Shown here one piece after another: positions 1-64,000 of a stretch of 64,000 nt of DNA. The translations under genes and the position numbers were made by a program. Each line of letters begins with the position of its first letter. Positions within the stretch are counted from its first letter, which is position 1. The notes below the pieces were generated by a model. That model was not told the origin of the DNA. It saw only the letters and a program-made list of their open reading frames with translations, and made no database searches. This DNA comes from Thermodesulfovibrionia bacterium (GTDB taxonomy: Bacteria; Nitrospirota; Thermodesulfovibrionia; UBA6902): contig CAMYNN010000009.1 of assembly GCA_947259735.1 (NCBI GenBank), positions 17,856 through 81,855 on the forward strand, read 5' to 3'.

Positions 1-154
1 TTATTTGGTCTCTTCATCAACATATGCCGACTGCGATCGATTTCTACCACATCCCGATCTTTATCCGATTGTGGATCAATTAAGTACTGTGTAACAGAAT
101 ATTCGGTTAAGGTGATGTTAATGTTTGTAAAGAAGTGGTAAATTTTATGAAAGA

Positions 155-250
155 CAGGCAAGAGGCAAGAGGCTAGGGGCAAGAGGCTAGGGGCTAGAGG
201 CTAGGGGCGATAGGCACTGCTTCCCATTGCCCATGGCCTCTCGCCTCTAT
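155..250. repeat. Hairpin-forming intergenic repeat, copy A: octamer tandem array (GGCAAGAG/GCTAGGGG units) + spacer + inverted complement (CCCATGGCCTCTCGCCTCT)
   Basis: Direct reading: ggcaagaggcaagaggctaggggcaagaggctaggggctagaggctaggggcgataggc, then a 14-nt spacer, then cccatggcctctcgcctct, which is the reverse complement of the GGCGAGAGG/GGCCATGGG-type units. Shares a GGCCATGGGC core and gaggcgagagg with the copy at 10613-10780. Overlaps the last ~19 codons of the response-regulator CDS. Confidence 0.6.
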
Positions 251-895
251 AACGTATTCGGGATTTGAAGGGTCTTTTTCTATTTTTTGCCTCAGGTGCT
301 GAATATGCACGTCGATTACCCGGCTCCATGAGTAAATCTTTGAACCCTTCCAGATATTTTTTCTGATAGTCTCTCTGCTCACGACTTCACCGCGGTGATC
401 TACAAAAAAACAGAGAAGGCTGTATTCCTTCGGTGTGAGGTCTACGGTCTCCCCGGAAACAGTAACAATACGTTTTTTGTAATCAACATGAAGTTTCCCC
501 ACTGTGACTTTCCCCTTAAGAGCAGGAGCGGTTACCCTGCGGAGGCAGGCCTTTATCCTTGCCACCAGTTCAAGGGTCTCGAAAGGTTTTACAACGTAAT
601 CGTCTGCCCCGCTTTCAAGGCCGAATACCTTGTCCGAAACCTTGTCTTTTGCTGTAAGCATGATAACAGGGATTTCCGGCATCTCCTTTCTGAGAGAGCG
701 GCAAATTTCCATTCCATCTCCATCAGGAAGCATTACATCAAGAATAATCAGGTCAGGAACACTTTTTGTCAGCAATTCCCGGGCATCAGTCCAGTTTTCT
801 GAAGTAATAACTTCATAATGATGAAGCTCGAGGTTTGCCTTGACCACTTTCAATATGTCCCTGTCATCGTCAACGGCAAGTATCCTGTTACCCAT
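194..895 (-). CDS. OmpR/PhoB-family response regulator (receiver + winged-helix DNA-binding domain)
   Basis: 233-aa ORF. N-terminal receiver motifs (ILAVDDDRDIL...DLIILDVMLPDGDG...IPVIMLTAKD) and a C-terminal trans_reg_C-like region (VVKPFETLELVARIKACLRR ... KEYSLLCFFVDHRGEVVSRETI). The extreme C-terminus (WEAVPIAPSL) is encoded by the adjacent repeat element. Confidence 0.9.
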   Translation of the reverse strand: MGNRILAVDDDRDILKVVKANLELHHYEVITSENWTDARELLTKSVPDLIILDVMLPDGDGMEICRSLRKEMPEIPVIMLTAKDKVSDKVFGLESGADDYVVKPFETLELVARIKACLRRVTAPALKGKVTVGKLHVDYKKRIVTVSGETVDLTPKEYSLLCFFVDHRGEVVSRETIRKNIWKGSKIYSWSRVIDVHIQHLRQKIEKDPSNPEYVIEARGHGQWEAVPIAPSL

Positions 896-973
896 CGCAG
901 CCCCCCCTGTTCATGATATGTAGTAAACTGTCAATAGTCATCATATACGGCACAGATGTGTATGACAAACAGA

Positions 974-2707
974 TCAATCATCCTCAATGGAATCCTCCTG
1001 TGCTGCCGATTTCGGTATTGTAAAATATATTGCACTTCCTTCACTACCCTCACTTGACACTTTAATTTCACCGTTATGGGCTTCAACAATACCTTTACAA
1101 ATAGCGAGACCAAGACCCGAACCGGGTCTTTTGCCTATTGTATAAAATTTATCAAATATTTTTCCCCGGACCTCCGCAGGTATTCCCGGGCCCTCATCCC
1201 TCAAGGTCACAGTAACATTCTCTGGCCCTTCCCTTACCGTTATCTGGACATCAGCGTTGTCAGGACTGAAGTTTATCGCATTTGATATGAGATTTATCAG
1301 GACCTGCCCTATTCTGTCCTGATCTGCAGAAACAAGAATATTGGGGTTTGCCACGATTTTAAAAGTAATGTTTCTCTCATTTGTCAGGGACTGAAAACTG
1401 ATGATCACTTCTTTTATAAGTGAAAGGATATTCACCTTTGAGTAATCAAGGTCGAACATACCTGATTCGATACGCTCGAGATCGAGCGTATCATTCACCA
1501 TTCTCATAAGCCTGTCTGCGTTCTTTTTAATGACATCGAGGAATTCCATAATATCCCGCTTGTCGCCGCCGCCTTGAGCAATTGTTGGAACCTTGACAGT
1601 CAGATAGTCCATCGCACCTTTTATAGAGGTCATGGGGGTCCTTAACTCATGTGAGATCTTGGCAATAAAATCAGATTTTTTTTCGTTCAATTCTGTTAAT
1701 CGCTGATTTGCCTGTTCAAGGTTATTCGTGGCTTCCCGGACTTTATTCTCGAGGCCCGCATGGTACTCTGTGAGGGTTCCGGACATTTCAACGAAGGAGT
1801 TACTGAGGTCCTCCAGTTCATCACCGGTACTGACCGTAGTTGTTTGGGAGTTCGTCCCTTTTGAGAAATTATTAATTGAAGTCTTTAATTCATTCACAGG
1901 TCGTATCACGAGCTCTTTCATCATCACAAAAAGTACAATCATCAATACGCCAATTGTCAGGCTGCTCGCCAGTATCACGTTCCTTCTGCCTGACTTAATC
2001 ATCTGAAAAGCCGATTCCATGGGGATCGTTACACTTATTGCTCCTCTCACGTCTCCGATATTATATCCCTGATGAGAGTGGCACTTGAGGCATGGCTTTT
2101 CCACATAGAGAGGGGCTATGTATCGATAAAAGAAATGAGAATTATTTTTTTCAATTTTTACGGCTTCCTTTGTCCCCAGGGCTTCAAAATCCATTAATGC
2201 GGTCTTTTCAAATTCATCAGGAGCGTTTTCCGGATTAATGAGCTTCAGGCTGGTAATGTGAAACCAGTAGAGTCCTTTTTCACCGGCGTACTTTGAGAGT
2301 TCCTTGGTAACCATTGCCGGGCTCTGCTTTAAGTATTTTTTTCCCCGGGCATCGATGATCTCCGGGACATTAAGGTAGGGACTCGGTTCTTTCCACGGGA
2401 CATTTTCAATAAATATACCTCCATGGTCCGCAATCCATCTCCGGGTCAGCACAATCTGTCTAAATAAGGCTTTTGCCTCATGGCCAACCTGTTCCATGAC
2501 AAGGGTTCTATTGTTCCTGTCAATGAAATAAAGAGTAACTCCCATTGCGATAGTCAATAAAAGGGCAACTCCAATAACAAATTTCAGGCTGAGGCTGATT
2601 TTCAGTGCTCTGAATTTTTTTAATAGCTGTCTGACTGTCCGCATAGAGAAATAATAATGATAGCCTGATGCATCCTTTTTTAGATTGTATTCCCTATCCA
2701 ATATCAA
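974..2707 (-). CDS. Sensor histidine kinase with periplasmic haem-c (CxxCH) sensor domain (Tll0287/DUF3365-like), HAMP, HisKA, HATPase
   Basis: 577-aa ORF. Two transmembrane segments flank a ~190-aa periplasmic domain containing CLKCH. Followed by the H-box ISHELRTPMTSIKG and the N/G boxes of HATPase_c (NLISNAINFS...DEGPGIP...GSGLGLAICK). The annotated start is a TTG; alternative ATG starts lie a few codons in. Confidence 0.85.
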   Translation of the reverse strand: MILDREYNLKKDASGYHYYFSMRTVRQLLKKFRALKISLSLKFVIGVALLLTIAMGVTLYFIDRNNRTLVMEQVGHEAKALFRQIVLTRRWIADHGGIFIENVPWKEPSPYLNVPEIIDARGKKYLKQSPAMVTKELSKYAGEKGLYWFHITSLKLINPENAPDEFEKTALMDFEALGTKEAVKIEKNNSHFFYRYIAPLYVEKPCLKCHSHQGYNIGDVRGAISVTIPMESAFQMIKSGRRNVILASSLTIGVLMIVLFVMMKELVIRPVNELKTSINNFSKGTNSQTTTVSTGDELEDLSNSFVEMSGTLTEYHAGLENKVREATNNLEQANQRLTELNEKKSDFIAKISHELRTPMTSIKGAMDYLTVKVPTIAQGGGDKRDIMEFLDVIKKNADRLMRMVNDTLDLERIESGMFDLDYSKVNILSLIKEVIISFQSLTNERNITFKIVANPNILVSADQDRIGQVLINLISNAINFSPDNADVQITVREGPENVTVTLRDEGPGIPAEVRGKIFDKFYTIGKRPGSGLGLAICKGIVEAHNGEIKVSSEGSEGSAIYFTIPKSAAQEDSIEDD

Positions 2708-3088
2708 GTCAAACCATTTCAGCCGCTCTGAAGGACCATCCTTCTGTTTTTAAAATTCTTATACCAATATTAAACCCCTATCATATTAACCTTGAAAACT
2801 CTACACTTTTGAAAGAAGCACTGGAGTAGCAAAACATAAAATTTACTGTTTCTTAACATATTTTAACAGCACATTTACAGCCAAGTCTGGTACCTTTTTA
2901 CTATGTTTGGTGATATTTCGGTCATACAGAAACAGAAATTAATTATCAGATTGCACAACCCGATCTTTTACATTTTGAAATCTGATCTGAACAAGAGGGG
3001 GAATATACCTTTTGTTATCTAATACAAAGAGTTTCTTTCCTATACTGTTAAACATTATTCTCATCATGAATCAAAAAGGAGGCCTACT

Positions 3089-5863
3089 ATGAAAGTGTCA
3101 AGAAGGGACTTTCTGAAAACCACGGCAGCCGTTAGTGCTGCAGCCGCTGTCGGCATGGCTGTACCCGATGAATTAAAGGCAGTCGCAAAGGAAACAGAGG
3201 CCGGATGGCGATGGGACAAAGCCGTATGCAGGTTCTGCGGCACCGGATGCGGCATCATGGTTGCGACAAAGAATGACATGATCGTAGCGGTCAAGGGCGA
3301 TCCCCTTGCACCGGTCAATATGGGATTGAACTGTATTAAGGGCTACTTCAATGCCAAGATCATGTACGGTGCGGACAGGCTCTCAGAACCCCTGCTCAGG
3401 GTGAATGAAAAAGGTGCGTTTGATAAGAAGGGCAAGTTCAAACCCATTACATGGGAGCGGGCCTTTGATGAAATGTCAAAGCAGTTCAAGAAATACTACA
3501 CCGAATTGGGGCCGACAGGCGTATCTGTATTCGGTTCAGGTCAATATACGATCATGGAAGGGGTAGCAGCTGTCAAGTTAATGAAAGCCGGATTACGAAG
3601 CAATCATATCGATCCGAACGCCCGTCACTGCATGGCAAGCGCGGTCGTCGGTTTTATCCAGACATTCGGCATTGATGAACCGGCAGGTAATTACGACGAT
3701 ATGCACTATGCCGATTCAGTAGTCCTCTGGGGGGCCAACATGTCAGAGATGCATCCAGTTCTCTGGTCCAAGGTAATGGACAGAAAGCTGAGCAAACCCG
3801 ACCGGGTAAAAATTGTCAACCTCTCCACCTATACAAACAGGTGCTCTGACCTTGCTGATCTCGAAATAATTTTCAAGCCGAACACCGACCTCGCCATCCT
3901 CAATTACATCGCACGTGAAATAGTCTATAACCGTCCCGAAGCTATTGACTGGGACTTTGTCAATCAAAATTGCATTTTCGCGACCGGACCGGTAGATATC
4001 GGATACGGTATGAGAGGTCAGGTCGATCACCCAAAATTTAAAGCACGTGAAAAAGATACAGTGGCCCGTGAGGTTTCCAAAGTTATTACAAAAGATGAGG
4101 CCCACGCTATGAGTTCCCTGGGATTTAAGCCCGGCCAGAAAATGGAAATGAAAAACACAAAGAAACCGGTCAAGCACTGGGCAATCAGCTTTGAGGACTT
4201 TAAAAAGGGCCTCGAACCTTATACCCTGGATTTTGTGGCGCAGCTCGCAAAGGGTGACGCCGATGAGTCCATTGATGATTTCAAGAAGAAGCTTGTGCAG
4301 CTCGTGGATTATTATGCGGCAAAGGACAGAAAGGCCGTCAGTTTCTGGACCATGGGCTTTAACCAGCATGTCCGCGGTTCCTGGGTAAATGAGCAGATGT
4401 ATATGGTCCACCTTCTTCTCGGCAAACAGGCTCAGCCGGGCAACGGCGCCTTCAGTCTCACCGGCCAGCCGAGCGCCTGCGGAACTGCGAGAGAGGTCGG
4501 CACATTTGCTCACCGGTTACCTGCAGACATGGTCGTGACAAACCCGAAACACAGGGCAAAGTCGGAAAAGCTGTGGAAGCTTCCCGAAGGAACTCTCAAC
4601 CCCGTCGTTGGTTCACATTACACGAAAATCATGAGGGACCTTGAAGACGGAAAGATCAAGTGGACATGGGTACAGGTCAATAACCCCTGGCAGAACACTG
4701 CCAATATGAGTCACTGGATCAAAGCGGCACGGGAGATGGATAACTTCATTGTTGTTTCGGAGGTATACCCCGGAATATCGGCAAAGGTAGCTGACCTGAT
4801 CCTGCCCACTGCAATGATATTTGAAAAGTGGGGAGCATACGGAAACGCAGAGCGGAGGACCCAGCACTGGAAACAGCAGGTGACCCCGATAGGCAAGTCA
4901 ATGTCCGATACGTGGCAGACAGTGGAGTTCGCAAAGAGATTCACCCTTGCCGAAGTCTGGAAGGAACAGAAAATTAATGACAAGGTTACGCTGCCGAATG
5001 TCCTGGCCAAAGCAAAGGCAATGGGATATAAAGAAACAGACACCCTGTTCGATGTGCTCTTTGCAAATAAGGAGGCACGGTCATATAAGTGGCCCGACCC
5101 GGTCGGAAAAGGGTTCATCAATTCTGAAGCAGGAGGAGATAAGCGGGATGTAGAAGGTTTCAAAGGTTATGGTTTCTTCATTCAGAAATATCTCTGGGAA
5201 GATTACAGAAAGTTCGGCCTTGGCAACGGACACGACCTTGCCGATTTTGACACCTATCACAAGGTAAGGGGATTAAAATGGCCCGTCGTGAACGGTAAAG
5301 AGACAGAGTGGAGGTTCAATGCTGATTATGATCCCTACGCAAAGGCGGCCAACCACGGCAAGTTCGCTTTTTACGGCAAAGCTCTCAAGGAAATACCACA
5401 GGGCGATCTTTTCGGCCCGACAAAAGGAAAAGAAAAGGTAAAGCTGCCCAATAAGGCAAAGATATTCCTGAGGCATTATGCAGAAGCGGCTGAGATCCCG
5501 AATAAGGAATACCCGCTCTGGCTCTGCACCGGAAGAGTACTCGAGCACTGGCACAGCGGAACAATGACAATGCGCGTACCTGAACTGTACCGTGCAGTCC
5601 CTGAGGCACTCTGCTCTATGAATCCGAAAGATGCGAAAGACAATGGATTGAAAGACGGCCAGCTTGTCTGGATTGAATCAAGAAGGGGAAAAATCAAGTC
5701 AAGGATTGAAACGAGAGGAAGGAACAATCCTCCCCGCGGCCTGATTTTCGTGCCCTGGTTTGATGAGCGCGTCCTGATCAATAAAGTAACCCTTGATGCG
5801 ACGTGTCCGATGTCAAAAGAAACGGACTTCAAGAAATGCGCGGTGAAGATTTATAAAGCATAA
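3089..5863 (+). CDS. napA: Periplasmic nitrate reductase catalytic subunit NapA (Mo-bisMGD, Tat-exported)
   Basis: 924 aa. Twin-arginine signal [15 protein letters not shown]. 4Fe-4S motif [12 protein letters not shown], and the NapA-diagnostic stretch [17 protein letters not shown]...KIMYGADRL. Good RBS aaaaaggagg. Length matches Epsilon/Delta-type NapA. Confidence 0.95.
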
Positions 5864-6026
5864 AAAGAAAGATAAACAACAAATTTCAAGCACCAAATAA
5901 CAAATAAATAACAATGATCAAATTTCAAACACATGTTTCGCTCATTGGATTCTGGAATTTATTTGGAGCTTGTTATTTATAATTTGGAATTTCACACAAT
6001 AAGGGACTGAAGGTGTTTGAACATAG

Positions 6027-6848
6027 ATGCTTAAAAAGAAAAGGCAGAATAGTGAGGTAGCAATGCCTGAACGAAGAGAGTTTCTGCTTAAGGCTTGTAA
6101 AGGAATCGGAGTTGCTGCAACTGGCGGACTGGTATGGAGCGGCTTCATTGGAGAAGGCAAATCCGCGCCGTTGATGCTCAGGCCTCCGGGTGCTGTGCCG
6201 GAAAAGGATTTTATTGCTTCATGCATAAAGTGCGGAATGTGTGTTGAGGCATGCCCTTATGATACATTGGTTCTTGCTAAACCGGAAGACGATAAACCAA
6301 TCGGAACTCCTTATTTCACACCGAGAACCATCCCCTGTTACATGTGTAAAGACATACCCTGTGTCCCGGCCTGCCCGACAGGGTCACTTGATCAATCCCT
6401 GGTAAGTGAAACAAATAAAGAGGGTGAACTGATACTGAACGTCGATCTTGCAAAAATCGGGCTTGCTGTGATTGACCGTGAGACATGTATTGCATATGCC
6501 GGGATTCAATGTGACGCCTGTTACCGTGCCTGCCCTTTAATTGGCAAAGCCATAACTGTTGATTTCACGAGAAACGTACGGACAGGCAAGCATGCAATGC
6601 GTGCCCCCGTGGTGCACAGTGATGTTTGTACCGGGTGCGGTGTCTGCGAAAAGGCATGCGTTACTCAAAAGGCTTCAATTTTTGTATTGCCGAGGAACAT
6701 TGCCATGGGAGAGTCAAGCGAGCGGTATTTTAAGGGCTGGGACGAGCGCGATGTGGAACGAATAAAAGATGCCACAACTGAAGTTACGACGAAAACACCA
6801 AGGAGCGACAGGGCACCCGTTGATTATCTGAACGAGGAAGATTTGTAA
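6027..6848 (+). CDS. napG: Ferredoxin-type protein NapG (Tat signal, four [4Fe-4S] motifs)
   Basis: 273 aa. RREFLLKACKGIG Tat-like signal. Four CxxCxxCxxxCP-type cluster motifs (CIKCGMCVEACP, CYMCKDIPCVPACP, CDACYRACP, CTGCGVCEKAC). Position immediately after napA. Confidence 0.88.
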   Translation: MLKKKRQNSEVAMPERREFLLKACKGIGVAATGGLVWSGFIGEGKSAPLMLRPPGAVPEKDFIASCIKCGMCVEACPYDTLVLAKPEDDKPIGTPYFTPRTIPCYMCKDIPCVPACPTGSLDQSLVSETNKEGELILNVDLAKIGLAVIDRETCIAYAGIQCDACYRACPLIGKAITVDFTRNVRTGKHAMRAPVVHSDVCTGCGVCEKACVTQKASIFVLPRNIAMGESSERYFKGWDERDVERIKDATTEVTTKTPRSDRAPVDYLNEEDL

Positions 6849-6858
6849 TTGTAGGGGC

Positions 6859-7698
6859 ATGGCATGCCATGCCCCTACAGGACCTTATGAAATGAGAAAA
6901 TATAAATACCTCATATCAAGAAGAAGCACACAAATCGTAATCCTCTTCCTGTTCTTCTCCGGAAACGCATACGGCTGGCAGATTTTGAGGGGCAACCTGA
7001 GCTCGGCAAAGGTGTTTGGTGCAATTCCTCTGTCAGATCCCTTTGCAGTGCTGCAGAGTTTGTCTGCAGGGGCTTCTCCTGCCACAGATGCCATAATTGG
7101 AGCTCTGATTATATTCCTCATCTATGCTCTCCTCGGCGGCAGGATATTCTGCGCCTGGGTATGTCCTTTAAATATGGTCACAGACCTTGCCAATAAAATC
7201 AGAACGATGTGGAACATGAATTCGACACAGAAATCATGGGAGATGAAACGGGAAGTACGCTACTGGGTAATAGCCTTATCCTTGGTGCTATCGGCCATTC
7301 TCGGAGTTGCAGCCTTTGAATGGATAAGCCCCATAGGAGCGCTGCACAGAGGAATCATATACGGACTCGGGGCCGGATGGGCTTTTGTCATGGTCGTCTT
7401 TTTATTTGATCTGTTTGCCGTGAAAAACGGATTTTGCGGACACCTCTGCCCTCTTGGCGGTTTTTATTCCCTCATCGGCCGTTTCGGTTTTTTGCGTATC
7501 GGTTATGACAAGGATAAATGCAGTTCCTGTATGAAGTGTATTGATATCTGTCCTGAAAAACAGGTCCTGCACATGGTAGGGAAACAGAGCGGGGCCGTCC
7601 TTTCCGGAGAATGTATAAATTGCGGGAGATGCATTGAAGTATGTGACGAAGATGCAGTGAGGTTCAGCAGCATCTATCCAAAAAATATCAAATCATAA
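6859..7698 (+). CDS. napH: Membrane quinol dehydrogenase subunit NapH (polytopic, two C-terminal [4Fe-4S] motifs)
   Basis: 279 aa. Several hydrophobic helices plus CxxC motifs (CAWVCP, CGHLCP) and C-terminal CSSCMKCIDICP / CINCGRCIEVC. Gene order napG-napH. Start codon uncertain (MRKYKYL at 6892 is an alternative). Confidence 0.85.
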   Translation: MACHAPTGPYEMRKYKYLISRRSTQIVILFLFFSGNAYGWQILRGNLSSAKVFGAIPLSDPFAVLQSLSAGASPATDAIIGALIIFLIYALLGGRIFCAWVCPLNMVTDLANKIRTMWNMNSTQKSWEMKREVRYWVIALSLVLSAILGVAAFEWISPIGALHRGIIYGLGAGWAFVMVVFLFDLFAVKNGFCGHLCPLGGFYSLIGRFGFLRIGYDKDKCSSCMKCIDICPEKQVLHMVGKQSGAVLSGECINCGRCIEVCDEDAVRFSSIYPKNIKS

Positions 7699-7713
7699 AT
7701 AAAGGAGGGATTC

Positions 7714-8283
7714 ATGATGAAAGCAAAAAACACACAGTCCTTGATTCTTATCATTGCTCTTCTCATAGCCGCCGGAGCAACCTTGGTGTTTGCTGAATCA
7801 AAGCCGTACGTTTATGCCGAGACAAGGACGTACGATGAAGAAGAACTTGGCATCAGACAGGAATCACTTTATAATGAGAGGGATACCTATCCTGCTCAGG
7901 GATATAAAACAACGCTGGAGCCGGGAGAAAGCGAAAGGTTTCAAAGATCATTTGAAAACAGTCCCCCGCTGGTTCCCCATGACCTGACCGGAATGTTGCC
8001 CTTGGGCCGGGAACCTATCTGTCTGGACTGTCACATGCCTGAAGAGGCAGTCAGCATGGGAGCAACTCCTCTGCCGAAATCTCATTTTGTCGAACTCGGG
8101 ACAGGAACGGATCTAAAGGGCAAACTGGACGGTGATCGTTACAACTGCTTACAGTGCCATGTCACACAGAACAGGATTTCGCCCCCGATTGCAAATCTCT
8201 TCAAAGGAGAGTTCAGGAGCGAAGACTCACGCCACAGATCAAACCTGCTCAGCATCTTAAACGAAGGAGTAGAAGCTGATTAA
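7714..8283 (+). CDS. napB: Dihaem cytochrome c NapB (small subunit of periplasmic nitrate reductase)
   Basis: 189 aa. N-terminal signal peptide (LILIIALLIAAGATLVFA). Two CxxCH motifs (CLDCHMP, CLQCHV). RBS aaaggaggg. Confidence 0.85.
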   Translation: MMKAKNTQSLILIIALLIAAGATLVFAESKPYVYAETRTYDEEELGIRQESLYNERDTYPAQGYKTTLEPGESERFQRSFENSPPLVPHDLTGMLPLGREPICLDCHMPEEAVSMGATPLPKSHFVELGTGTDLKGKLDGDRYNCLQCHVTQNRISPPIANLFKGEFRSEDSRHRSNLLSILNEGVEAD

Positions 8284-8300
8284 ATCAAAAGGAGCTATTC

Positions 8301-8600
8301 ATGAACGTATCGAGTGTTGTCGTGCAGACAAAAGCAGAGCACCTGCAGGAGGTCATGGACACTATTAATGCATACGAACTTTGTGAAGTTCATTTCTATG
8401 ATTCCGAAGGAAAGATCGTTGCAACAATAGAAGGGGATGACATTGGAGAGCAAATGGAGAAATTGAAAAAAATTCAGAGCATACCATCCGTATTCAATGC
8501 GAACCTTGCATATTCGTATTGCGAAGATGAGTTGACCCAGATTCTGGGACAACTCGAAAGTACAGGAGGGGAAGTCCCCTCGGAATTAAAGGAAACATAA
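8301..8600 (+). CDS. napD: NapD chaperone (NapA maturation / Tat proofreading)
   Basis: 99 aa. The N-terminus VSSVVVQTKAEHLQEV resembles the E. coli NapD N-terminus (VCSLVVQAKSERI). Size and position at the end of the nap operon fit. Confidence 0.8.
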   Translation: MNVSSVVVQTKAEHLQEVMDTINAYELCEVHFYDSEGKIVATIEGDDIGEQMEKLKKIQSIPSVFNANLAYSYCEDELTQILGQLESTGGEVPSELKET

Positions 8601-8898
8601 AATGCCCGGCATTTATTATGATTCAGATATCAGAGCGCATCACAGTGCTGCCCGGCATGGATAAGGAATCACATTCTCCACAATACAAAGGAGAGAGGCC
8701 CTTTTTTTATCCTATCCCGGTTCTTTTCCTGCTCCTATGTCAAAAAAACGGCACATTTCACTCTCAACAGCAGCCGAAGTAGAGAGTTTTGAAGAGGATG
8801 AGTGCATTATTTACGGGGAGTTAGAATATTCATTGTGTTTGGCATGGCTATTGCATTTTCAGTGTTGAGATAAAGTATTTGTTATCAACGAGGAGATT

Positions 8899-10158
8899 AT
8901 GCGCATTGCAGATGTCATGAAAGTTTCCGGTGCACCGGATGATAAAGCACACCAGAAGAATAAGAATGATACCGGATTTTCCAGAGTACTTGATAATGTT
9001 GCACAGGCGGAAGGAGAGCCCTTAAAGAGTGACAACATAATTGAACTCGGCAGGATCAGCAGGGAAACCCCTACGGTATCCCATATCCTCAAAAAACATC
9101 CGGATTTTACCGGAAAATGCTGGGACATCATTTTTTCTTCTTTAAACAGGGGCAAAGAGTTCAGTAAGATGCGCGAAGGGACAGTGGTTGCCCTGAAGAC
9201 TGACAGCAATGAACTGGTCTGGGGGAAAACCCTTTCTCCCATGAAAGGAAATGCGCGTGTTCAGTCTTCTGAACAGGGAGAGAATACGTCACAGGGATCG
9301 GGACTGCAGAATAATTCCATTATCATAGGCACCATAAGCAGGGATAACCCGACGGTCTCACATTTATTGCATGCACATTCAGAATTCAGGGCATTTACCT
9401 ATGACATCATCAACTCTCCTGCAAACCATACTATGAATTATACCTCCCTGAGGCCCGGGACAAAGGTAGCCATTGACCCTGAGACAATGAAACTGACTTT
9501 TATGAATAATCATAAATCAACGCCGGACTCGCAAACAGTTCTGGCAAGACTGCCTGAACAGAGTCCCGCCGGGGAAAATATCAATCATGCATCCCTTGCC
9601 GATGCGGTGAAAACCTATATCGGTACGCCCTATAATAAAATAGACTGCTACGGACTTGTTGTGAGAGGCCTTATGAATCAGGGCATTCAGTACACAGGAC
9701 AGGGGGGACTGAGAGAAATGCTCGAAAGCACAGCTGCAGATAAGGGTATTGCCCAGAACGCCTATTTCAACGGTGAAGGACTAGTTGAAATAGCAGGCAC
9801 AAGAATATTCTCAAAATCAATGCAGAATATTTCCAATGCAGGGGAGAAGACAGAAGAGATTTATTCTGAAGTAGCGCCGCATCTTCGGGAAGGTCTCATC
9901 CTGTCCTTTTCCACACCGACACGCGGGCATACGGGAATCGTATCCAGGCAGGGGAATGACTGGACCTACATAAATTCAGGTGTCATTGACAATCAAATTT
10001 CTCCCGGCAGGGTTTCAAAAAGAGTGGGAGAAGAATTTCTCAAGGCAGAGATAAACAACTGGTGTAAACTGGCCGCTGGCAGAAAGGAACCGCTCATGGT
10101 CACCATCGGCCACCTGGACGGACAACTGCAACGTTCCAACGGATCTGAAAAGATTTAG
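8899..10158 (+). CDS. Hypothetical protein with C-terminal NlpC/P60-like cysteine peptidase domain and two N-terminal internal repeats
   Basis: 419 aa. YIGTPYNKIDCYGLVVRGL (P60 catalytic Cys context) and RGHTGIVSRQGNDWTYINSG (His). The repeated segments I(I)ELGRISRETPTVSHILKKHPDF and IIGTISRDNPTVSHLLHAHSEF. No signal peptide. RBS gaggag. Confidence 0.6.
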   Translation: MRIADVMKVSGAPDDKAHQKNKNDTGFSRVLDNVAQAEGEPLKSDNIIELGRISRETPTVSHILKKHPDFTGKCWDIIFSSLNRGKEFSKMREGTVVALKTDSNELVWGKTLSPMKGNARVQSSEQGENTSQGSGLQNNSIIIGTISRDNPTVSHLLHAHSEFRAFTYDIINSPANHTMNYTSLRPGTKVAIDPETMKLTFMNNHKSTPDSQTVLARLPEQSPAGENINHASLADAVKTYIGTPYNKIDCYGLVVRGLMNQGIQYTGQGGLREMLESTAADKGIAQNAYFNGEGLVEIAGTRIFSKSMQNISNAGEKTEEIYSEVAPHLREGLILSFSTPTRGHTGIVSRQGNDWTYINSGVIDNQISPGRVSKRVGEEFLKAEINNWCKLAAGRKEPLMVTIGHLDGQLQRSNGSEKI

Positions 10159-10179
10159 CGAAAAGAGCGACTTCCCATG

Positions 10180-10482
10180 TTAAGAAGGTCTCAGTTTATG
10201 GATAAGTTTTATATAGTTGTCCGGCTGTTCCAGGATCTCAACACCCATGCTGTCATAATATCCGTTTGACTTCGCTATCCTTCTCACTCTCACAGGTACA
10301 TGTAATATCTCATCTTTTAATGGAAGGGTTATATCAAACTGGAGTTCAAGCGGAAAGTTTATCTTCCCCGATTTAATATACATTCCCTTTTCCGAGAGGT
10401 TTTCCACTATGCCGAAGTAATCTATGTTAAAGCAATGAAATTCAAGGTTTGCAGCTATTCTCTGAGAGTCTCTTTTTTCCAT
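10180..10482 (-). CDS. PilZ-domain protein (c-di-GMP binding)
   Basis: 100 aa. RxxxR-like SQRIAANLE and N/DxSxxG motif ENLSEKGMYI typical of PilZ. Confidence 0.7.
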   Translation of the reverse strand: MEKRDSQRIAANLEFHCFNIDYFGIVENLSEKGMYIKSGKINFPLELQFDITLPLKDEILHVPVRVRRIAKSNGYYDSMGVEILEQPDNYIKLIHKLRPS

Positions 10483-10612
10483 TTCAAATTCATGAAACGA
10501 GCAAAATTAACTAGATATAAGAATTATTATCAGAATTTGCTTCAATTGTCAAATTTAAAATCATTATAAATATTATAAAAATTGTTAATAGATTTTTTAG
10601 TGAGGAAAAAAA

Positions 10613-10780
10613 AGGCCAGGGGCAATAGGCAATAGGCAATAGGCAATAGGCAATAGGCAATAGGCAATAGGCAATAGGCAATAGGCAATAGGCAATAGGC
10701 CAGAGGCGAGAGGCGAGAGGGGAATAACCAGATACTATTGCATATCTTTTCCTCGCCCATGGCCTATTGCCCCTTGCCTG
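10613..10780. repeat. Hairpin-forming intergenic repeat, copy B: (GGCAATAG)x~11 + (GGCGAGAG)x2 array with terminal inverted repeats around a GGCCATGGGC core; T-runs on both sides (bidirectional terminator-like)
   Basis: Direct reading: aaggccaggg(gcaatagg)n ccagaggcgagaggcgagagggg ...cctcgcccatggcctattgccccttgcctgtttttt. The left end aggccaggggcaatagg is complementary to the right end cctattgccccttgcct. Preceded by gaggaaaaaaaa on the plus strand, which gives a U-tract for the minus-strand transcript. Lies between the gspE-like stop and the PilZ start. Confidence 0.7.
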
Positions 10781-10784
10781 TTTT

Positions 10785-12620
10785 TTAAATTATTCCCGTA
10801 ACCCTGATGATTTCATCAACAGTTGTTATACCCTTCAACAGTTTTTCCACGGCGCCTTCCTTAAGCGTGCGAAGACCTTCTTTTTTTGAGATCTGCTTTA
10901 TCATATCGGGAGTGGCTTTTTCTTCAATTGCTTCCCGTATCTTCTCTGAAATTTCCATGGCCTCAAAAACACCTGTTCTTCCCAGGTAGCCTGTTCCTCT
11001 GCATTGCGGACATCCTTTCCCTGAGGGAACTTCATATTTCCCGGCTGTGTCATAACTCAGACCAAGCATCCTGCAGTCATCTTCAGACAGGGGATACATC
11101 TCAGCGCAATGACTGCACACCTTTCTAATGAGTCTCTGGGCAACTACTCCCGACAGTATTGAGTTGATGAGAAAAGGCTGTATTCCGAGGTCAATCAGCC
11201 GTGTAACGGTACTCGGGGCATCATTGGTGTGCAGTGTTGACATCACGAGATGCCCCGTGAGAGCCGCCTGCATTGCATTCGTCGCAGTCTCGTAATCCCG
11301 TATTTCACCGACCATGATAACATCCGGGTCCTGCCGGAGAATTGTCCGGAGACTGCTCGCGAATGTAGTTCCCAGCTGGGGCTGTATTGATATCTGGTTG
11401 AATTCTTCATACACCATCTCAACAGGGTCTTCTATAGTAGTGAGATTTACATCAGGTGTTGAAAGCGTCTTGAGTGCAGAATAAAGAGTTGTTGTTTTCC
11501 CGCTGCCTGTCGGTCCAGTTACGAGAATAAGACCGTAAGGAGCAGAAATCAATGATCTGAAAATGTTTAATTCTCTTTGTGACATTCCAAGTTCATCAAC
11601 TTGCTGCATCAGGATAGCCGGATCAAATATCCTCATGACAATCTTTTCTCCAAAGGCAACGGGGAGAGTGGAAACACGAAGTTCTATTTCTTTTCCATCC
11701 TGGACAGTCTTGATCCTGCCATCCTGGGGTCTTCTTTTTTCAGCAATATCCATCCGTGAAAGTGTTTTGATCCGTGAAGCAAATGCGGGGAATACCGCCT
11801 TCGGCATTTTGTGAATTGTATGGAGAACACCGTCAATCCTGAAACGCACAAGGCAGTGTTCCCTCTTTGGTTCAATGTGTATGTCCGATGCCCTCTGGGA
11901 ATATGCATAGCGCAGGAGATACTCAACGGCATTGATTATGTGCTGATCGTTTGCCCCGAGTTCCTGGACCGATTTCAGCTTTACATACTGTTCCAGATTA
12001 CCGAGGTCATTCTGAGACGAGAGTTCGTCCTGGGCGGCCGTTATGGATAATTGAAAGCCGTAGAACTCGGTAATAATCTTCATTATGTCCGACCGTGACG
12101 ATACAACTATCTCTATATCATATCCCTTCGACTGTTTAATTCTGTCTATTCCTTCACGATCAAAGGGGTTTGATGTTGCAATGACCAGAGTGTTTCCGGC
12201 AACGCTGATCGGCACAAGCTCGTGCCGCAGCGCATAGGGCTTTGAAATGATTTTAGTCACCACATCAGAATCAAGCTTCAGGGGGTCTATTTTCAGATAG
12301 GGCAGTCCAAAGTGCTTCGCAATCTCCTTCACGATGATATCTTCCGTAATATTCTGACCATTCCCGTTGACCGGCAGGTGCATGGATTCAATAATGTCTA
12401 TTATTGAAATATCAGAATGACGGATCGTCCCCGATGGAACACCTGCACCCTTTGCCTCCCTTGACTTAAGGATTCTCATACGGAACATGTCTTCCTTCGA
12501 CAAAATGTCCCCGACCTGCCTTTCCGATAAAAGGCCTGCCGATAAAAGTATATTCAACACGTTTTCTTTGGTTTTCCTGCTCATAGTGACAACATTATTC
12601 TTTCTGCCTGAACAAGGCAT
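10785..12620 (-). CDS. GspE/PilB/MshE-family secretion ATPase with N-terminal T2SSE_N (MshEN-like) domain
   Basis: 611 aa. Walker [10 protein letters not shown], Asp box, His box ([14 protein letters not shown]), tetracysteine CSHC...[14 protein letters not shown], and an N-terminal GspII_E_N-like domain. Orphan: no adjacent gspF or secretin. Confidence 0.9.
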
Positions 12621-12811
12621 AGATAAAGGGTTGCACCCTATTTGTCCGGCTCACATTCCGCCCGCATTTATTGACTCTCCTTCTGTATATAGATATTTAA
12701 CGAGACAAGCAGCATAAACCTTTAATTTTTATATTTTCCTCTGCCAGAGAGCTGAAAGTTTAAAAAATAATGCTGTATTTTTATTCAGATGAGTAAGTAA
12801 AATTAAAGACT

Positions 12812-13495
12812 ATGAAAACGTACAGAAAACCAGCGGTTCTCCTGCTGACCATTCATCTCTTCATCTGTATCTCCTGCGCTGTTATTACCGCTCCCTACAA
12901 GGTTACAAAGGCTGTTCTGAAGGGGAGCATCTGGACCATCAGGGGAGCTTATGAACTGACTGCAGGTACAACAAAGCTTGTCTACAGTGTAGGCAAATTC
13001 ACCTTTCATGTTGTCCGGGCTCCTCTGGAGTGGCCCCTCATAAATGATGATATCGAAGCGATTGACGGTCTCCCCGTGAAGGAGGCTATACGTCAGGGTC
13101 GTGTGAAGAATTCTCCCTACACGGTAAAAGGGAAACGATACTATCCTATGTCTGTGATGGAGTCAAAGAAGTACAACGAGGTGGGTATTGCCTCCTGGTA
13201 CGGCCACGAGACTCTGCGGCAGAAGGGAGGCCATATGACCGCAAATGGTGAAAAGTTCAGTCCCTACGCCCTGACAGCAGCTCACAAGCACCTGCCTCTC
13301 CCTACGAACGTAAAAGTCACTAACCTCAGTAATAACCGGGCAATAGTAGTCAGGGTGAACGACCGAGGTCCCTTTCCGAGCAGAAACAATCCTAACTCGG
13401 GAAAGAGAATTATCGATCTCAGTATGAATGCAGCAAAGAAACTCGGTTTTTATCGCAATGGTACGGCCAGGGTCCGCGTGGAAGTTATCAGTTAA
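12812..13495 (+). CDS. rlpA: Septal ring lytic transglycosylase RlpA-family lipoprotein (double-psi beta-barrel)
   Basis: 227 aa. Lipoprotein signal (LFICISC). DPBB motif IASWYGHETLRQKGGHMTANGEKFSPYALTAAHKHLPLPTNVKVTNLSNNRAIVVRVNDRGPF. Confidence 0.85.
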   Translation: MKTYRKPAVLLLTIHLFICISCAVITAPYKVTKAVLKGSIWTIRGAYELTAGTTKLVYSVGKFTFHVVRAPLEWPLINDDIEAIDGLPVKEAIRQGRVKNSPYTVKGKRYYPMSVMESKKYNEVGIASWYGHETLRQKGGHMTANGEKFSPYALTAAHKHLPLPTNVKVTNLSNNRAIVVRVNDRGPFPSRNNPNSGKRIIDLSMNAAKKLGFYRNGTARVRVEVIS

Positions 13496-14125
13496 GTACA
13501 TGCCTGTTCTCCCGAGGAATAGAGACATTGTTCACCTAAGTAATCACCTCGATGAAACATGAATGATATTCATGATGTTCATGATCTGTTCACGGTTTGT
13601 TTTTTTAATTTTCTATGGGTTATTGTCAGACTATGTCAAGTTACACATTAATGATTTTTCCTGCTTATCAATATATCTGAGTCAATCGGAGTGCCGTTGA
13701 CTCTTCGCTTAAAGCATCAAGTTCAATTCCATTAAAATGAGCTGAATTTATTCCTGAAAGAGAGAGGTTCGGCGGGAGTGAAAAATTTTTTTTATCGGCA
13801 TGAAATAAATAATGTATGCTATGAGCAGGAGGTAGATTTTCATTCTCTTTATTTAAAAGGAGAGGGGGAGATATGTCTGCGCAGGGCTTGAATCATACTC
13901 GAAACAGTGAGGTTTCTGCAAGTATTACGGCCTGACTGCGGAGCAGGAAGACCGAACCGTAAATTTTCGTATAATAGATCACCGGAATTTGCAGGAAAGG
14001 CGGAAAATAAAAAAATATCTCGCCGGACCGGCATTTATTCTGGTAAAATTAAAACAAGCTTTAAAAGCGATTTCTTATCAGTCGGAAAACCGTGGAAAAG
14101 GAGCACCATCCTTTAGGCAGTTCAG

Positions 14126-14941
14126 ATGCGAACCAGGACTAGCGAAGACATGTGGTACGCGAAAACTTCGACCGGCGGGGTTTTCATAAGCTATCGGCGT
14201 CAGGACAGCCAGGGCTTTGCCGGCCGTCTGGCCGACGATCTGACCGATCAGCTCGGTGACGAGCAGATCTTTCGCGACGACGAAATCCCGGAGGGCGAGG
14301 ATTTCACCGAAATTCTGGGCAGCGCGCTCGACACTTGTCGAGCACTGATTGTCGTCATAGGGCGAGACTGGTTGGATACCCGCGATGCCGCTGGTGAGCG
14401 ACGGCTGAATCAACCGGATGACTGGGTGCGACTCGAGATTGAAGCAGCTCTCGCCCGGGATGTGTGGGTTTTGCCGGTGTTGGTGAGTGGAGCAGCCATG
14501 CCCCGGCCAGATGAGCTGCCGCCGAGCCTGGTCGCACTAACGAACGTACAAGCGTTCAATCTCTCCGACCGGCGGTGGGACTACGATATCGAACGGCTCA
14601 TGGCCCTCCTGACCAACCGAATTCCGGCATTGACCGCCGCTTCATCCAAAAAATCCGCCAAATCGGTCAATGGAGAGCGGAGCAGCGAGATCGAATCAAC
14701 CCCCCTGGGCACCGTTATCGCCCGAGTTCAGGAATACCTCGCGACGGCCGCTGGAGATAACGCGAGCAAGCCACGGTGGGGATTGACACTTTTTTTGTCC
14801 GTGATCAGGCGCGCGGTCGTCTTGGGAATAGCGGCGCTGGTGGCGTACTTCGTTTTGGAAAACTACGCGCCGCCGGCGGTCCGGAATTTCGTGTATGGCT
14901 TTCTTGGTTTCGTCGCTGATCTCGTGAGATCGGTTTTTTGA
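14126..14941 (+). CDS. TIR-domain protein with C-terminal transmembrane helices (candidate NADase/defence effector); GC-rich, likely horizontally acquired
   Basis: 271 aa. TIR hallmarks VFISYRRQDSQGFAGRLADDL ... ALIVVIGRDWLDTRD ... DDWVRLEIEAAL (a W-x-x-x-E motif with a putative catalytic Glu). Two predicted C-terminal TM helices (LTLFLSVIRRAVVLGIAALVAYFVL ... FVYGFLGFVADLV). Codon usage and GC (~60%) clearly differ from the flanking genes. Flanked by ~600 and ~500 bp of AT-rich non-coding DNA. An alternative start lies at 14150. Confidence 0.75.
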   Translation: MRTRTSEDMWYAKTSTGGVFISYRRQDSQGFAGRLADDLTDQLGDEQIFRDDEIPEGEDFTEILGSALDTCRALIVVIGRDWLDTRDAAGERRLNQPDDWVRLEIEAALARDVWVLPVLVSGAAMPRPDELPPSLVALTNVQAFNLSDRRWDYDIERLMALLTNRIPALTAASSKKSAKSVNGERSSEIESTPLGTVIARVQEYLATAAGDNASKPRWGLTLFLSVIRRAVVLGIAALVAYFVLENYAPPAVRNFVYGFLGFVADLVRSVF

Positions 14942-15441
14942 GCTGGATAGAAATGAGTCAAAATAAAGAAGAGGATTCAGGACTGACTTCTAACGGCAAT
15001 CAATAAAATACAGTTTCAGCTCATACATTGACTCTTAGATAGAGTCTTCAATTCTTACTGGAACAATTTTCGATAATAACTGGTTTAAATCCTGCCTCAT
15101 TTATTCATTATCGACTGAAAGTTACAGAACCGGACTGTCTCCAATCCCCTCTTATTGAGATTTCAGGGCATTCTTCAAAAAGCGATGCAACTTACAGTAA
15201 CAAACGATTTGAATATTTACTTTTTATTCAACATTACAAATGTAAATCAAACTAATTCAATCTTATTTTTTTCTTTACAAGCGAGCGTTTTGCCCTTGAT
15301 AATTAAACATTTCACTGCTATGATTATGAGTTAATAAGGAAAGAAATTTTATATACGGTATTGGCGACAGATAAATATTAACATCTCCCCCGATTCCATT
15401 ATTAAGCAAGAAATTATAATTTCTGAAAGGAGTAATTTACT

Positions 15442-15711
15442 ATGTCTGAAAAGAACCATGTTCCAGTTCCAAAAAATACACCTGCTTTCATTTGTGCAAA
15501 CTGTGGGGCTGTCGCACTTGACTCAAACAGTATCTGCAAGGTGCAGGGTAAAGGAAAAAAGGCTGACTGGTGCGGCACTAAAGGAGTTAAGCCGCCGGCG
15601 TTTTGTCAAAATAATGTGAATAATGACAGATGGCAGTGTCAAAACTGCGGAACAATATCTGTCAATCCTGAACTTCTCTGCGAGCCTGCAAAACTAAAAG
15701 CAACTGAGTAA
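15442..15711 (+). CDS. Small Cys-rich zinc-ribbon-like protein (two CxxC pairs), unknown function
   Basis: 89 aa. CANCGAV and CQNCGT motifs plus additional Cys. Strong RBS gaaaggag 8 nt upstream of ATG. AT-rich, located within the same island as the TIR gene. Confidence 0.5.
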   Translation: MSEKNHVPVPKNTPAFICANCGAVALDSNSICKVQGKGKKADWCGTKGVKPPAFCQNNVNNDRWQCQNCGTISVNPELLCEPAKLKATE

Positions 15712-15859
15712 ATATTGTCCGGCAATGGTAACATCAGAAAATAATCTCATGAATAGTCGAATCTTATTCATGACAACCTCTTAAATGTATTTTAGCAGAA
15801 GAGTTACAAGTGCAACAGAGCCGAAGTGGAAATGGATAATTAATCCGAAAATACATGGT

Positions 15860-16366
15860 TTATTGTGACACCAGATCCTTTACCATGCTCTCCGGTCTAT
15901 CCACTGACAGCAAAAAAGGTCTGCCATTTCGTTGTTCGATGAAGATGAAGCTGTCAATCCTTGTTATATAGAAGCGGATGAATCCCCGTTTTCGACTCCA
16001 GAGGAGACCAAATCCGCCGAACAGCCCGCCCACCCCTATTCTCACTGCGAAGCCGATTTCCTTCTTCACCTGGTCTTTATCAAGTGTACGAACTCCGACA
16101 ATACCGGCTCTCGCTATATGGAACTTTCTCAAGGGCCAGACTATTGTCAAACCTGTGCTGTCTACAATATAATGAGACGGTCTCATCCAGAGCCAGACAC
16201 CGATCATGAGAAGAACAAAGAACAGTGCTATCGGAATCAGCGGTGTATTATGATCAGTAAGGGCGAAATAGATAAGGAGAAGAGGGACTGCTGCAATGAC
16301 ATACGTAATCACCCTGATTGAGCCCGACATGGGCGGGGTCCTGTATGTTGATGCTCGTTCCCTCAT
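15860..16366 (-). CDS. Membrane protein with bacterial PH-like (bPH_2/DUF304-type) domain
   Basis: ORF 15860..16432. The upstream transporter ORF ends at 16363, so the probable start is an internal Met (MRER at 16366 or MSGS at 16330). Two TM helices followed by a PH-like fold (PSHYIVDSTGLTIVWPLRKFHIARAGIVGV). Confidence 0.5.
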   Translation of the reverse strand: MRERASTYRTPPMSGSIRVITYVIAAVPLLLIYFALTDHNTPLIPIALFFVLLMIGVWLWMRPSHYIVDSTGLTIVWPLRKFHIARAGIVGVRTLDKDQVKKEIGFAVRIGVGGLFGGFGLLWSRKRGFIRFYITRIDSFIFIEQRNGRPFLLSVDRPESMVKDLVSQ

Positions 16367-17346
16367 TCGGCCCGAATACCGTCTTTCCTTCTCTGTAAGA
16401 TACCATATTTCCTGTTCAGACCCGCAAACCACACTGCTGACTGCTGCTGAATAAGAAATGCAAGTGCGACCATCATAGTCGTTTGCGGGCCGAATGCAGA
16501 GGCTGCAAGACCGATGGAAATGGCGAGGTTTCTTAAGACAAGACTGAGTACAAGGGTTATCCCGTCAACGTCACTGAAAGACTTTCTGGCCACAGTAATG
16601 ACGGTTAAATAAATCAGGATGTAAAATATTACAAGTGCCGTCAGCCCTTTCAGGAGAAGTCCCGGATATGCAATGATCATTTGGGCCTTCAGGCTGATAC
16701 TGGTAAAGATTATATAGATAAGCCCCCACGAACTGATACCGGGAAGGAGAGGCCGTATGCGTGAATTAAATTCTTCCTCCGTTAATCTCTTCATCAAAAC
16801 GCTATATGTTAATATCCCCATTCCCATAGGAAGAAAAACGACAACTGCAATGTTCTTGAATACATTCACAATATCCACGGGGACATATTTTCCAACAATA
16901 AAATAAAGATAGAGTGGTGCAAGGAATGAACCGGTAACGAGGCTGACCGTCGTAAGCTTTATAGCCGCTTTCACATTGCCTTTAAAAAGCATCGTAAATG
17001 CAATAATCATGGTGCCCCCGGGTACAACGGATATGATGATCAGGCCGGTAAACAGCTCAGGATATTGCTGAAGAAAGACAAAACCTGTTATGCAGGCAAT
17101 AAGAGGGATAATAAACAGATTAAAGAGGAGATTGAACAACAGTATCCTTTTTTCTTTCAATAGGGCAAGATCGCTGAACCTGAATCCTATCATGGAAGGA
17201 TAAATGGTACAGATGATAACGGGCAGCATAAAGCTCTTCAGCGGCTCAGTATCAATAAAATATCCTGATATCAGACCGGCAATAATGACGGAAGGGAGGA
17301 TGTATTTAAGATTTCTTGATGGAAATGTCAGTATTTTCCTGATCAA
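16363..17346 (-). CDS. Polytopic membrane transporter, bile acid:sodium symporter (BASS)/ACR3-like family
   Basis: 327 aa, about 10 predicted TM helices, composition and length typical of the BASS/SBF family. No soluble domains. Confidence 0.55.
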   Translation of the reverse strand: MIRKILTFPSRNLKYILPSVIIAGLISGYFIDTEPLKSFMLPVIICTIYPSMIGFRFSDLALLKEKRILLFNLLFNLFIIPLIACITGFVFLQQYPELFTGLIIISVVPGGTMIIAFTMLFKGNVKAAIKLTTVSLVTGSFLAPLYLYFIVGKYVPVDIVNVFKNIAVVVFLPMGMGILTYSVLMKRLTEEEFNSRIRPLLPGISSWGLIYIIFTSISLKAQMIIAYPGLLLKGLTALVIFYILIYLTVITVARKSFSDVDGITLVLSLVLRNLAISIGLAASAFGPQTTMMVALAFLIQQQSAVWFAGLNRKYGILQRRKDGIRAE

Positions 17347-17541
17347 TTATGACCTCTTTCGGGTTTCTGCAGATAATTATACAGGAATGGCTGAATATAC
17401 ATTCTTAGCATCCGTCTGCAATCAGCCGTCGGCCGTCAGCGACCAGCTTTCAGCATAAGACTGACAGGGCTGCCGTGGCTGAGGCAGTGTCCCATTAGCA
17501 CTCATATATTTTTGCTCTGAGGTAGTACGGAAGGTTCGCTA

Positions 17542-17739
17542 AAAATGAACGTCGAACGTCCAACATCCAACGTTCAACATCGAATTAAAAAAATAAACTT
17601 CCAATACCGAATATTCAATACTTGTTTTTTCACCCAGCCGTTTTAATAAGCGAAGCAAAAATCTAAATTAATTCTTCTTTTCCTTCATTTTTCCATTCAA
17701 CATTCAATGTTGGACGTTGGACGTTCGATGTTCATTTTT
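17542..17739. repeat. Large imperfect inverted repeat (arms ~44 bp built from NCAACRT heptamer tandem repeats) flanking a ~108-bp AT-rich loop; MITE-like or structured regulatory element
   Basis: Left arm aaaatgaacgtcgaacgtccaacatccaacgttcaacatcgaat (17542-17585). Right arm attcaacattcaatgttggacgttggacgttcgatgttcatttt (17694-17737). The outer ~30 bp are complementary with 2 mismatches. Lies in the divergent promoter region between the transporter and the dsrE-like gene. Confidence 0.7.
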
Positions 17740-17911
17740 CAAAAGATCCTAGTACGGCATAAACTCTAATCGTGAATGTTTACAATACAGCTTAGCATTT
17801 ATGGGGCAATGCCTCATTCTAATTATTATTAATGACACTTTTGTTTTAAGTGTTACAATAATTAAGCAACGTGATTGTTTACTAATAAAACGCCTTTTCA
17901 GGAGAGCCCGC

Positions 17912-18268
17912 ATGAAACGTCTAAAAGTACTGTTTCACATTAATGAAATCGAAAGATGGGACACAGCCCTCGGAAATATTATCAATCTCCTGAAGGATGT
18001 GGGAGAAGACGCGGTCGATGCGGTGGTCCTCGGGAATGGTCCTTCTATTAATGCCTATGGTAATGAGACTAAACTGTCGGTAATGAAAGGCCTCTCCGAA
18101 AGAGGTGTCAGATTTCTTGCCTGCAGAAATTCTCTGCGAAAAATGTGCTCATCAGGTGATTCCTGTATTGCAGAAGATGCCCTCTCTTCATTCATAGAGG
18201 TCGTTCCTGCCGGTATTACTGCGATAATCAGAATTCAGTCCGATGGTTATGCCTATGTCAAGCCCTAG
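17912..18268 (+). CDS. DsrE/DsrF-like family protein (DrsE_2-type sulfur-relay-like fold)
   Basis: 118 aa from the ATG at 17912 (RBS ggagag). The longer ORF from 17801 is probably an artefactual extension. MKRLKVLFHINEIERW ... VVLGNGPSINAY ... RFLACRNSL, with a conserved Cys in the ACRNS context. Confidence 0.65.
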   Translation: MKRLKVLFHINEIERWDTALGNIINLLKDVGEDAVDAVVLGNGPSINAYGNETKLSVMKGLSERGVRFLACRNSLRKMCSSGDSCIAEDALSSFIEVVPAGITAIIRIQSDGYAYVKP

Positions 18269-18277
18269 AGAATGTCT

Positions 18278-18360
18278 GGGGTCAAACCTTCAATATTCAT
18301 TTATAAAATACTTTATGAATAATAGTAATCTTGAAAATTGAATTATGAAGGTTTGACCCC
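18278..18360. terminator. Bidirectional hairpin between convergent genes (15-bp perfect stem GGGGTCAAACCTTCA / TGAAGGTTTGACCCC, AT-rich loop with a nested inverted repeat)
   Basis: Read directly. Lies between the dsrE-like stop (18268) and the VKOR-Trx stop (18376). Confidence 0.6.
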
Positions 18361-18375
18361 ATGGATTCTCTCCCG

Positions 18376-19311
18376 TCATTGGGTACTGACATAACCTGAA
18401 AGAGCTGACAACCGCTCAGGAGTGAGTACCCCCTGATATGTTTGCCCTCCAACAATCCATGTAGGGTACGAGTTAATTCTATTCTTTATGCAGACAGCGG
18501 CCTTCGGTCCTGATCGCCCCTGTGGAGAGCATTCCACGTAGGGCACTCTGTCTACTGATGCCTCGAACAGATCCTTCTGTTCCACGCAGGCCGGTCACCA
18601 ATAGGCACCGTACATAACTGCATTTTCCTTTGAGAGATGGAGAGCCAATCCCTTCAAAAAGGGATCTTCCGGGCCGGCCGAAGAATCGAAAACACCACTG
18701 TAATGTAAATGCATACCCCCGATGAGCAGCATGGTCACGACAACTGTCTCTCCCGCCCAGGTTGTAAATTTAAAGGTGCGCAATCCAGCCGGCCGCTGGG
18801 AAATTACCACCCCGAATATGACAGCCATAATTGTAAGCGAAGCGAGGCAGTAAGCACACAGAGCCTCAATCACAAAAAGAGAAATTGCATTGAGATAAAC
18901 ACTGTAGCACAGGCCCAGCAAAGAGAATGCCCAGGCCCACTTCCAGTGCTTCTCCCGATCGCGGACCCGGAACCCGATATGCCCCAACACTGCATAGGTC
19001 AGGAAACCAAGGAAAGCTGTCGGCACACCGAGGAAGGTACCCCACCGGCTTTGCTGAACGATGTCGCAGGAGCTTCCATCATCGCAGTACAAAGGTGCCT
19101 GATCCAGCAAGGATGTAATTACAAGGTACGCTGTTAACACCATCCCGACTACGGCCAATGCTGTCAGTGGCCAGTTTGGACGTTCCCGCCTCTGCGGAAC
19201 CGTATGACGCTTCTTCTTTTTCTGCGCTACCGCTTTTTCCTGAGACGCCATCTCTGTCTGATTCGAGGGCTTCTCCTGAGGAGGCTTCTGGCGTTTTCTT
19301 TTTTTACCCAA
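18376..19311 (-). CDS. Vitamin K epoxide reductase (VKOR)-thioredoxin-like fusion; candidate selenoprotein with in-frame TGA (Sec) replacing the first Cys of the Trx CxxC motif (U-P-A-C)
   Basis: The ORFs at 18595..19311 (VKOR: loop Cys pair CDDGSSC, TM CxxC = CAYC) and 18376..18585 (Trx-like tail VEQKDLFEASVDRVPYVECSP...YPTWIVGGQTYQGV) are in the SAME frame, separated only by TGA-CCG-GCC-TGC. The read-through gives ...MYGAYW-U-PAC-VEQKDLFE. This matches, as far as I recall, the GAYWCPHCQEQKELF junction of cyanobacterial VKOR-Trx proteins, with U aligned to the first Cys. A small hairpin (AACAGAAGGAUCUGUU) lies ~14 nt downstream of the UGA. Confidence 0.65.
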
Positions 19312-19849
19312 TTTCCTGTCCTTAACTCGCGTGTAGGATTATGATAGCAAATTATGCTGGAATATTTATATCATATCTGTACCTGGCTGTGCCCAAAGTA
19401 TGCTATGGCTTAGAAGCAGACAGATACTCTTTCATATATATCTGTATGATATATCATACGTTGGTGATAAATATTTGACGCTGTTGTGAAAATAAGCATG
19501 TATATTATTAATTTAATTAACTGAAAGCCGTCCATTACGTTAAATGCCTTTACAATTACGTGTAAATTTCATCATAAAACAATGAATTCCAGTTTGGCAA
19601 CAATATTGCTATTTATCTATTATATATAAAAGATGAGATCCCTTAATGTGGAGGCGCCATGACATCACAGACACTATTTCTTGAACTAGGAAGAGTTATA
19701 ATGAATCCATACCAAAAGATGAAGCTCATTATTGAAGAGAAAAGAAGAATAAAGGAAAAACGGTTGGGGATTAAAATGGCAGTCCTGTCAGGAAGCATAC
19801 GAAGGGTTAAATAATTATTCTGGTGCCTTTCCCCGGGGGATATCTCCTC

Positions 19850-20161
19850 TCACAGTACAAACAATAGATTTTCCACAAAATCCAGATACTTCTGAGGTGG
19901 GTTTACAACTTCAATACCAACTCCTTCGCATGCGTCATTGTTCTCAGATAGTCTGACCAAAGTACCAGCAACAGACAGCATGCCGTCCTTTAAAGGTATG
20001 GATATACTGCAGTTCGATTTCTCAGCAAAACCCTTCTCATCAGTCTTGACATACATCCCTCTTTCCGAAAGATTTGTCACAGTTCCCGAGCATACCTTCC
20101 CCTCAACATCCAGTTGTACCTCCATGCGAATAGGGATTCTCCATGTAGCTCTTCTTGCCAT
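19850..20161 (-). CDS. PilZ-domain protein
   Basis: 103 aa. RIPIR (RxxxR) and TNLSERGMYV (DxSxxG-type) motifs. Paralogous to the ORF at 10180..10482. Confidence 0.7.
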   Translation of the reverse strand: MARRATWRIPIRMEVQLDVEGKVCSGTVTNLSERGMYVKTDEKGFAEKSNCSISIPLKDGMLSVAGTLVRLSENNDACEGVGIEVVNPPQKYLDFVENLLFVL

Positions 20162-20324
20162 AATGACCCTTTTCGTACCGCATTCACCGGTTAATAAAGT
20201 CCGTACTAGCTTTAGACCTCTTCTTATCTGATTATCATTTTATCCGGGAGCTGTCAACACAGGAATACTTATTCCCTTATAAGAGCATTAGCTCTGCCTT
20301 AAATATAAAATGTTATAATCGCTC

Positions 20325-21452
20325 ATGACAACACCGGTGAAAAATGAACAACTCAAAGTCCTTGTTCTTGAACCCTATTATGGAGGTTCTCACAAATCCT
20401 TTCTGAAGGGCCTGAAAAATCTTCCCTTCACGTTTGACTTCATGACCCTGCCTGCCCGCAAGTGGAAATGGAGAATGCGCCTTGCGGCTCCTTACTTTGC
20501 ACAGAGACTGCATGAACTGAAGAAGATGTATGACTTTATTCTATGCTCTACCTTTGTTGATGTTGCTGCTTTTCGGGGTCTGGCTCCCTCCTGGGTAAAT
20601 GAGGTTCCGGTCCTGACCTATTTTCACGAAAACCAGTTCGCCTATCCCACGCAGGTACATTATGAACGCGACTTCCACTATGCACTCACAAACATGACGA
20701 CCGCCCTCGCCTCTGATTGCATTGCATTCAACTCCCAATATAATCTCGATTCTTTTCTTTCGGGAATCGAAAAATTGCACAAAAAATCACATGACCTGAA
20801 ACTGGATGACCCCGTGAATGAAATACGTGGAAAGTCAAAGGTAATTTACCCCGGCATTGATTTCTCAGATATCGATGACGCCAAAAAAGCCGGTGACACA
20901 GGCCCGCCAGTAATTTTGTGGAATCATAGATGGGAACATGATAAAAATCCCGAACTCTTTTTTAAAACACTCTTTGATCTGGACAGAGCGGGGATTGCCT
21001 TCAGTCTCGTCATCCTTGGCGAAAAATTCCAGCAACACCCGCTCGTATTTGAAGAGGCCAGAGAAAACCTCTCTCAAAGAATCCTGCACTGCGGGTATAT
21101 CAAATCACGCCGGGAATATGCGAAATGGCTTAAACGCTCTACTATAGTGGTCTCTACTTCAAACCATGAGTTTTTTGGAATGTCGGTAATTGAGGCCGTA
21201 CGGGCCGGATGCCGTCCAATTCTTCCAGCCCGGCTGTCCTACCCTGAGCTTTTCCCCCGAGAATACCTCTATAACGAGAATGAATTTGCTGCCAGACTGA
21301 AAGATGCAGTTTTAGAGGGGAAGAGGCTTACTGACGAGCAGGCACAAAGCATGACAGATATGTTTTCGTGGGACACCCTTCGGCCTGTTTATGAAAAGTG
21401 GATTTTAAACAGCAGGAAATTCAGGCAGACAATATCGAGGCAAACTGAATGA
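20325..21452 (+). CDS. DUF3524-domain glycosyltransferase (GT4-like; GTDC1/tRNA-queuosine mannosyltransferase-like family)
   Basis: 375 aa. N-terminal LKVLVLEPYYGGSHKSF characteristic of DUF3524. C-terminal GT1/GT4-like region (HEFFGMSVIEAVRAGCRPILP). Confidence 0.6.
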   Translation: MTTPVKNEQLKVLVLEPYYGGSHKSFLKGLKNLPFTFDFMTLPARKWKWRMRLAAPYFAQRLHELKKMYDFILCSTFVDVAAFRGLAPSWVNEVPVLTYFHENQFAYPTQVHYERDFHYALTNMTTALASDCIAFNSQYNLDSFLSGIEKLHKKSHDLKLDDPVNEIRGKSKVIYPGIDFSDIDDAKKAGDTGPPVILWNHRWEHDKNPELFFKTLFDLDRAGIAFSLVILGEKFQQHPLVFEEARENLSQRILHCGYIKSRREYAKWLKRSTIVVSTSNHEFFGMSVIEAVRAGCRPILPARLSYPELFPREYLYNENEFAARLKDAVLEGKRLTDEQAQSMTDMFSWDTLRPVYEKWILNSRKFRQTISRQTE

Positions 21453-21489
21453 ATGAAGATAAAGAACCTCGGGATTTTTTCTCTCTCAT

Positions 21490-22497
21490 TCACTCCCAGA
21501 CTCCTTCAATTCTCTCCGTGCAGCGGGGACAGGCACTGACTGACATTTTATTCTGTAGAATCTGAAAACCGAAACGCTCTATGAGGAGTTCGCTGCAGGC
21601 CGGACAATAGGTGCTCTCCCCTCCCTCCCCGGGGACATTGCCTTCATATACATACTTCAGGCCTCTTTCAACACCCATGTTCTTCGCCATCCTTAATGTA
21701 TGCACAGGAGTTCTGGGCTGATCCAGAATTTCATGGGTAGGATAAAACTGGCTCACATGCCAGGGCATGGCCGCATCTACTGATTTAATGAATTCAATTA
21801 TACCTTCACAGGATTCTACAGAATCATTGTATGCAGGTATAATCAGGGTCGTAAGTTCGACCCACACTCCAAGTTCCTTCATCAGCTTTATCGTGTCTAA
21901 AACAGGCTGTAACCGAGCATTGCATATTTTCTTATAAAATTCATCATTACCTTTCAAGTCGATATTATTCCCATCAAGGTAGGGTGCTATAGCCCTGGTT
22001 GCTTCAGCAGATGTATATCCATTGCTGACGAAAACATTCTTTATTCCTTTTTCGTGTGCAAGACGTGCGCAGTCGTAGGCAAACTCGAAAAACACAGTTG
22101 GTTCCGTATATGTATAGGATATGCTTCTGCATCCAACGCTCTCTGCAGCATGAACAACTTGTTCAGGAGATACAGATTCTCCCGGGATGTCTGCATGTAT
22201 TTTTGAATACTGAGCGATATCATAGTTCTGACAGTGCCTGCACCGGAAATTGCATCCCACGGTTGATATAGACAGTGATTTAGATGAGGGAAGAAAATGA
22301 AACAGGGGCTTCTTCTCTATGGGATCTATATTCATTGAAATAAGTTTGCCGTACACAAGAGAATAGAGTGTCCCTCCCCTGTTTTCTCTTACACAACAAA
22401 TGCCTCTCTTGCCATTATTGATACTGCAATGGTGAGCACAGAGAAAACACCTTACTTTCATTCCCTTCATCTTCTCATAAAACATTGCCTCTTTCAT
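21490..22497 (-). CDS. AmmeMemoRadiSam-system radical SAM enzyme (PFL-activase-like)
   Basis: 335 aa. N-terminal Cys-rich region (CFLCAHHC), radical-SAM CNFRCRHC (CxxxCxxC), C-terminal CPAC...CPRC. Overall length and motifs match the AmmeMemoRadiSam radical SAM family. Confidence 0.8.
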   Translation of the reverse strand: MKEAMFYEKMKGMKVRCFLCAHHCSINNGKRGICCVRENRGGTLYSLVYGKLISMNIDPIEKKPLFHFLPSSKSLSISTVGCNFRCRHCQNYDIAQYSKIHADIPGESVSPEQVVHAAESVGCRSISYTYTEPTVFFEFAYDCARLAHEKGIKNVFVSNGYTSAEATRAIAPYLDGNNIDLKGNDEFYKKICNARLQPVLDTIKLMKELGVWVELTTLIIPAYNDSVESCEGIIEFIKSVDAAMPWHVSQFYPTHEILDQPRTPVHTLRMAKNMGVERGLKYVYEGNVPGEGGESTYCPACSELLIERFGFQILQNKMSVSACPRCTERIEGVWE

Positions 22498-22800
22498 AAA
22501 TCCATTATATCACGATAGATATTACCCGTACCCGTCATACACAAACACCGCCCTGCTGTCTTTATCTATTACACGCTCCCCTCATCAAAATATTATCGGT
22601 GATTATTGTGGAGAAATATATAAATATAATTAAACCTGCAAAGGTATTCTGCCGATATATGTATAAGCATGTTTATAAATGGACAACAAAAGGATCTAAA
22701 TTGGCAACAATCAAATCGTTTACAAAATGTATTCATATGTTCCATTTTTGTATTTTTCCCTTGACAATTAAAAAATAATTATATAAATTATAAACAACGT

Positions 22801-23346
22801 ATGTTAGAAAAACTTTTTACATCGGGAATCAGGGCTGACATCATGTCACTTCTTTTCAATAATCCTGAAGAGAAGTTTTATGTTAGAGAGATAGCCAGGC
22901 TTATCAGTAAAAATCCTTCGGGAGTAAAAAGAGAGCTTGATAAACTTCTCAAGATGGATCTTGTTTTAACTGAAAGGGAAGGCAATCTTAAATATTTTAC
23001 GGTAAACAGGAACTCCCCTCTCTTTCCCGAACTCAAAGGTTTGATTGCAAAATCCCTTGGTCTTCCCGGTGCACTTAAATCTGTACTGAAAGCATCGGAG
23101 GCAAAGTCAGCCTTTATTTACGGCCCCTACGTAAATAATGCAAACCGTTCTTCCCTTGACCTGTTTGTTGTTTCCGATTCAAATCATATTCGAAAAACAC
23201 TTGATGATATAGAAAAAAGATTCGGGAGAGAAATTAACCTTACGTTAATGAATCTTTTAGATTATAAGTCCAAGAAAAAGAGCGGAGACCGTAAGCTCAA
23301 GAAGCTTATCACCGCGAAAAAGATAGTACTTCTTGGAAGACTATAA
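22801..23346 (+). CDS. Winged-helix HTH + minimal nucleotidyltransferase (Pol-beta fold) domain protein
   Basis: 181 aa. N-terminal HTH-like region (YVREIARLISKNPSGVKRELDKL). NTase signature FIYGPYVNNANRSSLDLFVVSD (hG[GS]-x-D-x-D pattern). Confidence 0.55.
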   Translation: MLEKLFTSGIRADIMSLLFNNPEEKFYVREIARLISKNPSGVKRELDKLLKMDLVLTEREGNLKYFTVNRNSPLFPELKGLIAKSLGLPGALKSVLKASEAKSAFIYGPYVNNANRSSLDLFVVSDSNHIRKTLDDIEKRFGREINLTLMNLLDYKSKKKSGDRKLKKLITAKKIVLLGRL

Positions 23347-23387
23347 AATACTCCCGCGCAAAGGGAGAAGAAAGGGGGTGAAAATAA

Positions 23388-23663
23388 ATGGCCGCCAAGA
23401 AAAAAGCCGCTGCAAAAAAGAAAAAGACTACCGCTAAGAAGAAAACTACTGCGAAGAAGAAAACTACTGCGAAAAAGAAAACTACTGCTAAGAAGAAAAC
23501 TGCGAAGAAGAAGACTACTGCGAAAAAGAAAACTACCGCTAAGAAGAAAACTACTGCTAAGAAGAAAACTGCTGCGAAAAAGAAAACTACCGCTAAAAAG
23601 AAAACTACTGCTAAGAAGAAGACTGCAAAAAAGAAAACTGCTGCGAAAAAGAGAAGAAGATAG
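23388..23663 (+). CDS. Lysine-rich histone H1-like / Hc1-like nucleoid protein composed of (KKTTAKK)n repeats
   Basis: 91 aa. MAAKKKAAAKKKKTTAKKKTTAKKK... encoded by a 21-nt tandem DNA repeat. RBS aagggggtg. Followed by a clear intrinsic terminator. Antisense ORFs of 132 and 134 aa over the same repeat are artefacts. Confidence 0.65.
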   Translation: MAAKKKAAAKKKKTTAKKKTTAKKKTTAKKKTTAKKKTAKKKTTAKKKTTAKKKTTAKKKTAAKKKTTAKKKTTAKKKTAKKKTAAKKRRR

Positions 23664-23689
23664 CAAGAGTATAGTTTCTTTAAGCTTAG

Positions 23690-23724
23690 CTGTCCCATCT
23701 GAAGCAAGGTGGGGCAGTTTTTTT
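23690..23724 (+). terminator. Rho-independent terminator (stem CTGTCCCA/TGGGGCAG + T7)
   Basis: ctgtcccatctgaagcaaggtggggcagttttttt, 27 nt after the stop of the histone-like gene. Confidence 0.7.
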
Positions 23725-23864
23725 ATATTCAGACAGACTCTGCGGAGTACTCTGCAAGTCTTATAACAGGCGGAGTTACGAATATTAGGATTAAAACGGT
23801 TTCAGAAAAGTATAAAGGGCGATTTCCATCGCCCTAGGAACGATCTGGAGAGATACGAATAATT

Positions 23865-24761
23865 TTAAACCTGCGCAGCCAGTTCTGAAGATGTTGACAC
23901 AGGAACTGTTTCTGGAGTAACAATTTCCCAGGTGTCTCTTAATAAGAGTATTTTCTTGAGTAATTTTATATGCAGCGTATGTCCTGATTTATTTGCAAGG
24001 ATATGTCCATGTATGGGCAGACCAATCAGTGAAATATCACCTACTGCATCAAGTATTTTGTGTCGGACAAATTCATCTTTAAATCTCATTTTGTTATCAT
24101 TTATGACTTCCCGGTCATTCAGCACGATAGCATTGTCCAGTGATCCCCCCCGGGCCAATCCTCTTGACTTCAACATTTCAACATCCCGCAGAAAACCAAA
24201 GGTCCGGGCTGGCGCAAGTTCATCTATAAAGCTCATTGTCGTAATGTCGATTCCCATCTTTTGTTCTCCAAATGCAGGATGAGTATAGAATAAACGATAG
24301 GTTATTCTCGTTCCCTCATAGGGAATCACAGCTATCTGGCTATTACCATCCATAACAACAACGGGAGCCAGTATTCTTAAGTAAGAAACTGCTTTTGCCT
24401 GTTTATCGACTCCGGCTTCCATTATTCTGGAAACAAAATGAGATGAACTGCCATCAATTATCGGCACTTCAGGTCCATCAATCTCAACATACACATTATC
24501 AACATTGAGACCGGAGAGAGCAGCCATAAGGTGCTCCACCGTGCCAATTCTTACCCCTTCAGCAGACAGTGTTGTAGCAAAAGTCGTATCAGAGACAGAA
24601 CTCACACTGGCTTTAATTCTGACATTTCCTTTGTCAGTCCTTATAAAGACCACACCTGTATCACTCGGTGCAGGCATGAGTCTCATATTTATAGTCCTTC
24701 CAGTATGAAGACCTAACCCGCTGATAAATATTTCATCTTTAATCGTATTTTGCAATCGCAT
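23865..24761 (-). CDS. lpxC: UDP-3-O-acyl-N-acetylglucosamine deacetylase LpxC
   Basis: 298 aa. GLGLHTGRTINMRL, EHLMAALSGLNVDN, HGHILANKSGH – canonical LpxC motifs. Confidence 0.92.
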   Translation of the reverse strand: MRLQNTIKDEIFISGLGLHTGRTINMRLMPAPSDTGVVFIRTDKGNVRIKASVSSVSDTTFATTLSAEGVRIGTVEHLMAALSGLNVDNVYVEIDGPEVPIIDGSSSHFVSRIMEAGVDKQAKAVSYLRILAPVVVMDGNSQIAVIPYEGTRITYRLFYTHPAFGEQKMGIDITTMSFIDELAPARTFGFLRDVEMLKSRGLARGGSLDNAIVLNDREVINDNKMRFKDEFVRHKILDAVGDISLIGLPIHGHILANKSGHTLHIKLLKKILLLRDTWEIVTPETVPVSTSSELAAQV

Positions 24762-24873
24762 AACTCAACTATATAAGCAATTTGGATACCAGAGAATTTA
24801 CCTTTTAAAATCAAGGGGATTGATTTTAGACATGTATCATTAATACCTCTACAGTGTCTCTATTCTGCACATT

Positions 24874-26265
24874 TCAGACTTCCCCTCCTACAACCATTTC
24901 AGGTATTCTCACGGTAGGCATGGCATCGGAGACAGGAACCCCTTGCGCATCTTTACCGCAGGTTCCTATGGCAAAACCAAGATCATTTCCGACCATATCT
25001 ATTGATTGCAGGACATCAGGGCCGTTGCCTATGAGAGTAGCACCTCTTACAGGTTCTCCTCGTTGTCCCTTTTCTATGAGGTACCCTTCTGATACTTCAA
25101 ACACGAATTCTCCCGTTACAGTGTTGACCTGTCCTCCGCCCATTTTCATTACGAGAAACCCCTTGTCTACAGAACCTATAATTTTCAGAGGATCCTCTTC
25201 TCCTGATGCAATGAATGTATTGGTCATCCTCGGAATAGGCCTCTCTTTATAAGACTGCCTTCTTCCATTTCCGCTCGATGGAACACCATCTTTCATGGCA
25301 GTTAGCCTGTCGTACATGTACCCTGTAAGGACCCCTTTCTCTACCAGCACAGTACTTTGAGATATGGTGCCTTCATCGTCAAACCTGAACGACCCTCTCT
25401 TATTCTGAAGGGTCGCATCATCAATAATAGTCACCATCGGGGATGCAATCCGCTCACCCATTTTGCCTGTATATACTGACAGCCCCTGCTGCACGAGATC
25501 AGCCTCGAGTCCGTGTCCCACGGCCTCATGAATCATAGTGCCCCCTGCTTCAGCAGATATGATAACGGGCATCCTCCCCCCCGGCGCCTTCCTTGCATTT
25601 AACAGAGTTACAGCCTTCTGTGCCGCCTTGCAGGCTACCTCTTCAAAAGGGGTCTCATCAAAGATTTCAAAGCCCGCAAGCCCGCCAACAGGTTCATAGC
25701 TTGTCTGCAATACATCACCTTCGGCAGCAATGACCTGAATCAGGGCAAGGGTATAAATCCGCTCGTCTTCCGCAATTATTCCGTCCGAGGATGCGATACA
25801 AACATTTTTAATGGAATCCCTGTACATAATTGAAACCTGCTTGATCTTCGGACTGACACTCCTGGCAGCTTTGTTTGATTCTTCGATAAGTGAAATTTTT
25901 CTGTTTGTTGCCACATCCCGGGGATTTAATTTTATAGTGAAATCAGTTGCAGGCTTCAGTTTTCTCAAGTCGAAAGACAGGATTCCTTCCTTTTTGTCTT
26001 TTACTGCGCTGCTGACTGTCTCCGCGATATGGGCGAGAGACTCCTCGGAGAAATCATTACTGTATGCATAGGCAGATTTACCTCCAAAGATAACTCGAAC
26101 ACCTATGCCGGTATCTACTCCGGAATACAGTTTTTCTATTTTGTCATCTTCAAGCTGAATAGCGAGAGGCCTTTCCCTCTCAATATAAACGTCCGCATAA
26201 TCGCCCCCCCTTGAAAGCGACTTTTTTATTATTCTGCTTATCAGTTCATCAGAAATTCTGTTCAT
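24874..26265 (-). CDS. tldD: TldD/PmbA-family metalloprotease (TldD-like)
   Basis: 463 aa. GGDYADVYIERERPLAIQLEDDKIE... and HEAVGHGLEAD metal-binding motif. Confidence 0.85.
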   Translation of the reverse strand: MNRISDELISRIIKKSLSRGGDYADVYIERERPLAIQLEDDKIEKLYSGVDTGIGVRVIFGGKSAYAYSNDFSEESLAHIAETVSSAVKDKKEGILSFDLRKLKPATDFTIKLNPRDVATNRKISLIEESNKAARSVSPKIKQVSIMYRDSIKNVCIASSDGIIAEDERIYTLALIQVIAAEGDVLQTSYEPVGGLAGFEIFDETPFEEVACKAAQKAVTLLNARKAPGGRMPVIISAEAGGTMIHEAVGHGLEADLVQQGLSVYTGKMGERIASPMVTIIDDATLQNKRGSFRFDDEGTISQSTVLVEKGVLTGYMYDRLTAMKDGVPSSGNGRRQSYKERPIPRMTNTFIASGEEDPLKIIGSVDKGFLVMKMGGGQVNTVTGEFVFEVSEGYLIEKGQRGEPVRGATLIGNGPDVLQSIDMVGNDLGFAIGTCGKDAQGVPVSDAMPTVRIPEMVVGGEV

Positions 26266-26473
26266 TATTTAACGCAGGGGAAAGAGATTTGTGGGCTCCA
26301 TTGTCCACTTAAAATCTGGTCCTTCCATCTCTTGCATCTGAAGCTCTCCGTGAAGAACCACCCGGAGCGGCACCCAATACCCCCAAATCCTTTCTATCAA
26401 TTTTCATTATAATTTGAAATGGTATTATACAACATATCTTACATCCATTATATAGAGTGAGAAAGGAGAATAA

Positions 26474-27263
26474 CATGCCCAAAATAGGCGTTATCGGCGG
26501 AAGCGGTCTGTATGATATGAAGGGATTTGTACTCAATAAAAAGAAAGCGGTAAAAACACCCTTCGGCAAACCGTCGGATCAGTATCTGCTCGGTAAGATT
26601 GGCAACGTTGAAGTCGTGTTTCTTCCCCGGCACGGCAAACACCATGACATCCCTCCCCATTCTATCAACTACAGGGCAAATATCTGGGGGTTCAAAAAGC
26701 TTGGCGTTGACAGAATCCTTTCAATCAGTGCCGTCGGTGGAATAAAAAAGGGCTTAACGCCAGGGGATATAGTTATTTTGGATCAGGTGCTGGACATGAC
26801 GCAAAGCAGAATATCCACATTTTATGACGGGAAAGATGGTGTCGTTCATATTGATTTTACGGAGCCTTACTGCCCTGAGCTGCGAAAAGTTCTGATGAAA
26901 GCCGGGAAAGGAGCAAAAGTATCCGTAAAAAACGGTGGTACCTATGTAGCGGTAGAAGGGCCACGACTGGAAACTGCTTCGGAAATAAAGAGTTTTAAAA
27001 TCCTCGGCGGTGATGTTGTCGGGATGACAGGAATGCCCGAGGCTTCGCTTTCAAGAGAACTGGAAATATGTTATTCCGGGTTGTCCGTCGTCGCAAATTA
27101 TGCTGCGGGAATAAGCAAAAAAAAGCTTACTGTAGCTGAAGTTATGGAAGCAATGCAGTCATCAACTGGAAACATAAAGCGTCTGTTAAAAGAAACAATC
27201 AGGCTGATCCCGAAAAACCGAAAATGCCATTGCGGAGAGGCACTGAAAGAAGCTAAAATATAG
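26474..27263 (+). CDS. mtnP: S-methyl-5'-thioadenosine phosphorylase (MTAP / purine nucleoside phosphorylase family)
   Basis: Start at ATG 26474 after RBS aaaggag. PKIGVIGGSGLYDM, phosphate-binding and PNP-family signature regions (VGMTGMPEASL). Confidence 0.85.
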
Positions 27264-27398
27264 TATCACTGCTCAATACCTGTTTTCATCCGACTCCCGA
27301 TTTAAAGTGCCCGGTACAGTCAGCCTCTGACAGCGTTTTTTGCAGGAACAGACAGTGTCCACCAATTGTGATTCAGATAATTGACAGTAAACAGGTAA

Positions 27399-28304
27399 TT
27401 GTATAACCTAATTAAAGTGCTTGAATATTCTTTAAAAAAGTTCCGTTATCTCAACTACCTGCTCGCTGTTTTGATAGTTTTTGCATCCCTGCTCCTGGTG
27501 AGAAACGTTGTGAGCATTTCTTTTTCAAAAAACGGAGAACCGCAGGTCGCCTCAGAAGATACCCCTTTACCATATAAGAATAAAAAAGACATTATGCACT
27601 ATTCCGGAATACTGGAAAGAAATCCTTTCGGAGAGCCGATGAGCCTCAAACCTATCGCCGGTGAGAAAAAGGAGGCAACATTTCATGGATCATTGACTGA
27701 TCTGACCTTGGTCGGAACGGTAGTCGGTCCCCGATGGCTGAGTTATGCAATATTTGAAAACAAGGCAAATTCGTCCACCGGAGGCCAGGAAGTTTTTGCA
27801 TACAGGGAAAAAATCTACGATTACGGGATGTTAACAACGATCAGCAGCTCATCTGTTGAAATAGAGCAGGACGGTCGGCTTTACAAACTCACAATTCCAT
27901 TTGAAGAAGCCGGAGAAAAGTTGACAGGGGAACCGGACAGGCGATCTTCAACTCCTCAAAACTCATTTGCAAGAAAAGTAGGTGAAAGGGAGTATGTTCT
28001 TGACGGCAGAAGAGTCCAGAAATCACTCGAAAGCCCTGAACAGATATTGACAGACGCGCGACTGCTACCGAACTTTGTGGACGGAAAGCAGGAGGGCTTC
28101 AAAGTAAGCGAAGTAATTCCTGACGGAATTTACCACACCATGGGGATCAGAAACGGAGACATCCTGTTAAGAGTAAACGGCCTTGAAATATCAAATCCTG
28201 AAGTTGCCATGCAGGCAATGACTGCCCTGAAAGGAATGAACAGGGTCGAACTGGACATAGCGAGAGAAGGCAAGAACATGTCTATGAATTACCAGATACG
28301 GTAA
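27399..28304 (+). CDS. gspC: Type II secretion system protein GspC (N-terminal TM anchor, HR/PilP-like region, C-terminal PDZ)
   Basis: 301 aa. TM helix YLNYLLAVLIVFASLLLV. C-terminal PDZ (GIRNGDILLRVNGLEISNPEVAMQAMTALKGMNRVELDIAREGK). Immediately upstream of gspD. Confidence 0.75.
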   Translation: MYNLIKVLEYSLKKFRYLNYLLAVLIVFASLLLVRNVVSISFSKNGEPQVASEDTPLPYKNKKDIMHYSGILERNPFGEPMSLKPIAGEKKEATFHGSLTDLTLVGTVVGPRWLSYAIFENKANSSTGGQEVFAYREKIYDYGMLTTISSSSVEIEQDGRLYKLTIPFEEAGEKLTGEPDRRSSTPQNSFARKVGEREYVLDGRRVQKSLESPEQILTDARLLPNFVDGKQEGFKVSEVIPDGIYHTMGIRNGDILLRVNGLEISNPEVAMQAMTALKGMNRVELDIAREGKNMSMNYQIR

Positions 28305-28349
28305 GCAAATATACCCAATTATTTGACAATTGACACCCAATAAAGAATA

Positions 28350-30893
28350 ATGGATAATCCTTTTAATACTATTCAGAACCTGAAATCCTTTAAGGACCCA
28401 TTGATGAAGATAATGAAGAAGCTTTCAGTCCTGCTATGTTCGCTTGTGGTTGCAGCCTGGACCCTCTCTTTTCCTTCATTGACCGCTGCAGATACGTCCA
28501 GAGGAACTAATTCTTCGCAGCCGCAGATAGCCTTCAATTTTGTTGACGTGGAAATCCCCACAGTCATTAAATTCATCAGTGAAATTACGAAAAAAAACTT
28601 TCTTTTTGATAACAGGATAAAGGGGAAAATAACAATAATAGCCCCGACAAAACTCTCTCTTGATGAATCGTTCAACCTCTTCACATCGGTACTCAGCCTG
28701 AAGGGGTTCACCATAATTCCTTCAGGTCCGAACACGTATAAGATTATCCCCTCATCACTCGCAAAACAGACAGGGCGAATTTCTGACGACAAATTTGTTT
28801 CCGTTAACGAGGGATACATAACGAAACTGCTCCCCATCGATAACATTAAGGCCAGCGAGGCATTGCAGTTTCTCCGCCCTGTCATTTCGAGGGACGGACA
28901 CATATCTGCTTTTGGCCCCCGCAATATGCTGCTCGTTGTTGACTCCGGTATAAATATCGACAAAGTCATGTCAATTCTCAGCCTGATTGATAAGCCGTCC
29001 ATAGCAGAAGAAGAGTCACAGATCAATGTCTACTTCCTCGAGCATGCCGATGCGGTAGACATGTCAACGGTCCTGCAGGGGATAATAAAGGATCTTCAGA
29101 CATCATACAAATCCGCCAGGAGGGCTAAACAGACACCCGCTGAAAGTGCAGTTCCCATACTGAGCGTCACACCTGACAAGGCAACCAATGCCCTTGTAAT
29201 AGTGGCCCCCTTATCGGACTACGACAACATCCTCCGGGTAATCAGAACTCTCGACAAGAAGAGGAAGCAGGTCTTTGTTGAGGCAATGATCGTTGAAGCG
29301 CAAATGGACAAATTGAAAGATCTTGGAACAAAATGGAGGGTAATGGCAACCCACAATGATGAACCAATCGCCATAGGAGGCGTTGGAAATGTCAGTTCCG
29401 GAACAATCCTGGATATCATCACCGGTCTTTCCGGTTTTTCTGTCGGCGGCATGGGGAACTTCATTGATATCCCCGTTACATCTATCGGCGGAAGCGGGGC
29501 TTCTAGTGAGACATTGACAGCTCCGGGATTTGCTGCACTCTTCAGCCTGAGCGATTTCAAAGATGCAATAAACGTTTTGTCAACTCCGCAGATACTCACC
29601 TCCGATAATGAAGAAGCAGAAATACTTGTTGGTGAAAATGTCCCCTTCATATCCCAGAGAGAGCGGGACGTTGTTACGACTAACACTGTGCTGAATTCCA
29701 TCGTGAGGACCGATGTAGGGATCAAGCTGCGGATAACTCCTCAGATTACTGAAGGGGACTACGTCAAACTCGATTTATTCCAGGAAATTTCCGCGGTTAA
29801 GAATACCTCTGAGGAAATACTCACCACCGTCGGACCTACAACCACCAAAAGGTCAACAAAGACCTCTGTGGTGGTCAAGGATGGACGGACCGTCGTCATA
29901 GGAGGACTGATGCAGGAAAGAGAAGAGGAAAGTGTTATCAAGATACCCCTTCTGGGTGACATTCCTGTCCTTGAATGGCTCTTCAAGTTCAAGAGCGTTT
30001 CAAAAACCAAGACAAACCTCCTCGTATTTCTCTCTCCCCATATTGTCAAAGAACATCCCAGACAGGAAGAAACAACGGAAAATATGCACCGGGAATTTGC
30101 GGCAAATGAAAATTCATACAGCCGCGGGGAATTGATGGTCAAATTCAGAGACTATATTTCCGTAGAGAGAGCCCTGGAAATAATTACGATGATGGATGCA
30201 GCAGTCATAAAACGCTTTGCAAGCATAGATGTCTATCACATACGACTCAGGGGCGGCCAGGATGTGGACCATGCCATTGAAATGTTTTCATCTCATCCTG
30301 ACGTTCTGTACGCCGAACCGAACTACAAAGTCAGAATCCCTGAACCTCCTGAAGAGAGAAATATGGAATATCAAGTGCCTGAGCTGAATACGAACAATAC
30401 TGAACATTCTCAGCAAGAGAATAAAGTACGTCCCCTGCCCCGTGAAACGAAAGAGTCATCACCTGTAGAACCATTCGCATATGTCAACAGTTCAGTTAAA
30501 CCGTCTTTGCCAATAAGCAAAATGAAAAAAAAAACAAGTTCAGATCATGACGATTTCAACGCAGGCAGCAGCCCTCCCACGACAGACCTGTCTCAAAGCA
30601 TAGCCCCTGCAGCGTCTCCCGGGTATTCTCGGGACTTTGAGATACAGCAGATCAACAAGCCGGCAGTAAATAAGTATTATATCCAGGTCGGTGCCTGGAA
30701 AAACATTAAGTATGCCACAGACACCCTTTCAACACTGAGGACTCAATACCCTGATGTATATCTGGCCAAAGAAGGCACCTTTCACAAGATCCGGATCCCG
30801 GGCACCATGAGCAGAAAAAAAGATGTATCAATACTGAATGATCTGAAAAATAATTTTAATCTGAAGCCTATTCTCGTAAATCAATCGTTGTAA
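28350..30893 (+). CDS. gspD: Type II secretion system secretin GspD with extra C-terminal SPOR (peptidoglycan-binding) domain
   Basis: 847 aa. N0-N3 domains and secretin core (VVIGGLMQEREEESVIKIPLLGDIPVLEWLFKFKS...NLLVFLSPHIV). C-terminal ~80 aa resemble a SPOR domain (YYIQVGAWKNIKYATDTLSTLRTQYPDVYLAKEGTFHKIRIPG). An inserted ~70-aa segment ends in HPDVLYAEPNY. Confidence 0.85.
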   Translation: MDNPFNTIQNLKSFKDPLMKIMKKLSVLLCSLVVAAWTLSFPSLTAADTSRGTNSSQPQIAFNFVDVEIPTVIKFISEITKKNFLFDNRIKGKITIIAPTKLSLDESFNLFTSVLSLKGFTIIPSGPNTYKIIPSSLAKQTGRISDDKFVSVNEGYITKLLPIDNIKASEALQFLRPVISRDGHISAFGPRNMLLVVDSGINIDKVMSILSLIDKPSIAEEESQINVYFLEHADAVDMSTVLQGIIKDLQTSYKSARRAKQTPAESAVPILSVTPDKATNALVIVAPLSDYDNILRVIRTLDKKRKQVFVEAMIVEAQMDKLKDLGTKWRVMATHNDEPIAIGGVGNVSSGTILDIITGLSGFSVGGMGNFIDIPVTSIGGSGASSETLTAPGFAALFSLSDFKDAINVLSTPQILTSDNEEAEILVGENVPFISQRERDVVTTNTVLNSIVRTDVGIKLRITPQITEGDYVKLDLFQEISAVKNTSEEILTTVGPTTTKRSTKTSVVVKDGRTVVIGGLMQEREEESVIKIPLLGDIPVLEWLFKFKSVSKTKTNLLVFLSPHIVKEHPRQEETTENMHREFAANENSYSRGELMVKFRDYISVERALEIITMMDAAVIKRFASIDVYHIRLRGGQDVDHAIEMFSSHPDVLYAEPNYKVRIPEPPEERNMEYQVPELNTNNTEHSQQENKVRPLPRETKESSPVEPFAYVNSSVKPSLPISKMKKKTSSDHDDFNAGSSPPTTDLSQSIAPAASPGYSRDFEIQQINKPAVNKYYIQVGAWKNIKYATDTLSTLRTQYPDVYLAKEGTFHKIRIPGTMSRKKDVSILNDLKNNFNLKPILVNQSL

Positions 30894-30909
30894 GGCCCTG
30901 CAGGACAGT

Positions 30910-32436
30910 ATGATGGACAGTATAGAAAATATCAAAGACGATGAGATAGAGTTCTCCCTTCTCGAAAAAATATCCCTCTCCTTTGCCAAGGGCAATGTAT
31001 TTTTGCCGCTGAGAAGAGAGGACAATGAATTGCTGGGAGCCGTGGCTGATACCCGGGGAATTTTTGCACTTCGGGATCTGGCGCGAAGCATGAACCTCAA
31101 GCCCCGTCCGCTTCAGGCAGGAGAGGCCCTCATAATAGAAACAATTAACCGCATTTACAGCCGGACAAGCAGGGTAGACGAAGCAATGGGGGTCATCCAC
31201 GGAGAAGACCTTTCCATGGTAGCTACGGAATTTGAATCACCGACCGATCTTCTTGAACTGACGGAAGAGGCCCCGATCATCCGTCTGCTGAATGCGCTGT
31301 TGATGGAAGCAGTAAAGGAAAAAGCAAGTGATATTCATATCGAACCCTATGAAAAAGGCATTGATGTCAGATTCCGGGTAGACGGGATTCTGAGCAAAGT
31401 CTTGAGTCCTCCAAAAATTATTCATGACGCCCTCATATCCAGGGTAAAGATACTTGCCGGTCTCGATATTGCGGAAAAAAGACTTCCCCAGGACGGAAGA
31501 ATACAGCTGCTTGTGGGCGGGAAAGACATCGATATCCGTGTGTCCATCATACCGACCGCACTGGGCGAAAGGGCCGTCCTGAGACTCCTTGACCGTCATT
31601 CAGGTATGCTGAGCCTTGAAATGCTCGGACTGACAGACACCCTTCTCATTTCATTAAAGAATGCCCTGTCCAGGCACAATGGAATCATACTGGTTACAGG
31701 ACCGACAGGCTCCGGTAAAACTACTTCATTGTATGCATCACTCCTGCGGCTCAACACGGAAGACAGGAATATCATCACTGTTGAAGACCCTGTTGAGTAT
31801 CAGTTGGCCGGCATAGGGCAGATGCAGGTCAATCCAAAAATCGGTCTGACATTTGCAGCGGGACTGAGATCGATACTGCGGCAGGATCCGGATATAATGA
31901 TGGTCGGTGAGATACGAGATCTGGAAACTGCGGAGATTGCAGTTCACGCTTCCCTGACAGGGCATCTGGTCCTGAGCACCCTGCATACAAACGATGCTCC
32001 CAGTGCTGCCACACGACTCATTGACATGGGTATAGAACCATTTCTTGTCTCCTCATCGCTGGCATGTGTACTGGCCCAGCGGCTTGTAAGGGTAATCTGC
32101 CCTCACTGCAAAGAATCCTATGTGCCGTCTAAACAGGAACTGAACTACCTCGAAATTGACCCTCCTCCTTCTGAACTGTACCGTGGGAAGGGATGCGAAA
32201 AGTGCCTGGACAAGGGATATCTCGGCAGGACAGGCATCTACGAACTGCTCGAAATCACTCCTGATGTAAGAACAATGATAGCGGAGAGAAAAGATGCTCA
32301 GGCAATCAAGGCAGCCGCAGTACGGTCCGCCGGATTTAATTCTCTCCAGAAAAATGCATTGGACAAGATATTAAAAGGTATTACAACCGTTGAGGAAGTC
32401 ATACGGGTAACACTAAAAGATGCAGAATCATTATAG
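30910..32436 (+). CDS. gspE: Type II secretion ATPase GspE
   Basis: 508 aa. N1 domain, Walker [24 protein letters not shown], Zn tetracysteine CPHC...CEKC. Confidence 0.92.
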   Translation: MMDSIENIKDDEIEFSLLEKISLSFAKGNVFLPLRREDNELLGAVADTRGIFALRDLARSMNLKPRPLQAGEALIIETINRIYSRTSRVDEAMGVIHGEDLSMVATEFESPTDLLELTEEAPIIRLLNALLMEAVKEKASDIHIEPYEKGIDVRFRVDGILSKVLSPPKIIHDALISRVKILAGLDIAEKRLPQDGRIQLLVGGKDIDIRVSIIPTALGERAVLRLLDRHSGMLSLEMLGLTDTLLISLKNALSRHNGIILVTGPTGSGKTTSLYASLLRLNTEDRNIITVEDPVEYQLAGIGQMQVNPKIGLTFAAGLRSILRQDPDIMMVGEIRDLETAEIAVHASLTGHLVLSTLHTNDAPSAATRLIDMGIEPFLVSSSLACVLAQRLVRVICPHCKESYVPSKQELNYLEIDPPPSELYRGKGCEKCLDKGYLGRTGIYELLEITPDVRTMIAERKDAQAIKAAAVRSAGFNSLQKNALDKILKGITTVEEVIRVTLKDAESL

Positions 32437-32598
32437 TTCATATAACGTAATGGATAGAACTTTGTTTCAATCACCAATAAATAAATAATGACCAATAATG
32501 TGATAACAATATTCATGACTTCAAAGTTTATTGATACTTCGGTCATGGGACATGGAAATTTATTCGTAATTCGTAATTCGTAATTTTCTTTTAATAGT

Positions 32599-33774
32599 AT
32601 GCCTGTATTCAAATATCGAGGATATGATCAGCAGGGAGCGGCAACTGACGGAGTAATAGAAGCCGACGGACAACGGGATGCCGCCCTGAAAATAAAAACA
32701 AAGGGAATCTTCCCAAAAGAGATACGGGAGGCAAGCACCTCACCGAAGAAATCTCTTTTCAAACAGATATCGCCCCTGACACTTGCCAACATAACACGAA
32801 GACTTTCAACGCTCCTTTCGTCAGGAGTTCCGCTCATAGAAGCAATGGGAGCCCTCTCTAACGAGCAGAAGGGTGAATGGAAGAACATTTTAATCGACGT
32901 GAAAGACAGACTTGCCGGTGGCGCGACTTTTGACCGTGCGCTGAGTGCACATCCTGATGTCTTCCCTGATTTTTACTGCGGCATGATTTCCGCAGGCGAA
33001 AGCAGCGGCAAACTGACTGATGTGCTGGAAAAACTCGCCGATTATCTTGAAAAGGAAATCAATATTAAAAGCAAAGTCACAACAGCACTCACCTATCCCC
33101 TGTTCATGGCCTGTGTAAGCGTCGCCATTGTCCTTTTCCTGTTTACCTTTGTAATCCCGAAGATAACCAAGATATTCGAGGAAAGTGCTTCAGCCCTCCC
33201 CTTTGCGACCATCGTCCTCATCTGGATCAGCACGGCACTGAAAAAATTCTGGTGGCTTTTGATAGCGCTCACAGCAGGCATTGCTTTCACATTCAGAAAG
33301 ATAAAACAGAAGAGAAAAGATCTGATTGACGGCCTCCTCCTCAGGGAACCGACGGGCATCATGACAGGGCTTTACATGCTGCGCTTTTCCATGACAATGG
33401 GATTCCTTCTCTCAGGCGGACTTCCAATTCTCCGGGCCATGAAGCTGACTTCAAAGGCAACGGGAAATGTTGTACTTGAGCAGAGAATCATATCTGCCGA
33501 GAATCTGGTTTCACAGGGAGCAAAACTCTCGTCAAGTCTTGAGGGGTTCCCTCCCACACTGTTGCAGATTATTTCTACAGGGGAACAGACGGGAAAACTT
33601 CCTGAAGTGCTCTTGAAAACAGCCCAGTCCTATGAGTCCGATTTTGACAGAAAACTCCAACGGGGGATCAGCCTTCTGGAACCGGTCCTTATTTTAACCA
33701 TGGGACTGGTTGTCGGTTTTATCGTTGTGTCAGTACTGCTCCCCATTTTTGAGCTGAATGAAATGATGCGCTAA
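32599..33774 (+). CDS. gspF: Type II secretion inner-membrane platform protein GspF
   Basis: 391 aa. Duplicated GspF/PilC domain and 3 TM segments. Conserved GE..G motifs. Confidence 0.9.
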   Translation: MPVFKYRGYDQQGAATDGVIEADGQRDAALKIKTKGIFPKEIREASTSPKKSLFKQISPLTLANITRRLSTLLSSGVPLIEAMGALSNEQKGEWKNILIDVKDRLAGGATFDRALSAHPDVFPDFYCGMISAGESSGKLTDVLEKLADYLEKEINIKSKVTTALTYPLFMACVSVAIVLFLFTFVIPKITKIFEESASALPFATIVLIWISTALKKFWWLLIALTAGIAFTFRKIKQKRKDLIDGLLLREPTGIMTGLYMLRFSMTMGFLLSGGLPILRAMKLTSKATGNVVLEQRIISAENLVSQGAKLSSSLEGFPPTLLQIISTGEQTGKLPEVLLKTAQSYESDFDRKLQRGISLLEPVLILTMGLVVGFIVVSVLLPIFELNEMMR

Positions 33775-34271
33775 TGTAAATAAGCCCTTACGTCAACAGA
33801 CCGGAATCACGTACCCTCTAAAGCCATAACGACTAAGCCCTGGGATCGAAATCTTCAAGAAACATCAAGGATGGAAATTCAAAGATTCCTCTTCGATATA
33901 CAGAGTATGTATGGCACGCACATGTGTCTATAAAGCATTGGTGATCACACCTTGTAAACATGCAGTTCATCTTTCCTTACGATACATTCATCAGACAGCA
34001 ACAGGTCAGTTGTTTATACGTTTATTAGCTTTTTAAATTGTGTAGCGATGCATTTGATGCTACATATAAGTTAATGGATAAAACTCACAATTTTTTAATA
34101 CCATTACATGAAAGGGGCGAAACACATGGTGTATACGCAAGACCAGGCTGCCGGGAAATGGAACGGTGGCTTGGCCGCTCTTTTGTTTCTTGCAGGTGAA
34201 AATGGCATTGTATTGGAATATGCTTCAGTGTAATAAGGGAATAGCTGAATTTAAATAAACAGGAGAAACCT

Positions 34272-36125
34272 GTGAGAAAAAGGTTCCAATTCAAGAGCAT
34301 CGGAGCACGCCTCACCTTCTGGTTTTTCATTATGGCAATGCTTCCACTGATTATGGTCAATATCGCAATCTACATTCATATGGTGCATTCAATAAAGGTA
34401 TCAGTATTCAATAAGATCGAATCTATCAGGGATTTAAAGGTTCTTGAAGTCAACCACTGGCTCAAAGAAAGAATCAGCGATATCTATATTATTTCTGCCA
34501 GCGACGAGATACGCCTGCTGGAAATTATTCAAAGTGACAGAGAAGAAATCAGTCGACCCGATATGGCGATTATTTCCAGGGAGCAAACTCTTCTCAATAA
34601 CTACCTGAAAAATTATGATGACTTCCATGAAATCTCTATTGTAGACCCGCACACAAATAAAATCCTGGTCTCTACCGATAGAAAGAACGAAGGGAAAGTT
34701 CGTTTAACAGCGCCTCATGTTACAGAGTCCTTTCGGGGAGGGGAATTATTCATCGAGGATATTCATTATCCCGAGGGGCTCGATAAGCCCTCCATGGCTT
34801 TTTCCATTCCCATTTTCAGTCTGGCCAACCGTAGCACCCCTATCGGCTTACTCGTTGCCAGCATTAACCTTGAAAGCTCCCTTTATAAATTGTTGCTCAA
34901 TCGTACGGGAGTCGGAAAGACGGGTGAAACCCTCATTGTTAACAAAGACATCATTGCCCTGAACGAGTTGCGCTGGCACAAGGACGCCGTTCTTAAACTG
35001 AAAATAGAATCAGGACCTGCCCGAAAGGCCTCCCGCGGAAAAACGGGTATTGTTGAGACAGATGACTACAGGGGCGAAATGGTATTGGCCGCGTATACAC
35101 ATATCCCCATGACCGGATGGGGTTTTGTCGCAAAGCAGGACCTTAAAGAAGTTTACGCCCCCATCTATGGTCTCAGAAAATGGATGTTCGCCATTGTAAT
35201 CATGACTTTGTCTGGAGTGATCATTGTTGCTTTTCGTGTCTCAAAATCAATTTCCAGACCGATCAAGGTATTACATAAAGGCAGTGAAATAATAGGGAAT
35301 GGGAATCTGGATCATAGAGTTGGAACTGGCGCACATGACGAAATCGGTGAGTTGTCCAGAACATTCGATCATATGATAGAAAAGCTCAAGACTACCACCG
35401 CTTCATGGGATGAATTGAATAGAGAGATTGTCCAGCGCAAGCATCTTGAAAAAACGCTTCTCGAAATTGAGGAACATGAACGACGGCGTATTGGACACGA
35501 TCTTCATGATAATCTGGGACAACAACTTACGGGCATTTCTTTTAAGACCAAAGGACTGGAAAACATATTAAGGAAAAAATCAATTCCCGAGGCTGAAGAT
35601 GCAGAAAGAATTGCATACCTCATAGAGATGTCAAAAGCACAGCTCAAATCCCTGTCAATAGGTCTTGCTCCCATGTTTGGAAATGATGAGTACAGTCTGG
35701 CTACAGCCTTAGCAGAACTAGCGTCCAATTCCGAAAAACTATTTGGAATACATTGTGATCTGAAATGCAATAAATTTGTCAGATTATATTATAAATCCGC
35801 ACTGATACACCTCTACCGTATCGCTCAGGAGGCCATTACAAATGCTGCGCGGCACGCCAAACCCGACAAAATCGAAATTCGCCTCAGCAAGAAACATGAT
35901 GAAATTACAATGTCAATAAGAGATGATGGCCTGGGCTTTTCTACGCTGCACCGGACAAGCGGGATGGGTCTTGAAATTATGAAATATCGGGCAGCCATAA
36001 TCAATGCATCAATTGACATCCGTCCCGACAGCAAGAAAGGGACACGTGTAACCTGCGTTTTTTATGATAAACAGAAAAGTGAGACCAACATTACGGAGAA
36101 ACTTCATAATTCTTTATCCTGTTAG
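34272..36125 (+). CDS. Sensor histidine kinase, NarX/NarQ-like architecture (periplasmic Cache-like domain, HAMP, HisKA_3, HATPase)
   Basis: 617 aa. GTG start with RBS aggag. Two TM helices around a ~270-aa periplasmic domain. HAMP. HisKA_3 H-box RRIGHDLHDNLGQQLTGI. C-terminal ATPase (GMGLEIM). Confidence 0.85.
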   Translation: MRKRFQFKSIGARLTFWFFIMAMLPLIMVNIAIYIHMVHSIKVSVFNKIESIRDLKVLEVNHWLKERISDIYIISASDEIRLLEIIQSDREEISRPDMAIISREQTLLNNYLKNYDDFHEISIVDPHTNKILVSTDRKNEGKVRLTAPHVTESFRGGELFIEDIHYPEGLDKPSMAFSIPIFSLANRSTPIGLLVASINLESSLYKLLLNRTGVGKTGETLIVNKDIIALNELRWHKDAVLKLKIESGPARKASRGKTGIVETDDYRGEMVLAAYTHIPMTGWGFVAKQDLKEVYAPIYGLRKWMFAIVIMTLSGVIIVAFRVSKSISRPIKVLHKGSEIIGNGNLDHRVGTGAHDEIGELSRTFDHMIEKLKTTTASWDELNREIVQRKHLEKTLLEIEEHERRRIGHDLHDNLGQQLTGISFKTKGLENILRKKSIPEAEDAERIAYLIEMSKAQLKSLSIGLAPMFGNDEYSLATALAELASNSEKLFGIHCDLKCNKFVRLYYKSALIHLYRIAQEAITNAARHAKPDKIEIRLSKKHDEITMSIRDDGLGFSTLHRTSGMGLEIMKYRAAIINASIDIRPDSKKGTRVTCVFYDKQKSETNITEKLHNSLSC

Positions 36126-36241
36126 CATAATTTTCTGGCGGGACAAAACAAAGGAGAAACAATCATGAAAAAGTTACCTATGCTTCATAGGAAAAAACAC
36201 CTAATAAAACATAAGGATTCTCTTTAAAAAAACCCTACTCA

Positions 36242-36270
36242 CTTCTGTCGATTTTCAGGGCACTATAATT
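36242..36270 (+). promoter_or_regulatory. Conserved promoter/operator motif (copy 1) TTCTGTCGATTTTCAGGGCACTATAATT upstream of the NarL-like regulator gene
   Basis: Nearly identical 30-mer recurs at 37221-37250 upstream of nfnA (CTTTCTGTCGATTTACAAGGCAATATATTT). Contains a TATAAT -10-like hexamer. In addition a related upstream motif AAAAARCACCTARTN..CATAAGRA occurs at 36186-36220, 37105-37137 and 37172-37198. Confidence 0.5.
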
Positions 36271-36327
36271 GTCCTATAATGAATACAATGAGAATAATAC
36301 GAAAGGGAATTGAGGGGAGAAAAAACC

Positions 36328-36996
36328 ATGAAAACGCAAAAGCCTGGAAATAAAACAAAAAAGAGTAAAGTCTTTATTGTTGACGACCATTGCATTTTAC
36401 GTGAAGGTCTTTCTCACCTTATTAACAGTGAAGAAGACCTTATAGTATGTGGAGAAGCAGACAATGTTTCCGATGCGCCACAGGCCATTGAAGATTCCAA
36501 ACCCGATATTGTAATAGTTGATATCGGTCTTGGAGATGGAAGTGGAATCAGACTCACAGAGAATCTCATGTATTCCCATCCCGCCATATCAGTACTGGTC
36601 CTGTCCATGCATGATGAATCGGAATATGCCGAACGTTGTCTTAAGTCAGGGGCACGGGGCTATATCATGAAACAGGAGTCATCCCGGAAATTGCTGTCAG
36701 CAATACGAAAAGTCCTGAACGGTGAAATATACGTGAGCGATAAATTAAACGTAACACTTTTGCATAAGTTTGTTAAAAACAAATTTGAAAGTTTCGATTC
36801 TTCCACAAAGCCCCTCAGCAACCGTGAACTGGAAGTGTATCAACTCCTCGGGCAGGGACTGAAAAAACACAAGATAGCAGAACGGTTAAACCTCAGTGTC
36901 AAAACCATTGAAACCTACATAGAACACATCAAGATCAAGCTGCAGTTAAAGGGCACACATGATGTCCTTATGCACGCGGTCAAGTCTATTTATTAA
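36328..36996 (+). CDS. NarL/FixJ-family response regulator (receiver + LuxR-type HTH)
   Basis: Start at ATG 36328 (RBS gagggga). VFIVDDHCILREGL...DIVIVDIGLGDGSG...LSMHDE. C-terminal LSNRELEVYQLLGQGLKKHKIAERLNLSVKTIETY. Confidence 0.9.
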   Translation: MKTQKPGNKTKKSKVFIVDDHCILREGLSHLINSEEDLIVCGEADNVSDAPQAIEDSKPDIVIVDIGLGDGSGIRLTENLMYSHPAISVLVLSMHDESEYAERCLKSGARGYIMKQESSRKLLSAIRKVLNGEIYVSDKLNVTLLHKFVKNKFESFDSSTKPLSNRELEVYQLLGQGLKKHKIAERLNLSVKTIETYIEHIKIKLQLKGTHDVLMHAVKSIY

Positions 36997-37220
36997 TGTA
37001 AAGCAAAAATCATGGCTACGCTGTAGGGGCAATCCCTTGCGGATGCCCTTGTCCTCGTGGCTCCCCATAAGGGCAGGCACGAGACATGCCCCTACATTAT
37101 CCCCCATAGGAAAAAGCACCTAGTCCATCATAAGAAGCTTCCTCAGTATAAATTTCAGCCTTTGATTTAGTACAAAAATACCTAGTCTATCATAAGGAAT
37201 TTCTACCCGAAAACCTTCAA

Positions 37221-37250
37221 CTTTCTGTCGATTTACAAGGCAATATATTT
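37221..37250 (+). promoter_or_regulatory. Conserved promoter/operator motif (copy 2) upstream of nfnA
   Basis: See the feature at 36242. Lies 89 bp upstream of the nfnA start. Confidence 0.5.
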
Positions 37251-37338
37251 ATCCCACAATGGAAATAAGGAGGCAGCCCTCAGGGATGATAAAGAGAATG
37301 AACAAGAACACATTTAAAAAGAGAGGAGGCATAAGGGA

Positions 37339-38172
37339 ATGTTCAATATCTTAAAGAAGGAGGAATTGTCAGAGCAGATAACGTTATTTGAGATCTCTGC
37401 AAAAGACATCGCGAATAAGGCAAAGCCGGGTAATTTTTTTATGCTCAGGACTCATGAGCAGGGAGAAAGGGTTCCTTTAACCATTGCTGATTTTGACAGG
37501 GACAGAGGGACCATAACAGCTGTGTTTCAGAAGGTCGGCAAGTCGACCAATCATCTGGGGTCCCTCAATGAAGGTGATTTTATACCCGATGTCACCGGTC
37601 CTCTCGGTAACCACTCCCACATAGATAATTTCGGCAGAGTTGTGTGCGTGGGAGGCGGCGTGGGGATCGCGCCTGTATACCCCATAGCAAAAGCGCTCAA
37701 AGAATCAGGCAATATCGTCACATCAATCATAGGTGCCCGTTCAAAATCAATTCTCTTTTGGGAAGAAAAGATGCGGAACGTATCTGACGAACTTATTATT
37801 ACCACCGATGACGGTTCCTACGGCACCAAGGCAACTGTAACCGCTCCCCTGGAAGATATTCTGAGCACCGAACAGGTCGACCTGGTCGTTGCCATCGGCC
37901 CTGCAGTCATGATGAAGTTCGTCTGCAAGACGACGGAAAAGTACAGAGTAAAAACGGTAGTCAGCCTCAATTCAATCATGATTGACGGGACGGGAATGTG
38001 CGGCGGCTGCAGGGTTGAAGTTGGAGGGGAGACAAAGTATACCTGTGTCGACGGCCCCGAATTTAATGGCCACGACGTGAACTTTGATCTGCTTATGAAC
38101 AGGCTGAAGGCGTATATTCCCCAGGAAAGTATAGCTTTGAACCGGGGAGGATCAACAGTGGAGGTCCAATAG
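37339..38172 (+). CDS. nfnA: NADH-dependent reduced ferredoxin:NADP+ oxidoreductase subunit A (NfnA / SudB; PyrK-like FAD + [2Fe-2S])
   Basis: 277 aa. FAD/NAD-binding fold (VCVGGGVGIAPVYPIAKAL). C-terminal Cys cluster (GTGMCGGCRVEVGGETKYTCVDGPEF). Followed by the gltD-like partner. Confidence 0.8.
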   Translation: MFNILKKEELSEQITLFEISAKDIANKAKPGNFFMLRTHEQGERVPLTIADFDRDRGTITAVFQKVGKSTNHLGSLNEGDFIPDVTGPLGNHSHIDNFGRVVCVGGGVGIAPVYPIAKALKESGNIVTSIIGARSKSILFWEEKMRNVSDELIITTDDGSYGTKATVTAPLEDILSTEQVDLVVAIGPAVMMKFVCKTTEKYRVKTVVSLNSIMIDGTGMCGGCRVEVGGETKYTCVDGPEFNGHDVNFDLLMNRLKAYIPQESIALNRGGSTVEVQ

Positions 38173-38174
38173 AT

Positions 38175-39605
38175 ATGGAATTAAAGACAGAGGAGAAAAG
38201 CACACATCATAGAGTGGAAATGAGGGAACAGGCACCTCTGGTACGGGCACGGAATTTCAAGGAGGTTCCTTTTGGATATACCCCTGATGAAGCAGTCGAG
38301 GAGGCATCAAGATGCAAGACATGCAAGAAAGGCGTCTGCAGGACAGGGTGCCCCGTTGAAGTAGATATTCCCGGATTTATAGAACTGATAAAAGAAAGAA
38401 AATTCCTCGATGCCTGCTACAGGGTAAAGGAGAAAAATGCCCTGCCGGCTGTCTGCGGAAGGGTATGCCCCCAGGAAAGACAGTGCGAATCACGCTGCCT
38501 GCTGGGCAAGACGGGAAAGCCCGTTGCGATTGGAAACCTGGAGAGATTTGTTGCTGATTATGAGGCAGAGAAGGGTAACATGAGAATTCCTGAAAGACCG
38601 GATCCCACAGGGAGAAAAGTCGCAGTCATTGGCTCCGGTCCGGGAGGCCTGACATGTGCAGTCGATCTTGCAATGGCCGGACATCAGGTCACCTTATATG
38701 AGGCATTTCATGAAGCGGGAGGGGTATTAGTTTACGGTATACCCGAGTTCAGGCTTCCCAAGGCAATTGTGAAAAGAGAGGTCGAGTATATAAAGAAGCT
38801 GGGTATCGAGCTTAAACTCAATGTGGTAATTGGAAAACTCCACACCATTGATGAATTACTGAATGGCAAGGGATATGATGCATGCTTTATTTGTACAGGT
38901 GCAGGACTGCCCATGTTTTTAGGAATACCGGGTGAAAACCTTAATGGTGTCTGCTCTGCAAATGAATATCTGACAAGGGCCAATCTTATGAAGGCCTATC
39001 TCTTTCCCGAATATGAAACACCCATAAAAGTAGGCACGAAAGTCGCTGTACTGGGTGGAGGCAATGTTGCCATGGATGCTGCACGGGTAGCATTAAGGCT
39101 TGGCGCGGAAAAGGTCTATCTTATTTACCGCCGCTCCGAGGACGAGATGCCTGCAAGAAAAGCGGAAGTACACCATGCACGCGAGGAAGGCATTGAGCTT
39201 TTACTCCTGACAAACCCGACAAGATACATTGATGACGGGAATGGGAATCTCTGCGGACTTGAATGCATCAGTATGAACCTCGGCGAACCGGATGAATCAG
39301 GCAGGAGAAGGCCCGTTCCGATCAAGGGCAGCGAGTTTCAAATCCCCGTAGATGTAGCAATCCCCGCATTAGGGGCCAAAGCAAATCCGCTTCTCACAAG
39401 AACAATGTCGGATTTAACCGTAAATAAAGGCGGCTATATTACCGCTGAAGACGGGACTGGCATGACATCGAAGAAGGGTGTATTCGCAGGTGGAGATATT
39501 GTCACAGGTGCTGCAACGGTTATCTCGGCTATGGGAGCAGGAAGGAGGACAGCGAATGCAATCAACGAGTATCTCAAATGGAATCACTGGGAGTTTAACG
39601 CATAG
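38175..39605 (+). CDS. nfnB: NfnB / SudA / GltD-like subunit (glutamate synthase small-chain family; 2x[4Fe-4S], FAD, NADPH)
   Basis: 476 aa. N-terminal Cys motifs (CKTCKKGVCRTGCPV, CGRVCPQERQCESRC). Two dinucleotide-binding motifs VAVIGSGPGGL and VAVLGGGNVAMD. Confidence 0.85.
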   Translation: MELKTEEKSTHHRVEMREQAPLVRARNFKEVPFGYTPDEAVEEASRCKTCKKGVCRTGCPVEVDIPGFIELIKERKFLDACYRVKEKNALPAVCGRVCPQERQCESRCLLGKTGKPVAIGNLERFVADYEAEKGNMRIPERPDPTGRKVAVIGSGPGGLTCAVDLAMAGHQVTLYEAFHEAGGVLVYGIPEFRLPKAIVKREVEYIKKLGIELKLNVVIGKLHTIDELLNGKGYDACFICTGAGLPMFLGIPGENLNGVCSANEYLTRANLMKAYLFPEYETPIKVGTKVAVLGGGNVAMDAARVALRLGAEKVYLIYRRSEDEMPARKAEVHHAREEGIELLLLTNPTRYIDDGNGNLCGLECISMNLGEPDESGRRRPVPIKGSEFQIPVDVAIPALGAKANPLLTRTMSDLTVNKGGYITAEDGTGMTSKKGVFAGGDIVTGAATVISAMGAGRRTANAINEYLKWNHWEFNA

Positions 39606-39611
39606 ATGTAT

Positions 39612-39638
39612 GTAAGGGCGGGGGCACCCCGCCCTTAC
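39612..39638 (+). other. Perfect GC-rich palindrome GTAAGGGCGGG-GGCAC-CCCGCCCTTAC between nfnB and the REC-nuoE-like gene (stem-loop; no T-tract)
   Basis: Read directly. 11-bp stem, 5-nt loop. Located 7 nt after the nfnB stop and 17 nt before the next start. Confidence 0.5.
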
Positions 39639-39654
39639 GAAGGGAGGGAAAACA

Positions 39655-40398
39655 ATGAGAGAAGATATAAACATTCTGATCGTAGACGATGAGCCTGTAG
39701 TTTTAAAGAGTGCCGCGAGGATCCTGAGTCCCGAAGGCTATGACGTAGAAGGAGTAATCAGCGGGAAAATGGCAGTACAAAATATAAAGCACAATAATTA
39801 CAGACTTGTCATCACAGACCTCAAGATGCCCGGAATAGACGGCATTACGCTCATACAATGGATCAGACAGTATCAGCCTGGTATAGGTATCGTGGTTATT
39901 ACCGGACACCTCTTCCCGGAAAACATCAAAGAGGAAGATAAACGCGGAATACTCAGCCATATCATGAAGCCCTTTACACCGGAAATACTGAAAGACGCAG
40001 TACATATGGCAGTAGAAATGACAATTGGAAATGATTCAGAGATTGCACCGGAACAATACTTCCAGCAGGCAAAGATCGAGGAACTGGACGGGATGATAAA
40101 TCGATACAAAAAAAATTCACGCCATGCAATAGGTGCGCTGCTGCAGGCCCAGGAAATATTAGGGTATCTTCCCCCAATAATACAGAAACATATCGCTCAT
40201 GGCCTGGATATGTATCCCTCTGAAATACGCCGTATTGTTTCCTTTCACTCCTGCTTCAGGACAGAACCGGAGGATATTCATGTATCGGGTTGCACAAATG
40301 GCATTGAAAAGGCATGGAACAGCGTGACCTGGATGACAGGGCATAATGCTTTGCATGCAGTCGGCGATTTTATTAAAGGGAGACAATTGGAGTCTTGA
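39655..40398 (+). CDS. Response-regulator receiver domain fused to an NuoE/HoxE-like (24-kDa subunit, N-terminal helical part) domain
   Basis: 247 aa. REC: ILIVDDEPVVL...RLVITDLKMPGIDG...IVVITGH. C-terminal region RHAIGALLQAQEILGYLPPIIQKHIAHGLDMYPSEIRRIVSFHSCF aligns with the NuoE N-terminal segment. The usual four-Cys 2Fe-2S motif is incomplete. A G7 homopolymer lies just downstream (40468-40475). Confidence 0.7.
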   Translation: MREDINILIVDDEPVVLKSAARILSPEGYDVEGVISGKMAVQNIKHNNYRLVITDLKMPGIDGITLIQWIRQYQPGIGIVVITGHLFPENIKEEDKRGILSHIMKPFTPEILKDAVHMAVEMTIGNDSEIAPEQYFQQAKIEELDGMINRYKKNSRHAIGALLQAQEILGYLPPIIQKHIAHGLDMYPSEIRRIVSFHSCFRTEPEDIHVSGCTNGIEKAWNSVTWMTGHNALHAVGDFIKGRQLES

Positions 40399-40501
40399 TG
40401 ATGGATATCTGCAGGGACGGCAACACACTCTTTCGGAACAAAACCTATGAATCCTTCAGCACCTCTATAGGGGGGTGGTGCTGCTGGAAAGGAGAATTCT
40501 T

Positions 40502-40885
40502 ATGGCCAGGCTAAGTATTGCAGACCTTCAGAAAGTGAGGGATAAAAACAAAGCATCATTTACTCTCAGAAAGGGCGATTACAAAGCGAAAATTACTGTC
40601 CATATGGGGACCTGCGGAATCGCGGCCGGTGCAAGGAATGTTATGACTGCCCTGATGAATGACATTGCCCTTTCCGGGAGAGAAGATATTGTAGTAAAAA
40701 CCTCAGGCTGCGGCGGGCTCTGCGCCCGTGAACCCATGACTGTTATTGAATTAGAGGATCAGACGCCTGTCATTTACGGCGACATGAATGAAGAGAAGGT
40801 CTCGGAAATATTCAGAGAACATATTATGGGCGGAACTCCTGTAGAAAAATATGCATTGGCTCTTGGAGGCACAGCTATATTCTGA
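40502..40885 (+). CDS. HndB-like small thioredoxin-fold [2Fe-2S] ferredoxin subunit (NuoE C-terminal-half-like)
   Basis: Start at ATG 40502 with perfect RBS aaggag. KITVHMGTCGIAAGA ... KTSGCGGLCAREPMT aligns with the Trx-like half of NuoE / Desulfovibrio HndB. Confidence 0.65.
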   Translation: MARLSIADLQKVRDKNKASFTLRKGDYKAKITVHMGTCGIAAGARNVMTALMNDIALSGREDIVVKTSGCGGLCAREPMTVIELEDQTPVIYGDMNEEKVSEIFREHIMGGTPVEKYALALGGTAIF

Positions 40886-40945
40886 CAGCCACTAACTACC
40901 TGTTGAACTTTGGACTTACAAATTATAAATATAAAGGAGGAATAC

Positions 40946-42823
40946 ATGGAAACTGCGGCTCGGACACATGCAATGCTTTGCGGAGGGACAGGCTGTATGG
41001 CAAGCGGCACGAACAAGGTCAAAGCCGCTCTCGAGGAGGAGTTTAAGAAGAAGGGAATTGACGATGAAGCAAAAGTGCACCTCTCAGGATGCAACGGGTT
41101 CTGCGCAAAGGGCCCTGTTATGGCTGTCTATCCCGATGAGACATTTTATCAGGATATAACGCCTGAAGATGTCCCCGGTCTTGTTGAGGAACATTTCCTG
41201 AAAGGGAGGCCCTATCAAAAATTGGCGTTCAAAGGGCATGACAAGAAAATTGCCATCCCCTCAATACATGATATTCCTTTCTTTAAACACCAGGTTCTGG
41301 TGGTGCTGAAAAACAAAGGGCTTATTGACCCTGAGAAGATCGAAGACTATATAATGATGGACGGCTATAAGGCGCTCGCAAGGGCACTCACGCAGATGAA
41401 GCCCGAAGAGATAGTAACGGTGGTTACCGACTCCGGACTAAGGGGAAGGGGCGGCGCAGGTTTCCCCACTGGCAAAAAATGGGAGCTCGGACGAAAAGTC
41501 GAATCGGAAGAGAAATATGTCATATGCAACGGTGATGAGGGTGACCCGGGCGCATTCATGGACAGATCGGTAATGGAATCAGACCCCCACGCAGTAATCG
41601 AAGGGATGATTCTCTGCGGCGTGGCGACTGAATCACATAAAGGCTACATCTATGTAAGGGCCGAATATCCCCTGGCAGTGAAACGACTTCAAATCGCCAT
41701 TGACCAGTGTTACGAGACAGGACTGCTCGGCAGTGACATATTCGGATCAGGTTTTGCTTTTGACCTTGAGATATACCAGGGCGCCGGCGCATTTGTTTGC
41801 GGTGAAGCTACGGCCCTGATGCGTTCTATTGAAGGCAAACGCGGGATGCCGAGGCCCAAACTGTTTCGTTCTGCAGTCAAGGGACTGTGGGACAATCCGA
41901 CTATACTAAACAATGTGGAGACCCTGGCGAATATTCCTCAAATCGTCTTAAACGGCGCTGGCTGGTACAGAAGCCTCGGCACCGATGAAAGCGCCGGGAC
42001 AAAGGTCTTTGCGCTTACAGGTGATATAAATAATGTGGGATTGGTTGAAGTCCCCATGGATACAACGCTCAGGAAGATTATCTTCGATATCGGCGGAGGG
42101 ATAGCAAAGAAGGGGAGAAAATTCAAGGCCGTACAGCTGGGAGGGCCTTCGGGAGGCTGCATCACCGAGGAGTTCCTGGATATCCCTGTTACCTATGAGG
42201 CCATCAAGAAGAGCGGCGCAATCGTAGGTTCCGGAGGTATGGTTGTAATGGATGACAGTACCTGCATGGTGAACACTGCAAAGTTCTTCCTTGACTTTAC
42301 TGCTGATGAATCCTGTGGTAAATGTGTCCCCTGCAGAATCGGAACAAAATTAATGTATGATCTGCTCGGCGACATCTGCGAAGGGAGGGGAAAAGCAGGG
42401 GATATAGAGATACTCGAAGACCTCTCGCAGGACATCATTGACTCATCACTCTGCGGCCTGGGCCAGTCAGCACCTACCCCGGTACTCTCAACGTTAAAAC
42501 ATTTCAGAAACGAATATGAAATGCACATAAATCACAAATGGTGTCCTACCGGTGTTTGTGGTGACCTCAGCACATTCTATATAGATGAAAAACTGTGCAA
42601 GGGATGCGGTGCCTGCGTGAGGGCATGTCCGGCAAATGCTGTAACCGGTGAAAAGAAAAAACCCCATGCGATAAATCAGGAAAATTGCGTACATTGCAGA
42701 ACATGCTGGGATTCATGCAAGTTCGGTTCTATAAAGATACTTCCTGCCGCGGCCCGTCATGCGGGAGAGGCTGAAATAAAGCATCTGTCGGGCATGCTGG
42801 AGGAAAGGGGAAAAATAATCTGA
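40946..42823 (+). CDS. NuoF/HndC/FdsB-like NAD(P)H-binding flavoprotein subunit (N-terminal Trx-like 2Fe-2S, FMN/NADH 51-kDa core, C-terminal 2x[4Fe-4S])
   Basis: Start at ATG 40946 (RBS aaggagg). LCGGTGCMASG...SGCNGFCAKGP. GLRGRGGAGFPTGKKW (FMN site). SLCGLGQ. C-terminal CKGCGACVRACP and CVHCRTCWDSC. Confidence 0.9.
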   Translation: METAARTHAMLCGGTGCMASGTNKVKAALEEEFKKKGIDDEAKVHLSGCNGFCAKGPVMAVYPDETFYQDITPEDVPGLVEEHFLKGRPYQKLAFKGHDKKIAIPSIHDIPFFKHQVLVVLKNKGLIDPEKIEDYIMMDGYKALARALTQMKPEEIVTVVTDSGLRGRGGAGFPTGKKWELGRKVESEEKYVICNGDEGDPGAFMDRSVMESDPHAVIEGMILCGVATESHKGYIYVRAEYPLAVKRLQIAIDQCYETGLLGSDIFGSGFAFDLEIYQGAGAFVCGEATALMRSIEGKRGMPRPKLFRSAVKGLWDNPTILNNVETLANIPQIVLNGAGWYRSLGTDESAGTKVFALTGDINNVGLVEVPMDTTLRKIIFDIGGGIAKKGRKFKAVQLGGPSGGCITEEFLDIPVTYEAIKKSGAIVGSGGMVVMDDSTCMVNTAKFFLDFTADESCGKCVPCRIGTKLMYDLLGDICEGRGKAGDIEILEDLSQDIIDSSLCGLGQSAPTPVLSTLKHFRNEYEMHINHKWCPTGVCGDLSTFYIDEKLCKGCGACVRACPANAVTGEKKKPHAINQENCVHCRTCWDSCKFGSIKILPAAARHAGEAEIKHLSGMLEERGKII

Positions 42824-42943
42824 TGCTGCCTAAGTATAAAACGGGAGATTTCAGTATCCATGATCAACTGTCCCATGTGAAGCGGTTAACCGCGGAACGA
42901 CGGAACGGTTACACAGTGCAACGTTTAAAAGCGGAGGTGTTCC

Positions 42944-45427
42944 ATGATAAAACTTACAATTAATGGCAAAAAGGTCAGGACTGAAAAAGGCAGTACCATC
43001 CTTGAAACCGCAATGAGCAACGGCATAAAAATACCCAATCTCTGCTATGATGGCAGAGTGGAGCCCCACGGGGGCTGCAGGTTGTGTATTGTGGAGATCG
43101 AGGGGTGGAGGAAACCCGAGGCATCATGTGCGACATTTGCAGCTGAAGGGATGACCGTGTGGACAAATACCCCTAAGGTGACAAAGATACGCCAGTCCGT
43201 ACTTGAGTTCATGTTAGTCCATCACCCCCTTGACTGTCCAGTTTGCGACAAAGCTGGTGAATGTGATGTCCAGGATCTAGCCCATCAGTATGGCAGCCCA
43301 CGATCACGTTTTATGAGGGAGAGGAAACACGCACTGCCTGATACCAAAGGCCCCCTCGTAGAATTAAATGCAAGCAGGTGTATCCTCTGCGGCAAATGCG
43401 TCCGTATCTGTGAAGAACATCAGGGCCGGGGAGCACTGGGGTTTATCGGGAGAGGCTTTCCCACTGTTGTTCAGCCTGCATTTGGTGAAGTTCTTGAATG
43501 TGATTACTGCGGACAATGCATTGATGCATGTCCTACAGGTGCCCTCATGAACAAATCCCATAAATTCGAGGCGCGGTCATGGTCCCTCGATGAGAAGGAT
43601 ACCATATGCCCCTTCTGCAGCTGCGGCTGTACTCTCACCCTTGGAATGATGGAAGGAAAGATACTGAGATCGAGAGGAAGGAAAGGCAGGGGAGTAAACG
43701 AGGGCAATCTATGTGGCAGAGGACGGTTTGGCGTTGATTATGTCTACAGCGAGAACCGTCTCAAGTCACCTGTAATTAATAAAGGTGGAGAGCTTGTCCC
43801 GGTCTCATGGGATGAGGCCCTTAATTATATCAGCGACAGACTCAAAAATATAATCAATGCCCACGGCCCGTCATCCATAGGCGCAATAGGGTCGCCCAGA
43901 TGTACAAATGAGGAGAATTATATTTTTCAGAAATTCATGAAGGAGACAATAGGTTCGAACAACATAGATTCCTCCGCTTCCTTCGGCTACGGCATTGCAG
44001 AGAGGGCCTGGAACAAGGCCTTCGGTCTCAAAGGTCACAGGATAGACCTGAAATCTCCTCTGGGTAAGGATGTAATCCTCGTCATAGAGTCTGACCTCAG
44101 CGTAACTCATCCTGTTTTCGGACTCAACATCCTTCAGGCACAGAAGGAGGGATCAAAGCTCATCGTTGCTGACAGCAGGGAGACAAAGTTGACAAGGCAC
44201 AGCACAGAATCTCCAAAATTAAAACAGGGGACAGGGGTTGCGTTCCTGAACGGAATAATGAAGGTCCTGCTGGACAGGGGTCTTTATGAGACGGAACATG
44301 TCTCAAATGTAAAAGGTTTTTCAGCACTTGAGGAAACGTTAAAAGAGTATTCCCAGGATCGAGTCTACGCGATTACAGGGGTTCCCGGGGATGAGCTTAT
44401 TGCCATTGCAGAGACTTTGGTGAATGCCAAAACCAGAATGCTCACTCTTTCCATCGGGATTTCTGAAAATACAAAGGGACTGGATACTATGTTGGCCGCA
44501 GCAAATTTAATTCACCTTCTGGGTGAGAGTCCCGACGCCCTTCAGGTGCCTGCAGAATACTCCAATACCTTTGGCCTTTATCAAATGGGTGTGCGCCCCG
44601 ATGCCGGTCCGGCTTATCAACCCTTCGGGGGTACCGGTAAAGATGTGAGGGAAATGCTCTATGAGCCTTACTCTCTCAAGGCGCTTTATATAATGGGAGC
44701 AGACCCTGTTGTCACCTTCCCCAACAACTCAGATATTATCACCACATTGAAATCACTCTACCTGCTCATCGTTCAGGATATCGCTTTGACGGAGACAGCA
44801 AAATTTGCTCACGTTATACTCCCTGCATCCAGCTGGTCGGAAAAAGACGGCACCTATACCAATACCGAAGGAATTACCCAGAAGATCCACAAGGTCATTG
44901 ATCCTGCAGGCCAGTCGCTTCCTGATTGGCAGATCCTTAAAAAACTAGCAGCGACTATGGGAAAGGACATCGATATAAAAGAGAGAAAAGACATAGTACA
45001 GGAGATAAACTCATTGCTTGATGAACAAAGCGAATTGCCGCCTCTCACCCGCGCATTTAACCCGGTTCATTATACCCCGGGCGAAAAAACGGATAAAGAG
45101 TATCCATTGAACATGGTCGCAAGGGATGTACTGCAGCACGCCGGCAGCATGTCAACGAGGTCAAAATCGCTGAACCTGGTCTCATCTGAGGCGCTCCTTG
45201 AGATAAACTGGAAAGATGCGAAAAGGTACGGCATTTCAGATAACGGTCATGTAAAAGTGACTTCGAGACGGGGTACGGTATTTCTCAAGGCAGCCGTCTC
45301 CGATGACGTTCCTGATGGAAGTGTCTATGTACCGACACACTTTCCGCACAGCGGAGTAAGTACCCTTATGAGTCCATCGGGAAATGGGGGAATTTCTACT
45401 GATGCGGTCAGGATTGAAACAGCATAA
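42944..45427 (+). CDS. fdhA: NAD-dependent formate dehydrogenase catalytic subunit FdhA/FdsA-like (2Fe-2S + 4Fe-4S + Mo/W-bisPGD), cysteine-type
   Basis: 827 aa. N-terminal 2Fe-2S (CYDGRVEPHGGCRLC). His/Cys cluster (HHPLDCPVCDKAGEC). 4Fe-4S CILCGKC / CDYCGQCIDACP. MopB start ICPFCSCGC. Mo-ligand position reads SPRC (Cys, not TGA). Clustered with NuoE/NuoF-like subunits. Confidence 0.88.
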   Translation: MIKLTINGKKVRTEKGSTILETAMSNGIKIPNLCYDGRVEPHGGCRLCIVEIEGWRKPEASCATFAAEGMTVWTNTPKVTKIRQSVLEFMLVHHPLDCPVCDKAGECDVQDLAHQYGSPRSRFMRERKHALPDTKGPLVELNASRCILCGKCVRICEEHQGRGALGFIGRGFPTVVQPAFGEVLECDYCGQCIDACPTGALMNKSHKFEARSWSLDEKDTICPFCSCGCTLTLGMMEGKILRSRGRKGRGVNEGNLCGRGRFGVDYVYSENRLKSPVINKGGELVPVSWDEALNYISDRLKNIINAHGPSSIGAIGSPRCTNEENYIFQKFMKETIGSNNIDSSASFGYGIAERAWNKAFGLKGHRIDLKSPLGKDVILVIESDLSVTHPVFGLNILQAQKEGSKLIVADSRETKLTRHSTESPKLKQGTGVAFLNGIMKVLLDRGLYETEHVSNVKGFSALEETLKEYSQDRVYAITGVPGDELIAIAETLVNAKTRMLTLSIGISENTKGLDTMLAAANLIHLLGESPDALQVPAEYSNTFGLYQMGVRPDAGPAYQPFGGTGKDVREMLYEPYSLKALYIMGADPVVTFPNNSDIITTLKSLYLLIVQDIALTETAKFAHVILPASSWSEKDGTYTNTEGITQKIHKVIDPAGQSLPDWQILKKLAATMGKDIDIKERKDIVQEINSLLDEQSELPPLTRAFNPVHYTPGEKTDKEYPLNMVARDVLQHAGSMSTRSKSLNLVSSEALLEINWKDAKRYGISDNGHVKVTSRRGTVFLKAAVSDDVPDGSVYVPTHFPHSGVSTLMSPSGNGGISTDAVRIETA

Positions 45428-45500
45428 TGTTTTGAAGTCTCATGACTTATTGAGGATTATGCTTAGCTGAGGCGGTGAGATTAGGCCCGTGCATACCAGT

Positions 45501-45549
45501 GGGGTCAGGATTAAAATTGAGTTTATGTATTCAATTTTAATCTGACCCC
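45501..45549. terminator. Bidirectional terminator hairpin (19-20-bp stem GGGGTCAGGATTAAAATTGA / TCAATTTTAATCTGACCCC) between convergent fdhA and lipoprotein gene
   Basis: Read directly. Shares the 5' GGGGTCA with the hairpin at 18278. Confidence 0.65.
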
Positions 45550-45559
45550 GCTTATAGTA

Positions 45560-45967
45560 CTACTTATATGTGTCCTTCAATAATCCTTCAGTTTTGTCGG
45601 CGGCCTTTTTGCCTTCATCCACAATATCACTGACAGTCCTCATATCTTCTTCTTTCTCTGTTAAAGCACGTGCCGCCTCTGTTCCTTTTTCCTTGAGGGA
45701 ACCAGCAGTTTCAAGCGCCTCATCCTTGGCCCCCAAGGCTTTATCTGTCATCGCACTTGCTGTTTCTGAAGCGCTGTCTTTCATGGCGCCAGCAGTTTCA
45801 ACTGCCGCGTCTTTAGCGTCCAGGGCTTTGTCTCTCATCGCACTTGCTGTTTCTGATGCCTTGCTTTTAACCTCTGCTGCCTTTTCACTGGCTTTCTGAC
45901 AACCTATCGTCATGGTAAAAGAAAAAGCCAGGATAACAGATACTAATATTGTCCAAATATACTTCAT
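45560..45967 (-). CDS. Repetitive lipoprotein (LEA/apolipoprotein-like 22-aa repeats), unknown function
   Basis: 135 aa. Lipobox TMTIGC. Repeats SETASAM[RT]DKAL[DG]AKD[AE]A[VL]ETAG x2 plus related segments. Confidence 0.6.
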   Translation of the reverse strand: MKYIWTILVSVILAFSFTMTIGCQKASEKAAEVKSKASETASAMRDKALDAKDAAVETAGAMKDSASETASAMTDKALGAKDEALETAGSLKEKGTEAARALTEKEEDMRTVSDIVDEGKKAADKTEGLLKDTYK

Positions 45968-46327
45968 CTCGCGTCTCCTCTCTGTCCCCTCACCTTTTGT
46001 GAAAAGATTTGTGATTTAATAGAGATATTTATTAATCTCCGGATTTACTCTTAAGCAGAAAAAATTTAATATAAATTAGAGACATTTAATATGATATATA
46101 TCATATTACAAGAAATTGTTGGCACGTTCCGGTATGTACGGATACAGCGATTTATTCAGCCCGCCGAGAAACAATAACACTTTTACTCATATTTTCCAAT
46201 GACCTTCGTCCGGGTAATTTCGGCTTTAAGCATCTGTCCTTCACCTTCATGCCTTTCTGTGCGATTCAAAGCAAAAGAGCATATACATGATGTATAATTG
46301 AATGATTTTATAGGAGACTGCAGTAGT

Positions 46328-47680
46328 ATGGCAAAATCAATCAAAGCAACAATTATGGTTGTAGATGACGAGGAAAACATTCTCGATACACTGTCCGGTA
46401 TCCTGGAAGATGAAGGACATCACGTGATCACGGCATCATCAGGTGAAAGTGCCCTTGTTAAATATGCTGAATCTTCTCCTGACCTTGTCCTGCTTGATGT
46501 ATGGATGCCAGGGATGGACGGCATTGATACCCTCAAGAGCCTGAAAAAGAAAAACAAAGATGTATGCGTAATAATGATCTCCGGACACAGCAATATAGAC
46601 ACTGCGGTACATGCGATCAAGCTCGGCGCCTATGACTTTCTGGAAAAACCCCTTTCCCTTGATAAGGTCCTGATCCTTATTACAAGGGCCCTTGAGAAAC
46701 GGGTTCTTGAAAAAGAAAATATTGCATTAAAAAGCAGTATATCCGAGCAGTGGGAGATTATCGGAGAAAACCACAAAATGGTTGAACTCAGGGACAGGAT
46801 TGCAAAGGCTGCTGTTTCCCACGGCAGAGTTCTGATTATTGGTGAAAGTGGTTCGGGCAAAGAACTTGTTGCACGGGCATTGCATGATGGAAGTGACCGG
46901 AAGCACAACAGTTTTATAGAGGTAAACTGTGCCGCCATCCCCCATGAGTTAATTGAGAGTGAACTCTTCGGTCATGAAAAAGGCTCTTTTACAGGTGCCT
47001 TCGAAAGCAAGAGAGGAAAGTTTGAGCTCGCCCATGAAGGGACCCTGTTCCTGGACGAAATTGGTGATATGTCCCTCATCACACAGGCGAAGGTGCTGAG
47101 AATCATCGAGACACAGGAGTTTCAAAGGGTCGGTGGGAGCAAAAAAATAAAAGTTGATGTAAGGATTATTGCGGCCACAAACAAAGAGCTGGAAGAAGAG
47201 ATCCAGAAAGGAAATTTCAGGGAAGATCTGTTTTTCAGGCTGAATGTCATTCCTATACATGTTGCTCCTCTTAGAGAAAGGAAAAGTGATATTCCTCTTC
47301 TCGTCGAATACTTTCTGAAAAACTACGGCCGGCAATACGGCCAGAAGAAAAAGCGGGTCAGCAAATCTACGCTCCGAATCCTCATGGAATATGACTGGCC
47401 GGGCAATGTGCGTGAGTTAAAAAACACAATCGAACGCTTCGTGATTATGAACTCCTCTGAAGTCATTGACGTGAAAGAAATCCAGCCTGTCAAAGGAATG
47501 AAATTGGACTACACGTCCTTAAAGACGTTGCGTGAGGCACGGGAAAACTTCGAGAAAGAGTTCATCCTGAAAAAGCTTCAGGAAAACAACTGGAATGTTT
47601 CAAAGACAGCTGAGGAAATGGAAATTGAGAGAAGCAACCTCCACAGAAAGATCAAGTCCCTGGGAATAGAAACTCCTTAG
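46328..47680 (+). CDS. Sigma-54-dependent response regulator (NtrC family: REC + AAA+ + Fis-type HTH)
   Basis: Start at ATG 46328. IMVVDDEENILDT...LVLLDVWMPGMDG. GESGSGKE Walker A. GAFTGA-like GHEKGSFTGAF. C-terminal HTH VSKTAEEMEIERSNLHRKIK. Confidence 0.92.
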   Translation: MAKSIKATIMVVDDEENILDTLSGILEDEGHHVITASSGESALVKYAESSPDLVLLDVWMPGMDGIDTLKSLKKKNKDVCVIMISGHSNIDTAVHAIKLGAYDFLEKPLSLDKVLILITRALEKRVLEKENIALKSSISEQWEIIGENHKMVELRDRIAKAAVSHGRVLIIGESGSGKELVARALHDGSDRKHNSFIEVNCAAIPHELIESELFGHEKGSFTGAFESKRGKFELAHEGTLFLDEIGDMSLITQAKVLRIIETQEFQRVGGSKKIKVDVRIIAATNKELEEEIQKGNFREDLFFRLNVIPIHVAPLRERKSDIPLLVEYFLKNYGRQYGQKKKRVSKSTLRILMEYDWPGNVRELKNTIERFVIMNSSEVIDVKEIQPVKGMKLDYTSLKTLREARENFEKEFILKKLQENNWNVSKTAEEMEIERSNLHRKIKSLGIETP

Positions 47681-47705
47681 GAGTAAACACCCTTACATTT
47701 CCACT

Positions 47706-48356
47706 TCATTCGTCAATATCAGGCAGACCCGGAGTTCGTTGCTGCTCCTGGTCTGAGGAGCGCCTGACCCTGGTCGGTCTTCTGCGGGGAGGGGTTGCTC
47801 TCCTTCGTCGAGGCTTGGGTCTCTCCCTCGCTACAGCCTTGCGTTGTGTTGCTGCGCGCGCCTTCGCTCTGGTCGGCGGTTTAATCCCTTTATCGTCCCT
47901 CAACTTTACTTCTATATCATCGCCATCTCTGGAAAGCACAACCTTGTTTTCAAGTATTTCTGAAATCTTGTATCCGGAAAGGGAATCATTCAGTTTATAC
48001 ACTTTTGTCGTCTTCGTTTCAGGGTCCTCAAGAATAGCCGTTTTCATGTCATTAAGAATGATTGTTCCGAACAGCTTCGGCGGATTTTTCAGCGGAGCTT
48101 TTTCAGTTTTTTTCTTTTCCTTTACCGATGCTGATCTTGATGGCCTGAAAAGGTCCAGTTTCGATATATTATCAAAAGTGCCGGCACTGACAACTTTATC
48201 TTTCCTGCTTACAACATTCTCAGAATTTTGTACTTCATTAACATTTGCTTCCTTCGGGAGATCCGCGGAAGAGGACAGGACACTGTACAGTTTGATACCC
48301 AATACGCAAATTATTGTTATAAGAATAAGATTTACTAAGAAATAATTACGTATCAC
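47706..48356 (-). CDS. GspC/PilP-like type II secretion protein (TM anchor + HR-like domain, no PDZ; Arg/Pro-rich C-terminal tail), possibly GspN-equivalent
   Basis: 216 aa. Last gene of the gsp operon. N-terminal TM (LVNLILITIICVLGI). PilP/HR-like segment LFGTIILNDMKTAILEDPETKTTKVYKLNDSLSGYKISEILENKVVLSRDGDDIEVKL. Tail RAKARAATQRKAVARERPKPRRRRATPPRRRPTRVRR. Confidence 0.55.
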   Translation of the reverse strand: MIRNYFLVNLILITIICVLGIKLYSVLSSSADLPKEANVNEVQNSENVVSRKDKVVSAGTFDNISKLDLFRPSRSASVKEKKKTEKAPLKNPPKLFGTIILNDMKTAILEDPETKTTKVYKLNDSLSGYKISEILENKVVLSRDGDDIEVKLRDDKGIKPPTRAKARAATQRKAVARERPKPRRRRATPPRRRPTRVRRSSDQEQQRTPGLPDIDE

Positions 48357-48948
48357 TTTTCGCCTCTTTCTTATCCGTCTTTTTTTCCCCGGGTTTCTTT
48401 ATAAAGCCGGTAACGACCAGGGTCGTATAAATGTCCTCTGGCTTGCTTATATTTGTCACTCTCACCTTTATTTCGGACACTGTAAGCAGAAAAGGCGATT
48501 TGCGAAGCTTTACGAGCAGATCTTTTAATTCTCTCGTGGTGGCTGTAAACCCAATTTCAACAGGAATTCCAAGGTATGATTCGGCATCTACAAGGTTCAG
48601 AGCCCGCTCCAGTTTCACAACCACGTTCAAAGACGATGCAGTGTCCTTGAGAAATTTCTGCAGCGCCGCAGCGGCTACGGGCGGGGTGTTGCCCCGGAGA
48701 AGGGTCCTTTCCTGTATTTCCAGCTCCTGACTGACGACCCTGTACTTTTCTTCTATGTATTTCTGTTCCGATATCTTGTTTATCTGCCGCTGCAACATGA
48801 AAGCTTTTGCATCTGAATATTCCTTAATACTCTTTTTTGTATCACTGTACCAGGAAAAAAGGTAAAATACCATGATCAGTACTACTGCAATCCCACCGAT
48901 GATGAGGAATTTTTTTTCCCTTTCGTTAATCTTGATCGGAAGATTCAT
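48346..48948 (-). CDS. gspM: Type II secretion protein GspM (PilO-like)
   Basis: 200 aa. Single N-terminal TM, coiled coil, PilO-like C-terminus. Position after gspL. Confidence 0.7.
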   Translation of the reverse strand: MNLPIKINEREKKFLIIGGIAVVLIMVFYLFSWYSDTKKSIKEYSDAKAFMLQRQINKISEQKYIEEKYRVVSQELEIQERTLLRGNTPPVAAAALQKFLKDTASSLNVVVKLERALNLVDAESYLGIPVEIGFTATTRELKDLLVKLRKSPFLLTVSEIKVRVTNISKPEDIYTTLVVTGFIKKPGEKKTDKKEAKSDT

Positions 48949-50456
48949 TGAACCCCGCTTTCCCCGCCCGATGGGATGACGATTCTCGCACTCAGTTTAA
49001 ACTGCTCCTTATCTCTCGTTTTCTTTATAGGGCCCACAAATTCTACCTCTTCAAACAGAGGTGAATCCTCCAGGAGCGGGATAAGTGACGATGAGGAATC
49101 TGCATACCCGTTAATAATCAGATCACCCCCTGATTTTTCTTTGTCACTCAGATCACCCCCCTCATAGTTAAGGTTGGTTACCCATGAATCTTTGGGCATT
49201 ATCCCGGCAAGCTCAGCAAGGATTTCAAGGGTCATTTCATTGTCCCTCACATCATGAAGAAACTTACTTTCCTCCTTGAGTGAATTGATATCAGAAAGAA
49301 GCTTTTCAAGGGTTTTCACTTTCGGTTCATTCGCCGCAAGCGTCTCTTCCATTTTCTCTAAATATTTCTTCTGTTTTATTGTCTCTGTAGCAAAGATTCC
49401 CACGATCATTAACAGTATCAGTACAACAAAAACTTTCGCTGCCCAGGGAGCAAATTTTCTTATTTCATAATCCGTCTGATGGGGCAGCAAATTAATTCTG
49501 TACGTCCCTATTCCCAGTCCGCCGAAACAAGCTCCGATTGACGAAGACAGGCCGTTCATTTCCACGTCCTTCAGTTTACCCGAAAATCTTTCGATACGAT
49601 CCACGTGAATAACACCTTCCGAAATCTTTCCATTCAACTCATCGGTTATATTTGATGTAAAAGAAGTGTCTCCGGCAAGTATTAATTTATTAAACCGTTC
49701 CAGTGAAAGTGCTGACTGTACTTCGGCTATATGCCGAGAGATGTCATCGATCGGAATTTCAGGCTCCCCGTTCATATCATAAAGAAAAGATCGCAAACTG
49801 ATACAGATACCGTCTCTCGTAACAGCCACACTGGCGTAGGTCTTATCAATATACAGAGAAATATTCGCCTCACCCGGTTTCCCCAGCACGTCTGATCTTC
49901 TGACAATTCCGATTATGTCCTGCCATCCACCCGATGACAATCCGCCCAGTTCCAGGGAGTTTAAAACAGCAAAAGAGGATATGGTAATCGCATCGGGCTC
50001 GATGGAAAGTTTCTCAAGATATTCTTTTACAAAATTGAGTTTCTCGTTTTGCACTGCCACAAACACAACATAGTTCTTCCCATCCCTTTCATCTATCACG
50101 AGGAAATCAAAGGCAACATCATCTATCTCAAGGGGAATATGGCGCTCTATCTCAAACTTCATCAGGTTTGCGAGGGCACCCTTCCCCTTGCCTTTCATGG
50201 AGGGTATGTCGATAAATTTTGTAATCGCCCACCGATCAGGAACGCTCACAAATACTTTCTCTATGTTCAGATTTTGCTGGCCGATATAATCCCGGACTTC
50301 ATCAGACGCAGTTTCATCGTACGTCAGAGGAAATGTCGATGAAGACAGGAGAGCAATTCCTGAAAAGCTGTTTTCAAGGTACGTAATAACAACGGAGTCT
50401 TCCTTAAACTCCATCCCGAGGTACGTTCCAAATATCTTATCCAATAAAGTTGTCAT
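48945..50456 (-). CDS. gspL: Type II secretion protein GspL (cytoplasmic actin-like domain + TM + periplasmic domain; PilM/PilN-like)
   Basis: 503 aa. TM helix VFVVLILLMIVGIFA about two-thirds of the way in. Operon position between gspK and gspM. Confidence 0.7.
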   Translation of the reverse strand: MTTLLDKIFGTYLGMEFKEDSVVITYLENSFSGIALLSSSTFPLTYDETASDEVRDYIGQQNLNIEKVFVSVPDRWAITKFIDIPSMKGKGKGALANLMKFEIERHIPLEIDDVAFDFLVIDERDGKNYVVFVAVQNEKLNFVKEYLEKLSIEPDAITISSFAVLNSLELGGLSSGGWQDIIGIVRRSDVLGKPGEANISLYIDKTYASVAVTRDGICISLRSFLYDMNGEPEIPIDDISRHIAEVQSALSLERFNKLILAGDTSFTSNITDELNGKISEGVIHVDRIERFSGKLKDVEMNGLSSSIGACFGGLGIGTYRINLLPHQTDYEIRKFAPWAAKVFVVLILLMIVGIFATETIKQKKYLEKMEETLAANEPKVKTLEKLLSDINSLKEESKFLHDVRDNEMTLEILAELAGIMPKDSWVTNLNYEGGDLSDKEKSGGDLIINGYADSSSSLIPLLEDSPLFEEVEFVGPIKKTRDKEQFKLSARIVIPSGGESGVQ

Positions 50457-51396
50457 TCCAGTAAAGAATCTCCAATTCGTCGCTCATCCGGTGCACTACA
50501 GTTTTGACGGACCTTTTTATTGTACCATCTGAATTAGTGCCAGTGGATATAATGGTAAAAATTTCGGATGTTACCTTTCCGTGCTGTGTTGCAGACTTTA
50601 GCGGACCGTCCGCTCTCCGGCTTATTATCTGATCGGCATCGGCAGGGGTAAAAACCGCCGACAGTACAAAGTCAGAAGCTGTATTAATATTCAGCCTTTC
50701 AGTACCATAAACAGTCAAATACTTTTCAACTCCTTCATAGGTTTCCTCATCATCACTATCTGTACCTTCATCATCGCTGTCTTTTTTTGAACCGTATAGT
50801 ATATCCCTGCTTATCCCCTTCACGAGGAGAAGCTCATCTATTGAATCAAAATCTCCGTCTTTGCAGCTATAGGGCCTGTCCAGCGACTGGTAATACTCCT
50901 CTTCCGCGCCATTCAGCATATGCAGATCATTCGCGTCCCTCCAATCAAGAATCGAATCAACGATCTCGTCCACATCGGTCATATCAACACCGGAATCGTG
51001 AAACAGTAATACCAGTTGATCCCGCTCTGCCGTATTGATATCAAGTTTCCTGTCCTCGTCAATGAGATCATAGGTAAACTCACCTTTGCCAAGAGTTACC
51101 TTTCTTTGAAACAGGAGCTCGCCTTCATCTTCCTCGTCACCGAACTTCAGCACATTTTCATCTTCCAAGTAAACAACTTCTTCCTCTTTTACCGAGAGAA
51201 GTTCCAATTTTGCCTGTTCAACACCGGAAAGGGCTAACTGATAGGCCTCCTGCTCTTCCTTGAAATTCCTGGTAATATTGATTTCTGTCCTCATGGAATA
51301 TGAAAACTCTCCCACTATTGCAACGAGAACAACCAGCACCCAGATAACGAGAACAAGGGCAACTCCCCCGGCCTCGTTGGCAAAGACATTTTTCAT
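50437..51396 (-). CDS. gspK: Type II secretion minor pseudopilin GspK
   Basis: Probable start MKNVFANEAGGVALVLVIWVLVVL at 51396 (the longer ORF extends to 51582). Large pseudopilin following gspJ. Confidence 0.75.
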   Translation of the reverse strand: MKNVFANEAGGVALVLVIWVLVVLVAIVGEFSYSMRTEINITRNFKEEQEAYQLALSGVEQAKLELLSVKEEEVVYLEDENVLKFGDEEDEGELLFQRKVTLGKGEFTYDLIDEDRKLDINTAERDQLVLLFHDSGVDMTDVDEIVDSILDWRDANDLHMLNGAEEEYYQSLDRPYSCKDGDFDSIDELLLVKGISRDILYGSKKDSDDEGTDSDDEETYEGVEKYLTVYGTERLNINTASDFVLSAVFTPADADQIISRRADGPLKSATQHGKVTSEIFTIISTGTNSDGTIKRSVKTVVHRMSDELEILYWNDNFIG

Positions 51397-51418
51397 ACTA
51401 CCCTGTGAATTGCACCGC

Positions 51419-52060
51419 CTAGCCGATCTCATCTTCATCCTCTTCTTCTGCGTCAGATGCCATAGGTATATAAATAACAAACGGATCAAAATAGGAAATC
51501 TTAACCCTGACCGCTCGCGGCAGTTCCTCTCCCAGCTCCCAGGAATCCTTCCATTCATCGTCATCCTGCGAGAAATATTCAAATTGCATCTCTTCTATAG
51601 AGGAGTCAACCACTTCTTCGTCTCCGGTGATATGATCCAGCACTTCCTTATCAGGAAGCAGTCCTTCTTTCAGTAGCAATGCGCCCTCTTGATGGGAATA
51701 TCGCAGCCATTTAAATCCTCCGGAAAAAGACTCCGTCAGGGTCGTAACAAAGAATATAGAATCAGCTTCGCCCTGAAATAATACAACTTCTTCATCTTCA
51801 TCAATCTCCAGTGAATAGGGGAAAACGGATTTTATCTGCTGTGAAAAAAGTCCCGATAAAACCCGAAACTTCTGCGTCCACTCCGTTTCACTCTCACCCC
51901 TGTCCCATGCTTTCATACCAAGTCGAAAACCATTCCCGATAATGAGTACAACCAGCGTCAGAATTGTAATGGAAATCACGAGCTCAAGAAGGGTAAACCC
52001 TCCATGACAACGATAAGGAAGGAACGGGGGAGTCTTTTTTCTGCATTTACCCTTATTCAT
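51419..52060 (-). CDS. gspJ: Type II secretion minor pseudopilin GspJ
   Basis: 213 aa. Prepilin motif GGFTLLELVISITIL. Acidic C-terminus. Confidence 0.75.
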   Translation of the reverse strand: MNKGKCRKKTPPFLPYRCHGGFTLLELVISITILTLVVLIIGNGFRLGMKAWDRGESETEWTQKFRVLSGLFSQQIKSVFPYSLEIDEDEEVVLFQGEADSIFFVTTLTESFSGGFKWLRYSHQEGALLLKEGLLPDKEVLDHITGDEEVVDSSIEEMQFEYFSQDDDEWKDSWELGEELPRAVRVKISYFDPFVIYIPMASDAEEEDEDEIG

Positions 52061-52512
52061 GGTGTCTCATCACTATCGGTCATCTTCAAACTCACTATTT
52101 CATAAGTTTTTTGCCTTTTCTGAACATCGGGCCAATATATTTTTACTATCAATTTCACAAGTTTGAATGTTGAATCTTCCAGTTCCCTGAAGTCCTCAAC
52201 CGCTGCCTCCCATCTGAAACCATCTTCAAAATCACCGCTCCCGGTCTCCATAGTTCCCGACAATTCATCCATAATGGCTTTTCCATGGACCACTGCCCGG
52301 GTATAGTCACAGGAGGCCCTCGCAGACCTGAGTCCGGCCGCAAAAAGCTGCATGACCATGACCATGCTTATGCCCAGGATAGCAACGGCAATGATTACTT
52401 CGAAGAGGGTAAAACCTGAAGATGAAGAGCAGAGATTGTCCGGCACAATACTTTTCTTCGTGTTACAGGACGCCCGGATGTTGTCTAATGCCTTCTGGGA
52501 AAATATTTTCAT
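52057..52512 (-). CDS. gspI: Type II secretion minor pseudopilin GspI
   Basis: 151 aa. Prepilin motif SGFTLFEVIIAVAILG (true start probably an internal codon). Confidence 0.75.
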   Translation of the reverse strand: MKIFSQKALDNIRASCNTKKSIVPDNLCSSSSGFTLFEVIIAVAILGISMVMVMQLFAAGLRSARASCDYTRAVVHGKAIMDELSGTMETGSGDFEDGFRWEAAVEDFRELEDSTFKLVKLIVKIYWPDVQKRQKTYEIVSLKMTDSDETP

Positions 52513-53018
52513 TGGTCCTCTTCCACGTCAACCTTGCCGGTGATCCTGTTTATTCGCAAGGAAACGACCTTGCCCTTTTCATTCATGATTTCTATTTTCC
52601 CTCCTGATGAGCTTCCCCTGGGTAGAAATTCTACATGAGGAGAGTCTTCATTATCGTCATTCAGAGACATCTGAATTTCTTCAGGTATAGGCTTGGTCAG
52701 AACGGTCTTCACGTTCCTGTAATCAGTATCTTCCGAAAAAACCCAGTATGTGTGCTCTTCCTTATTAATAACGAAGCAGTATATTTTCTTTTCCGCAACA
52801 GCCCGGTTTCTTGCGTACCTGAGAACGGAAGACACCTCTTTCGTAAATATCTTCATCTCACGATTGCCGCCGCCCCTGCTGATCATAATGCCTGCAAGTC
52901 CGGAAGCCAGACCTATTATCAGCATGACCACAATAATCTCCAGGAGGGTAAATCCCGGGCTGATCAAAGGCTTACCGACAGTGTTCAGACGATGCTTTCT
53001 AATGCATACCGGCCCCAT
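52509..53018 (-). CDS. gspH: Type II secretion pseudopilin GspH
   Basis: 169 aa ORF. Prepilin motif PGFTLLEIIVVMLIIG. A TTG at 52967 (giving leader MISPG|FTLLE) is a more likely start than 53018. Confidence 0.75.
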   Translation of the reverse strand: MGPVCIRKHRLNTVGKPLISPGFTLLEIIVVMLIIGLASGLAGIMISRGGGNREMKIFTKEVSSVLRYARNRAVAEKKIYCFVINKEEHTYWVFSEDTDYRNVKTVLTKPIPEEIQMSLNDDNEDSPHVEFLPRGSSSGGKIEIMNEKGKVVSLRINRITGKVDVEEDQ

Positions 53019-53023
53019 TTCCC

Positions 53024-53476
53024 TTATTTCAGTCCTTCCCAGCTTTTCACGTCTCTGTCTTCTTTTTCGCCACCCTGCGCATTATCAGCGCCAAGTGAAT
53101 AGAGGTCATAATCACCATGTTCTCCCGGAGACGAATAATGATATGCATGTTTCCAGGGATCAAGAGGTATTTCATTTTTTTTCAGATAGGGGCCGCTCCA
53201 GTCATCCGATCCCGACACTGGGGATATAAGAGCTTCCAGTCCCTCCCCAGATGTGGGATATCTGCCCACATCAAGGCGGAATGAATCAAGTGCCGTTCCC
53301 AGAAGTTCTATTTGTGCATATGCTGCATTTGTTTTCGCTGTTCCCAGCTTTCCAAACATCCTCGGCACGACAAGCGCCGCCAGCAGTCCGAGTATTATCA
53401 TGACCACCATAAGTTCAATAAGAGTAAATCCGTCCCGTCTGTTTAACAAAATCTTTTTCTTATGACTTTTACCCAT
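53024..53476 (-). CDS. gspG: Type II secretion major pseudopilin GspG
   Basis: 150 aa. Leader + GFTLIELMVVMIILGLLAALVVP. Conserved GspG C-terminal region (LDPWKHAYHY...YDLYSLGADNAQGG). Confidence 0.9.
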   Translation of the reverse strand: MGKSHKKKILLNRRDGFTLIELMVVMIILGLLAALVVPRMFGKLGTAKTNAAYAQIELLGTALDSFRLDVGRYPTSGEGLEALISPVSGSDDWSGPYLKKNEIPLDPWKHAYHYSSPGEHGDYDLYSLGADNAQGGEKEDRDVKSWEGLK

Positions 53477-53616
53477 GAAAACCTCCCTTTAACATCTCAA
53501 ATCATTTAACATCTATCTATTAATTGGCGCTTTTGAATCGGATTTCCGACACCGGATCTCTCAAGTACTGTGCGACTCCAATATGGCAGATCTTTGTGCC
53601 TGTTTCAATGTGCCAT

Positions 53617-54834
53617 TTAAAACGGCAGTTCGTTAATGCTGAATATTGCAAGAAGCATTGATATAACAATAAAGCCGACCATGGCACCGACAATTAATAT
53701 CAAAACAGGTTCGAGAAGGGCAAGCATACGTTTTACCGTAGTCCTCACTTCCATATCAAACCGGTCGGCAATCTTGATCAGCATGGCATCAAGTTTTCCC
53801 GTCTCTTCTCCGACTGTCACCATATGGACGGCAATGGGTGGGAAAATGTCGCTGTTTTTCAAAGGCTCAACAATCCCCTTCCCTTTTCTCGCTGATTCCC
53901 GGACAGAAGATATGATATCAGCTATTTTTTCGCTGCCCAGCGTTCCCTTTACAATCTGAAGCGCATTCAACAGGGGAACTCCGCTCCCGAGGAGGGTGCC
54001 AAAAGTTCTCGCAAATCGGGAAACGGCAACTTCTTTATAGAGTTTGCCAAACACAGGGAGCCTGAACTTCATTATGTCCCAGGCCCTTCTCCCCTTTTCG
54101 GTAGCAACATATCTTTTTACACTGATAAAAAGACCGCCAAAAAGCAGCAGCAGCAGCCACCAGTAGCTTATCAGAACGTCACTGATCGCAAGCAGCATAA
54201 CAGTGGCGAAAGGAAGGGACTCGCCCATGTCGGTAAATATTTTGGTAAACTGCGGGACCACGAAGGTCAGCAGCACGACAACGGCAGCACCTCCTACAGT
54301 ACTGAGGAGAACGGGATATATAAGGGCCGAACGCACATCTTCCTTGAGCCCCTGAGAGTTTTCAAGATAGATTGCCATCCTGGTGATTGTATCCTCTATA
54401 AAACCTCCCGCTTCACCCGCCTTGATCATGTTCACATAAAACAATGGAAAACTGGAGGGGAATCTGGTCAACGCATCAGAAAACGACTTACCGCTTCTGA
54501 CCTGACCCAGGAGCTCCTGGATAAGTTCTTTCAGTTTTTTTTTCTCCGCAAGTTCGGACAGGATGGACAGTGAACGGTCAAGTGGGAATCCCGAATCAAG
54601 GAGAACACCGAGCTGATAGGTAAAAGTCATAATGTCTTTTTCCCGTACCCTGTTCTGTATGGTAGAGACAATTTTAGTAAAAAACCTCTCACGCTCAACT
54701 GCCCGCCCTATCTTAAGGGGGAAATATCCCATTTCCTGGAGACGTTCAACAGCAGACCGTTCGTTTACACCTTCAATATTACCCGATACAATGTTCCCTT
54801 CCCGCGTCGTCGCCTCATATTGGAAATTCTCCAT
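53617..54834 (-). CDS. gspF: Type II secretion platform protein GspF
   Basis: 405 aa. Duplicated GspF domain, 3 TM segments. Confidence 0.9.
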   Translation of the reverse strand: MENFQYEATTREGNIVSGNIEGVNERSAVERLQEMGYFPLKIGRAVERERFFTKIVSTIQNRVREKDIMTFTYQLGVLLDSGFPLDRSLSILSELAEKKKLKELIQELLGQVRSGKSFSDALTRFPSSFPLFYVNMIKAGEAGGFIEDTITRMAIYLENSQGLKEDVRSALIYPVLLSTVGGAAVVVLLTFVVPQFTKIFTDMGESLPFATVMLLAISDVLISYWWLLLLLFGGLFISVKRYVATEKGRRAWDIMKFRLPVFGKLYKEVAVSRFARTFGTLLGSGVPLLNALQIVKGTLGSEKIADIISSVRESARKGKGIVEPLKNSDIFPPIAVHMVTVGEETGKLDAMLIKIADRFDMEVRTTVKRMLALLEPVLILIVGAMVGFIVISMLLAIFSINELPF

Positions 54835-56558
54835 CAGATACCCTCTTGAGAAACCCTCAGAACTTCTTCAATAGTGGTTACGCCCTCCTGGACTTTTCTC
54901 CATCCGCCGTCTCTTAACACATTCATCCCCATTGATACCGCCTTCTGCCTGATTATATCTGAGCTCGCTTTGTCAAGAATCATTCTTCTCATTTCCCCGT
55001 CCACGACCATCAATTCAAAAATTCCCGTTCTTCCCTTATATCCTGTCCCCCGGCACTCATCGCACCCTGTCCCGCGATAGGCCGTGAAATTATCAGGAAG
55101 GAATTCAACCTTGTCAATAATGTCCTGTTGAGGAGTATGGGGCTCCTTGCAGACGGAACATATAACTCTCACCAGTCTCTGTGCAAGTACTCCAATGAGT
55201 GATGATGATACGAGGAAACCTTCAATCCCCATATCGAGGAGTCTCGTGACGGCACCGGGTGCGTCATTCGTGTGCAGCGTACTGAAGACAAGATGTCCTG
55301 TCAGCGCGGAATTTATCGAGATTTCGGCAGTTTCAACATCCCTGATTTCACCAACCATGATAATGTCGGGGTCCTGCCGTACAATATGCCTCAGGCCAGT
55401 CGCAAATGTCAGGCCTATCTGGGGCTTGATCTGTATCTGGTTTATCCCGTCAATCTGATACTCAATGGGGTCTTCAACGGTAATAATTTTTTTATCATCG
55501 GAGTTAATTTTATTTAGAGACGCGTATAACGTTGTCGTCTTACCACTGCCGGTAGGTCCCGTAACAAGAAGCATGCCGTAGGGAGTAGTAATAAGTTTCT
55601 CATAGCTATCAATGATATCATGGGGAAAGCCCAGATGTTCCAGAACAACAAGTGCGGTACCCCTGTCCAGGATCCTCATAACGATGCTTTCCCCGTAGAT
55701 TGTCGGAATGGTGGAAACCCTGAGATCTATGTCTCTGCCCGATACCCGCAGCTTGATCCTCCCGTCCTGCGGCAGTCTTCTTTCCGCTATATTCATCCTC
55801 GACATTATCTTTATCCTCGAGATGACAGCAGGCTGTATCCTTTTTGGCAAAGATTCTACATGAGTCAACGCTCCGTCAATCCTGTACCTGACCTTGATCC
55901 CGCTCTCAAAGGGCTCAATATGAATATCACTGGTCCTTCCTTCGACGGCCCTTGTAATGAGCATATTGACGAGTTTTACGATCGGTGCCTCAAAGGCCAT
56001 GTCCCTGAGGTGATGGACATCCTCCTGCAGGTCGATCTCTTCCGACTCACTCTCCTCCTCCCTCATTCCCTCCATAATGCTCGTCATGTGAACATTACCA
56101 CCGAAATACTGTTCAATAGCCTCCATGATGTCCTTCTCACTGCTCAGGAACAGCTCCACTGACTGGTCTGAGAAGAACTGAAGCGCGTCTGTAACATATT
56201 CATCGAGTGGATTGTAGGTGGCTATCTTCAGGACGCCATCTTCCATTCCAATCGGTACAAACCTGTACTGCTTCATGAACTTTACGGTAGGATAGGACCC
56301 GCCCGGGATCGTTTTGGGGAATTCTGAAAACTTGAGATAGTTCAGGCCAAGCTGTGAACTGAGGGCATTGAGCATATCATCTTCTGATATGAAGCCAAGG
56401 TTCACCAGTATTTCACCGATGTGTCGACCGGATTTTCCTGAAGAAGATTTTTCCTTGAGTGCTATTTCGAGTTTCTCAGGTGTGACTAACTGCCGCTCCA
56501 GCAGGATACTTCCCAGGAGACCTGTTTTATGTATTTTTTTTACAGCGTCACGGCTCAT
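54834..56558 (-). CDS. gspE: Type II secretion ATPase GspE (with N-terminal GspII_E_N/MshEN-like domain)
   Basis: 574 aa. [27 protein letters not shown]...CDEC tetracysteine. Confidence 0.92.
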   Translation of the reverse strand: MSRDAVKKIHKTGLLGSILLERQLVTPEKLEIALKEKSSSGKSGRHIGEILVNLGFISEDDMLNALSSQLGLNYLKFSEFPKTIPGGSYPTVKFMKQYRFVPIGMEDGVLKIATYNPLDEYVTDALQFFSDQSVELFLSSEKDIMEAIEQYFGGNVHMTSIMEGMREEESESEEIDLQEDVHHLRDMAFEAPIVKLVNMLITRAVEGRTSDIHIEPFESGIKVRYRIDGALTHVESLPKRIQPAVISRIKIMSRMNIAERRLPQDGRIKLRVSGRDIDLRVSTIPTIYGESIVMRILDRGTALVVLEHLGFPHDIIDSYEKLITTPYGMLLVTGPTGSGKTTTLYASLNKINSDDKKIITVEDPIEYQIDGINQIQIKPQIGLTFATGLRHIVRQDPDIIMVGEIRDVETAEISINSALTGHLVFSTLHTNDAPGAVTRLLDMGIEGFLVSSSLIGVLAQRLVRVICSVCKEPHTPQQDIIDKVEFLPDNFTAYRGTGCDECRGTGYKGRTGIFELMVVDGEMRRMILDKASSDIIRQKAVSMGMNVLRDGGWRKVQEGVTTIEEVLRVSQEGI

Positions 56559-56572
56559 GGCTCAGGGTGAGT

Positions 56573-58720
56573 TTATTTTTTACCGGGAGGAGATGCATTC
56601 TCCCGGAGCTCTTCTTCATAAAGGAAGTTTTTCAGTTCATTCAGTTTTCCAAGGAACTGTCTCGTCAGCGCATCACCTTCTGTTTTGTTCGTAATAACAT
56701 GAGGGGTAATCATGATGACGAGCTCTTTCTTGGTGACAAGCGAGGTGTCATATCGAAACAAATGTCCGAGAACAGGGATGTCTTTCAGAAGCGGAATGCC
56801 CGAGTGACTGGTATTTTCCTCTTCCTCCATTATTCCGCCGATCACGATAGACTGCTTATCGGGCACAATAATGGATGTTTTTGTTTTCGTCGTATTAAAA
56901 GACGGGAATGTGTTCCCTTCCGCTCCGACCTGCTGATCAGCTCCTTTTGACGAAACCTCCTGCTCAAGATCAAGGACGACAGTCTTTTCATCGTTTATAG
57001 TAGGCTTTATTTTCAACTTGATGCCCACTGTTCTGTATTCAATATTCTGGGTCAGCGTTTCAGTCGTTGTCGTTGATGTGGTACTCGTGGCTGTCGGCAC
57101 ATCTTCTCCGACCTCGATGTTCGCCTCCTCCTGGTCCCGGACAAGAAGCCGCGGGCTCGAAAGAATATTGACTTTCCCCTTCCCTGCCAGTGCATGGACC
57201 ATCGCAATAAATTTGTCGGGCCTGAATGCCAGATATGACAGGCCGGAAGCAGTTACTGAAACAGGGTCAAAAGACGGCGGAACTGATAATGAAGGGACGT
57301 CCGTACGGCTCTGGACAAGTGCCCTGATATCATTTTTATTATCACTTGGATGAATATCGTGAAGGACAGACCACTGAACTCCATACTGGTCTGAATCTGA
57401 AAGAGTCACCTCTGCGATTACTGCCTCTATCAGTACTTCTCTCGGGTAGATATCCATTCTTTTGATCGTCTTTACAATTTCCCTGTATATGCCGGGAGGA
57501 GCCAGAATAACGAGAGAGTTTGTCGGTTCAAATGTGATGATTTCAACTCTGCTGCTTCCTGAAGCCTGTTGGGAAGAGCTTCTGGGTGCTGTTCTCCGTG
57601 CCGTTGAACCTTTCTTCGATGTTATTGTAGTTTTTATCTTTTGAGGGGTAATCCTGGATTTGGTCCCGTCCGTTGATTCATACAGTGTCTTCAGAATATC
57701 CGCAATTTTTTCAGCCTCCACATTCTGTACAGGATAAACGAATATATTCTGACCCGTCATAACTTCCTCGTCCAGCTTCTTGATCCATCCCGAAACTGTC
57801 TGGAGAAGAGTCGGGCTTGCAGAAAATATCACCAGGCTGTTGATTCTTTCAATTGGCACCAGTGCTATGCCCTCACGTGACAGGTTTAACGCATTGAGAA
57901 CTTCTGTCAGTTCGTTTGACAGAGACAGCACATCGGAATACTTGGGCTTAAAAAAAGACATTCTCGTATTTTTAAAAGCATTCACGTCGATTTCTTTCAG
58001 AACCTTCATTACACGGAGAATGCTGGAAGAATTATCATTGATAATAAGTAGATTGTTTCTGGGATTCGGAATGATACTGCCAATCTGGGAAAGCATGGGA
58101 GTAAGTACCGCGCTGATCTCGGTCACAGGAACATACTGCACGGCCACTATCTGTGTAACCGGCCGGTCAACGTCCGAAAGGGTACCTACCTCTTCGACGG
58201 TCCTCACTTCAACGGGTTTTTGCTTGGCTGCACTCCCTGAGACCAGCTTCAGGAATTCTCCTGACCTCACAAGGGCTATGCCGTTCGCTTCAAGAACAGA
58301 TTCAAATACACTCATCACCTGGCTGACAGGTATCTTTTTCGCAGAATGAATAGTAATCCGGGCATCCAGTCCCGGACTTAAAATGAAATTTTCATTTGTA
58401 ATAGAACCCACTGTGTTTATAACATCCTTCAGGTCAGCATTGTCAAAATTCAAAATAATGTAGTTTTCTTCCTTAGGTTTTGAGAAAAAAGACTTGATCT
58501 GCTCAGGCGTCACTGAACCGGAGGAGACACTTCCCGGAAGTCCGGGCCTGCCTGATGCTTTTGGGTTCTGAGGCACATCTCCTCCCCTCTTCACAGCCGG
58601 CGGTTGAGTTCTTACAGGCCGCTGACGGGCAGGATCTGGTGATTTGTTTCCCTCATCGGCTCCGGCATGTGCGAAGCAGAGAAAAAAAGCGGCAATAAAG
58701 ATTGCAATAATATTTTTCAT
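56573..58720 (-). CDS. gspD: Type II secretion secretin GspD
   Basis: 715 aa. Signal peptide (IFIAAFFLCFAHA). N-domains, secretin core (IVIGGIMEEEENTSHSGIPLLKDIPVLGHLFRYDTS...LVIMITPHVI). Confidence 0.9.
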   Translation of the reverse strand: MKNIIAIFIAAFFLCFAHAGADEGNKSPDPARQRPVRTQPPAVKRGGDVPQNPKASGRPGLPGSVSSGSVTPEQIKSFFSKPKEENYIILNFDNADLKDVINTVGSITNENFILSPGLDARITIHSAKKIPVSQVMSVFESVLEANGIALVRSGEFLKLVSGSAAKQKPVEVRTVEEVGTLSDVDRPVTQIVAVQYVPVTEISAVLTPMLSQIGSIIPNPRNNLLIINDNSSSILRVMKVLKEIDVNAFKNTRMSFFKPKYSDVLSLSNELTEVLNALNLSREGIALVPIERINSLVIFSASPTLLQTVSGWIKKLDEEVMTGQNIFVYPVQNVEAEKIADILKTLYESTDGTKSRITPQKIKTTITSKKGSTARRTAPRSSSQQASGSSRVEIITFEPTNSLVILAPPGIYREIVKTIKRMDIYPREVLIEAVIAEVTLSDSDQYGVQWSVLHDIHPSDNKNDIRALVQSRTDVPSLSVPPSFDPVSVTASGLSYLAFRPDKFIAMVHALAGKGKVNILSSPRLLVRDQEEANIEVGEDVPTATSTTSTTTTETLTQNIEYRTVGIKLKIKPTINDEKTVVLDLEQEVSSKGADQQVGAEGNTFPSFNTTKTKTSIIVPDKQSIVIGGIMEEEENTSHSGIPLLKDIPVLGHLFRYDTSLVTKKELVIMITPHVITNKTEGDALTRQFLGKLNELKNFLYEEELRENASPPGKK

Positions 58721-58915
58721 GTTTTATCTCATCTAAAAAAAATTCCCCATTCTCGCCTCAGATACTACAGAGGAAATCAGGGAAAAGATTAATTTCCAGC
58801 ATCCTGTGCCGGTTGTCCGGTCTCTGCATATTAAAATTATCCAAATAACTAAAGAGAGTATACCAAAGTAAAAGATACTATATCAATTATCGGCACGAAT
58901 GGAAAAATCTTTATT

Positions 58916-60475
58916 TTATTTGAAAGATTCTGCATTAAATGCCTGATTCTCATAAAGTTTTTCTTCCTTCCAGCGGACAGGGAACTTGACCTGAAATGTC
59001 GATCCCTCACCAGGTTTGCTGGTCACGATCAACTCCCCCAGATGTTCCGAGATTATCTGTTTTACAAGCGGCAGCCCCATTCCGAAACCACGTTCTTTCG
59101 TACTGAAAAAAGGTTTGAATACATGATTAACGTCCCCGTCCGGGATTCCATATCCTGTATCGGAGACGCTGAATCCTACACTGTCTCCATCCCTGAATGT
59201 TTCAATTATTATCATGCCTCCCGTCGATGTTGCCTCTACTGCATTTTTCATGATATGAAACAGCGCGACTCTCAGAAGGTCTTTCTGCATGTTCATTCTG
59301 AGCTGTTCAGCGGCTAGTCGCGCAGAAATTTTCACGTCTTTGAATGCAGCTTCTTTTTCTAATATGGAAAAGACCCGTTCCACGACTTTGTTCAGATCAT
59401 CATTCTTAAACATGGACTGCCTGTTTTTAAGGAGAGTTTCAAAATCAGCAACAATCCTGTCCAGATTATCAGCCCCTTCAAGTATATATTGAAGACTCTC
59501 CCTCAGACTTTCTGACACTTCTTCTTTTTCAAGAATTCTCTTGCATCTGCCGCCAATCATTGATGCGGGATTTCTAATCCTGTCTGCTACGGTTAAAGCC
59601 ATCAGGCTCATTGTCCTCTCAGCCCCGACCGTTTCAAGTTCCTGATTCAGTTCGGTCAGGTCAGCGTTTATCATTTCTATTTCTTTTATGAGCCGTTCTC
59701 TTTCTTCTTCTGCCTGTTTACGTTCTGTAATGTCCCTCTGGACAGAAACCCAGTGGATAAATGAGCCCTTTTCGTCGGCAAAAGGGACTATGTTGCATTC
59801 GACCCAGAATTCGGTGCCGTCTTTGCGGTAGTTGACCAGTTCTACCCTGACAGGGTGCACCTGATCAAGGGCAACGCGGAGTTTGTTCAATACTTCGAGA
59901 CTTGTTTTCGGTCCTCTCAGCATACGCAGTGTCTTGCGAGTTGCTTCCTCATATGAATATCCGGTCATACTGCTGAATGCTTCATTTACATAAAGAATCC
60001 GCCTTCCGAGCATTTGTCCGGGTTCTGCTTCCAGAATAATGATGGCATCATTGGCGTTCATTACAGCAGATTCAAGGAGGCGAAGTCTTTCTTTCGCTTC
60101 CTTGTGCTTTATGGCATTGCTAATCGTTACGGGAAGAATTTTCAAATAATTCAGCTCAGCATCCTTTATAATGTAGTCACAGGCCCCGGCCTTCATGGCC
60201 TTGACAGCAACTTCCACATCACCTCCGCCTGCAACGACAATGACCGGTAATTCATGGTCGAGATTAAAAATATCATGAACGGTGCCGTCTCCTATGTCAT
60301 AGTCACTGATTACCACATCAATTTTCCGGGAATTCAACAGGTTCCTTACCTCTAAAACAGTCGCGGCCAGGACATAATCATATTGAGCATTTGCCTTTTC
60401 AATGCTACTGGAGAAGGAATTTTTTCCCACTTTATTATTTTCGACGAGCAGAATAACTCTCTTTCTGTTTCCCAT
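58916..60475 (-). CDS. Receiver-PAS-histidine-kinase-like ATPase protein (no recognisable H-box), first gene of the gsp operon
   Basis: 519 aa. N-terminal REC-like fold (VILLVENN...DVVISDYDIGDG...PVIVVAGGGD). PAS (RRILYVNEAFSSMTGYSYEE). Coiled coil. HATPase N/G boxes (HIMKNAVEA...DTGYGIP...GFGMGLPL). No canonical H-E-x-x-T/N-P His box was found in the dimerisation region. Confidence 0.75.
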   Translation of the reverse strand: MGNRKRVILLVENNKVGKNSFSSSIEKANAQYDYVLAATVLEVRNLLNSRKIDVVISDYDIGDGTVHDIFNLDHELPVIVVAGGGDVEVAVKAMKAGACDYIIKDAELNYLKILPVTISNAIKHKEAKERLRLLESAVMNANDAIIILEAEPGQMLGRRILYVNEAFSSMTGYSYEEATRKTLRMLRGPKTSLEVLNKLRVALDQVHPVRVELVNYRKDGTEFWVECNIVPFADEKGSFIHWVSVQRDITERKQAEEERERLIKEIEMINADLTELNQELETVGAERTMSLMALTVADRIRNPASMIGGRCKRILEKEEVSESLRESLQYILEGADNLDRIVADFETLLKNRQSMFKNDDLNKVVERVFSILEKEAAFKDVKISARLAAEQLRMNMQKDLLRVALFHIMKNAVEATSTGGMIIIETFRDGDSVGFSVSDTGYGIPDGDVNHVFKPFFSTKERGFGMGLPLVKQIISEHLGELIVTSKPGEGSTFQVKFPVRWKEEKLYENQAFNAESFK

Positions 60476-60643
60476 GTTTCAGAACCAATATCTTTTTATG
60501 CCATACCATTTATGGCGTTAATGTTATGACCTCTTACCTTATCGACATAAAAGGATAATATCTTCAATGAATATGATAGAATTGGACTTACGCATCACGT
60601 ACTTGAAGCCTTATGAACAATAAGATAATAATATGAATTAATT

Positions 60644-62071
60644 ATGAACTCTGCATCATTCCATTCATTAAAACATCTCATAGTCCTTCTTCTCATCTTT
60701 ACCTGTTCCTGCGCAGTAAACCCTGTTTCAGGCAAGAGGGAGTTAATGCTGGTCAGCGAGGAGCAGGAGTTGAAAATCGGCATAAATGCCGCACCGTCAC
60801 TTAAGTGGGAATTCGGCGGTCCCTATCAGGACAAGGACCTCGAGTCACACCTCGGTGGAATTGTCGGAAAATTATGGGAACAATCTGAAAGGCCTCACCT
60901 GCCAGTTGAATTTCACGTGCAGAATTCCTCAGTACCGAATGCATTTGCCCTTCCCGGTTATGTAGCAATTACGAGGGGGCTGCTCAGCGAAATGGAAAAT
61001 GAAGCCCAGTTTGCCGCTGTCATGGGACATGAGGTGGGACATGTGATGGCCCGTCACACTGCCCAGCGATTATCACGTATGCAGCTTCAGCAGGCGGGGC
61101 TTGCCATTGGTTCAGTCGCCCTGCAGGGTACGACAGGAGGTGACGCGCTGCTTTCTTTTGGCGCACTGGGAAGCAGTCTCTTCCTTTTAAAATATGACCG
61201 GAGCCAGGAAATACAGTCAGACAGGCTCGGAGTAAAGTACATGGCGAACCTCGGATATGATCCTCATGAAGCAATCTCTGCCCACAAAGTACTTGAAAAA
61301 TCTGTTGATAATTACCTGGAAAGACAGGGGAAATCACGAGGAAACGACACTGTCATGTCCAGTATACTGTCTACTCACCCAAGAACCGAAGTCAGGTTAA
61401 GCGAAATACAGGATATGATAGATCAGCTTCCTCCCTATTCACTGAAAGGTGACGGAAAGTTCGAAAAGCGATTTCAGACATCATCGAGGAAATTGAAAGA
61501 AACGAATAAAGTCTATCATGTTTACGATAAGGCGGAGCAGTTCTATAAGGAAAAGAAATACACCGAAGCAGAGACAACCTTAAAGGAAGCAATAAAGATG
61601 AACAGTTCCCAGGCCCCCTTCCATAACCTTTCCGGGTTAATAAATCTGCAGAAGAAGAAATTTACGAAAGCAGACAGATCTTTCCAAATGGCCCTGTCAC
61701 TTCACCCGGGGTATCAACCATCACTCTATGGAAGAGGACTCGTTCAGTATTACCAGAAGAATTACCAGGAAGCTATAAGGGAATTCAATAAAAGCATCAA
61801 AGAATTCCCCGGACATGCACATACTCACTTCGGGCTCGGTAAGAGCTACTTCCATTTGAAGAAATATTCCGAGGCCATTCCCTATCTCAGCAGTATTGCT
61901 CAGATCGCACCGAAAAACCCGGAGATCCACGGACTCCTCGGAATCTGCTACGACAAGACAGGGAAGGTCAAGCCTGCGGTTCAGGAATACGGATACCAGG
62001 TACAGGTAGCACCCAAGACGGATCTCGGCAAATATGCGAAAAAAAGGCTTGCTGCATTGACTGGTAAATGA
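60644..62071 (+). CDS. M48-family Zn metalloprotease with C-terminal TPR repeats (BepA/YfgC-like), lipoprotein/periplasmic
   Basis: 475 aa. Signal/lipobox (LLLIFTCSCA). HEVGHVMARH (HExxH). Several TPR-like repeats in the C-terminal third. Confidence 0.8.
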   Translation: MNSASFHSLKHLIVLLLIFTCSCAVNPVSGKRELMLVSEEQELKIGINAAPSLKWEFGGPYQDKDLESHLGGIVGKLWEQSERPHLPVEFHVQNSSVPNAFALPGYVAITRGLLSEMENEAQFAAVMGHEVGHVMARHTAQRLSRMQLQQAGLAIGSVALQGTTGGDALLSFGALGSSLFLLKYDRSQEIQSDRLGVKYMANLGYDPHEAISAHKVLEKSVDNYLERQGKSRGNDTVMSSILSTHPRTEVRLSEIQDMIDQLPPYSLKGDGKFEKRFQTSSRKLKETNKVYHVYDKAEQFYKEKKYTEAETTLKEAIKMNSSQAPFHNLSGLINLQKKKFTKADRSFQMALSLHPGYQPSLYGRGLVQYYQKNYQEAIREFNKSIKEFPGHAHTHFGLGKSYFHLKKYSEAIPYLSSIAQIAPKNPEIHGLLGICYDKTGKVKPAVQEYGYQVQVAPKTDLGKYAKKRLAALTGK

Positions 62072-62112
62072 GGGGACAGCAGCTTTCCATGCACACCACA
62101 ATCCCTGTTTAT

Positions 62113-62670
62113 TTACTGCCCGTGAAACCTGTTCTGTGCAGAAGTTGCACCTTTGGAGAGTATTTCCCCGACAGCGTCGGCAGCTGTTTCAACGGCCTCT
62201 TCAATAACAGGTCTTTCCTGTTTGTTAAACCTGCGAAGCACATATTTTTCTGCAGGGCCCCTGTTCGGACGGCCGATACCGATTTTAATGCGAAGAAAAT
62301 CTTTTGAACCCAGCCTCTCAATTATTGACTGAATGCCGTTATGCCCGCCGGAAGAACCTGTCTCCCTGATTCTGATAACGCCTGTTTCCAGATCGAGATC
62401 GTCATGGATGACAAGGACATTGTTTATGTCATCAAACTGCCTTATTGCGTCCCATACTGCAATGCCGCTTCTGTTCATAAAAGTAAGAGGCTTTATGAGG
62501 ACCACCTTCTGCTCCCCGATAAAGCCTCTTCCGTGTATAAAATTTGCCGTTTTCTTCTTTAGTGAGATGGAGAACCTGTCGGCAAGAACCTCGACAACCT
62601 TAAACCCGATATTATGCCTCGTATTCTCATACTCATCTCCGGGATTGCCCAGACCAGCCACAAGCCACAT
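62113..62670 (-). CDS. pth: Peptidyl-tRNA hydrolase
   Basis: 185 aa. MWLVAGLGNPGDEYENTRHNIGF canonical Pth N-terminus. Conserved position after rplY. Confidence 0.95.
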   Translation of the reverse strand: MWLVAGLGNPGDEYENTRHNIGFKVVEVLADRFSISLKKKTANFIHGRGFIGEQKVVLIKPLTFMNRSGIAVWDAIRQFDDINNVLVIHDDLDLETGVIRIRETGSSGGHNGIQSIIERLGSKDFLRIKIGIGRPNRGPAEKYVLRRFNKQERPVIEEAVETAADAVGEILSKGATSAQNRFHGQ

Positions 62671-62679
62671 GATAACGGA

Positions 62680-63363
62680 CTACTTCTCTTCCACTTTTTT
62701 CTCTTCTTTCGAGTCTTCCTCTTTTCCTTTTCCCTTCACAAGTTCGGGCTCCGCAGCCTCTTCTTCAGCACCTTCAGCCGGCACTTCCTCTTCAATAACA
62801 GGGGCACTGACCAGCAGAATAACTTCTGACGGATCGGTAATTATTTTCACCCCTTCCGGAACTGAAAGATCACTGACGTGAAGAGAATTTCCTATTTCTA
62901 TAAATTCAGCATCAACTTCAATCTTGTCCGGTATCTGCATAGGGAGACATTCTACCTCAATTTCCCTTAACCGGTTTTGTAAAATACCCCCCATTTTAAC
63001 TCCTGCAGGTTTTTTAATGATATCGATCAGAACGGTCACAGTGACTACTTCTTTCAGTGACACTTCCATGAAGTCAACATGCAGAATTTCTTCAGAGACA
63101 GGGTCTCTCTGATAATCCTTGATCAGCACAGGATGTTCCGATGTCTTGGTCCCATCCTCACTGAGCTCAATAGTAATGAGGGAATGCTGCCCCCCCTCAC
63201 CTGAATAAATGAGACCTGTCATCTGTTTTCCCGGAACCTTGATCGGTGTTGAATTGCCCCCGGAGTAAAAAACAGCGGGGAGCATCCCTGCTCTTCTCAA
63301 AGTGCGGGCGCTCCCTTTGCCTATTTCAGGTCTTTTATCTGCTTTAATTAATATTTTTTCCAT
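62680..63363 (-). CDS. rplY: 50S ribosomal protein L25 / general stress protein Ctc (with charged C-terminal extension)
   Basis: 227 aa. ADKRPEIGKGSARTLRRAGMLPAVFYSGG typical L25/Ctc. Lys/Glu-rich tail. Confidence 0.9.
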   Translation of the reverse strand: MEKILIKADKRPEIGKGSARTLRRAGMLPAVFYSGGNSTPIKVPGKQMTGLIYSGEGGQHSLITIELSEDGTKTSEHPVLIKDYQRDPVSEEILHVDFMEVSLKEVVTVTVLIDIIKKPAGVKMGGILQNRLREIEVECLPMQIPDKIEVDAEFIEIGNSLHVSDLSVPEGVKIITDPSEVILLVSAPVIEEEVPAEGAEEEAAEPELVKGKGKEEDSKEEKKVEEK

Positions 63364-63436
63364 ATGTCACTCCCTCCATTTATTGACGCGGTTTAAACGG
63401 CTTAATCTGTTTAAACCGTTCAAGCATTTCTGTTTC

Positions 63437-64000
63437 TTATATAAATAATGAACTGACCGATGTCTCTTCATGTATATTCTTAATCGCTTCGCCAAGCAAA
63501 GAGGCTACAGAAAGGACTTTGAGTTTCCTGCACTTTTGCTGCTTTTCATCCATCCGGATAGTATTGGTTACAATAACTTCTTCGAGTGGGGACTCGTTAA
63601 TTCTATCCAAAGCCGGCCCGGAAAGTACAGCATGGGAACAGGCAGCAATAACCTTATTTGCACCGCTCTCTTTCAGTGCCGCGGCGGCATGTGTAATAGT
63701 TCCGGCAGTATCGATCATATCGTCAAAGAGAATAGCATCCATCCCCTCCACTTCGCCGATAACATGCATTACCTGTGACACATTCGCCCTCTCTCTGCGC
63801 TTATCAATGATCGCCAGTGAAGCATTAAGTCTCTTTGCAAATGCCCGCGCCCTCTCCACGCCTCCGGCATCGGGAGATACAATGACAAGGCCGTTCCGGT
63901 ATTCCTTTTTTACATACTCTACAAGCACCGGTGAAGAATATAGATGGTCAACAGGTATGTCAAAGAAACCCTGAATCTGCCCGGCATGCAAATCAATAGT
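63437..64000 (-). CDS. prs: Ribose-phosphate pyrophosphokinase (PRPP synthetase), 3' portion; N-terminus beyond window end
   Basis: PRPP-binding loop [13 protein letters not shown] and the conserved C-terminal region. The listed Met at 63991 is internal; the gene continues past position 64000. Conserved prs-rplY-pth order. Confidence 0.9.

Follow-up and report, generated by a model that had tools for sequence, protein, structure and literature searches.

What are the two hairpins that stand at the ends of genes in a 64,000-nt stretch of DNA from a Nitrospirota bacterium (Thermodesulfovibrionia), and do they move, mutate or regulate? The whole stretch that was analysed is called the window here. 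One hairpin, copy A, lies at the 3' end of an OmpR-family response-regulator gene, and the other, copy B, lies downstream of gspE. Each combines a long tandem array of G-rich units with a short array of inverted units, forming an imperfect palindrome with one expanded arm. This architecture, recognized in the sequence-only reading, is present at both coordinates and lies far beyond chance, both by TRF and by comparison of the folds with shuffled sequences. The same reading took the repeats for octamers and suggested that the hairpins could be either hypermutable structures or the footprint of a mobile small element.

The repeat unit is a heptamer. TRF and the sequence itself give a period of 7 at both copies, with units of the form GGCNANN, and the 8-mers described earlier overlap by one base. 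At copy B, TRF reports (GGCAATA)11.4 at 10621-10700, with 100% matches and a score of 160, and also (AGGCGAG)3.4 at 10697-10720. At copy A it reports about 8.7 copies of a GGCAAGA/GGCTAGG-type unit at 156-216. The heptamers that can be read directly are GGCAATA, GGCGAGA, GGCAAGA, GGCTAGG and similar units, arranged head to tail as in the heptamer microsatellites of other bacteria. A scan for self-similarity at shifts of 4-14 nt across the 64-kb window agrees with this register. It finds period-7 arrays in six segments at four loci, together with the multiple 14, and the sole other period enriched between 4 and 13 is 9, in one coding lysine-rich repeat. The four loci are A, B, a hairpin with arms of AACGTCC-type units at 17541-17739 (element C) and an array at 32562-32585, so the elements are not limited to the two originally described.

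The core around which the stems were thought to be built, GGCCATGGGC, does occur at both sites, and these are its only two exact matches in the window. It amounts to one variant unit, GGCCATG, plus the GGC of the following unit. Matches with one mismatch show no clear enrichment in the window (seven found against 3.3 expected, a number reached by 5 of 100 shuffles). In 3 Mb of fetched DNA, GGCCATGGGC in a heptamer context was found in the orthologues of A and B and in one unrelated array, L071.

Copy B starts within the gspE stop codon. On the plus strand, an A8 run (AAAAAAAA, 10606-10613) precedes a long arm of 16 units at 10614-10725, which read GGCCAGG, eleven GGCAATA (10621-10697), GGCCAGA, two GGCGAGA and GGGGAAT. 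A 25-nt loop follows (AACCAGATACTATTGCATATCTTTT, 10726-10750), and then the short arm that adjoins gspE (10751-10780), composed of the units CCTCGCC, CATGGCC, TATTGCC and CCTTGCC (10751-10778) plus TG. A T6 run at 10781-10786 overlaps the stop codon, whose TTA at 10785-10787 is TAA on the minus strand. In the gspE transcript the A8 run becomes U8 and comes directly after the stem. The next gene after the hairpin encodes a PilZ-domain protein (10180-10482, minus strand). Between the two lies a minus-strand promoter-like site at 10523-10552 (TTGACA, 18 nt, AATAAT; 11/12), which is a consensus match only.

Copy A is built in the same way on a smaller scale. Its long arm (157-219, plus strand) holds nine G-rich heptamers, which read 5' to 3' as two GGCAAGA, then GGCTAGG, GGCAAGA, GGCTAGG, GGCTAGA, GGCTAGG, GGCGATA and GGCACTG. 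This is the gene-distal arm, the response-regulator gene being on the other side. A 5-nt loop (220-224) separates it from a short arm of three inverted units, CATTGCC, CATGGCC and TCTCGCC (225-245, then TC to 247), which includes GCCCATGGCC at 229-238. With three inverted units at A and four at B, the short arms are longer than the one to two units first described.

Both copies fold well. The two folds computed for copy B reach -67.9 and -67.8 kcal/mol (z -3.95 and -4.6), and copy A reaches -43.5 kcal/mol on the minus strand (z -2.9); all of these were better than 200 of 200 shuffles. The z-scores of A and B range from -2.9 to -4.6 in the window and are -4.9 and -5.2 in a close relative, where an intact copy A folds at -51.6 kcal/mol (z -5.2, again better than 200 of 200 shuffles). 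When the gspE-sense RNA of either strain is folded at minimum energy, the partners of the short arm are the units adjoining U8; with a long arm of 16 units, this leaves a loop of about 110 nt. A small open reading frame in A or B, with its ATG inside GGCCATGG and a purine-rich stretch upstream, was considered and rejected, since a 28-nt difference at copy B shifts its frame between strains.

The most informative evidence on stability comes from this close relative (assembly GCA_947258725.1, contig CAMYJE010000003.1, loci L241 and L327). Its DNA is 97-98% identical to the window over 28 kb, and A, B and C are present at the same positions. The long arm of its copy B reads as six GGCAATA, one GGCAAGA and three GGCGAGA. 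The net difference at B between the two strains amounts to four units, 28 nt in total, and is restricted to the long arm, although both genomes are apparently metagenome assemblies in which unit counts of perfect arrays could suffer from assembly. The loop and the short arm of B are identical in the relative, and a BLAST search with 10715-10790, which spans both, matches L241 and L327 at 100% over 76 nt. The comparison of repeat copy number between strains that had been proposed in the sequence-only reading thus reveals length polymorphism at B, and this four-unit change, confined to the long arm, supports the suggestion that the arrays are hypermutable and prone to slippage.

Copy A has the same number of units in the window and in L241, with two unit substitutions, and the difference at this site is of another kind. 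Relative to the close relative, the window has lost 46 nt at the junction 248..249. Read on the sense strand of the gene, the missing sequence is ACTGTACCTGGCGCAGGGTACAGGTTTGCAGACTAAAAATAGGCAC, which takes in the final 11 codons of the response regulator together with its stop codon, and also the base of the 5' arm of the hairpin; the portion that forms the stem base is AAATAGGCAC. No microhomology can be read at the junction, nor does it carry a long direct repeat that would hint at mis-assembly. Of the indels in the 28 kb, the four largest include both the 46-nt one at A and the 28-nt one at B, and judged from this pair of genomes the two hairpins appear to be local hotspots of structural change. 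The variation in unit number or sequence at the same locus in close relatives is characteristic of microsatellites, as is the placement at several non-coding loci: the four heptamer loci of the 64-kb window are all intergenic in the relative.

The deletion explains how copy A came to lie within a gene. In the close relative, a normal response regulator of 227 amino acids ends 5 nt before the hairpin starts. In the window, the loss of 46 nt carries the reading frame into the hairpin, where it terminates in the sixth unit of the long arm, at a TAG at 194-196. The resulting gene (194-895, minus strand) encodes 233 amino acids, of which the last 17 (residues 217-233, EARGHGQWEAVPIAPSL) are specified by the hairpin. 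The earlier view that copy A has been absorbed into the 3' end of the coding sequence is borne out insofar as the gene ends inside the element. As the alignment with the relative reads, however, the overlap is the product of a deletion and not of an insertion, and it covers 17 residues, not about ten.

The altered C-terminus departs from an otherwise uniform family. All 12 of the aligned orthologues are 226-227 amino acids long and end in ...GAGY(R/M)F.., mostly as ...ITVPGAGYRFAD, whereas the window protein ends in ...IEARGHGQWEAVPIAPSL. A G-x-G is still found at the position of the conserved GAG, because GGC or GGG recurs in successive heptamer units. The Pfam Trans_reg_C match ends at residue 222, at profile position 74 of 77. 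An identical protein of 233 amino acids is recorded at NCBI on a 104,284-nt contig, presumably that of the source assembly. On these comparisons, the 233-amino-acid regulator may be impaired.

Element C shows that heptamer arms of a different sequence can form a similar structure in another setting. Its 52-nt inverted arms (17541-17592 and 17688-17739), made of NNAACRT heptamers, enclose about 95 nt and fold with a z-score of -7.8. The element lies between divergently transcribed genes of the SBF family (minus strand) and a DsrE-like type (plus strand), and so it is not their terminator. It follows that this architecture alone does not imply termination. The fourth locus, a direct (ATTCGTA)3.4 array at 32562-32585 on the plus strand, has no inverted partner and no predicted structure; it is situated between a T2SSE gene that ends at 32436, about 125 nt before it, and a T2SSF gene that starts at 32599, 14 nt downstream.

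Comparison with the close relative indicates that element C has been inverted between its heptamer arms. Aligned directly, the two versions are 63% identical; aligned in inverted orientation they are 86% identical, and BLAST matches them at 91.5% over 201 nt on opposite strands, while the flanks are about 99-100% identical. Element C thus resembles invertons and small hairpin-loop inversions in being a segment between inverted repeats that is found in both orientations. It differs from invertons in that the orientations occur in separate strains rather than within one population, no recombinase or invertase gene is among its neighbours, no promoter-like site was called by a promoter scan within 17585-17700, and the loop is about 9% divergent. 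This divergence is several times the local background. Within 17585-17700, a weak TTGAAT-17-TATTTT sequence (8/12) can be read by eye.

Is this kind of element without precedent? The sequence-only reading set the pattern apart from standard REP, BIME and MITE families. Convergent heptamer pairs after open reading frames have in fact been described in Xanthomonas and Nostoc (PMC4692102). Xanthomonas genomes carry about 186 repeats of GGGAATC-type heptamers each, 89-93% of which are intergenic at a mean of 28 nt from the upstream open reading frame, and 70-75 are convergent inverted pairs able to adopt stem-loops (Rehm et al. 2015, PMC4692102). In Xanthomonas and Nostoc, the repeats occupy the same sites across species, vary in length and sequence, and show no mobility (PMC4692102). 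The study found no regulatory role, left function unresolved and judged phase variation unlikely; it also noted that heptamers are over-represented in many bacteria, for which polymerase slippage has been proposed as an explanation (PMC4692102).

The elements described here resemble the GGGAATC and GGGGA(C/T)T repeats of that study (PMC4692102) in being made of 7-nt units whose head is rich in G (GGGANTN in that study, GGCNANN at A and B), in their intergenic placement near the end of an upstream reading frame, in their convergent stem-loop arrays and in occupying the same sites in relatives with variable content. A and B start 0-5 nt after a stop codon. At each, the G-rich array occupies the plus strand, and 5-25 nt away the other arm carries its G-rich units on the minus strand, which is the convergent arrangement defined in PMC4692102. 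The units here contain just GG, save for GGG or GGGG at some unit junctions, so that the three-tetrad G-quadruplexes on which PMC4692102 focuses are not expected. Other differences are the Nitrospirota host, the strong expansion of one arm, and a sample of three or four loci visible in 64 kb. On the features compared, A and B belong to the Xanthomonas-type heptamer class in all respects tested but G-quadruplex potential.

Other known heptamer systems are more distant. The STRR heptamers of heterocystous cyanobacteria have the units CCCCAGT, TTGGTCA and CAACAGT. Both kinds consist of heptanucleotides joined head to tail, occur at many sites in non-coding DNA and show a preference for period 7 over all other periods; the units and the phylum are different, which makes A and B an analogue and not a member of that group. 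OmpR- and SARP-type regulators bind heptamers at 11-bp spacing, and the contiguous 7-mers of A and B do not match such sites. For Calothrix PCC 7601, three tandem heptanucleotides of the STRR type are cited in PMC4692102. TAACTGA direct repeats occur upstream of start codons in Beggiatoaceae, Cyanobacteria and Bacteroidetes (MacGregor 2015, PMC4679880). They too are intergenic heptamers with a patchy distribution across phyla (PMC4679880), and the (ATTCGTA)3.4 array is similarly placed just upstream of a start codon. A and B differ from them in their units and in being inverted pairs after stop codons; TAACTGA sets are nearly always direct, with one inverted case among 170 (PMC4679880).

Could A and B nevertheless be copies of a dispersed element? 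Such a MITE- or REP-like element would consist of a module of about 40 nt (A5-YAGGCA, two units and GGCCATGGGC) that was inserted after stop codons and whose arrays expanded later. A single-register alignment of the gene-proximal arms of A and B does extend from the A run as far as GGCCATG, and by our count 31 of its 40 positions are identical. The alignment is just suggestive because the units are constrained to GGCNANN: one unit of the four aligned is shared, for which the chance is estimated at about 0.06-0.25. BLAST finds no similarity between A and B beyond the heptamer motif. Searches with A, with the short arm and loop of B and with C return only the orthologous sites, and no further copy was found in the window and about 40 kb of the relative (about 100 kb of the species).

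The context of the elements also argues against transposition. Target-site duplications or flanking direct repeats are not visible at A, B or C, presence/absence polymorphism is lacking between the two strains, and the gene tables list no transposase or recombinase among the neighbouring genes. The hallmarks of MITEs and other small mobile elements, namely dispersed homologous copies, target-site duplication and presence/absence polymorphism, are therefore not observed. Syntenic sites in both strains, the restriction of A-B similarity to the heptamer motif and the want of additional copies all speak against the proposed mobile small element, and mobility of A and B is not supported. REP or BIME identity was rejected by inspection, the tandem 7-mer architecture being different, and CRISPR identity was ruled out on architecture. 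In the whole window, Rfam gives no family at gathering threshold and only sub-threshold matches to generic hairpins (miRNA), on C.

More distant relatives provide the remaining evidence on origin. Where the response regulator is 78-82% identical, no heptamer array follows the gene. One such relative of the regulator locus (L324) has a short ordinary hairpin at the site of copy A, another locus (L333) has a short ordinary hairpin in place of an array, and in a third (L326) the gene is followed by 40 nt ending in GGCCTGCCTTTTTT and then by conserved downstream sequence. In nine contigs of a sister species, with GspE at 83% identity, a hairpin with a 7-bp stem and no array follows gspE. Since they are absent from these genomes, the arrays at A and B are probably of recent origin, with the reservation that the intergenic regions of the distant relatives differ altogether, which makes the absence ambiguous. 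The missing arrays could also be read as sites that a dispersed module had yet to enter. A 910-nt contig with a regulator at 90% identity gives that reading some further substance: it keeps the gene-proximal arm of copy A (AGGCAAGAGGCCATGGGCAATGGGAAGC) and then diverges up to the contig end. Set against the BLAST results and the identical sites of both elements in the two strains, the insertion of such a module is decidedly improbable.

The position and composition of the hairpins suggest a role at the 3' ends of transcripts. Copy B begins in the gspE stop codon, is bordered by A8 and T6, and is followed by the promoter-like site, which agrees with the proposal in the sequence-only reading that it is a bidirectional terminator. 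Like bidirectional intrinsic (Rho-independent) terminators, it directly follows a stop codon and has a GC-rich stem with an A run on one side and a T run on the other, giving U8 on the gene strand and U6 on the opposite strand. Copy A has a GC-rich stem but only a weak U tract, CUUUCAU. Canonical terminators have stems of 5-14 bp and loops of 3-8 nt, whereas the stem here is built of repeats and measures about 30 bp, and the size of its loop varies with the register from 25 to about 110 nt. With loops longer than 8 nt, A and B escape a simple scan for the terminator consensus.

Several observations weigh against termination. A loop as large as the one of about 110 nt in the gspE-sense RNA does not suit a canonical terminator, the U tract of A is weak, element C has the same architecture between divergent genes, and the authors of the Xanthomonas and Nostoc study found no regulatory role for the repeats there (PMC4692102). 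On balance, A and B are probably slippage-prone heptamer repeat pairs that act as the intrinsic terminator, or as a protective 3'-end stem-loop, of the upstream gene.

A mechanism of the following kind would account for these features. Replication slippage in steps of 7 nt would lengthen and shorten the arrays, while the same unit type would be kept in both arms, probably by template switching within the hairpin. Slippage would have expanded the gene-distal arm and left the gene-proximal arm short and stable. Changes in unit number would be tolerated, since every register of the long arm offers a partner for the short arm. In RNA, the long GC-rich stem followed by a U run would bring about termination or 3'-end protection for the upstream gene, and copy B would terminate transcription from the opposite strand as well. 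On the gspE sense strand, slippage would alter only the size of the loop and, possibly, the efficiency of termination. At A, the deletion, which has one end in the stem, truncated the regulator gene and fused it to the hairpin.

If loop size matters, unit number might itself carry information. The arrays would then be tunable contingency switches, in which the number of units alters termination and read-through or the structure of a 5' UTR and so varies expression of a downstream gene, such as the PilZ-domain gene after B. The unit number at B does differ between near-identical strains, and in the gspE-sense RNA the long arm separates the short arm from the U run, so that unit number would set loop size and the number of competing registers. 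Intergenic repeats that control expression through UTR structure are known in Haemophilus (PMC12721329). However, the promoter-like site for the PilZ gene is beyond B, so that its expression need not rely on read-through. Only two alleles have been seen, the number of units at A does not vary between the strains, and phase variation was judged unlikely for the Xanthomonas and Nostoc repeats (PMC4692102). A switching function is accordingly rated as unlikely here, and a terminator or protective hairpin that tolerates slippage is preferred.

How widespread are such arrays? A scan for (GGCAATA)3GGC returned arrays of three or more GGCAATA units in at least 120 genome contigs or loci. Among the matches listed, the hosts include Cyanobacteria, Bacteroidota, Planctomycetota, Nitrospirota, Geobacteraceae, Syntrophobacter, Rhizobium, Acidimicrobiia and Chloroflexota. 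By BLAST, these listed loci (at least 120) have no match to the window outside the low-complexity repeat. About 10% of the listed arrays have inverted TATTGCC units within 200 nt, in 13 instances downstream and in one upstream. Among the heptamer inverted pairs in all fetched loci, the 5' arm, whichever strand is read, is G-rich in 44 and C-rich in three, a polarity that may be affected by sampling bias. A broader definition of the family by the pattern (GGCNANN)5 was abandoned as too unspecific; among the matches listed from viral contigs are unrelated heptamer arrays with every unit type.

A preference for period 7 is also seen outside this species. In 847 kb of unrelated contigs, drawn from a GspE metagenome scan that was dominated by conserved ATPase motifs and yielded distant relatives at no more than 58% identity, period 7 is the commonest of the periods not divisible by three. 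Its density is 3.3 arrays per 100 kb, against 0.35-1.2 for other such periods, and several of the arrays are inverted pairs. In the window the density is 9.4 per 100 kb.

This breadth invites the opposite conclusion, that the arrays have no function of their own. They might arise neutrally, where a bias towards slippage by 7 nt acts on existing terminator hairpins or other intergenic DNA, or else be sites for a protein that reads single-stranded heptamers. Arrays of unrelated units in other contexts fit such a view, as they are found between divergent genes (C), before a start codon (32562-32585) and inside an operon (L322), and heptamer arrays are spread over many phyla. Cold-shock proteins are able to bind direct repeats of heptamers (PMC4679880). 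A constraint rather than pure drift is suggested by the marked polarity of the pairs, with the G-rich arm first in 44 cases against three, by their location at stop codons and by the A and U runs with which the stem of B is extended. Functionless arrays or protein sites consequently appear rather improbable beside slippage-prone hairpins with a role at the 3' end of the gene.

These findings extend a poorly understood class of heptameric repeats to the Nitrospirota (Thermodesulfovibrionia). Comparison of two strains exposes the short-term effects of such repeats, which here include units gained or lost in a single arm, a regulator gene cut short by a deletion and given a new stop, and the inversion of a related element. 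For annotation, the C-terminus of the 233-amino-acid regulator should be regarded as repeat-derived and as lacking the conserved GAGYRF end.

A more general interpretation, which is unlikely though of wider consequence, is that heptamer inverted pairs are the products of a single directional process, operating in a 7-nt register and common to bacterial phyla, and that they constitute register-tolerant, evolvable terminators that remodel their surroundings. If this is true, the pairs would account for a four-unit change, a regulator-truncating deletion and a 200-bp intergenic inversion between two near-identical strains, and the inversion of C might turn a weak promoter from one of its divergent neighbours to the other. 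Both the polarity that places the G-rich arm first and the recurrence of GGCAATA across phyla bear on the question of why bacteria favour period 7.

Pairs of heptamer arrays lying on opposite strands, and hence capable of forming hairpins, have a marked polarity. Among all fetched comparison loci (L001-L332), the 5' arm is G-rich in 44 pairs and C-rich in only 3. Arrays of GGCAATA, the main unit of copy B, have their inverted units downstream in 13 cases and upstream in 1.

Element C is among the exceptions to this G-rich 5' arm rule. This 200 bp element (window 17541-17739) carries inverted arms of NNAACRT heptamers and is flanked on either side by divergent SBF-family and DsrE-like genes. 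Its counterpart in a relative that is 97-98% identical to the window strain (L327, 9740-9939) lies in the opposite orientation; the flanks are nearly identical between the two strains, but their loops differ by about 9%. Approximately 80 nt upstream of element C is a degenerate 7-nt periodic run, CAGCCGT CGGCCGT CAGCGAC CAGCTTT CAGCATA (window 17424-17458), which is 100% conserved in the relative. Beginning at the stop codon of the DsrE-like gene is an inverted repeat (window 18267-18371) with 41-nt arms that are 80% complementary and a 23-nt loop. Heptamer periodicity is absent from this repeat, which looks like an ordinary long hairpin of the terminator type.

Heptamer arrays also occur in other genomes. 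A contig from a viral collection with 65% G+C (L107, approximately 937-1030) carries a hairpin in the order (GGCGATA)4 GGCGAGA, a 22-nt loop, and CCTATCGCC TGTCGCC TATCGCC TATCGCC. This is the same architecture as that of the heptamer hairpins in the window, despite the very different genome. In a relative whose regulator is 82% identical to that of the window, a GAGTTAA/GAGTTAT array with an inverted AACTCAA arm (L322, 6937-7046) resides between two ferredoxin-type genes of a molybdopterin-oxidoreductase operon, overlapping the second gene at its called start. Another relative, with a DsrE at 85% identity, has a direct (NACGGAY)7 array (L330, 4382-4432) located 3' of the DsrE stop codon and overlapping the called end of a convergent MOSC-domain gene.

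Two further repeats occur in the window. A direct (ATTCGTA)3.4 array (32562-32585), for which neither an inverted partner nor a predicted structure was found, lies within a T2SS cluster (secretin, T2SSE, T2SSF), where it precedes the start codon of T2SSF by 14 nt. The other, with 18-nt and 69-nt periods and units such as AAGAAGAAAACTACTGCT, is present in the window strain (23418-23652) and its close relative (L327, 15612-15846) alike. Its putative product would be a lysine-rich repeat of the KKKTTA type.

A coding region runs into hairpin A (window 157-247). The OmpR-family response regulator encoded beside the periplasmic nitrate reductase (nap) genes is altered at its C-terminus (window 194-250). 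The conserved C-terminal ...TVPGAGYRFAD is missing because of a 46-nt deletion, and the present C-terminus consists of 17 residues encoded by the hairpin. The function of a response regulator ending in this way may be impaired.

Follow-up and report, generated by a model that had tools for sequence, protein, structure and literature searches.

In a 64,000-nucleotide stretch of a Thermodesulfovibrionia genome (the window), a single GC-rich gene encodes a TIR domain joined to a membrane anchor. The locus raises the question whether it is, as proposed in a preliminary description made from the letters alone, a foreign single-gene NADase module of defence or abortive infection set in an AT-rich non-coding island. 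The gene and its flanks comprise the following features.

13496-14125, no strand: upstream intergenic region, 630 bp, GC 0.387, typical of the genome's intergenic DNA.
14126-14941, plus strand: coding sequence of the TIR-linker-TM protein, 271 aa; an open reading frame (ORF), the only GC outlier of 47 ORFs.
14915-14944, plus strand: terminator-like hairpin and T-run over the stop codon, with an 8-pair stem GCTGATCTCGTGAGATCGGT and then TTTTTT; a consensus match only.
14942-15441, no strand: downstream intergenic region, 500 bp, GC 0.318, with promoter-like sites for the next gene.

With a GC content of 0.586 and a GC3 of 0.66, the TIR coding sequence was the sole outlier among the 47 window ORFs, the other 46 ranging from 0.377 to 0.517 and the whole window having 0.450; the initial estimate of about 60% GC against about 45% in the neighbours was thus accurate, and the GC profile placed the GC-rich tract at about 14100-14910, the extent of the coding sequence. 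The flanks of 630 bp and 500 bp hold no genes called in either public assembly (L001, L002), but the supposed AT-rich island was not upheld, as their AT-richness is normal for intergenic DNA here. The intergenic regions of the window (n = 27) range in GC from 0.27 to 0.48 with a mean of 0.37, and lengths of 454-870 bp are reached by five besides these two. In composition the flanks are thus nothing unusual, and only the coding sequence is anomalous. No Rfam match was obtained within 12600-16000.

Both public contigs that were read (L001, L002) carry the same TIR gene and the same upstream junction on the RlpA side, so that the locus is not an assembly chimera. The downstream flank is visible in L001 alone, where it differs from the window by a 57-bp indel at 15133; L002 stops about 200 bp past the gene. 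Because the composition of the coding sequence is foreign, a recent horizontal acquisition from a GC-richer donor is supported; the GC excess over the host is 13 points each for the window gene and for L005. Neither direct nor inverted repeats were found flanking the gene, and the genes called in the public assemblies of the locus include no integrase or transposase. In the window the TIR gene stands between RlpA and a Zn-ribbon gene. In an empty-site comparison, neither window flank recurred in 38 metagenomic loci that have an RlpA of 47-84% identity. In genomes with a NapA at least 90% identical (L127, L128), synteny with the window ends after the nap operon, and in L128 napD directly precedes the glycosyltransferase that stands at window position 20325, so that the whole stretch of roughly 8.7-20.3 kb is variable.

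The public annotation places the start at the second ATG (14150), for a protein of 263 aa (P0001, 100% identical) that a protein look-up records on 3 contigs. As Shine-Dalgarno candidates, GGAG lies 22 nt before the ATG at 14126, and AGGA alone lies 11 nt before that at 14150; no sigma-70-like site was recognised on the plus strand upstream of the gene (13496-14125). The reading frame is intact and retains every family-invariant residue. Between the window and L001, two MAG lineages whose neighbour genes differ by up to 11% (90 to 100% identity gene by gene), the TIR coding sequence showed 0 differences in 792 bp. This identity was considered and rejected as a sign of a sweep, as NapG (822 bp) and a 546-bp gene are identical too, and for the same reason it is weak evidence against decay.

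The Zn-ribbon gene with a strong ribosome-binding site that had been noted downstream is present, as an ORF at 15442-15711 with 8 Cys residues and GGAG 8 nt before its start. Its proposed role as partner or regulator of the TIR protein was discarded: of its 149 homologues (55-90% identity), the contexts examined (L084-L088) were unrelated and held no TIR gene, and in the window it has its own promoter-like sites and is divided from the TIR gene by the terminator-like hairpin and 500 bp. The Zn-ribbon gene stands alone, is highly conserved and has no relation to the TIR gene. As described before, no ThsA, SIR2 or other effector lies near the TIR gene, and no conserved neighbour was found in 56 family loci, the largest neighbour cluster accounting for 8 of the 56 and being clade-specific.

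The TIR domain itself contains three features of interest.

14180-14599, plus strand: TIR domain, SARM1-type, residues 19-158 (Pfam TIR_2, family profile, Foldseek, AF2).
14276-14305, plus strand: BB-loop segment DDEIPEGEDF, residues 51-60, gapless against SARM1 DVEKLEAGKF (D594-F603).
14435-14437, plus strand: codon of the putative catalytic Glu E104 (W100-x-x-x-E104), aligned with SARM1 E642.

The TIR fold was confirmed by Pfam TIR_2 (PF13676; 52.8 bits against a cut-off of 28, E 7e-14, residues 19-158, profile positions 1-121 of 122) and by an AF2 model (mean pLDDT 86; TIR mostly 90-98, with one 10-residue block at 85) that is superposable on solved TIR domains. Against the PDB, the family profile matched only SARM1/TIR-1 (E about 4e-10). 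Fold searches gave 77 PDB matches at E <= 0.001, those listed being TIR domains; the top 33 Foldseek matches are all SARM1/TIR-1 (best 9mw2_B: TM 0.85, rmsd 2.2 Å, 27% identity), and AbTir ranks below every SARM1 match. The SARM1 TIR is the nearest solved structure in sequence as well as in fold. The likeness to SARM1/TIR-1 comprises the FISYRR strand, the BB loop of equal length and the W-x-x-x-E motif, with Y23/R24/R25 corresponding to Y568/R569/R570, D51 to D594, E53 to E596, F60 to F603, W100 to W638 and E104 to E642 (E642A of SARM1 is named in PDB entry 7cm7). These residues are invariant or nearly so in the family: D51 and G57 of the BB loop are invariant and E53 and F60 nearly invariant, and E104, the conserved Glu claimed at the outset and located in DDWVRLEIE, is invariant in both family alignments (A1 and A2, 20 and 65 sequences). 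The family differs from SARM1 in having an invariant Asp (D148) where SARM1 has H685, and identity is only 27-28%. As judged from its residues, the protein is a probable NAD+-cleaving enzyme, and we infer NADase activity.

In place of the ARM and SAM domains of SARM1, the window protein carries a C-terminal TM anchor; it therefore has neither the octameric ring nor the NMN/NAD+ allosteric sensor. Orthology with SARM1 was rejected: TIR_2 was the sole domain found, the rest being linker and TM, and with no ARM-SAM-SAM-TIR architecture the protein is a relative within the SARM1 TIR clade, not an orthologue. SARM1 itself is associated with organelle membranes. The part of the window protein that follows the TIR domain is organised as follows.

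14627-14746, plus strand: linker, two helices flanking a low-confidence stretch, residues about 168-207 (AF2, family consensus).
14813-14866, plus strand: single transmembrane helix, residues 230-247, with R228-R229 just before it (hydropathy, family alignment).
14879-14938, plus strand: C-terminal amphipathic helix, not transmembrane, residues 252-271 (hydropathy, family columns).

A signal peptide is absent, the TIR starts about 10-18 residues from the N-terminus, and the linker spans roughly 60 residues, with AF2 helices at 160-174 and 186-199 (263-aa numbering), a pLDDT of 51-60 in between, and a conserved amphipathic helix LRxLGxRVLEE in the family consensus. A membrane anchor is supported, via one TM helix and not the two that had been proposed: only residues 230-247 qualify by their low moment (mean hydropathy 1.82, hydrophobic moment 0.52; AF2 helix pLDDT about 95), whereas helix 252-271 is amphipathic (1.14 and 1.87, respectively), with hydrophobic and charged residues alternating in its family columns. 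Across 65 homologues, the TM stretch alone is uniformly hydrophobic and uncharged, with conserved K/R on its N-terminal side. In the AF2 model, helix 252-271 is packed against the TM helix as a hairpin (C-terminal hairpin pLDDT about 95), and the topology would be N-in/C-out. The C-terminal region is the least conserved, with a mean identity of about 30% versus about 60% for the TIR. Its profile (106 positions) gave 44 matches in 1.84 billion representatives; the near-full-length ones show the family TIR motifs, the remainder being mainly short fragments, and barring two marginal matches (P0313, P0317) the module was not found on other N-terminal domains in this set.

The window protein is a member of a family of about 260-aa proteins, widespread and uncharacterised, whose genes stand alone. 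It aligns over its full length with other members (40-51% identity to P0002-P0017 across 88-97% of length) and shares the invariant TIR motifs and the C-terminal TM followed by an amphipathic helix. In most of the full-length genomic homologues (n = 56) a single TM helix is predicted, lying about 30-55 residues from the C-terminal end. A TIR fused to a membrane anchor had been called unusual, which does not hold in this TIR clade: TM helices occur in 103 of the best 120 homologues, TIR with one C-terminal TM being found in 55/120 and TIR with five C-terminal TM in 47/120, and one clade relative (P0068) has DUF4231/SLATT N-terminal to the TIR. The terms 'TIR-TM' and 'TM-TIR' were absent from the literature searched. 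Hosts of the family are mostly free-living sediment or wastewater bacteria, plus symbionts.

[quoted passage not shown] In an E. coli survey, 12 of 32 cloned TIR loci defended, and in the single-protein systems defence depends on the catalytic residue (PMC11350192). These systems are described without a fused TM anchor, and it is by their descriptions that they are set apart here; SpbK moreover has a protein of temperate phage SPbeta as its trigger, and the window family differs from all of them in that no defence-island or prophage association was found among 144 neighbour ORFs and in phage and viral collections. Dictyostelium TirC, in which a single hydrophobic helix tethers a TIR NADase to the membrane, serves as a model of tether control: without its TM tether it is toxic to the amoeba, and its authors infer that the tether is essential to tame the NADase activity (PMC13142454). 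Its helix is N-terminal, whereas that of the window protein is C-terminal, and TirC is eukaryotic, acquired from bacteria, and belongs to a TIR-STING-like clade, not the SARM1 clade (PMC13142454).

Thoeris ThsB, Thoeris II/VII, CBASS and Pycsar share TIR chemistry on NAD+ and membrane-spanning death effectors, but there the TIR is encoded apart from the TM effector, in a linked gene, or is fused to a SAVED, STING or cNMP sensor beside a cyclase; the window protein is one polypeptide with no linked gene and with HMM scores far below cut-off. PADLOC gave weak partial matches (ThsB1 20.1 bits, E 7e-5, 62 residues covered), NCBIfam ThcB4 scored 32.7 bits against a cut-off of 220, SAVED_TIR only 14 bits, and PF14015 (SLATT/DUF4231) did not match. 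Thoeris was rejected for want of a family-level ThsB match and of an adjacent SIR2-SLOG, Macro-TM or other ThsA-type effector, the neighbour families being transporters or metabolic; a CBASS, Pycsar or type III CRISPR TIR effector (TIR-SAVED, TIR-STING, PycTIR, CARF-TIR) was rejected as there is no sensor domain and no cyclase among the neighbours. The protein is not Thoeris, CBASS or Pycsar. The Tcp virulence proteins TcpC, BtpA and TirS share a Pfam TIR_2-type TIR with NADase potential, and TcpC has a membrane segment. They differ in their reversed domain order (N-terminal region, C-terminal TIR) and in coming from pathogens and acting on host TLR signalling.

Of the proposed defence or abortive-infection module, the TIR with its Glu, the foreign composition and the anchor were supported; defence neighbours and phage or viral copies were not found. 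No defence genes lie within about 5 kb either side of it, the closest candidate match in the window being PDC-M05A at about 8 kb. There were none among the 144 ORFs neighbouring family loci, which gave generic helicase/methyltransferase PADLOC matches only; as this set was based on crude gene calls with only two genes sampled per side, the result is a weak negative. No family copy was found in 50,697 phage records or IMG/VR, viral searches returned only distant giant-virus TIR proteins, and six megaplasmid matches cover the TIR only. Judged by genome context, this family of lone TIR genes appears to bear no sign of phage defence, again as a weak negative. The protein may plausibly serve in abortive infection or in an arrest triggered by stress, and it may act in phage defence.

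The reading that we prefer, and to which we give about an even chance, is that of a horizontally acquired monocistronic gene for a tail-anchored, self-contained NAD+-consuming TIR that would be activated by clustering. The protein would lie against the cytoplasmic membrane from the inside, with Arg/Lys on the cytoplasmic side of the C-terminal TM helix and the amphipathic tail helix beyond, its TIR domains being kept apart or autoinhibited. A trigger, e.g. phage infection or perturbation of the envelope or membrane, would cause the TIRs to self-associate, presumably via their BB loops, and the association would complete the active site around E104. NAD+ would then be hydrolysed, possibly with cyclic ADPR by-products, and its loss would lead to cell arrest or death. 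Counting against this reading are the replacement of SARM1 H685 by the invariant D148, the lack of a recognised promoter, and PADLOC matches that are weak only.

Unlikely, though of some weight, is a non-immune role, in which the family would act at the membrane as an NAD+/nucleotide-cleaving enzyme, or as a stress/dormancy switch, that is maintained on the chromosome, the window copy being a lateral transfer of it. GC is native in nearly all of 80 family loci, and 7 Chromatiales-like and 6 Zoogloeaceae species genomes hold the gene at a fixed chromosomal locus with conserved gene order, its identity tracking that of the neighbours (58-76% vs 65-93% and 86-97% vs 89-98%, respectively); such a stable syntenic locus with native GC in two clades is atypical of defence genes. 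The neighbours (TauE and CitMHS transporters, GGDEF proteins, PCMT, ABC transporters and similar) and the lack of phage, viral or mobile-element association in the collections named above point the same way. On the other hand, the family is rare and patchy (342 loci found in 185,579 species genomes by a pattern-limited search), the gene is clearly transferable, as the GC excess in the window and L005 attests, and relatives of the window organism lack it beside RlpA or the nap operon. Of the signs that the preliminary description had named as speaking against its own proposal, synteny and native GC are seen in two clades, but the rare and patchy occurrence lends no support to housekeeping status either. 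To our knowledge, all characterised enzymatic TIRs have functions in immunity or in cell death (PMC11350192), which also counts against a non-immune role.

We consider it improbable that the protein is a ThsB-like signal generator, whose cADPR-type messenger would act on an effector with its gene at another place in the genome. The weak ThsB1 and ThcB4 similarities are compatible with this, as are the reported production of cADPR by SARM1 and the many new Thoeris types with TM effectors (10.64898/2025.12.03.692087), but the scores fall far under the family cut-offs, and the 56 loci share no conserved adjacent gene, while a linked effector defines Thoeris.

Similarly low is the probability that the membrane part kills, with TIR oligomers clustering the TM and amphipathic helices to breach the membrane and NAD+ cleavage being secondary or an in-cis signal. 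This would liken the protein to the TM effectors of CBASS, Pycsar and Thoeris, with a precedent in type VII Thoeris, where SLATT effectors are gated by TIR-made cADPR (10.64898/2025.12.03.692087), and it accords with a clade nearly always fused to membrane segments and with a confidently modelled, family-specific hairpin of TM and amphipathic helix. As a pore former, however, a single 18-residue helix is minimal; conservation is lowest in the C-terminal region, and the invariant residues are the catalytic ones of the TIR.

A further reading, to which we give little credence, takes the SARM1-nearest bacterial TIR clade as membrane-tethered as a rule and as a cell-autonomous switch, not a phage sensor, that would respond to membrane integrity or energy state by destroying NAD+, a prokaryotic counterpart of SARM1 self-destruction. 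Retention of the clade at fixed chromosomal loci in several lineages and the membrane fusion of 103 of the 120 nearest homologues were noted in this connection. If true, this might represent the ancestral state of the injury-triggered self-destruction by SARM1 at organelle membranes.

Least of all do we expect a recent import that is silent or decaying, without current function in its host, since the strong compositional mismatch and the lack of a recognisable promoter or good Shine-Dalgarno sequence are set against an intact frame, the presence of all family-invariant residues and, as weak evidence, a coding sequence identical in two MAG lineages.

The locus is a clean case of one foreign ORF within the native intergenic DNA of a Thermodesulfovibrionia genome. 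If active, the preferred tail-anchored TIR, with one gene and no partner, would be simpler than any membrane-tethered TIR NADase known so far from bacteria, and among solved TIR structures its catalytic domain would have human SARM1 as the closest. It would then offer a tractable bacterial model of how tethering and clustering control SARM1-type NAD+ destruction, and would allow one to ask whether a solitary TIR gene that lies outside a defence island has any immune function.

The TIR gene occupies the following position.

14126..14941, + strand: TIR ORF, 271 aa

In the public gene calls this same sequence is given the second ATG (14150) as its start, which makes 263 aa (P0001, the public protein identical to the product); residue numbers below refer to the 271-aa form. 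By protein look-up, P0001 is recorded on three contigs, two of which, from two MAG assemblies (L001, L002), were examined. Over the TIR-gene stretch L002 matches the window at 99.97% identity and L001 at 96-98%; as both contigs match, an assembly chimera is rejected, and the GC-rich gene is reproducible together with the junction upstream of it, towards the RlpA gene. L001 alone shows the downstream flank, L002 stopping ~200 bp past the gene. At window 15133, in the AT-rich spacer 3' of the gene, L001 has 57 additional bases (10985-11042), and the L002 contig ends ~20 bp past this position.

As the preliminary description had stated, the ORF is GC-rich compared with its neighbours: its GC is 0.586 (GC3 0.66), against 0.450 for the window overall and 0.377-0.517 for the remaining 46 long ORFs, and in a GC profile at 60-bp resolution the GC-rich tract (~14100 to 14910) coincided with the CDS alone. 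The special AT-rich, non-coding island proposed around it was rejected, since flanks of 630 bp (GC 0.387) and 500 bp (GC 0.318) are ordinary among the window's 27 intergenic regions (mean GC 0.37), five others of which are 454-870 bp long. These flanks contain no genes called in the public assemblies, no Rfam match and no repeat pointing to an integration site. At almost all family loci the GC of the TIR gene equals that of the host, the exceptions being the window and one further locus (L005), each ~13 points above the host; the window copy is therefore a recent horizontal import.

A comparison with relatives lacking the gene yielded no definable empty site. RlpA homologues at 47-84% identity have flanks unlike the window's, and in the related MAG contig L128, whose NapA clusters with the window's at 90% identity, the QTMAN_N glycosyltransferase of window 20325 is the very next gene after napD. 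Because of this adjacency, the ~11.5-kb stretch from hyp419 to PilZ (about 8700-20300), TIR gene included, is variable between relatives. The RlpA-like (DPBB_1) gene at 12812-13495 (+) is ~89% identical between the window and L001, with indels, and the genes either side are 97-100% identical; it is a local hyper-divergent or recombined gene.

The TIR fold claimed initially was borne out by Pfam, with TIR_2 matching residues 19-158 at 52.8 bits (cut-off 28). A 20-member family profile searched against all PDB sequences had SARM1 and C. elegans TIR-1 as its sole matches (E about 4e-10). An AlphaFold2 model made from 65 homologues had a mean pLDDT of 86.2, mostly 90-98 over the TIR domain. Its best 33 PDB fold matches were all SARM1 or TIR-1 (top match 9mw2_B, TM-score 0.85, rmsd 2.2 Å, 27% identity), with AbTir, plant TIRs and SPARTA ranked below. 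The profile alignment, whose SARM1 numbering can be checked against mutants in PDB titles (G601P, H685A, E642A), gave the correspondences listed here.

Residues of the window TIR and of SARM1 in the profile alignment
Y23, R24, R25: SARM1 Y568, R569, R570
D51: SARM1 D594
E53: SARM1 E596
F60: SARM1 F603
W100: SARM1 W638
E104: SARM1 E642

The mapped positions are invariant or nearly so across the family alignments, E104 being the conserved Glu noted beforehand, and together they are the residues that established knowledge of TIR NADases would predict for an active enzyme. The BB loop equals that of SARM1 in length, with its Gly displaced by one position, and SARM1 H685 is replaced by an Asp (D148) that is invariant in the family. 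Orthology to SARM1 was rejected, the window protein having neither ARM nor SAM domains.

In the model the TIR domain is followed by a linker, made of two helices with a low-confidence stretch between them, and then by a confident helical hairpin (pLDDT about 95). Residues 230-247 are the sole hydrophobic segment of low moment (mean hydropathy 1.82, moment 0.52), and the last helix, residues 252-271, is amphipathic (1.14 and 1.87). Across the 65 homologues, the stretch matching 230-247 alone is uniformly hydrophobic and uncharged, preceded by conserved Arg/Lys; in the C-terminal helix hydrophobic and charged columns alternate. The membrane anchor initially described was thus retained, with one TM helix in place of two. 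Given the lack of a signal peptide and the positive charges N-terminal of the TM helix, the TIR domain is likely cytoplasmic, with a short outside tail. Run against 1.84 billion representative proteins, a profile of the 106 C-terminal positions gave 44 matches: the near-full-length ones carry family TIR motifs, most others are short fragments, and two marginal matches (P0313 and P0317) are exceptions. Since nearly all matches are family members or fragments, the membrane module is specific to this TIR family, bar these two.

A protein search found 1348 relatives, those of ~260 aa being 40-51% identical over 88-97% of the length. The architectures of the best 120 were tallied.

Architectures among the best 120 of 1348 relatives
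TIR + one C-terminal TM: 55
TIR + five C-terminal TM (~400-aa proteins; TIR ~59% identical): 47
N-terminal DUF4231/SLATT + TIR: 1 (P0068, by Pfam)
No TM detected (many are fragments): 15
Search motif absent, unclassified: 2

From the first three classes, direct fusion of TIR to a membrane part is the norm in this clade and not the rarity it had been taken for. The five-TM sister architecture (P0059 and 46 similar proteins) is abundant in metagenomes, with three genomic examples (L022, L023, L028), all Actinomycetes MAGs; its membrane domain has no Pfam match. In a Caulobacteraceae relative (L070 6215-7681), the TIR is joined via a TM helix to an FGE-sulfatase (formylglycine-generating enzyme-like) domain. 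As domains of this type frequently serve to bind ligands in the periplasm, the protein is possibly a receptor-style TIR protein.

In one-genome-per-species contigs, 342 family loci were found, in Gammaproteobacteria (Chromatiales, Thiodiazotropha, Arenicellales, Granulosicoccus), Rhodocyclales/Zoogloeaceae, Desulfobacterota, Actinomycetota and cyanobacteria. No neighbour is conserved across 56 full-length loci, the largest neighbour cluster comprising 8 loci and being clade-specific. The 144 nearest ORFs encode GGDEF, TauE, CitMHS, methyltransferases, DEAD helicases, ABC transporters, PCMT, FeoB and similar proteins, among which PADLOC gave only generic helicase and methyltransferase matches. 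No TIR homologue was found in 50,697 phage records or in IMG/VR; six megaplasmids carry relatives matching in the TIR only. Seven Chromatiales-like species share the order 441-aa membrane protein, TIR, CitMHS/TrkA_C transporter, and a TauE gene comes before the TIR in six species of Zoogloeaceae/Rhodocyclaceae; in either group the identity of the TIR runs parallel to that of its neighbours. With this fixed synteny, the parallel identities and native GC at almost all loci, the family behaves in some lineages like a stably inherited chromosomal gene. The gene of the ~441-aa multi-pass protein is 0-120 bp from the TIR, upstream and on the same strand (L029, L031, L034, L035, L036, L042, L049), has no Pfam match in its product and is absent from the window; the pair may be a clade-specific operon in Chromatiales-like species.

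The window neighbours are napAGHBD, PilZ, an MshE-type ATPase, RlpA, the TIR gene, the Zn-ribbon gene, a bPH_5 protein, an SBF transporter, DsrE and VKOR, none of which PADLOC matched. The Zn-ribbon gene (15442-15711, +) encodes 89 aa with 8 Cys in two CxxC-containing halves, behind a strong Shine-Dalgarno sequence. It was rejected as the partner or regulator suggested before: in the contexts examined its homologues (149, at 55-90% identity) are lone small genes with unrelated neighbours and no TIR, and a terminator-like hairpin over the TIR stop codon and 500 bp with promoter-like sites lie between the two genes. The few homologues with a source name are from Nitrospira or Nitrospirae, and a protein of a 'Nitrospiraceae bacterium' genome falls in the 90%-identity cluster of the window's NapA; the host is thus, tentatively, a probable member of Nitrospirota with a GC of about 45%. 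Some sources name the protein 'RNA-binding Zn-ribbon (DUF1610)'; no curated family scored above threshold, save a marginal YgiT finger match. The sole defence-candidate match near the TIR gene, ~8 kb away, is a 181-aa protein (22801-23346, +; PADLOC candidate family PDC-M05A, E 1.3e-38) with the lowest GC of the window's long ORFs (0.377) and, by appearance of its sequence, a winged helix and a nucleotidyltransferase. A 91-aa ORF at 23388-23663 (+), also gene-called in L001, consists entirely of Lys/Ala/Thr repeats (KKKTTAKKK...) and resembles histone-H1/HC1-type basic proteins.

The window TIR is thus catalytically plausible, membrane-anchored and horizontally acquired. Thoeris, CBASS and Pycsar were rejected, since the family models score far below cut-off, the protein lacks a fused sensor domain and no effector gene is linked to it; the defence role proposed for the gene is possible but not favoured by context. 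We give roughly even chances to a self-contained, tail-anchored TIR, whose domains would have to cluster at the membrane to become active and consume NAD+, leading to growth arrest or death. Two precedents are published: in single-protein TIR systems of E. coli the catalytic residue is needed for defence, although only 12 of 32 cloned E. coli TIR loci defended (PMC11350192); amoeba TirC is an active TIR NADase tethered by a single TM helix, and a form lacking this helix poisoned the amoeba (PMC13142454). A stress or metabolic switch outside immunity, for which the family's synteny and non-defence surroundings speak, is rather unlikely. A signal-making TIR with an unlinked effector is improbable, as is, to the same degree, a membrane breach by clustered TM helices; a silent import is scarcely credible.

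Follow-up and report, generated by a model that had tools for sequence, protein, structure and literature searches.

A Heptamer-Repeat Quasi-Palindrome between Divergent Genes of a Thermodesulfovibrionia Bacterium Occurs in Opposite Orientations in Conspecific Strains

Introduction

In Xanthomonas campestris and X. axonopodis, arrays of the heptamer GGGAATC occur in intergenic DNA as inverted pairs, of which each genome has 70-75 (Rehm et al. 2015, PMC4692102). The lengths of these repeats are not conserved between species, and their function is unknown (PMC4692102). The subject of this report is a 199-bp element in a 64-kb stretch of DNA from a Thermodesulfovibrionia bacterium (the whole stretch is hereafter called the window). 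Like the Xanthomonas repeats, it consists of intergenic tandem units of 7 nt, and in Xanthomonas, too, there are often two convergent arrays able to form stem-loops or cruciforms. The Xanthomonas repeats, however, are built from one G-rich unit genome-wide and have G-quadruplex potential, whereas here the unit varies by locus and by lineage, the unit of the element (CAACRTY) has no G-runs, the arms are separated by a 95-nt spacer, and an inversion is documented. The STRRs of the cyanobacteria Calothrix and Nostoc are several kinds of tandem heptamers that are dispersed in intergenic DNA, mainly as direct arrays. They resemble the repeats described here in that different heptamers are dispersed within one lineage and in their unexplained preference for a period of 7; they differ in being mainly direct arrays and in belonging to a different phylum, and no homology is implied. 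The Xanthomonas inverted pairs and the cyanobacterial STRRs are the closest published analogues of the element. Heptamer direct repeats with the unit TAACTGA are also abundant between the genes of Beggiatoaceae, where a regulatory role has been proposed for them (MacGregor 2015, PMC4679880). These too are intergenic heptamer arrays, but there one unit forms short, direct arrays that immediately precede start codons, and only one inverted case has been reported, whereas the present element is an inverted pair that lies upstream of promoters.

Three other kinds of DNA segment invite comparison by virtue of their inverted repeats. Invertons, such as fimS-type switches and the invertible promoters of Bacteroides, have a dedicated invertase, an oriented internal promoter, and an identical sequence in both states. 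What the present element has in common with them is that a short intergenic segment bounded by inverted repeats occurs in both orientations; an invertase, an internal promoter, and identical states were not seen. The MITEs of the Correia/NEMIS type are intergenic foldbacks, 100-250 bp in size, that have an A/T-rich center between terminal inverted repeats, and they can donate -35 boxes. Their foldback anatomy is that of the element, and -35 donation was seen in two of its sister elements (see below), but MITEs are multi-copy, are flanked by adjacent target-site duplications, and are uniform in sequence, whereas the present unit was neither multi-copy nor flanked by adjacent duplications in the loci examined. 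Bacterial MITEs are among the subjects of a published review (PMC3184786). Finally, reports on plastid intergenic spacers include hairpin-associated small inversions between close relatives (PMC7393888, PMC6444266). These are the closest analogue of the flip described below, being attributable to recombination in the segment's own stem, without dedicated machinery or function, but plastid stems and loops are short and belong to a different genetic system, and here the arms flip along with the core.

A literature search found no description of such repeats for Nitrospirota or Thermodesulfovibrionia. The element belongs to a known kind, the heptameric SSR palindromes: it is intergenic and has at least two tandem 7-nt units in two convergent arrays close together. 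Its noteworthy extra feature is the documented inversion between strains.

Results

Anatomy of the Element

The sequence-only reading from which this work started had described a hairpin with heptamer arms around a loop of 108 nt. The hairpin is real: an inverted-repeat search returned a 199-bp palindrome, the strongest among the short-range inverted repeats of the window, whose arms of 52 nt each are 83% complementary and whose best-paired outer portion extends over about 33-44 nt. The loop needs restating, in that it corresponds to the 95-nt spacer together with the poorly paired inner ends of the arms. The coordinates of the element and of its surroundings are collected in Table 1.

Table 1. 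Features of the element, its flanks, and its sister elements (window positions)
Feature	Position	Strand	Remarks
Sister element W1, RGGCNAG heptamer array and complementary arm	153..253		Overlaps 3' end of response-regulator gene
Sister element W2, (GGCAATA)11 with RGGCNAG units and complementary arm	10606..10786		Directly after stop codon of T2SSE ATPase gene
SBF/ACR3-like transporter gene, TTG start	16363..17346	-	Pfam PF01758, 1e-30
Likely extended -10 of SBF promoter, TGTATAAT	17376..17383	-	Outside element; inferred from conservation
Separate neighboring heptamer array, units GCTGAAA, GCTGGTC, GCTGACG, GCCGACG, GCTGATT	17415..17454	-	Homologous to L007 arrays
8-bp direct repeat TAGTACGG, copy 1	17524..17531	+	10 nt beyond left arm; longest flanking direct repeat
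Left arm, A5 run then heptamers	17541..17592		Inverted-repeat search, TRF period 7, pattern count
Perfect terminal 10-mer AAAAATGAAC, left inversion breakpoint zone	17541..17550		Orientation switch inside 10-mer (alignments A2/A3)
A/T-rich core (spacer), 95 nt	17593..17687		Without promoter, conserved motif, or credible ORF
Right arm, inverted copy of left arm, T5 run at end	17688..17739		Inverted-repeat search, TRF
Perfect terminal 10-mer GTTCATTTTT, right inversion breakpoint zone	17730..17739		Alignments with L013
8-bp direct repeat TAGTACGG, copy 2	17750..17757	+	10 nt beyond right arm; longest flanking direct repeat
Predicted DsrE promoter, ATGACA-16-TACAAT with TG	17832..17859	+	Outside element; consensus scan
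DsrE-like gene, 118 aa	17912..18268	+	Pfam PF02635; 118-aa calls in relatives
VKOR gene	18595..19311	-	Convergent with DsrE, not co-transcribed with it

Each arm is composed of five to six degenerate CAACRTY heptamers, and TRF detected period-7 arrays in both (17548-17578, unit AACGTCC; 17709-17725, unit GTTGGAC). When the window was scanned with CAACGTCCAACRTYCAAC, a degenerate pattern spanning two-and-a-half heptamer units, seven overlapping matches were found at up to three mismatches, as compared with 0.12 expected, and none lay outside the arms. The left arm reads A5-TGAACGT-CGAACGT-CCAACAT-CCAACGT-TCAACAT-CGAAT, and the reverse complement of the right arm reads A5-TGAACAT-CGAACGT-CCAACGT-CCAACAT-TGAATGT-TGAAT. 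The order of the unit variants (T-GAAC, C-GAAC, C-CAAC, C-CAAC) is thus mirrored between the arms, which indicates that a single array was truly duplicated in inverted orientation and that the arms are not two independent arrays. The mismatches between the arms are mostly G/A transitions at the ACGT/ACAT position, and the arms appear to have diverged after the inverted duplication, mainly by such transitions.

The predicted RNA folds of both strands are far more stable than those of shuffled sequences (-57.9 kcal/mol, z -7.8, for the plus strand and -77.3 kcal/mol, z -8.3, for the minus strand). The predicted fold of the element as single-stranded DNA has an energy of -31.5 kcal/mol (z -4.35 versus shuffles).

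Two further interpretations of the sequence were considered and set aside. One was a small ORF of 33 aa starting with the ATG at 17546, of which L013 (see below) has a 34-aa version; it has no Shine-Dalgarno sequence, and five non-synonymous changes stand against three synonymous ones between the window and L013. The other was an integron attC site. An attC site is a hairpin of the form R''(RYYYAAC)...R'(GTTRRRY) at the 3' end of a cassette, in an array near intI. The heptamers GTCCAAC and GTTGGAC fit this low-information consensus by eye, but the context speaks against it: the genes on either side belong to the conserved, syntenic core in 10 genomes, no integrase was found in the window or in syntenic loci, and the element has a length of 199 bp and a loop of 95 nt.

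Sister Hairpins and an Excess of Period-7 Arrays

The window contains two other repeat hairpins, W1 and W2, which form one family, as judged by the RGGCNAG units and the 11-mer GCCCATGGCCT that they have in common. The likeness of the element to these hairpins had been noted from the sequence, and the shared architecture holds, but their units are heptamers (RGGCNAG and GGCAATA) and not, as had been thought, octamers. The plan common to all of the elements is an A-run, a purine-rich heptamer arm, an A/T-rich spacer, a pyrimidine-rich complementary arm, and a T-run. This frame of A-run and T-run in every element suggests a common constraint (terminator-like) or a common mechanism, an observation that does not sit easily with the reading we favor in the Discussion. 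The RGGCNAG unit recurs at two loci of the window, whereas CAACRTY was found at the element alone in the window and in 39 kb of a sister strain.

Over 132 kb of sequence from the window and relatives, nine period-7 arrays were counted as compared with 0.5 expected, an enrichment of about 18-fold. Arrays with periods of 5 and 6 were at expectation in the same sequence, and periods of 8 and 9 were represented by one and three arrays, respectively. Differences between strains were seen as well. In L013, the GGCAATA array of W2 is four units shorter than in the window, and at W1 the two strains differ by swapped unit variants and by a 46-bp indel, which alters the C-terminal tail of the response regulator (233 aa versus 227 aa). 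Heptamer arrays are therefore both enriched in the clade and variable in unit number between strains.

The Element Is Inverted in a Conspecific Strain

Strains for comparison, L013 (GCA_947258725.1) and L014/L015 (GCA_945786855.1), were found via a cluster-mate of the transporter protein. L013 is syntenic with the window and about 98.6% identical to it. BLAST aligned positions 9490-9689 of L013 with 17541-17739 of the window in plus/plus orientation, whereas all of the flanks aligned plus/minus, and the inversion of the whole unit bounded by the inverted repeats was also seen in alignments A1-A3. The switch in orientation is located inside the perfect terminal 10-mers AAAAATGAAC and GTTCATTTTT, and in L013 the polymorphisms of the arms move together with the core. 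In this conspecific strain, then, the 199-bp unit as a whole is inverted, and the breakpoints fall within the terminal 10-mers. In the third strain (L014/L015), the element is identical to that of the window and has the same orientation; two contigs of that assembly end at the element, with an overlap of 121 nt.

The two orientations are not identical in sequence. After correction for the inversion, the element differs from that of L013 at 18 of 199 positions and by one indel (9%), and the core accounts for 10 of the substitutions and one indel in its 95 nt. The corresponding differences are 23 in 2000 positions for the 1-kb flanks and 5 in 366 for the intergenic flanks. At 4-fold sites, the mean divergence between the window and L013 is 2.7% (133/4864), and the excess in the element has a binomial p of 1e-5. 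This gap between 9% in the inverted allele and 2.7% at 4-fold sites is among the observations that run counter to our preferred reading. The difference of 9% between the orientations argues against frequent switching; flipping would be rare and not phase variation. A simple recent flip would fail to account for this divergence, which would instead call for an old inversion polymorphism or the import of a divergent allele. We had considered a balanced old inversion on the strength of the 9%, but the strain pair is a recombination mosaic, in which 4-fold divergence ranges from 0 to 26% per gene; this weakens that interpretation and makes an imported divergent allele as plausible as an old inversion polymorphism.

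In the arrays of the element itself, only substitutions were seen between the window and L013. The arms are 74% complementary in L013 as compared with 83% in the window, and the hairpin is weaker (-47/-61 versus -54/-75 kcal/mol). Judged from this comparison, the core and the pairing of the arms look weakly constrained at best.

Unrelated Hairpins at the Orthologous Site

With the transporter gene as query, we retrieved the orthologous loci of relatives from Thermodesulfovibrionia (Nitrospirota) MAGs and metagenomes; the transporter proteins of these relatives are 69-79% identical to that of the window. The intergenic region is 566 bp in the window and 190-280 bp in the relatives. Between the transporter (SBF) and DsrE-like genes, L001 and L002 have a homologous inverted repeat of GGTCAAG / GATTCAAGG units, and L010 and L016 have one composed of GACGAAT / TTGACGA units, of which a degenerate, non-palindromic remnant survives in L004. 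In L007, a direct CTGAMNG array is the only repeat element at the site; it is homologous to the neighboring array of the window (17415-17454). No repeat element is present there in L003 and L011. The same intergenic site, then, holds unrelated heptamer hairpins across lineages. Where the hairpins are related (L001 versus L002; L004 versus L010 versus L016), they have evolved in place, with homologous flanks and loops.

The sequence of the CAACRTY element was conserved at the orthologous site in no relative examined, and the element is species-specific. The nearest relative without it is L007, whose transporter protein is already 21% diverged. We found no intermediate that would document how the CAACRTY element came into being at this site, which counts against the local origin proposed below.

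Flanking Genes and Promoters

The element had been placed between a BASS-like transporter gene and dsrE-like/VKOR genes, in a divergent promoter region. The SBF and DsrE-like genes do diverge, but VKOR is convergent with DsrE. The TTG start of the transporter gene agrees with the GTG and TTG starts of its homologs. Its likely -10 sequence is kept in seven genomes, as TGTATAAT in the window, L001, L002, L004, L010, and L016 and as TGTATTAT in L007. Both likely promoters are outside the element, which would therefore lie between the divergent promoters, upstream of each of them, and in neither 5' UTR; this placement in a non-transcribed gap refines the earlier assignment to the promoter region. 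A consensus promoter scan found no promoter-like sites within 17541-17739. A weak candidate in the core (TTGAAT-17-TATTTT) and the palindrome GAATATTC are both lost in L013. The arms of the hairpins in L001 and L002 supply -35 boxes for the DsrE-like gene (TTGACC-17-TATGAT and TTGAAT-17-TATGAT), whereas those of the window do not.

Copies, Direct Repeats, and Machinery

No second CAACRTY copy was found in about 150 kb. The sequences covered were the 64-kb window (at up to three mismatches) and 39 kb more of the sister strain, which together make up about 100 kb of this species, and the loci of nine relatives; 12 loci were searched for the arm, and those retrieved later were covered by repeat scans. 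Nor was there a target-site duplication abutting the ends of the element. The longest flanking direct repeat is TAGTACGG (p about 0.002 versus shuffled flanks), and its symmetric copies 10 nt outside both ends hint at an insertion event, contrary to a local origin. We considered TAGTACGG as a target-site duplication and demoted it for three reasons: a distance of 10 nt separates it from either end, the linkers of 10 nt do not form an inverted repeat, and linkers and direct repeats alike keep their position when the unit inverts in L013. A significant flanking direct repeat was found at none of seven sister elements.

Recombinase or transposase Pfam domains were absent from the large ORFs of the window, the gene calls of L013, L018, and L019, by which the survey is extended 19 kb to each side, likewise included none, and Resolvase and Phage_integrase had no match in about 100 kb of the window and syntenic loci.

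RNA-Level Features

Rfam returned no matches at gathering thresholds in the whole window, and in E-value mode the region 17300-18000 gave only chance matches to plant-miRNA hairpins, far below threshold. Five terminator-like sites were found at the element as compared with 0.5 expected, each arm folding on itself with an outward T-run next to it; this number follows from an ACGT-containing unit in an A5/T5 frame. The full stem is unlike an intrinsic terminator in that it has a 95-nt loop, and both neighboring genes point away from it. When fold energies were compared for both strands of nine elements, the transcribed strand, where known, was never the more stable of the two. We accordingly rejected selection at the RNA level, because the transcribed strand is not favored.

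Discussion

The best-supported reading of these observations is that heptamer-array hairpins form a class whose members would arise in the A/T-rich DNA between the genes of this Thermodesulfovibrionia clade, expand there, undergo inverted duplication, and be turned over. The element would be one member of this clade-wide class: a lineage-specific heptanucleotide-SSR quasi-palindrome of local origin that flips by recombination between its arms and has little or no dedicated function. We give this specific account roughly an even chance of being right. Its last part, little function, is argued from non-conservation and is offered as a suggestion. Under this account, the arrays would grow by replication slippage, since mismatch repair would miss loops of 7 nt. 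Fold-back or template-switch copying may have given rise to the second arm, and the flip may be due to an intramolecular event between the two arms, either recombination or strand switching. If the element acts at all, it would do so at the DNA level only; in the non-transcribed gap between divergent promoters, negative supercoiling could favor fold-back. Since the element would carry no dedicated regulatory signal, its effect on the transporter and DsrE-like genes is probably small or nil. Of the three functions proposed from the sequence, none is borne out in its original form. One was a site for a repeat-binding regulator, but this proposal does not fit a sequence that is conserved in no relative examined and a core that looks unconstrained between strains.

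Two of the other explanations we weighed treat the element as DNA on which a recombination enzyme acts. It had been suggested to be a MITE, and we regard a MITE-like or foldback mobile element as unlikely. On this explanation, the element would be non-autonomous, its subterminal arrays would be binding sites for a transposase, and the L013 allele would be another family member or a re-insertion. The long terminal inverted repeats, small size, A/T-rich core, lack of coding capacity, and species-specific presence are all those of a MITE, the intergenic region is longer than in relatives, and the 9% by which the alleles differ is a typical distance for separate copies within a repeat family. What mainly keeps the idea alive is the symmetric 8-bp direct repeat, together with the dispersed RGGCNAG/GCCCATGGCCT family of W1 and W2. 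But these direct repeats stand off the ends of the inverted repeats, with linkers that are not complementary and are immobile under inversion, and the absence of a second copy, of an adjacent duplication, and of a transposase in the sequences surveyed tells against the suggestion, as does the evolution of related hairpins in place. A programmed inverton strikes us as quite unlikely. Here a recombinase encoded elsewhere would flip the 199-bp unit at the terminal 10-mers, redirecting a signal in the core to the transporter or to the DsrE-like gene, with the heptamers as accessory binding sites. The occurrence in nature of both orientations of a segment bounded by inverted repeats, the confinement of the breakpoints to the 10-mers, the position of the element exactly between two divergent genes, and the break in the contigs of the third assembly with their overlap are what would be expected, and there are precedents with trans-acting invertases. 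Against it, flipping appears rare given the divergence of the orientations, no promoter in the core passes the scan and the one weak candidate is destroyed in the other allele, both genes retain their own promoters outside the element, and no invertase gene was found next to it or elsewhere in about 100 kb of syntenic sequence.

At the RNA level, the long hairpin could be a bidirectional intrinsic terminator or insulator, or a processed small RNA, as the sequence-only reading had also allowed in proposing a structured ncRNA. We judge this very unlikely. The A5-stem...stem-T5 frame is present on both strands and brings with it the excess of terminator-like sites, the predicted RNA is very stable, above all on the minus strand, and W2 and the nfnA-nfnB hairpins (see below) sit in transcribed 3' or intercistronic positions. 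The flanking genes diverge, however, so that none of the known transcripts runs into the element; the scan gave no promoter within it or facing it; no Rfam family matches; its loop is far beyond the norm for intrinsic terminators; the transcribed strand of the sister elements folds no better than the antisense strand; and the pairing of the arms has decayed in L013. A last possibility, and in our estimate a long shot, is that the hairpins of the clade are substrates of an unrecognized trans-acting recombinase or foldback transposase that would read tandem 7-nt units and, at fixed intergenic sites, put hairpins in place, rewrite them, and flip them; 17541-17739 would then be a slow genetic switch or a mobile cassette between the transporter and DsrE-like genes.

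If the local-origin account holds, what it offers is mainly a caution and a description: an STRR-like load of heptamer-repeat palindromes would be present in the MAGs of Thermodesulfovibrionia. Such palindromes change in unit number, are replaced, and flip between strains; they break assemblies, alter the 3' ends of genes (W1), and can donate -35 boxes (L001, L002). Their annotation as regulators, MITEs, or sRNAs needs further evidence. The clade would join cyanobacteria and Xanthomonas as a third bacterial lineage in which repeats of 7 nt are preferred for reasons as yet unexplained. Should the inversion prove to be enzyme-driven, it would be the first inverton-like switch in the phylum Nitrospirota.

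Orthologous sites let the birth and turnover of heptamer hairpins be followed. A second site, the spacer between nfnA and nfnB, behaves like the first. It is only 2 nt long in the window; in L001 and L010 it holds a hairpin of GTGAYNA units whose two arms show paired changes, and in L002 an unrelated GGNTTCAA octamer hairpin lies between identical flanks.

Repeat arrays and hairpins in the window, the sister strain and relatives

A (GGCAATA)n array in W2, one of two sister heptamer hairpins in the window, lies immediately 3' of the stop codon of the T2SSE ATPase gene and is shorter by four units (28 nt) at L013, the corresponding locus of a sister strain, the boundary unit of the array being likewise unlike in the two. 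The length difference is SSR copy-number variation between strains. The other sister hairpin, W1, overlaps the 3' end of an OmpR-type response regulator gene and encodes its final ~12 codons as well as its stop codon; the gene product is 233 amino acids long in the window and 227 in the sister strain. There (locus L018), the counterpart of W1 carries an additional 46-bp segment, and the AGGCTAG and GGGCTAG units are swapped relative to the window.

Hairpins of heptamer or octamer units also occupy the spacer of an nfnA–nfnB-like operon in relatives (loci L001, L010, and L002), a spacer of only 2 nt in the window. The differences between the L001 and L010 hairpins are paired changes in both arms, and the L002 hairpin is wholly different from that of the other relatives, with shared flanks.

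Arrays without an inverted partner were also seen: (ATTCGTA)3.4, shortly 5' of the T2SS F gene, and, between a transporter gene and ruvX at L007 (a relative), adjacent direct arrays of GCTGANN and ACGGAYY. An 18-nt-period tandem repeat, AAGAAGAAAACTACTGCT, is present in ~12 copies within a lysine-rich small ORF region, adjoins an ArsR-like HTH gene, and gave numerous self-hits in the comparison with L013.

Coordinates of the features discussed
Feature	Window	Other loci
W1 hairpin	153-253	L018 10610-10850
OmpR-type response regulator gene	194-895 (-)	
(GGCAATA)n array	10621-10720	L013 16606-16684
Segment 5' of DPBB gene	12742-12769	L013 14519-14588
57-nt indel	15134	L013 12097-12152
Near-palindrome	17480-17496, 17801-17817	L017 ~20-40
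Contig overlap	17498-17618	L014 1-121, L015 1-121
Small ORF	17546-17647 (+)	
Hairpin 3' of DsrE	18267-18371	
ArsR-like HTH gene	22801-23346	
AAGAAGAAAACTACTGCT repeat	23418-23652	
(ATTCGTA)3.4 array	32562-32585	
nfnA–nfnB-like spacer	38172-38175	L001 6320-6400, L010 6170-6240, L002 12830-12940
GCTGANN and ACGGAYY arrays	 	L007 3530-3640
Inverted repeat	 	L019 2276-2428
Four high-divergence genes	974-2707, 12812-13495, 21490-22497, 62680-63363	

The palindromic element and its surroundings

Within the heptamer-repeat palindrome is an ORF of 33 codons whose start codon is the ATG in the left terminal 10-mer; a 34-codon version of this ORF is retained at L013. Because the ORF has no Shine–Dalgarno sequence and shows five non-synonymous versus three synonymous differences between the window and L013, it is probably not a gene.

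The interval that separates the DsrE gene from the convergent VKOR gene holds a hairpin with 41-nt arms (80% complementary) and a 23-nt loop, placed immediately 3' of the DsrE stop codon; it lacks heptamer units and is not inverted at L013. This hairpin is probably the terminator of both genes. Beyond the window, at sister-strain locus L019, two convergent genes are separated by a further inverted repeat with a long spacer (89 nt) and 32-nt arms that are 78% complementary; like the palindromic element it has GAAAAATG at its start and CATTTTTC at its end, but it lacks heptamer units.

Two copies of the near-palindrome ATGGGRCAnTGCCTCA, ~305 nt apart, flank the whole intergenic region that holds the element; in a relative (L017), TGGGGCAGAGCCCCA stands at the DsrE-proximal position. 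In a third strain (GCA_945786855.1), two contigs, L014 and L015, stop at or within the element, their ends sharing exactly 121 nt. The overlap suggests an unresolved assembly-graph branch, which could stem from strain mixture or from structural heterogeneity.

Mosaic divergence between strains

Divergence at 4-fold sites between the window and L013, L018, and L019 is 0-3% for most genes and reaches 19.5% for a histidine kinase, 25.7% for the DPBB lytic transglycosylase, 12.6% for ribosomal protein L25, and 10.9% for a radical SAM gene. The mosaic pattern suggests that segments were imported by recombination. The strains also differ by a 57-nt indel 3' of a TIR-domain gene and by replacement of an intergenic segment 5' of the DPBB gene.

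Follow-up and report, generated by a model that had tools for sequence, protein, structure and literature searches.

A candidate selenocysteine codon in the thioredoxin-like redox motif of a VKOR fusion protein from anaerobic bacteria

Results

A single reading frame is interrupted by one UGA

The window analyzed here, the whole 64-kb stretch of DNA, carries on its minus strand a VKOR ORF of 238 amino acids (19311..18598, TTG start) whose C-terminal end, ...VMYGAYW, lies directly before the TGA at 18597..18595 that closes it. Past this TGA the same frame runs on (CCG GCC TGC GTG GAA CAG AAG...) for 72 codons to 18376. The first-pass annotation had described this arrangement, two minus-strand ORFs in one frame split by a TGA, and we found it as described. 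It had also expected gene callers to report a truncated VKOR, and the public records do end the product before the UGA, naming the 238-residue protein "vitamin K epoxide reductase family protein". We placed the start at TTG 19311, with an N-terminus (consensus MGKKxKR) that is common to the relatives; in NCBI-style calls the gene runs from the ATG of codon 21 to the UGA. For the downstream part, gene callers give a 64-aa ORF in CP070788.1, and the ORF listing of the window contains a 69-aa GTG-initiated ORF at 18376..18585. The features of the locus are collected in Table 1.

Table 1. Features of the VKOR-thioredoxin-like locus (positions are those of the window)
Feature	Position	Strand	Basis or remark
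Complete read-through gene, VKOR-thioredoxin-like fusion	18376..19311	-	311 codons: 238 aa + putative Sec239 + 72 aa
VKOR domain, four-helix membrane core, aa 47-169	18805..19173	-	Pfam PF07884, E=1.1e-24, profile positions 1-133 of 134
Loop cysteine pair C76...C82 (LYCDDGSSCD)	19066..19086	-	Synechococcus Cys50/Cys56 by alignment; invariant in 25 relatives
VKOR active-site CxxC, C152-A-Y-C155	18847..18858	-	Synechococcus Cys130/Cys133 by alignment
Thioredoxin-like domain, aa 217-308	18388..18663	-	Match to isolated-domain structure 3kp8, E=1.3e-29; periplasmic by homology
In-frame UGA, putative Sec codon, residue 239	18595..18597	-	Aligned with Synechococcus Cys209, first Cys of the Trx-like CxxC
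Redox motif U-P-A-C, putative Sec239...Cys242	18586..18597	-	Second Cys invariant in 70/70 sequences
Core SECIS-like hairpin	18565..18582	-	GAACAGA 18582..18576, loop AGGA 18575..18572, UCUGUUC 18571..18565
Extended lower stem	18559..18588	-	UGC of Cys242 : GCA of Ala251 + one U-A pair; mainly Nitrospirota subclade
True stop codon	18376..18378	-	Likewise TGA, but without a hairpin after it

The joined product aligns with the crystallized Synechococcus VKOR-Trx

The upstream part matched the Pfam VKOR model with 87.5 bits against a cutoff of 27.5, and C76, C82, S88, C152, and C155 were invariant in 25 relatives; as had been noted at the outset, the VKOR part keeps its own cysteines (C76, C82, and C152-A-Y-C155). 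The loop pair passes electrons between the Trx-like domain and the active site, and the active-site CxxC adjoins the quinone (PMC3800646). The match of residues 217 to 308 to 3kp8 identifies the protein as a VKOR-Trx fusion, with a redox motif, U-P-A-C, whose first Cys position is UGA-encoded. The Trx-like domain, which none of the Pfam Trx models recognizes, also includes C261/C274, a second conserved pair of cysteines, and YPTW, the cis-Pro motif. When the two parts were joined, residues 36 to 308 aligned to PDB 3kp9/4nv2 (E=5e-50) with the UGA opposite Cys209 of CPHC. This alignment, in which the junction reads GAYW-CPHC-QDQKELF, confirmed both the VKOR-Trx junction of the first-pass annotation and its placement of the TGA at the first Cys of the Trx CxxC.

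The Synechococcus protein (3KP9, 4NV2/4NV5/4NV6), a bacterial VKOR homologue that takes the place of DsbB and carries its DsbA-like partner as a fused domain, shares with the window gene the VKOR core, the loop Cys pair, the CxxC, and the fifth helix, followed at the C-terminus by a Trx-like domain in which an xPxC motif, YPTW, and a second pair of cysteines are found. In contrast, its motif is C-P-H-C, while that of the window gene is U-P-A-C with a UGA-encoded first residue and an mRNA hairpin in the following codons. The hosts differ as well: those found here are anaerobes (Thermodesulfovibrionia, Desulfuromonadales, and others), whereas the Synechococcus VKOR-Trx comes from oxygenic cyanobacteria.

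Relatives have either UGA or a Cys codon at the site

We fetched 73 loci from species-representative genomes, of which 69 could be scored and 4 had no match to the motif pattern. The codon at the UGA site was TGA in 30 of the 69 scored loci and TGC or TGT in the other 39, and nothing else was seen; the proposed comparison of relatives thus returned only Cys and TGA codons. TAA or TAG never stood at the site in the 30 TGA genomes besides the window. Cys homologues are therefore aligned to the position of a conserved in-frame UGA, after which the frame continues under selection (see below). Among the nearest 120 protein clusters, 114 end in G-[AT]-x-W directly before the site, and the 6 that are full-length all have Cys. 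Such recurrence of the TGA at one codon goes well beyond what chance would give. In all 31 TGA genomes, which come from several phyla, the downstream frame is open for about 72 codons without indels, and Cys242, the C261/C274 pair, and YPTW are invariant. The carriers include the isolates Pelovirga terrestris M08fum and Malonomonas rubra DSM 5091 as well as complete chromosomes; CP070788.1, CP070737.1, and CP070632.1 also have the TGA form.

In the phylogeny the TGA forms make up one large clade. Three Cys forms (L074, L075, and L076) are nested in it on separate branches with the hairpin preserved exactly; recent reversions from Sec to Cys by a single base change would leave this pattern, the hairpin being a fossil SECIS. 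A locus from Methylomirabilia (L072) also has TGA, but it branches separately and carries a different hairpin; it would be an independent Sec origin. All lineages in which the TGA form was found are anaerobic; Cys is kept in relatives that belong to mostly aerobic groups (Nitrospira, Alpha- and Gammaproteobacteria).

The frame downstream of the UGA is under purifying selection

The pN/pS ratio was 0.41 for the 66 codons after the UGA and 0.35 for the 66 codons before it, compared with 1.1 in the +1 frame control; synonymous divergence in the flanks was about 0.69, which is near saturation. The frame after the TGA is under purifying selection. The P-x-C codons that directly follow the UGA, upstream of the GTG at +4, are conserved too.

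A SECIS-like hairpin is conserved in the TGA forms

The small hairpin that had been noticed 3' of the UGA is real and slightly longer than described, with a 7-bp stem (GAACAGA/AGGA/UCUGUUC) that begins 12 nt after the UGA and overlaps codons E244 to F249. Published bSECIS criteria call for an apical loop of 3 to 9 nt, an upper stem of 4 to 16 bp, a G in the first two loop positions, a position 16 to 37 nt from the UGA, and an MFE of at most -7.5 kcal/mol (PMC13188914). The hairpin has a loop of 4 nt (A-G-G/U-N), a stem of 7 bp, a UGA-to-loop distance of 19 nt, and, for the window sequence, an MFE of -15.4 kcal/mol; the RNAalifold consensus over 30 sequences was -8.5 kcal/mol. The suggested folding check was thus passed, and the hairpin proved to be conserved specifically in the TGA forms: all 7 pairs are present in 29 of 31 TGA forms compared with 1 of 39 distant Cys forms, and the mean MFE is -12.3 kcal/mol for TGA forms versus -7.2 kcal/mol for Cys forms, despite the lower GC content of the former.

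Codon use points the same way. Within the stem, CTG (30/30), TTC (31/31), and AAG (29/29) are fixed, while Leu at +17 takes four codons; synonymous entropy is about 0 in the hairpin, and synonymous sites are frozen only there. At codon +8, 30 of 31 TGA forms have U as the third base even as the amino acid varies (D/F/A/V/S), the exception being L072 with its own hairpin. In the extended lower stem, the Ala251 codon is GCA in 19 of 22 TGA-group sequences as opposed to GCC or GCG in the Cys group.

Because the stem is invariant in sequence, it offers no compensatory base changes (covariation at 0 of 7 pairs in the RNAalifold alignment), and the case for the structure is built on the conservation of synonymous sites and on the contrast between Sec and Cys forms. 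Self-complementarity of these codons is favored in itself by the conserved peptide E-Q-K-x-L-F: of the 39 distant Cys forms, 24 retain 5 or 6 of the 7 pairs. The single-sequence fold z-score is only -2.1. The Rfam gathering scan of the 64-kb window returned nothing, and no Rfam family matches the hairpin. Compared with the E. coli fdhF-type SECIS, it shows no sequence similarity and has a short perfect 7-bp stem with an A-G-[G/U]-N tetraloop as the predicted SelB site.

Decoding context and gene neighborhood

No selA, selB, selD, or tRNA-Sec gene was found in the 64-kb window or in the 581 kb of related DNA that we fetched. Pfam annotation of 48 window ORFs showed no SelA, SelB, or SelD, tblastn with the E. 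coli SelA, SelB, and SelD gave no matches in the window or the fetched related DNA, and ARAGORN reported no tRNA in the window and one tRNA-Ser only in the 30 TGA-form loci. Complete selABCD sets are present in Thermodesulfovibrio and delta-proteobacterial genomes (PMC5389517), and a periplasmic selenoprotein verified by mass spectrometry has the same Desulfobacterota and Thermodesulfovibrionia distribution (PMC13510729).

TGA ends 14 of the 44 Pfam-supported genes in the window; it is otherwise a normal stop there and is not reassigned. A scan of the window for a second selenoprotein gene, covering internal as well as N- and C-terminal Sec types, found none. The TGA at 8866 (HFQC-U-DKVF) was considered as a second Sec site and rejected, because the gene that follows it starts at an ATG of its own, at 8899, and no family match was found for either part. 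An FdhA-like molybdoenzyme (42944..45427) is encoded by an uninterrupted ORF without the C/U-H-x-P motif and is therefore uninformative on Sec use.

Close Cys-form relatives sit in a TlpA-like/CcdA/DsbB/DsbA/VKOR-Trx cluster. Among the TGA-form loci, a synteny comparison of the 3-kb flanks found no conserved neighbor. A loose association with DsrE-like, rhodanese, and SBP56 genes was also noted.

Discussion

The gene structure, the homology, the Sec/Cys pattern, the selection downstream, and the SECIS-type hairpin are all shown by the sequence analysis, and from them we infer, with a probability of roughly 0.88, that the locus is one gene for a 311-residue VKOR-Trx membrane protein in which the UGA is recoded to Sec239 by means of the downstream hairpin. 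The initial proposal of a selenocysteine VKOR-Trx is thus supported by three of these lines: the Cys/TGA pattern, the conservation of the hairpin, and the downstream selection. Recoding would be carried out by SelB and Sec-tRNA(Sec), recruited by the 7-bp, 4-nt-loop hairpin inside the coding sequence. The predicted product consists of an N-terminal VKOR quinone-reductase core, with four helices, the loop cysteines Cys76/Cys82, and the active site Cys152-x-x-Cys155, followed by a fifth transmembrane helix and a periplasmic Trx-like domain with the redox motif Sec239-Pro-Ala-Cys242.

By homology with the crystallized Synechococcus enzyme, whose relay presumably runs alike from substrate to Trx motif, loop Cys, CxxC, and quinone, the protein would be a self-contained disulfide relay. 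Electrons would pass from reduced periplasmic substrate thiols to the U-x-x-C motif, on to the loop cysteines and the membrane CxxC, and from there to the quinone, the direction being the one expected from the homologues. Since the hosts are anaerobes, the acceptor is presumably of the menaquinone type. Quinone reduction would be coupled to disulfide formation, as both the homology and the dsbA, dsbB, and ccdA neighbors of the close Cys-form relatives suggest. Sec would occupy the exposed attacking position and form a transient mixed bond with the substrate and with a loop cysteine; its advantage may lie in faster exchange, in a selenenylsulfide of lower potential that suits a low-potential quinone better, or in both.

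We consider it unlikely that recoding of the UGA, by way of the SECIS and a SelB-type factor, inserts Cys instead of Sec, either always or under selenium limitation. The carrier would then be a selC* tRNA(Cys) that resembles tRNA(Sec) and has a UCA anticodon, and the product would be an ordinary CxxC VKOR-Trx. Genes for selC* tRNA(Cys) do occur in Thermodesulfovibrio, Nitrospirae-like contigs, and delta-proteobacteria (Mukai et al., PMC5389517), an opal anticodon and a SelB*/CysRS* of their own are found for some selC* tRNAs, and UGA was read as Cys in a reporter (PMC5389517); moreover, Cys is clearly functional at the site, as the 39 Cys homologues and 3 recent reversions attest. However, every selC*-containing genome also had the full Sec apparatus (PMC5389517), and selC* decoding would therefore be an addition to it and not a replacement. 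With Cys as the sole product, a TGC codon would do more simply, and the constraint on the hairpin, which is costly, would not persist across phyla. Nor was a selC* gene seen in the 64-kb window.

It is very improbable that the UGA is a genuine stop, with a stand-alone 238-residue five-helix VKOR as the product and a separate DsbA-like partner, the downstream Trx-like sequence being a decaying remnant or rarely translated. Stand-alone five-helix VKORs without a Trx domain exist, for example in actinobacteria (PMC4555120), and public annotation does treat the UGA as a stop. Yet the 66 downstream codons are as constrained as the upstream ones, although synonymous sites are near saturation, and the openness of the frame in 31 of 31 TGA genomes, the exclusive use of TGA as the stop, and the invariance of Cys242, C261/C274, and YPTW all speak against decay. 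Termination competes with Sec insertion at every bacterial Sec codon, and some truncated product is therefore likely.

The chance is slimmer still that the gene is split, with the Trx-like part translated from the internal GTG at +4 and acting as a non-covalent partner of a truncated VKOR. ORFs of this kind are indeed listed in the window (69 aa) and called in CP070788.1 (64 aa), but a start-type codon occurs at +4 in only 14 of the 31 TGA genomes, and at none of the positions +1 to +3 or +5 to +8. Because Cys242 lies upstream of +4, such a product would have neither UxxC residue, and it would be without a signal peptide to reach the periplasm; conserved P-x-C codons between the UGA and +4 would be inexplicable if untranslated. 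The probability is vanishingly small that the TGA is an error of sequencing or assembly, or a nonsense mutation confined to one strain (a pseudogene). Single-base errors from TGC or TGT to TGA are possible in a metagenome-assembled genome such as that of the window, but an identical TGA is shared by 30 independent genomes at the species level, isolates and complete chromosomes among them, and by over 110 protein clusters from metagenomes. This recurrence across phyla, together with the purifying selection on the downstream frame, excludes both.

Among bacterial selenoproteins, the commonest type carries Sec in place of the first Cys of a Trx-fold CxxC. Among the predicted periplasmic thiol-disulfide selenoproteins (DsbA-like form 1, DsbG-like, thiol:disulfide interchange protein, Trx, and Grx), Sec likewise replaces the N-terminal Cys of CxxC, Cys homologues exist, the SECIS lies directly downstream within the ORF, and the hosts are mostly anaerobes and delta-proteobacteria (PMC13188914). 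These proteins are soluble and single-domain, whereas here the putative Sec domain is covalently fused to the membrane enzyme that would reoxidize it. E. coli DsbB-DsbA is analogous, in that a quinone-linked four-helix membrane protein with two Cys pairs reoxidizes a Trx-fold CxxC oxidase of periplasmic substrates (PMC4555120). There, in contrast, the core belongs to the DsbB family and the partner is free, while here the core belongs to the VKOR family, the partner is fused, and Sec is predicted. We know of no Sec-containing DsbB.

As for why Sec would be used, we tentatively propose, as a doubtful idea when taken as a whole, that the switch to Sec is more than a neutral replacement and adapts the VKOR-type relay of strict anaerobes to a low-potential quinone pool in one of two ways, combined with a switch between termination and read-through. 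Sec may make oxidative folding feasible with menaquinone, the selenenylsulfide lowering the potential of the motif and speeding exchange. Alternatively, the direction may be reversed, with menaquinol driving a periplasmic Sec-based reductase of disulfides or of sulfur or selenium species such as polysulfide; this would fit the loose DsrE-like/rhodanese/SBP56 association and the taxonomic range shared with the polysulfide-reducing selenoprotein MccSep. Depending on selenium supply, the cell could also switch between a free 238-aa VKOR and the fused enzyme through the balance of termination and read-through at the UGA.

The protein appears to represent a selenoprotein family that is new but of a familiar type, with UxxC in a Trx fold, and that is common in anaerobic bacteria and uncatalogued. 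As far as we searched, the claim of novelty in the first-pass annotation holds: Table 1 of PMC13188914 (May 2026) has no VKOR/PF07884 entry among its 119 families and subfamilies, and NCBIfam release 20 has no selenoprotein model for VKOR, returning only a generic sub-threshold VKOR match. A VKOR selenoprotein is likewise unmentioned in deep-Sep, in BSepDB (leaving aside its supplementary family table), and in a 2022 review, and our literature search found no paper linking a prokaryotic VKOR to Sec.

For annotation, the finding would mean that a truncated VKOR and an orphan ORF stand in the records in place of the real product, a 311-residue two-domain enzyme, in no fewer than 30 species-level genomes and over 110 metagenomic protein clusters; for the selenoproteome, it would add a widespread family to the catalogue of 119. 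The family also offers a clean natural data set on the rise and decay of a Sec codon and its SECIS, with a large Sec clade, three independent SECIS-bearing Cys reversions, one independent Sec origin with a different hairpin, and Cys outgroups whose E-Q-K-x-L-F codons half-form the hairpin. As far as we could find, it would be the first case, predicted from sequence, of selenium in a disulfide-generating, quinone-linked relay, and with Malonomonas rubra and Pelovirga terrestris as cultured carriers, it would provide an experimentally tractable handle on how periplasmic disulfides are made or managed without oxygen.

An in-frame UGA occupies the first redox cysteine of a VKOR-Trx fusion

The first-pass annotation had proposed that an in-frame TGA joins a VKOR ORF to a thioredoxin-like (Trx-like) ORF, and this is correct in every detail, the same minus-strand frame continuing beyond the TGA for 72 codons. 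Upstream of the TGA lies a VKOR domain (Pfam PF07884, E=1.1e-24). When the TGA was read as Cys for structural alignment, residues 36-308 of the joined 311-residue protein matched the crystallised Synechococcus VKOR-thioredoxin-like fusion (3kp9, 4nv2, 4nv6; E about 5e-50), and the part beyond residue 217 matched the isolated Trx-like domain 3kp8 (E=1.3e-29). The fusion's C-P-H-C redox motif has its first Cys exactly where the TGA stands, which bears out the proposed position at the first Cys of a CxxC. As had also been claimed, the VKOR part keeps its own cysteines: C76 and C82 in the loop and the C152-A-Y-C155 active site are present along with the conserved Ser, and none of them varies among relatives. 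The start codon is ambiguous (19251-19311); the gene's database record, P0001 (218 aa), begins at the ATG of codon 21, and the N terminus MGKKxKR, conserved in relatives, fits the TTG start at 19311. Judged by its sequence, the protein belongs to the VKOR-Trx fusion subtype of the VKOR family, with all sequence-level defining features present; it differs from other such fusions in having U for the first Cys of the Trx motif.

Features of the window and of related loci (positions within the window unless a locus is named)
Feature	Position	Strand	Description
VKOR ORF	19311 (TTG) to TGA 18597..18595	minus	238 codons, C terminus ...KENAVMYGAYW
Read-through part	after TGA 18597..18595, to second TGA 18378..18376	minus	72 further codons, beginning P-A-C-V-E-Q-K-D-L-F
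SECIS-like hairpin	18582..18565 (+15 to +33 from U of UGA)	minus	GAACAGA - A-G-G-A - UCUGUUC
Inverted repeat	18267-18371		arms of 41 nt, 80% complementarity, 23 nt apart
Perfect 14-bp core of repeat	18278-18291 and 18347-18360		GGGGTCAAACCTTC
DsrE-like gene	17801-18268	plus	near VKOR-Trx gene
DsrE-like gene	L081 7010-7534		near TGA-form VKOR-Trx
Rhodanese gene	L080 5155-5805		near TGA-form VKOR-Trx
SBP56 gene	L079 6595-7911		two genes upstream of VKOR-Trx
Nitrate-reductase-like cluster	3089-8283	plus	periplasmic type
HFQC-TGA-DKVF	8737-8866	plus	rejected candidate
Secretion/pilus-like sets	10785-12620; 27399-33774; 47706-58720		type II secretion / type IV pilus-like
TIR-domain gene	14126-14941	plus	PF13676, E=7e-14
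Glycosyltransferase gene	20325-21452	plus	PF12038 QTMAN_N (E=6e-58), then GT1 domain
NfnAB-like and Nuo-like genes	37339-45427	plus	ends in molybdoenzyme

The TGA recurs among relatives and is followed by a translated frame

Searching about 5.8 billion proteins gave 760 matches at E<=1e-10. The 120 best share 52-100% identity; 114 of them terminate with G-[A/T]-x-W, at the residue preceding the TGA codon, and six are full-length, all with Cys at the TGA site in a CPAC, CPHC or CGVC motif. A one-genome-per-species scan gave 73 loci, 69 of which fit the motif pattern at the DNA level and could be scored; the redox codon is TGA in 30 of these, TGC or TGT in 39, and TAA or TAG in none, the Cys/TGA alignment on which the proposal depended. 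Loci with TGA come from Thermodesulfovibrionia/Nitrospirota, Desulfuromonadales (among them the isolates Pelovirga terrestris and Malonomonas rubra), other Desulfobacterota, SAR324-like bacteria and one Methylomirabilia, and those with Cys mainly from Nitrospira and Alpha-/Gammaproteobacteria. At all TGA loci the frame stays open, free of indels, through the conserved P-x-C...E-Q-K-x-L-F...P-Y-V-E-C...Y-P-T-W domain. Within the TGA group, pN/pS is 0.41 for the 66 codons after the TGA and 0.35 for the 66 before it, as against 1.1 for the downstream DNA in the +1 frame, so the segment after the TGA is translated in the VKOR frame. Flanking synonymous divergence in this group is about 0.69, near saturation.

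A conserved SECIS-like hairpin follows the UGA

The hairpin noticed 3' of the UGA is real, and it agrees with the published bacterial SECIS model (PMC13188914) in all four respects: an apical loop of 4 nt (model 3-9 nt), an upper stem of 7 bp (4-16 bp), a UGA-to-loop distance of 19 nt (16-37 nt) and an MFE of -15.4 kcal/mol (<= -7.5 kcal/mol; z-score -2.1). A short lower extension pairs the UGC of Cys242 with the GCA of Ala251. RNAalifold, run on 30 TGA sequences, gave this 7-bp hairpin too; the stem shows no compensatory substitutions because its sequence is invariant.

Selection on the RNA shows itself instead in synonymous variation, which in the TGA group disappears exactly over codons +5 to +12, counted from the TGA. 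Among TGA forms, CTG encodes Leu +9 in 30/30, whereas Leu +17 is written with four codons; TTC is fixed for Phe +10 (31/31) and AAG for Lys +7 (29/29), and GCA encodes Ala +12 in 19/22. Codon +8 ends in U in 30/31 despite a varied residue (D, F, A, V, S), the exception being the Methylomirabilia form L072, which has its own hairpin. pS is 0.30 over codons +1 to +13, versus 0.69 over +14 to +30. In 39 distant Cys forms, codons +5 to +12 are free to vary. All 7 hairpin pairs form in 29/31 TGA sequences versus 1/39 Cys sequences, and mean local MFE is -12.3 versus -7.2 kcal/mol, though GC is lower in the TGA group. Partial self-complementarity is inherent in coding for the conserved peptide E-Q-K-x-L-F, and in most Cys forms 5-6 of the 7 positions pair; this may have been a pre-adaptation easing the Cys-to-Sec transition.

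Sec and Cys forms have probably exchanged in both directions

In a neighbour-joining tree of the core protein, built without bootstraps, every TGA form but one falls in the same clade, which divides into a Nitrospirota and a Desulfuromonadales subclade. Three full-length Cys forms (P0005, P0002 and P0004, at loci L074, L075 and L076) lie on separate branches inside the Desulfuromonadales subclade. Each keeps the exact hairpin sequence, 7/7 paired, and in L074 and L076 TGC now stands in place of the UGA. This is the pattern expected after recent TGA-to-TGC/TGT reversions, a fossil SECIS. The remaining TGA form, L072 (3610 onward), has TGA at the same codon and lies beside a Cys form. Its distant branch and different hairpin (AGGCCCG-GUU-CGGGUCU, the G-U-U loop beginning 29 nt after the UGA) suggest an independent Cys-to-Sec origin. 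Two-way exchange confined to Cys and UGA is the classic mark of selenocysteine.

Alternative readings of the UGA

Insertion of Cys at the UGA under some conditions is a live minor alternative, since a selC* tRNA(Cys) able to read UGA as Cys has been described in Thermodesulfovibrio and delta-proteobacterial lineages (PMC5389517). That a stand-alone truncated VKOR is the only product is contradicted by purifying selection on the frame after the TGA; some termination at the UGA is nevertheless to be expected, as for every Sec codon in bacteria. Independent translation of the Trx-like part from an internal start is excluded: the one start-type codon, at +4, is present in just 14/31 TGA genomes and lies beyond both redox-motif residues, the product would have no export signal, and the P-x-C codons before +4 are conserved nonetheless. 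Genetic-code reassignment is excluded by TGA terminating 14/44 Pfam-supported window genes and the VKOR-Trx gene itself, and sequencing error or a pseudogene by recurrence of the TGA, the 30/69 loci ruling out the point error that had been considered.

TGA recurrence, downstream selection, a SECIS-type hairpin and Cys/UGA exchange all support the selenocysteine reading first proposed, and we put the probability of a genuine Sec-encoding VKOR-Trx gene at about 0.88.

Sec machinery and novelty

Searches of the 64-kb window found no tRNA or Rfam families, no SelA, SelB or SelD and no further convincing candidate for a selenoprotein gene; SelA, SelB, SelD and tRNA-Sec were likewise not found in 581 kb of related DNA. 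The window shares an identical LpxC with contigs of MAGs GCA_945786855.1 and GCA_947258725.1, which assigns it to the organism of those MAGs; they stem from the project series that also yielded Thermodesulfovibrionia loci L001 and L004. The HFQC-TGA-DKVF site was judged a chance occurrence: the downstream 419-aa gene, which has no family match, has its own ATG at 8899. Published work gives support at the level of the lineage: Thermodesulfovibrio and delta-proteobacterial genomes carry complete selABCD (PMC5389517), and MccSep, a periplasmic selenoprotein verified by mass spectrometry, occurs mainly in Desulfobacterota and Thermodesulfovibrionia (PMC13510729).

A Sec-VKOR-Trx family appears to be undescribed, in keeping with the earlier remark that it may be new. 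The May 2026 inventory, which covers 119 prokaryotic selenoprotein families, lists no VKOR/PF07884 entry, no selenoprotein model in NCBIfam release 20 represents the family, and selenocysteine goes unmentioned in the 2015 paper on VKOR phylogeny. Deep-Sep, the BSepDB main text and the 2022 review do not mention Sec-VKOR, and full-text literature on VKOR with selenoprotein, selenocysteine or SECIS yielded only ferroptosis and other unrelated work. Public annotations show the anticipated truncation, a 238-aa 'vitamin K epoxide reductase family protein', to which some records add a 64-aa orphan ORF.

Gene neighbourhood and other genes in the window

TGA-form genes are monocistronic, with no conserved neighbours. 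Sulfur/selenium-handling genes loosely recur near them (table), none of them a conserved operon partner; SBP56, of the 56-kDa selenium-binding protein family, lies on Nitrospiraceae chromosome CP070788.1. Nested Cys forms sit in a thiol-disulfide cluster (L074 3549-6870; L076 40-2621) of TlpA-like redoxin, CcdA/DsbD_TM, DsbB, DsbA and VKOR-Trx, which supports a periplasmic thiol-disulfide role. The L074 cluster adjoins a MerR regulator and a heavy-metal P-type ATPase. In the window, a long imperfect inverted repeat, unique there, fills the 107-nt gap between the convergent VKOR-Trx and DsrE-like genes and is probably a bidirectional terminator-like hairpin.

Elsewhere, a bacterial glycosyltransferase matches the N-terminal domain of eukaryotic tRNA-queuosine alpha-mannosyltransferase, and the TIR-domain protein could be a defence or signalling gene. 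The nitrate-reductase-like cluster comprises a Tat-signal molybdopterin enzyme (924 aa), two Fe-S proteins (NapG/NapH-like) and NapB. Across the three separate secretion/pilus-like sets there are three T2SSE ATPases, two secretins, two T2SSF proteins and pseudopilins. After an NfnAB-like pair come a response-regulator/NuoE-like fusion, a NuoF-like protein and a NuoG/FdhA-like molybdoenzyme; the ORF of the molybdoenzyme is unbroken and has no C/U-H-x-P motif, the hallmark of formate dehydrogenases.

Proposed electron path and significance

In the Synechococcus enzyme, electrons pass from substrate thiols through Trx-like Cys209/Cys212, loop Cys50/Cys56 and Cys130/Cys133 to quinone (PMC3800646). 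By homology, the window protein would pass them from substrate thiols through Sec239/Cys242, Cys76/Cys82 and Cys152/Cys155 to quinone, with Sec239, at the N-terminal, exposed motif position, forming the mixed bond with substrate and with a loop cysteine. Sec accelerates thiol/disulfide-type exchange, and the reduction potential of a selenenylsulfide is lower than that of a disulfide. Seleno-glutaredoxin studies and Hondal, Marino and Gladyshev (2013) are reported to give examples of this general selenium chemistry. A lower-potential selenenylsulfide would favour electron transfer to a low-potential menaquinone pool, an idea that would fit the restriction of the Sec form to anaerobes.

As a selenoprotein it falls in the most frequent class, a Trx-fold UxxC protein that has Cys homologues and carries its SECIS inside the ORF, and another such family would not astonish a selenoprotein specialist. 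Its interest lies in its breadth, its systematic misannotation and its clean evolutionary series of Sec, Cys and SECIS, and no component of a quinone-linked disulfide relay would have contained selenium before it.
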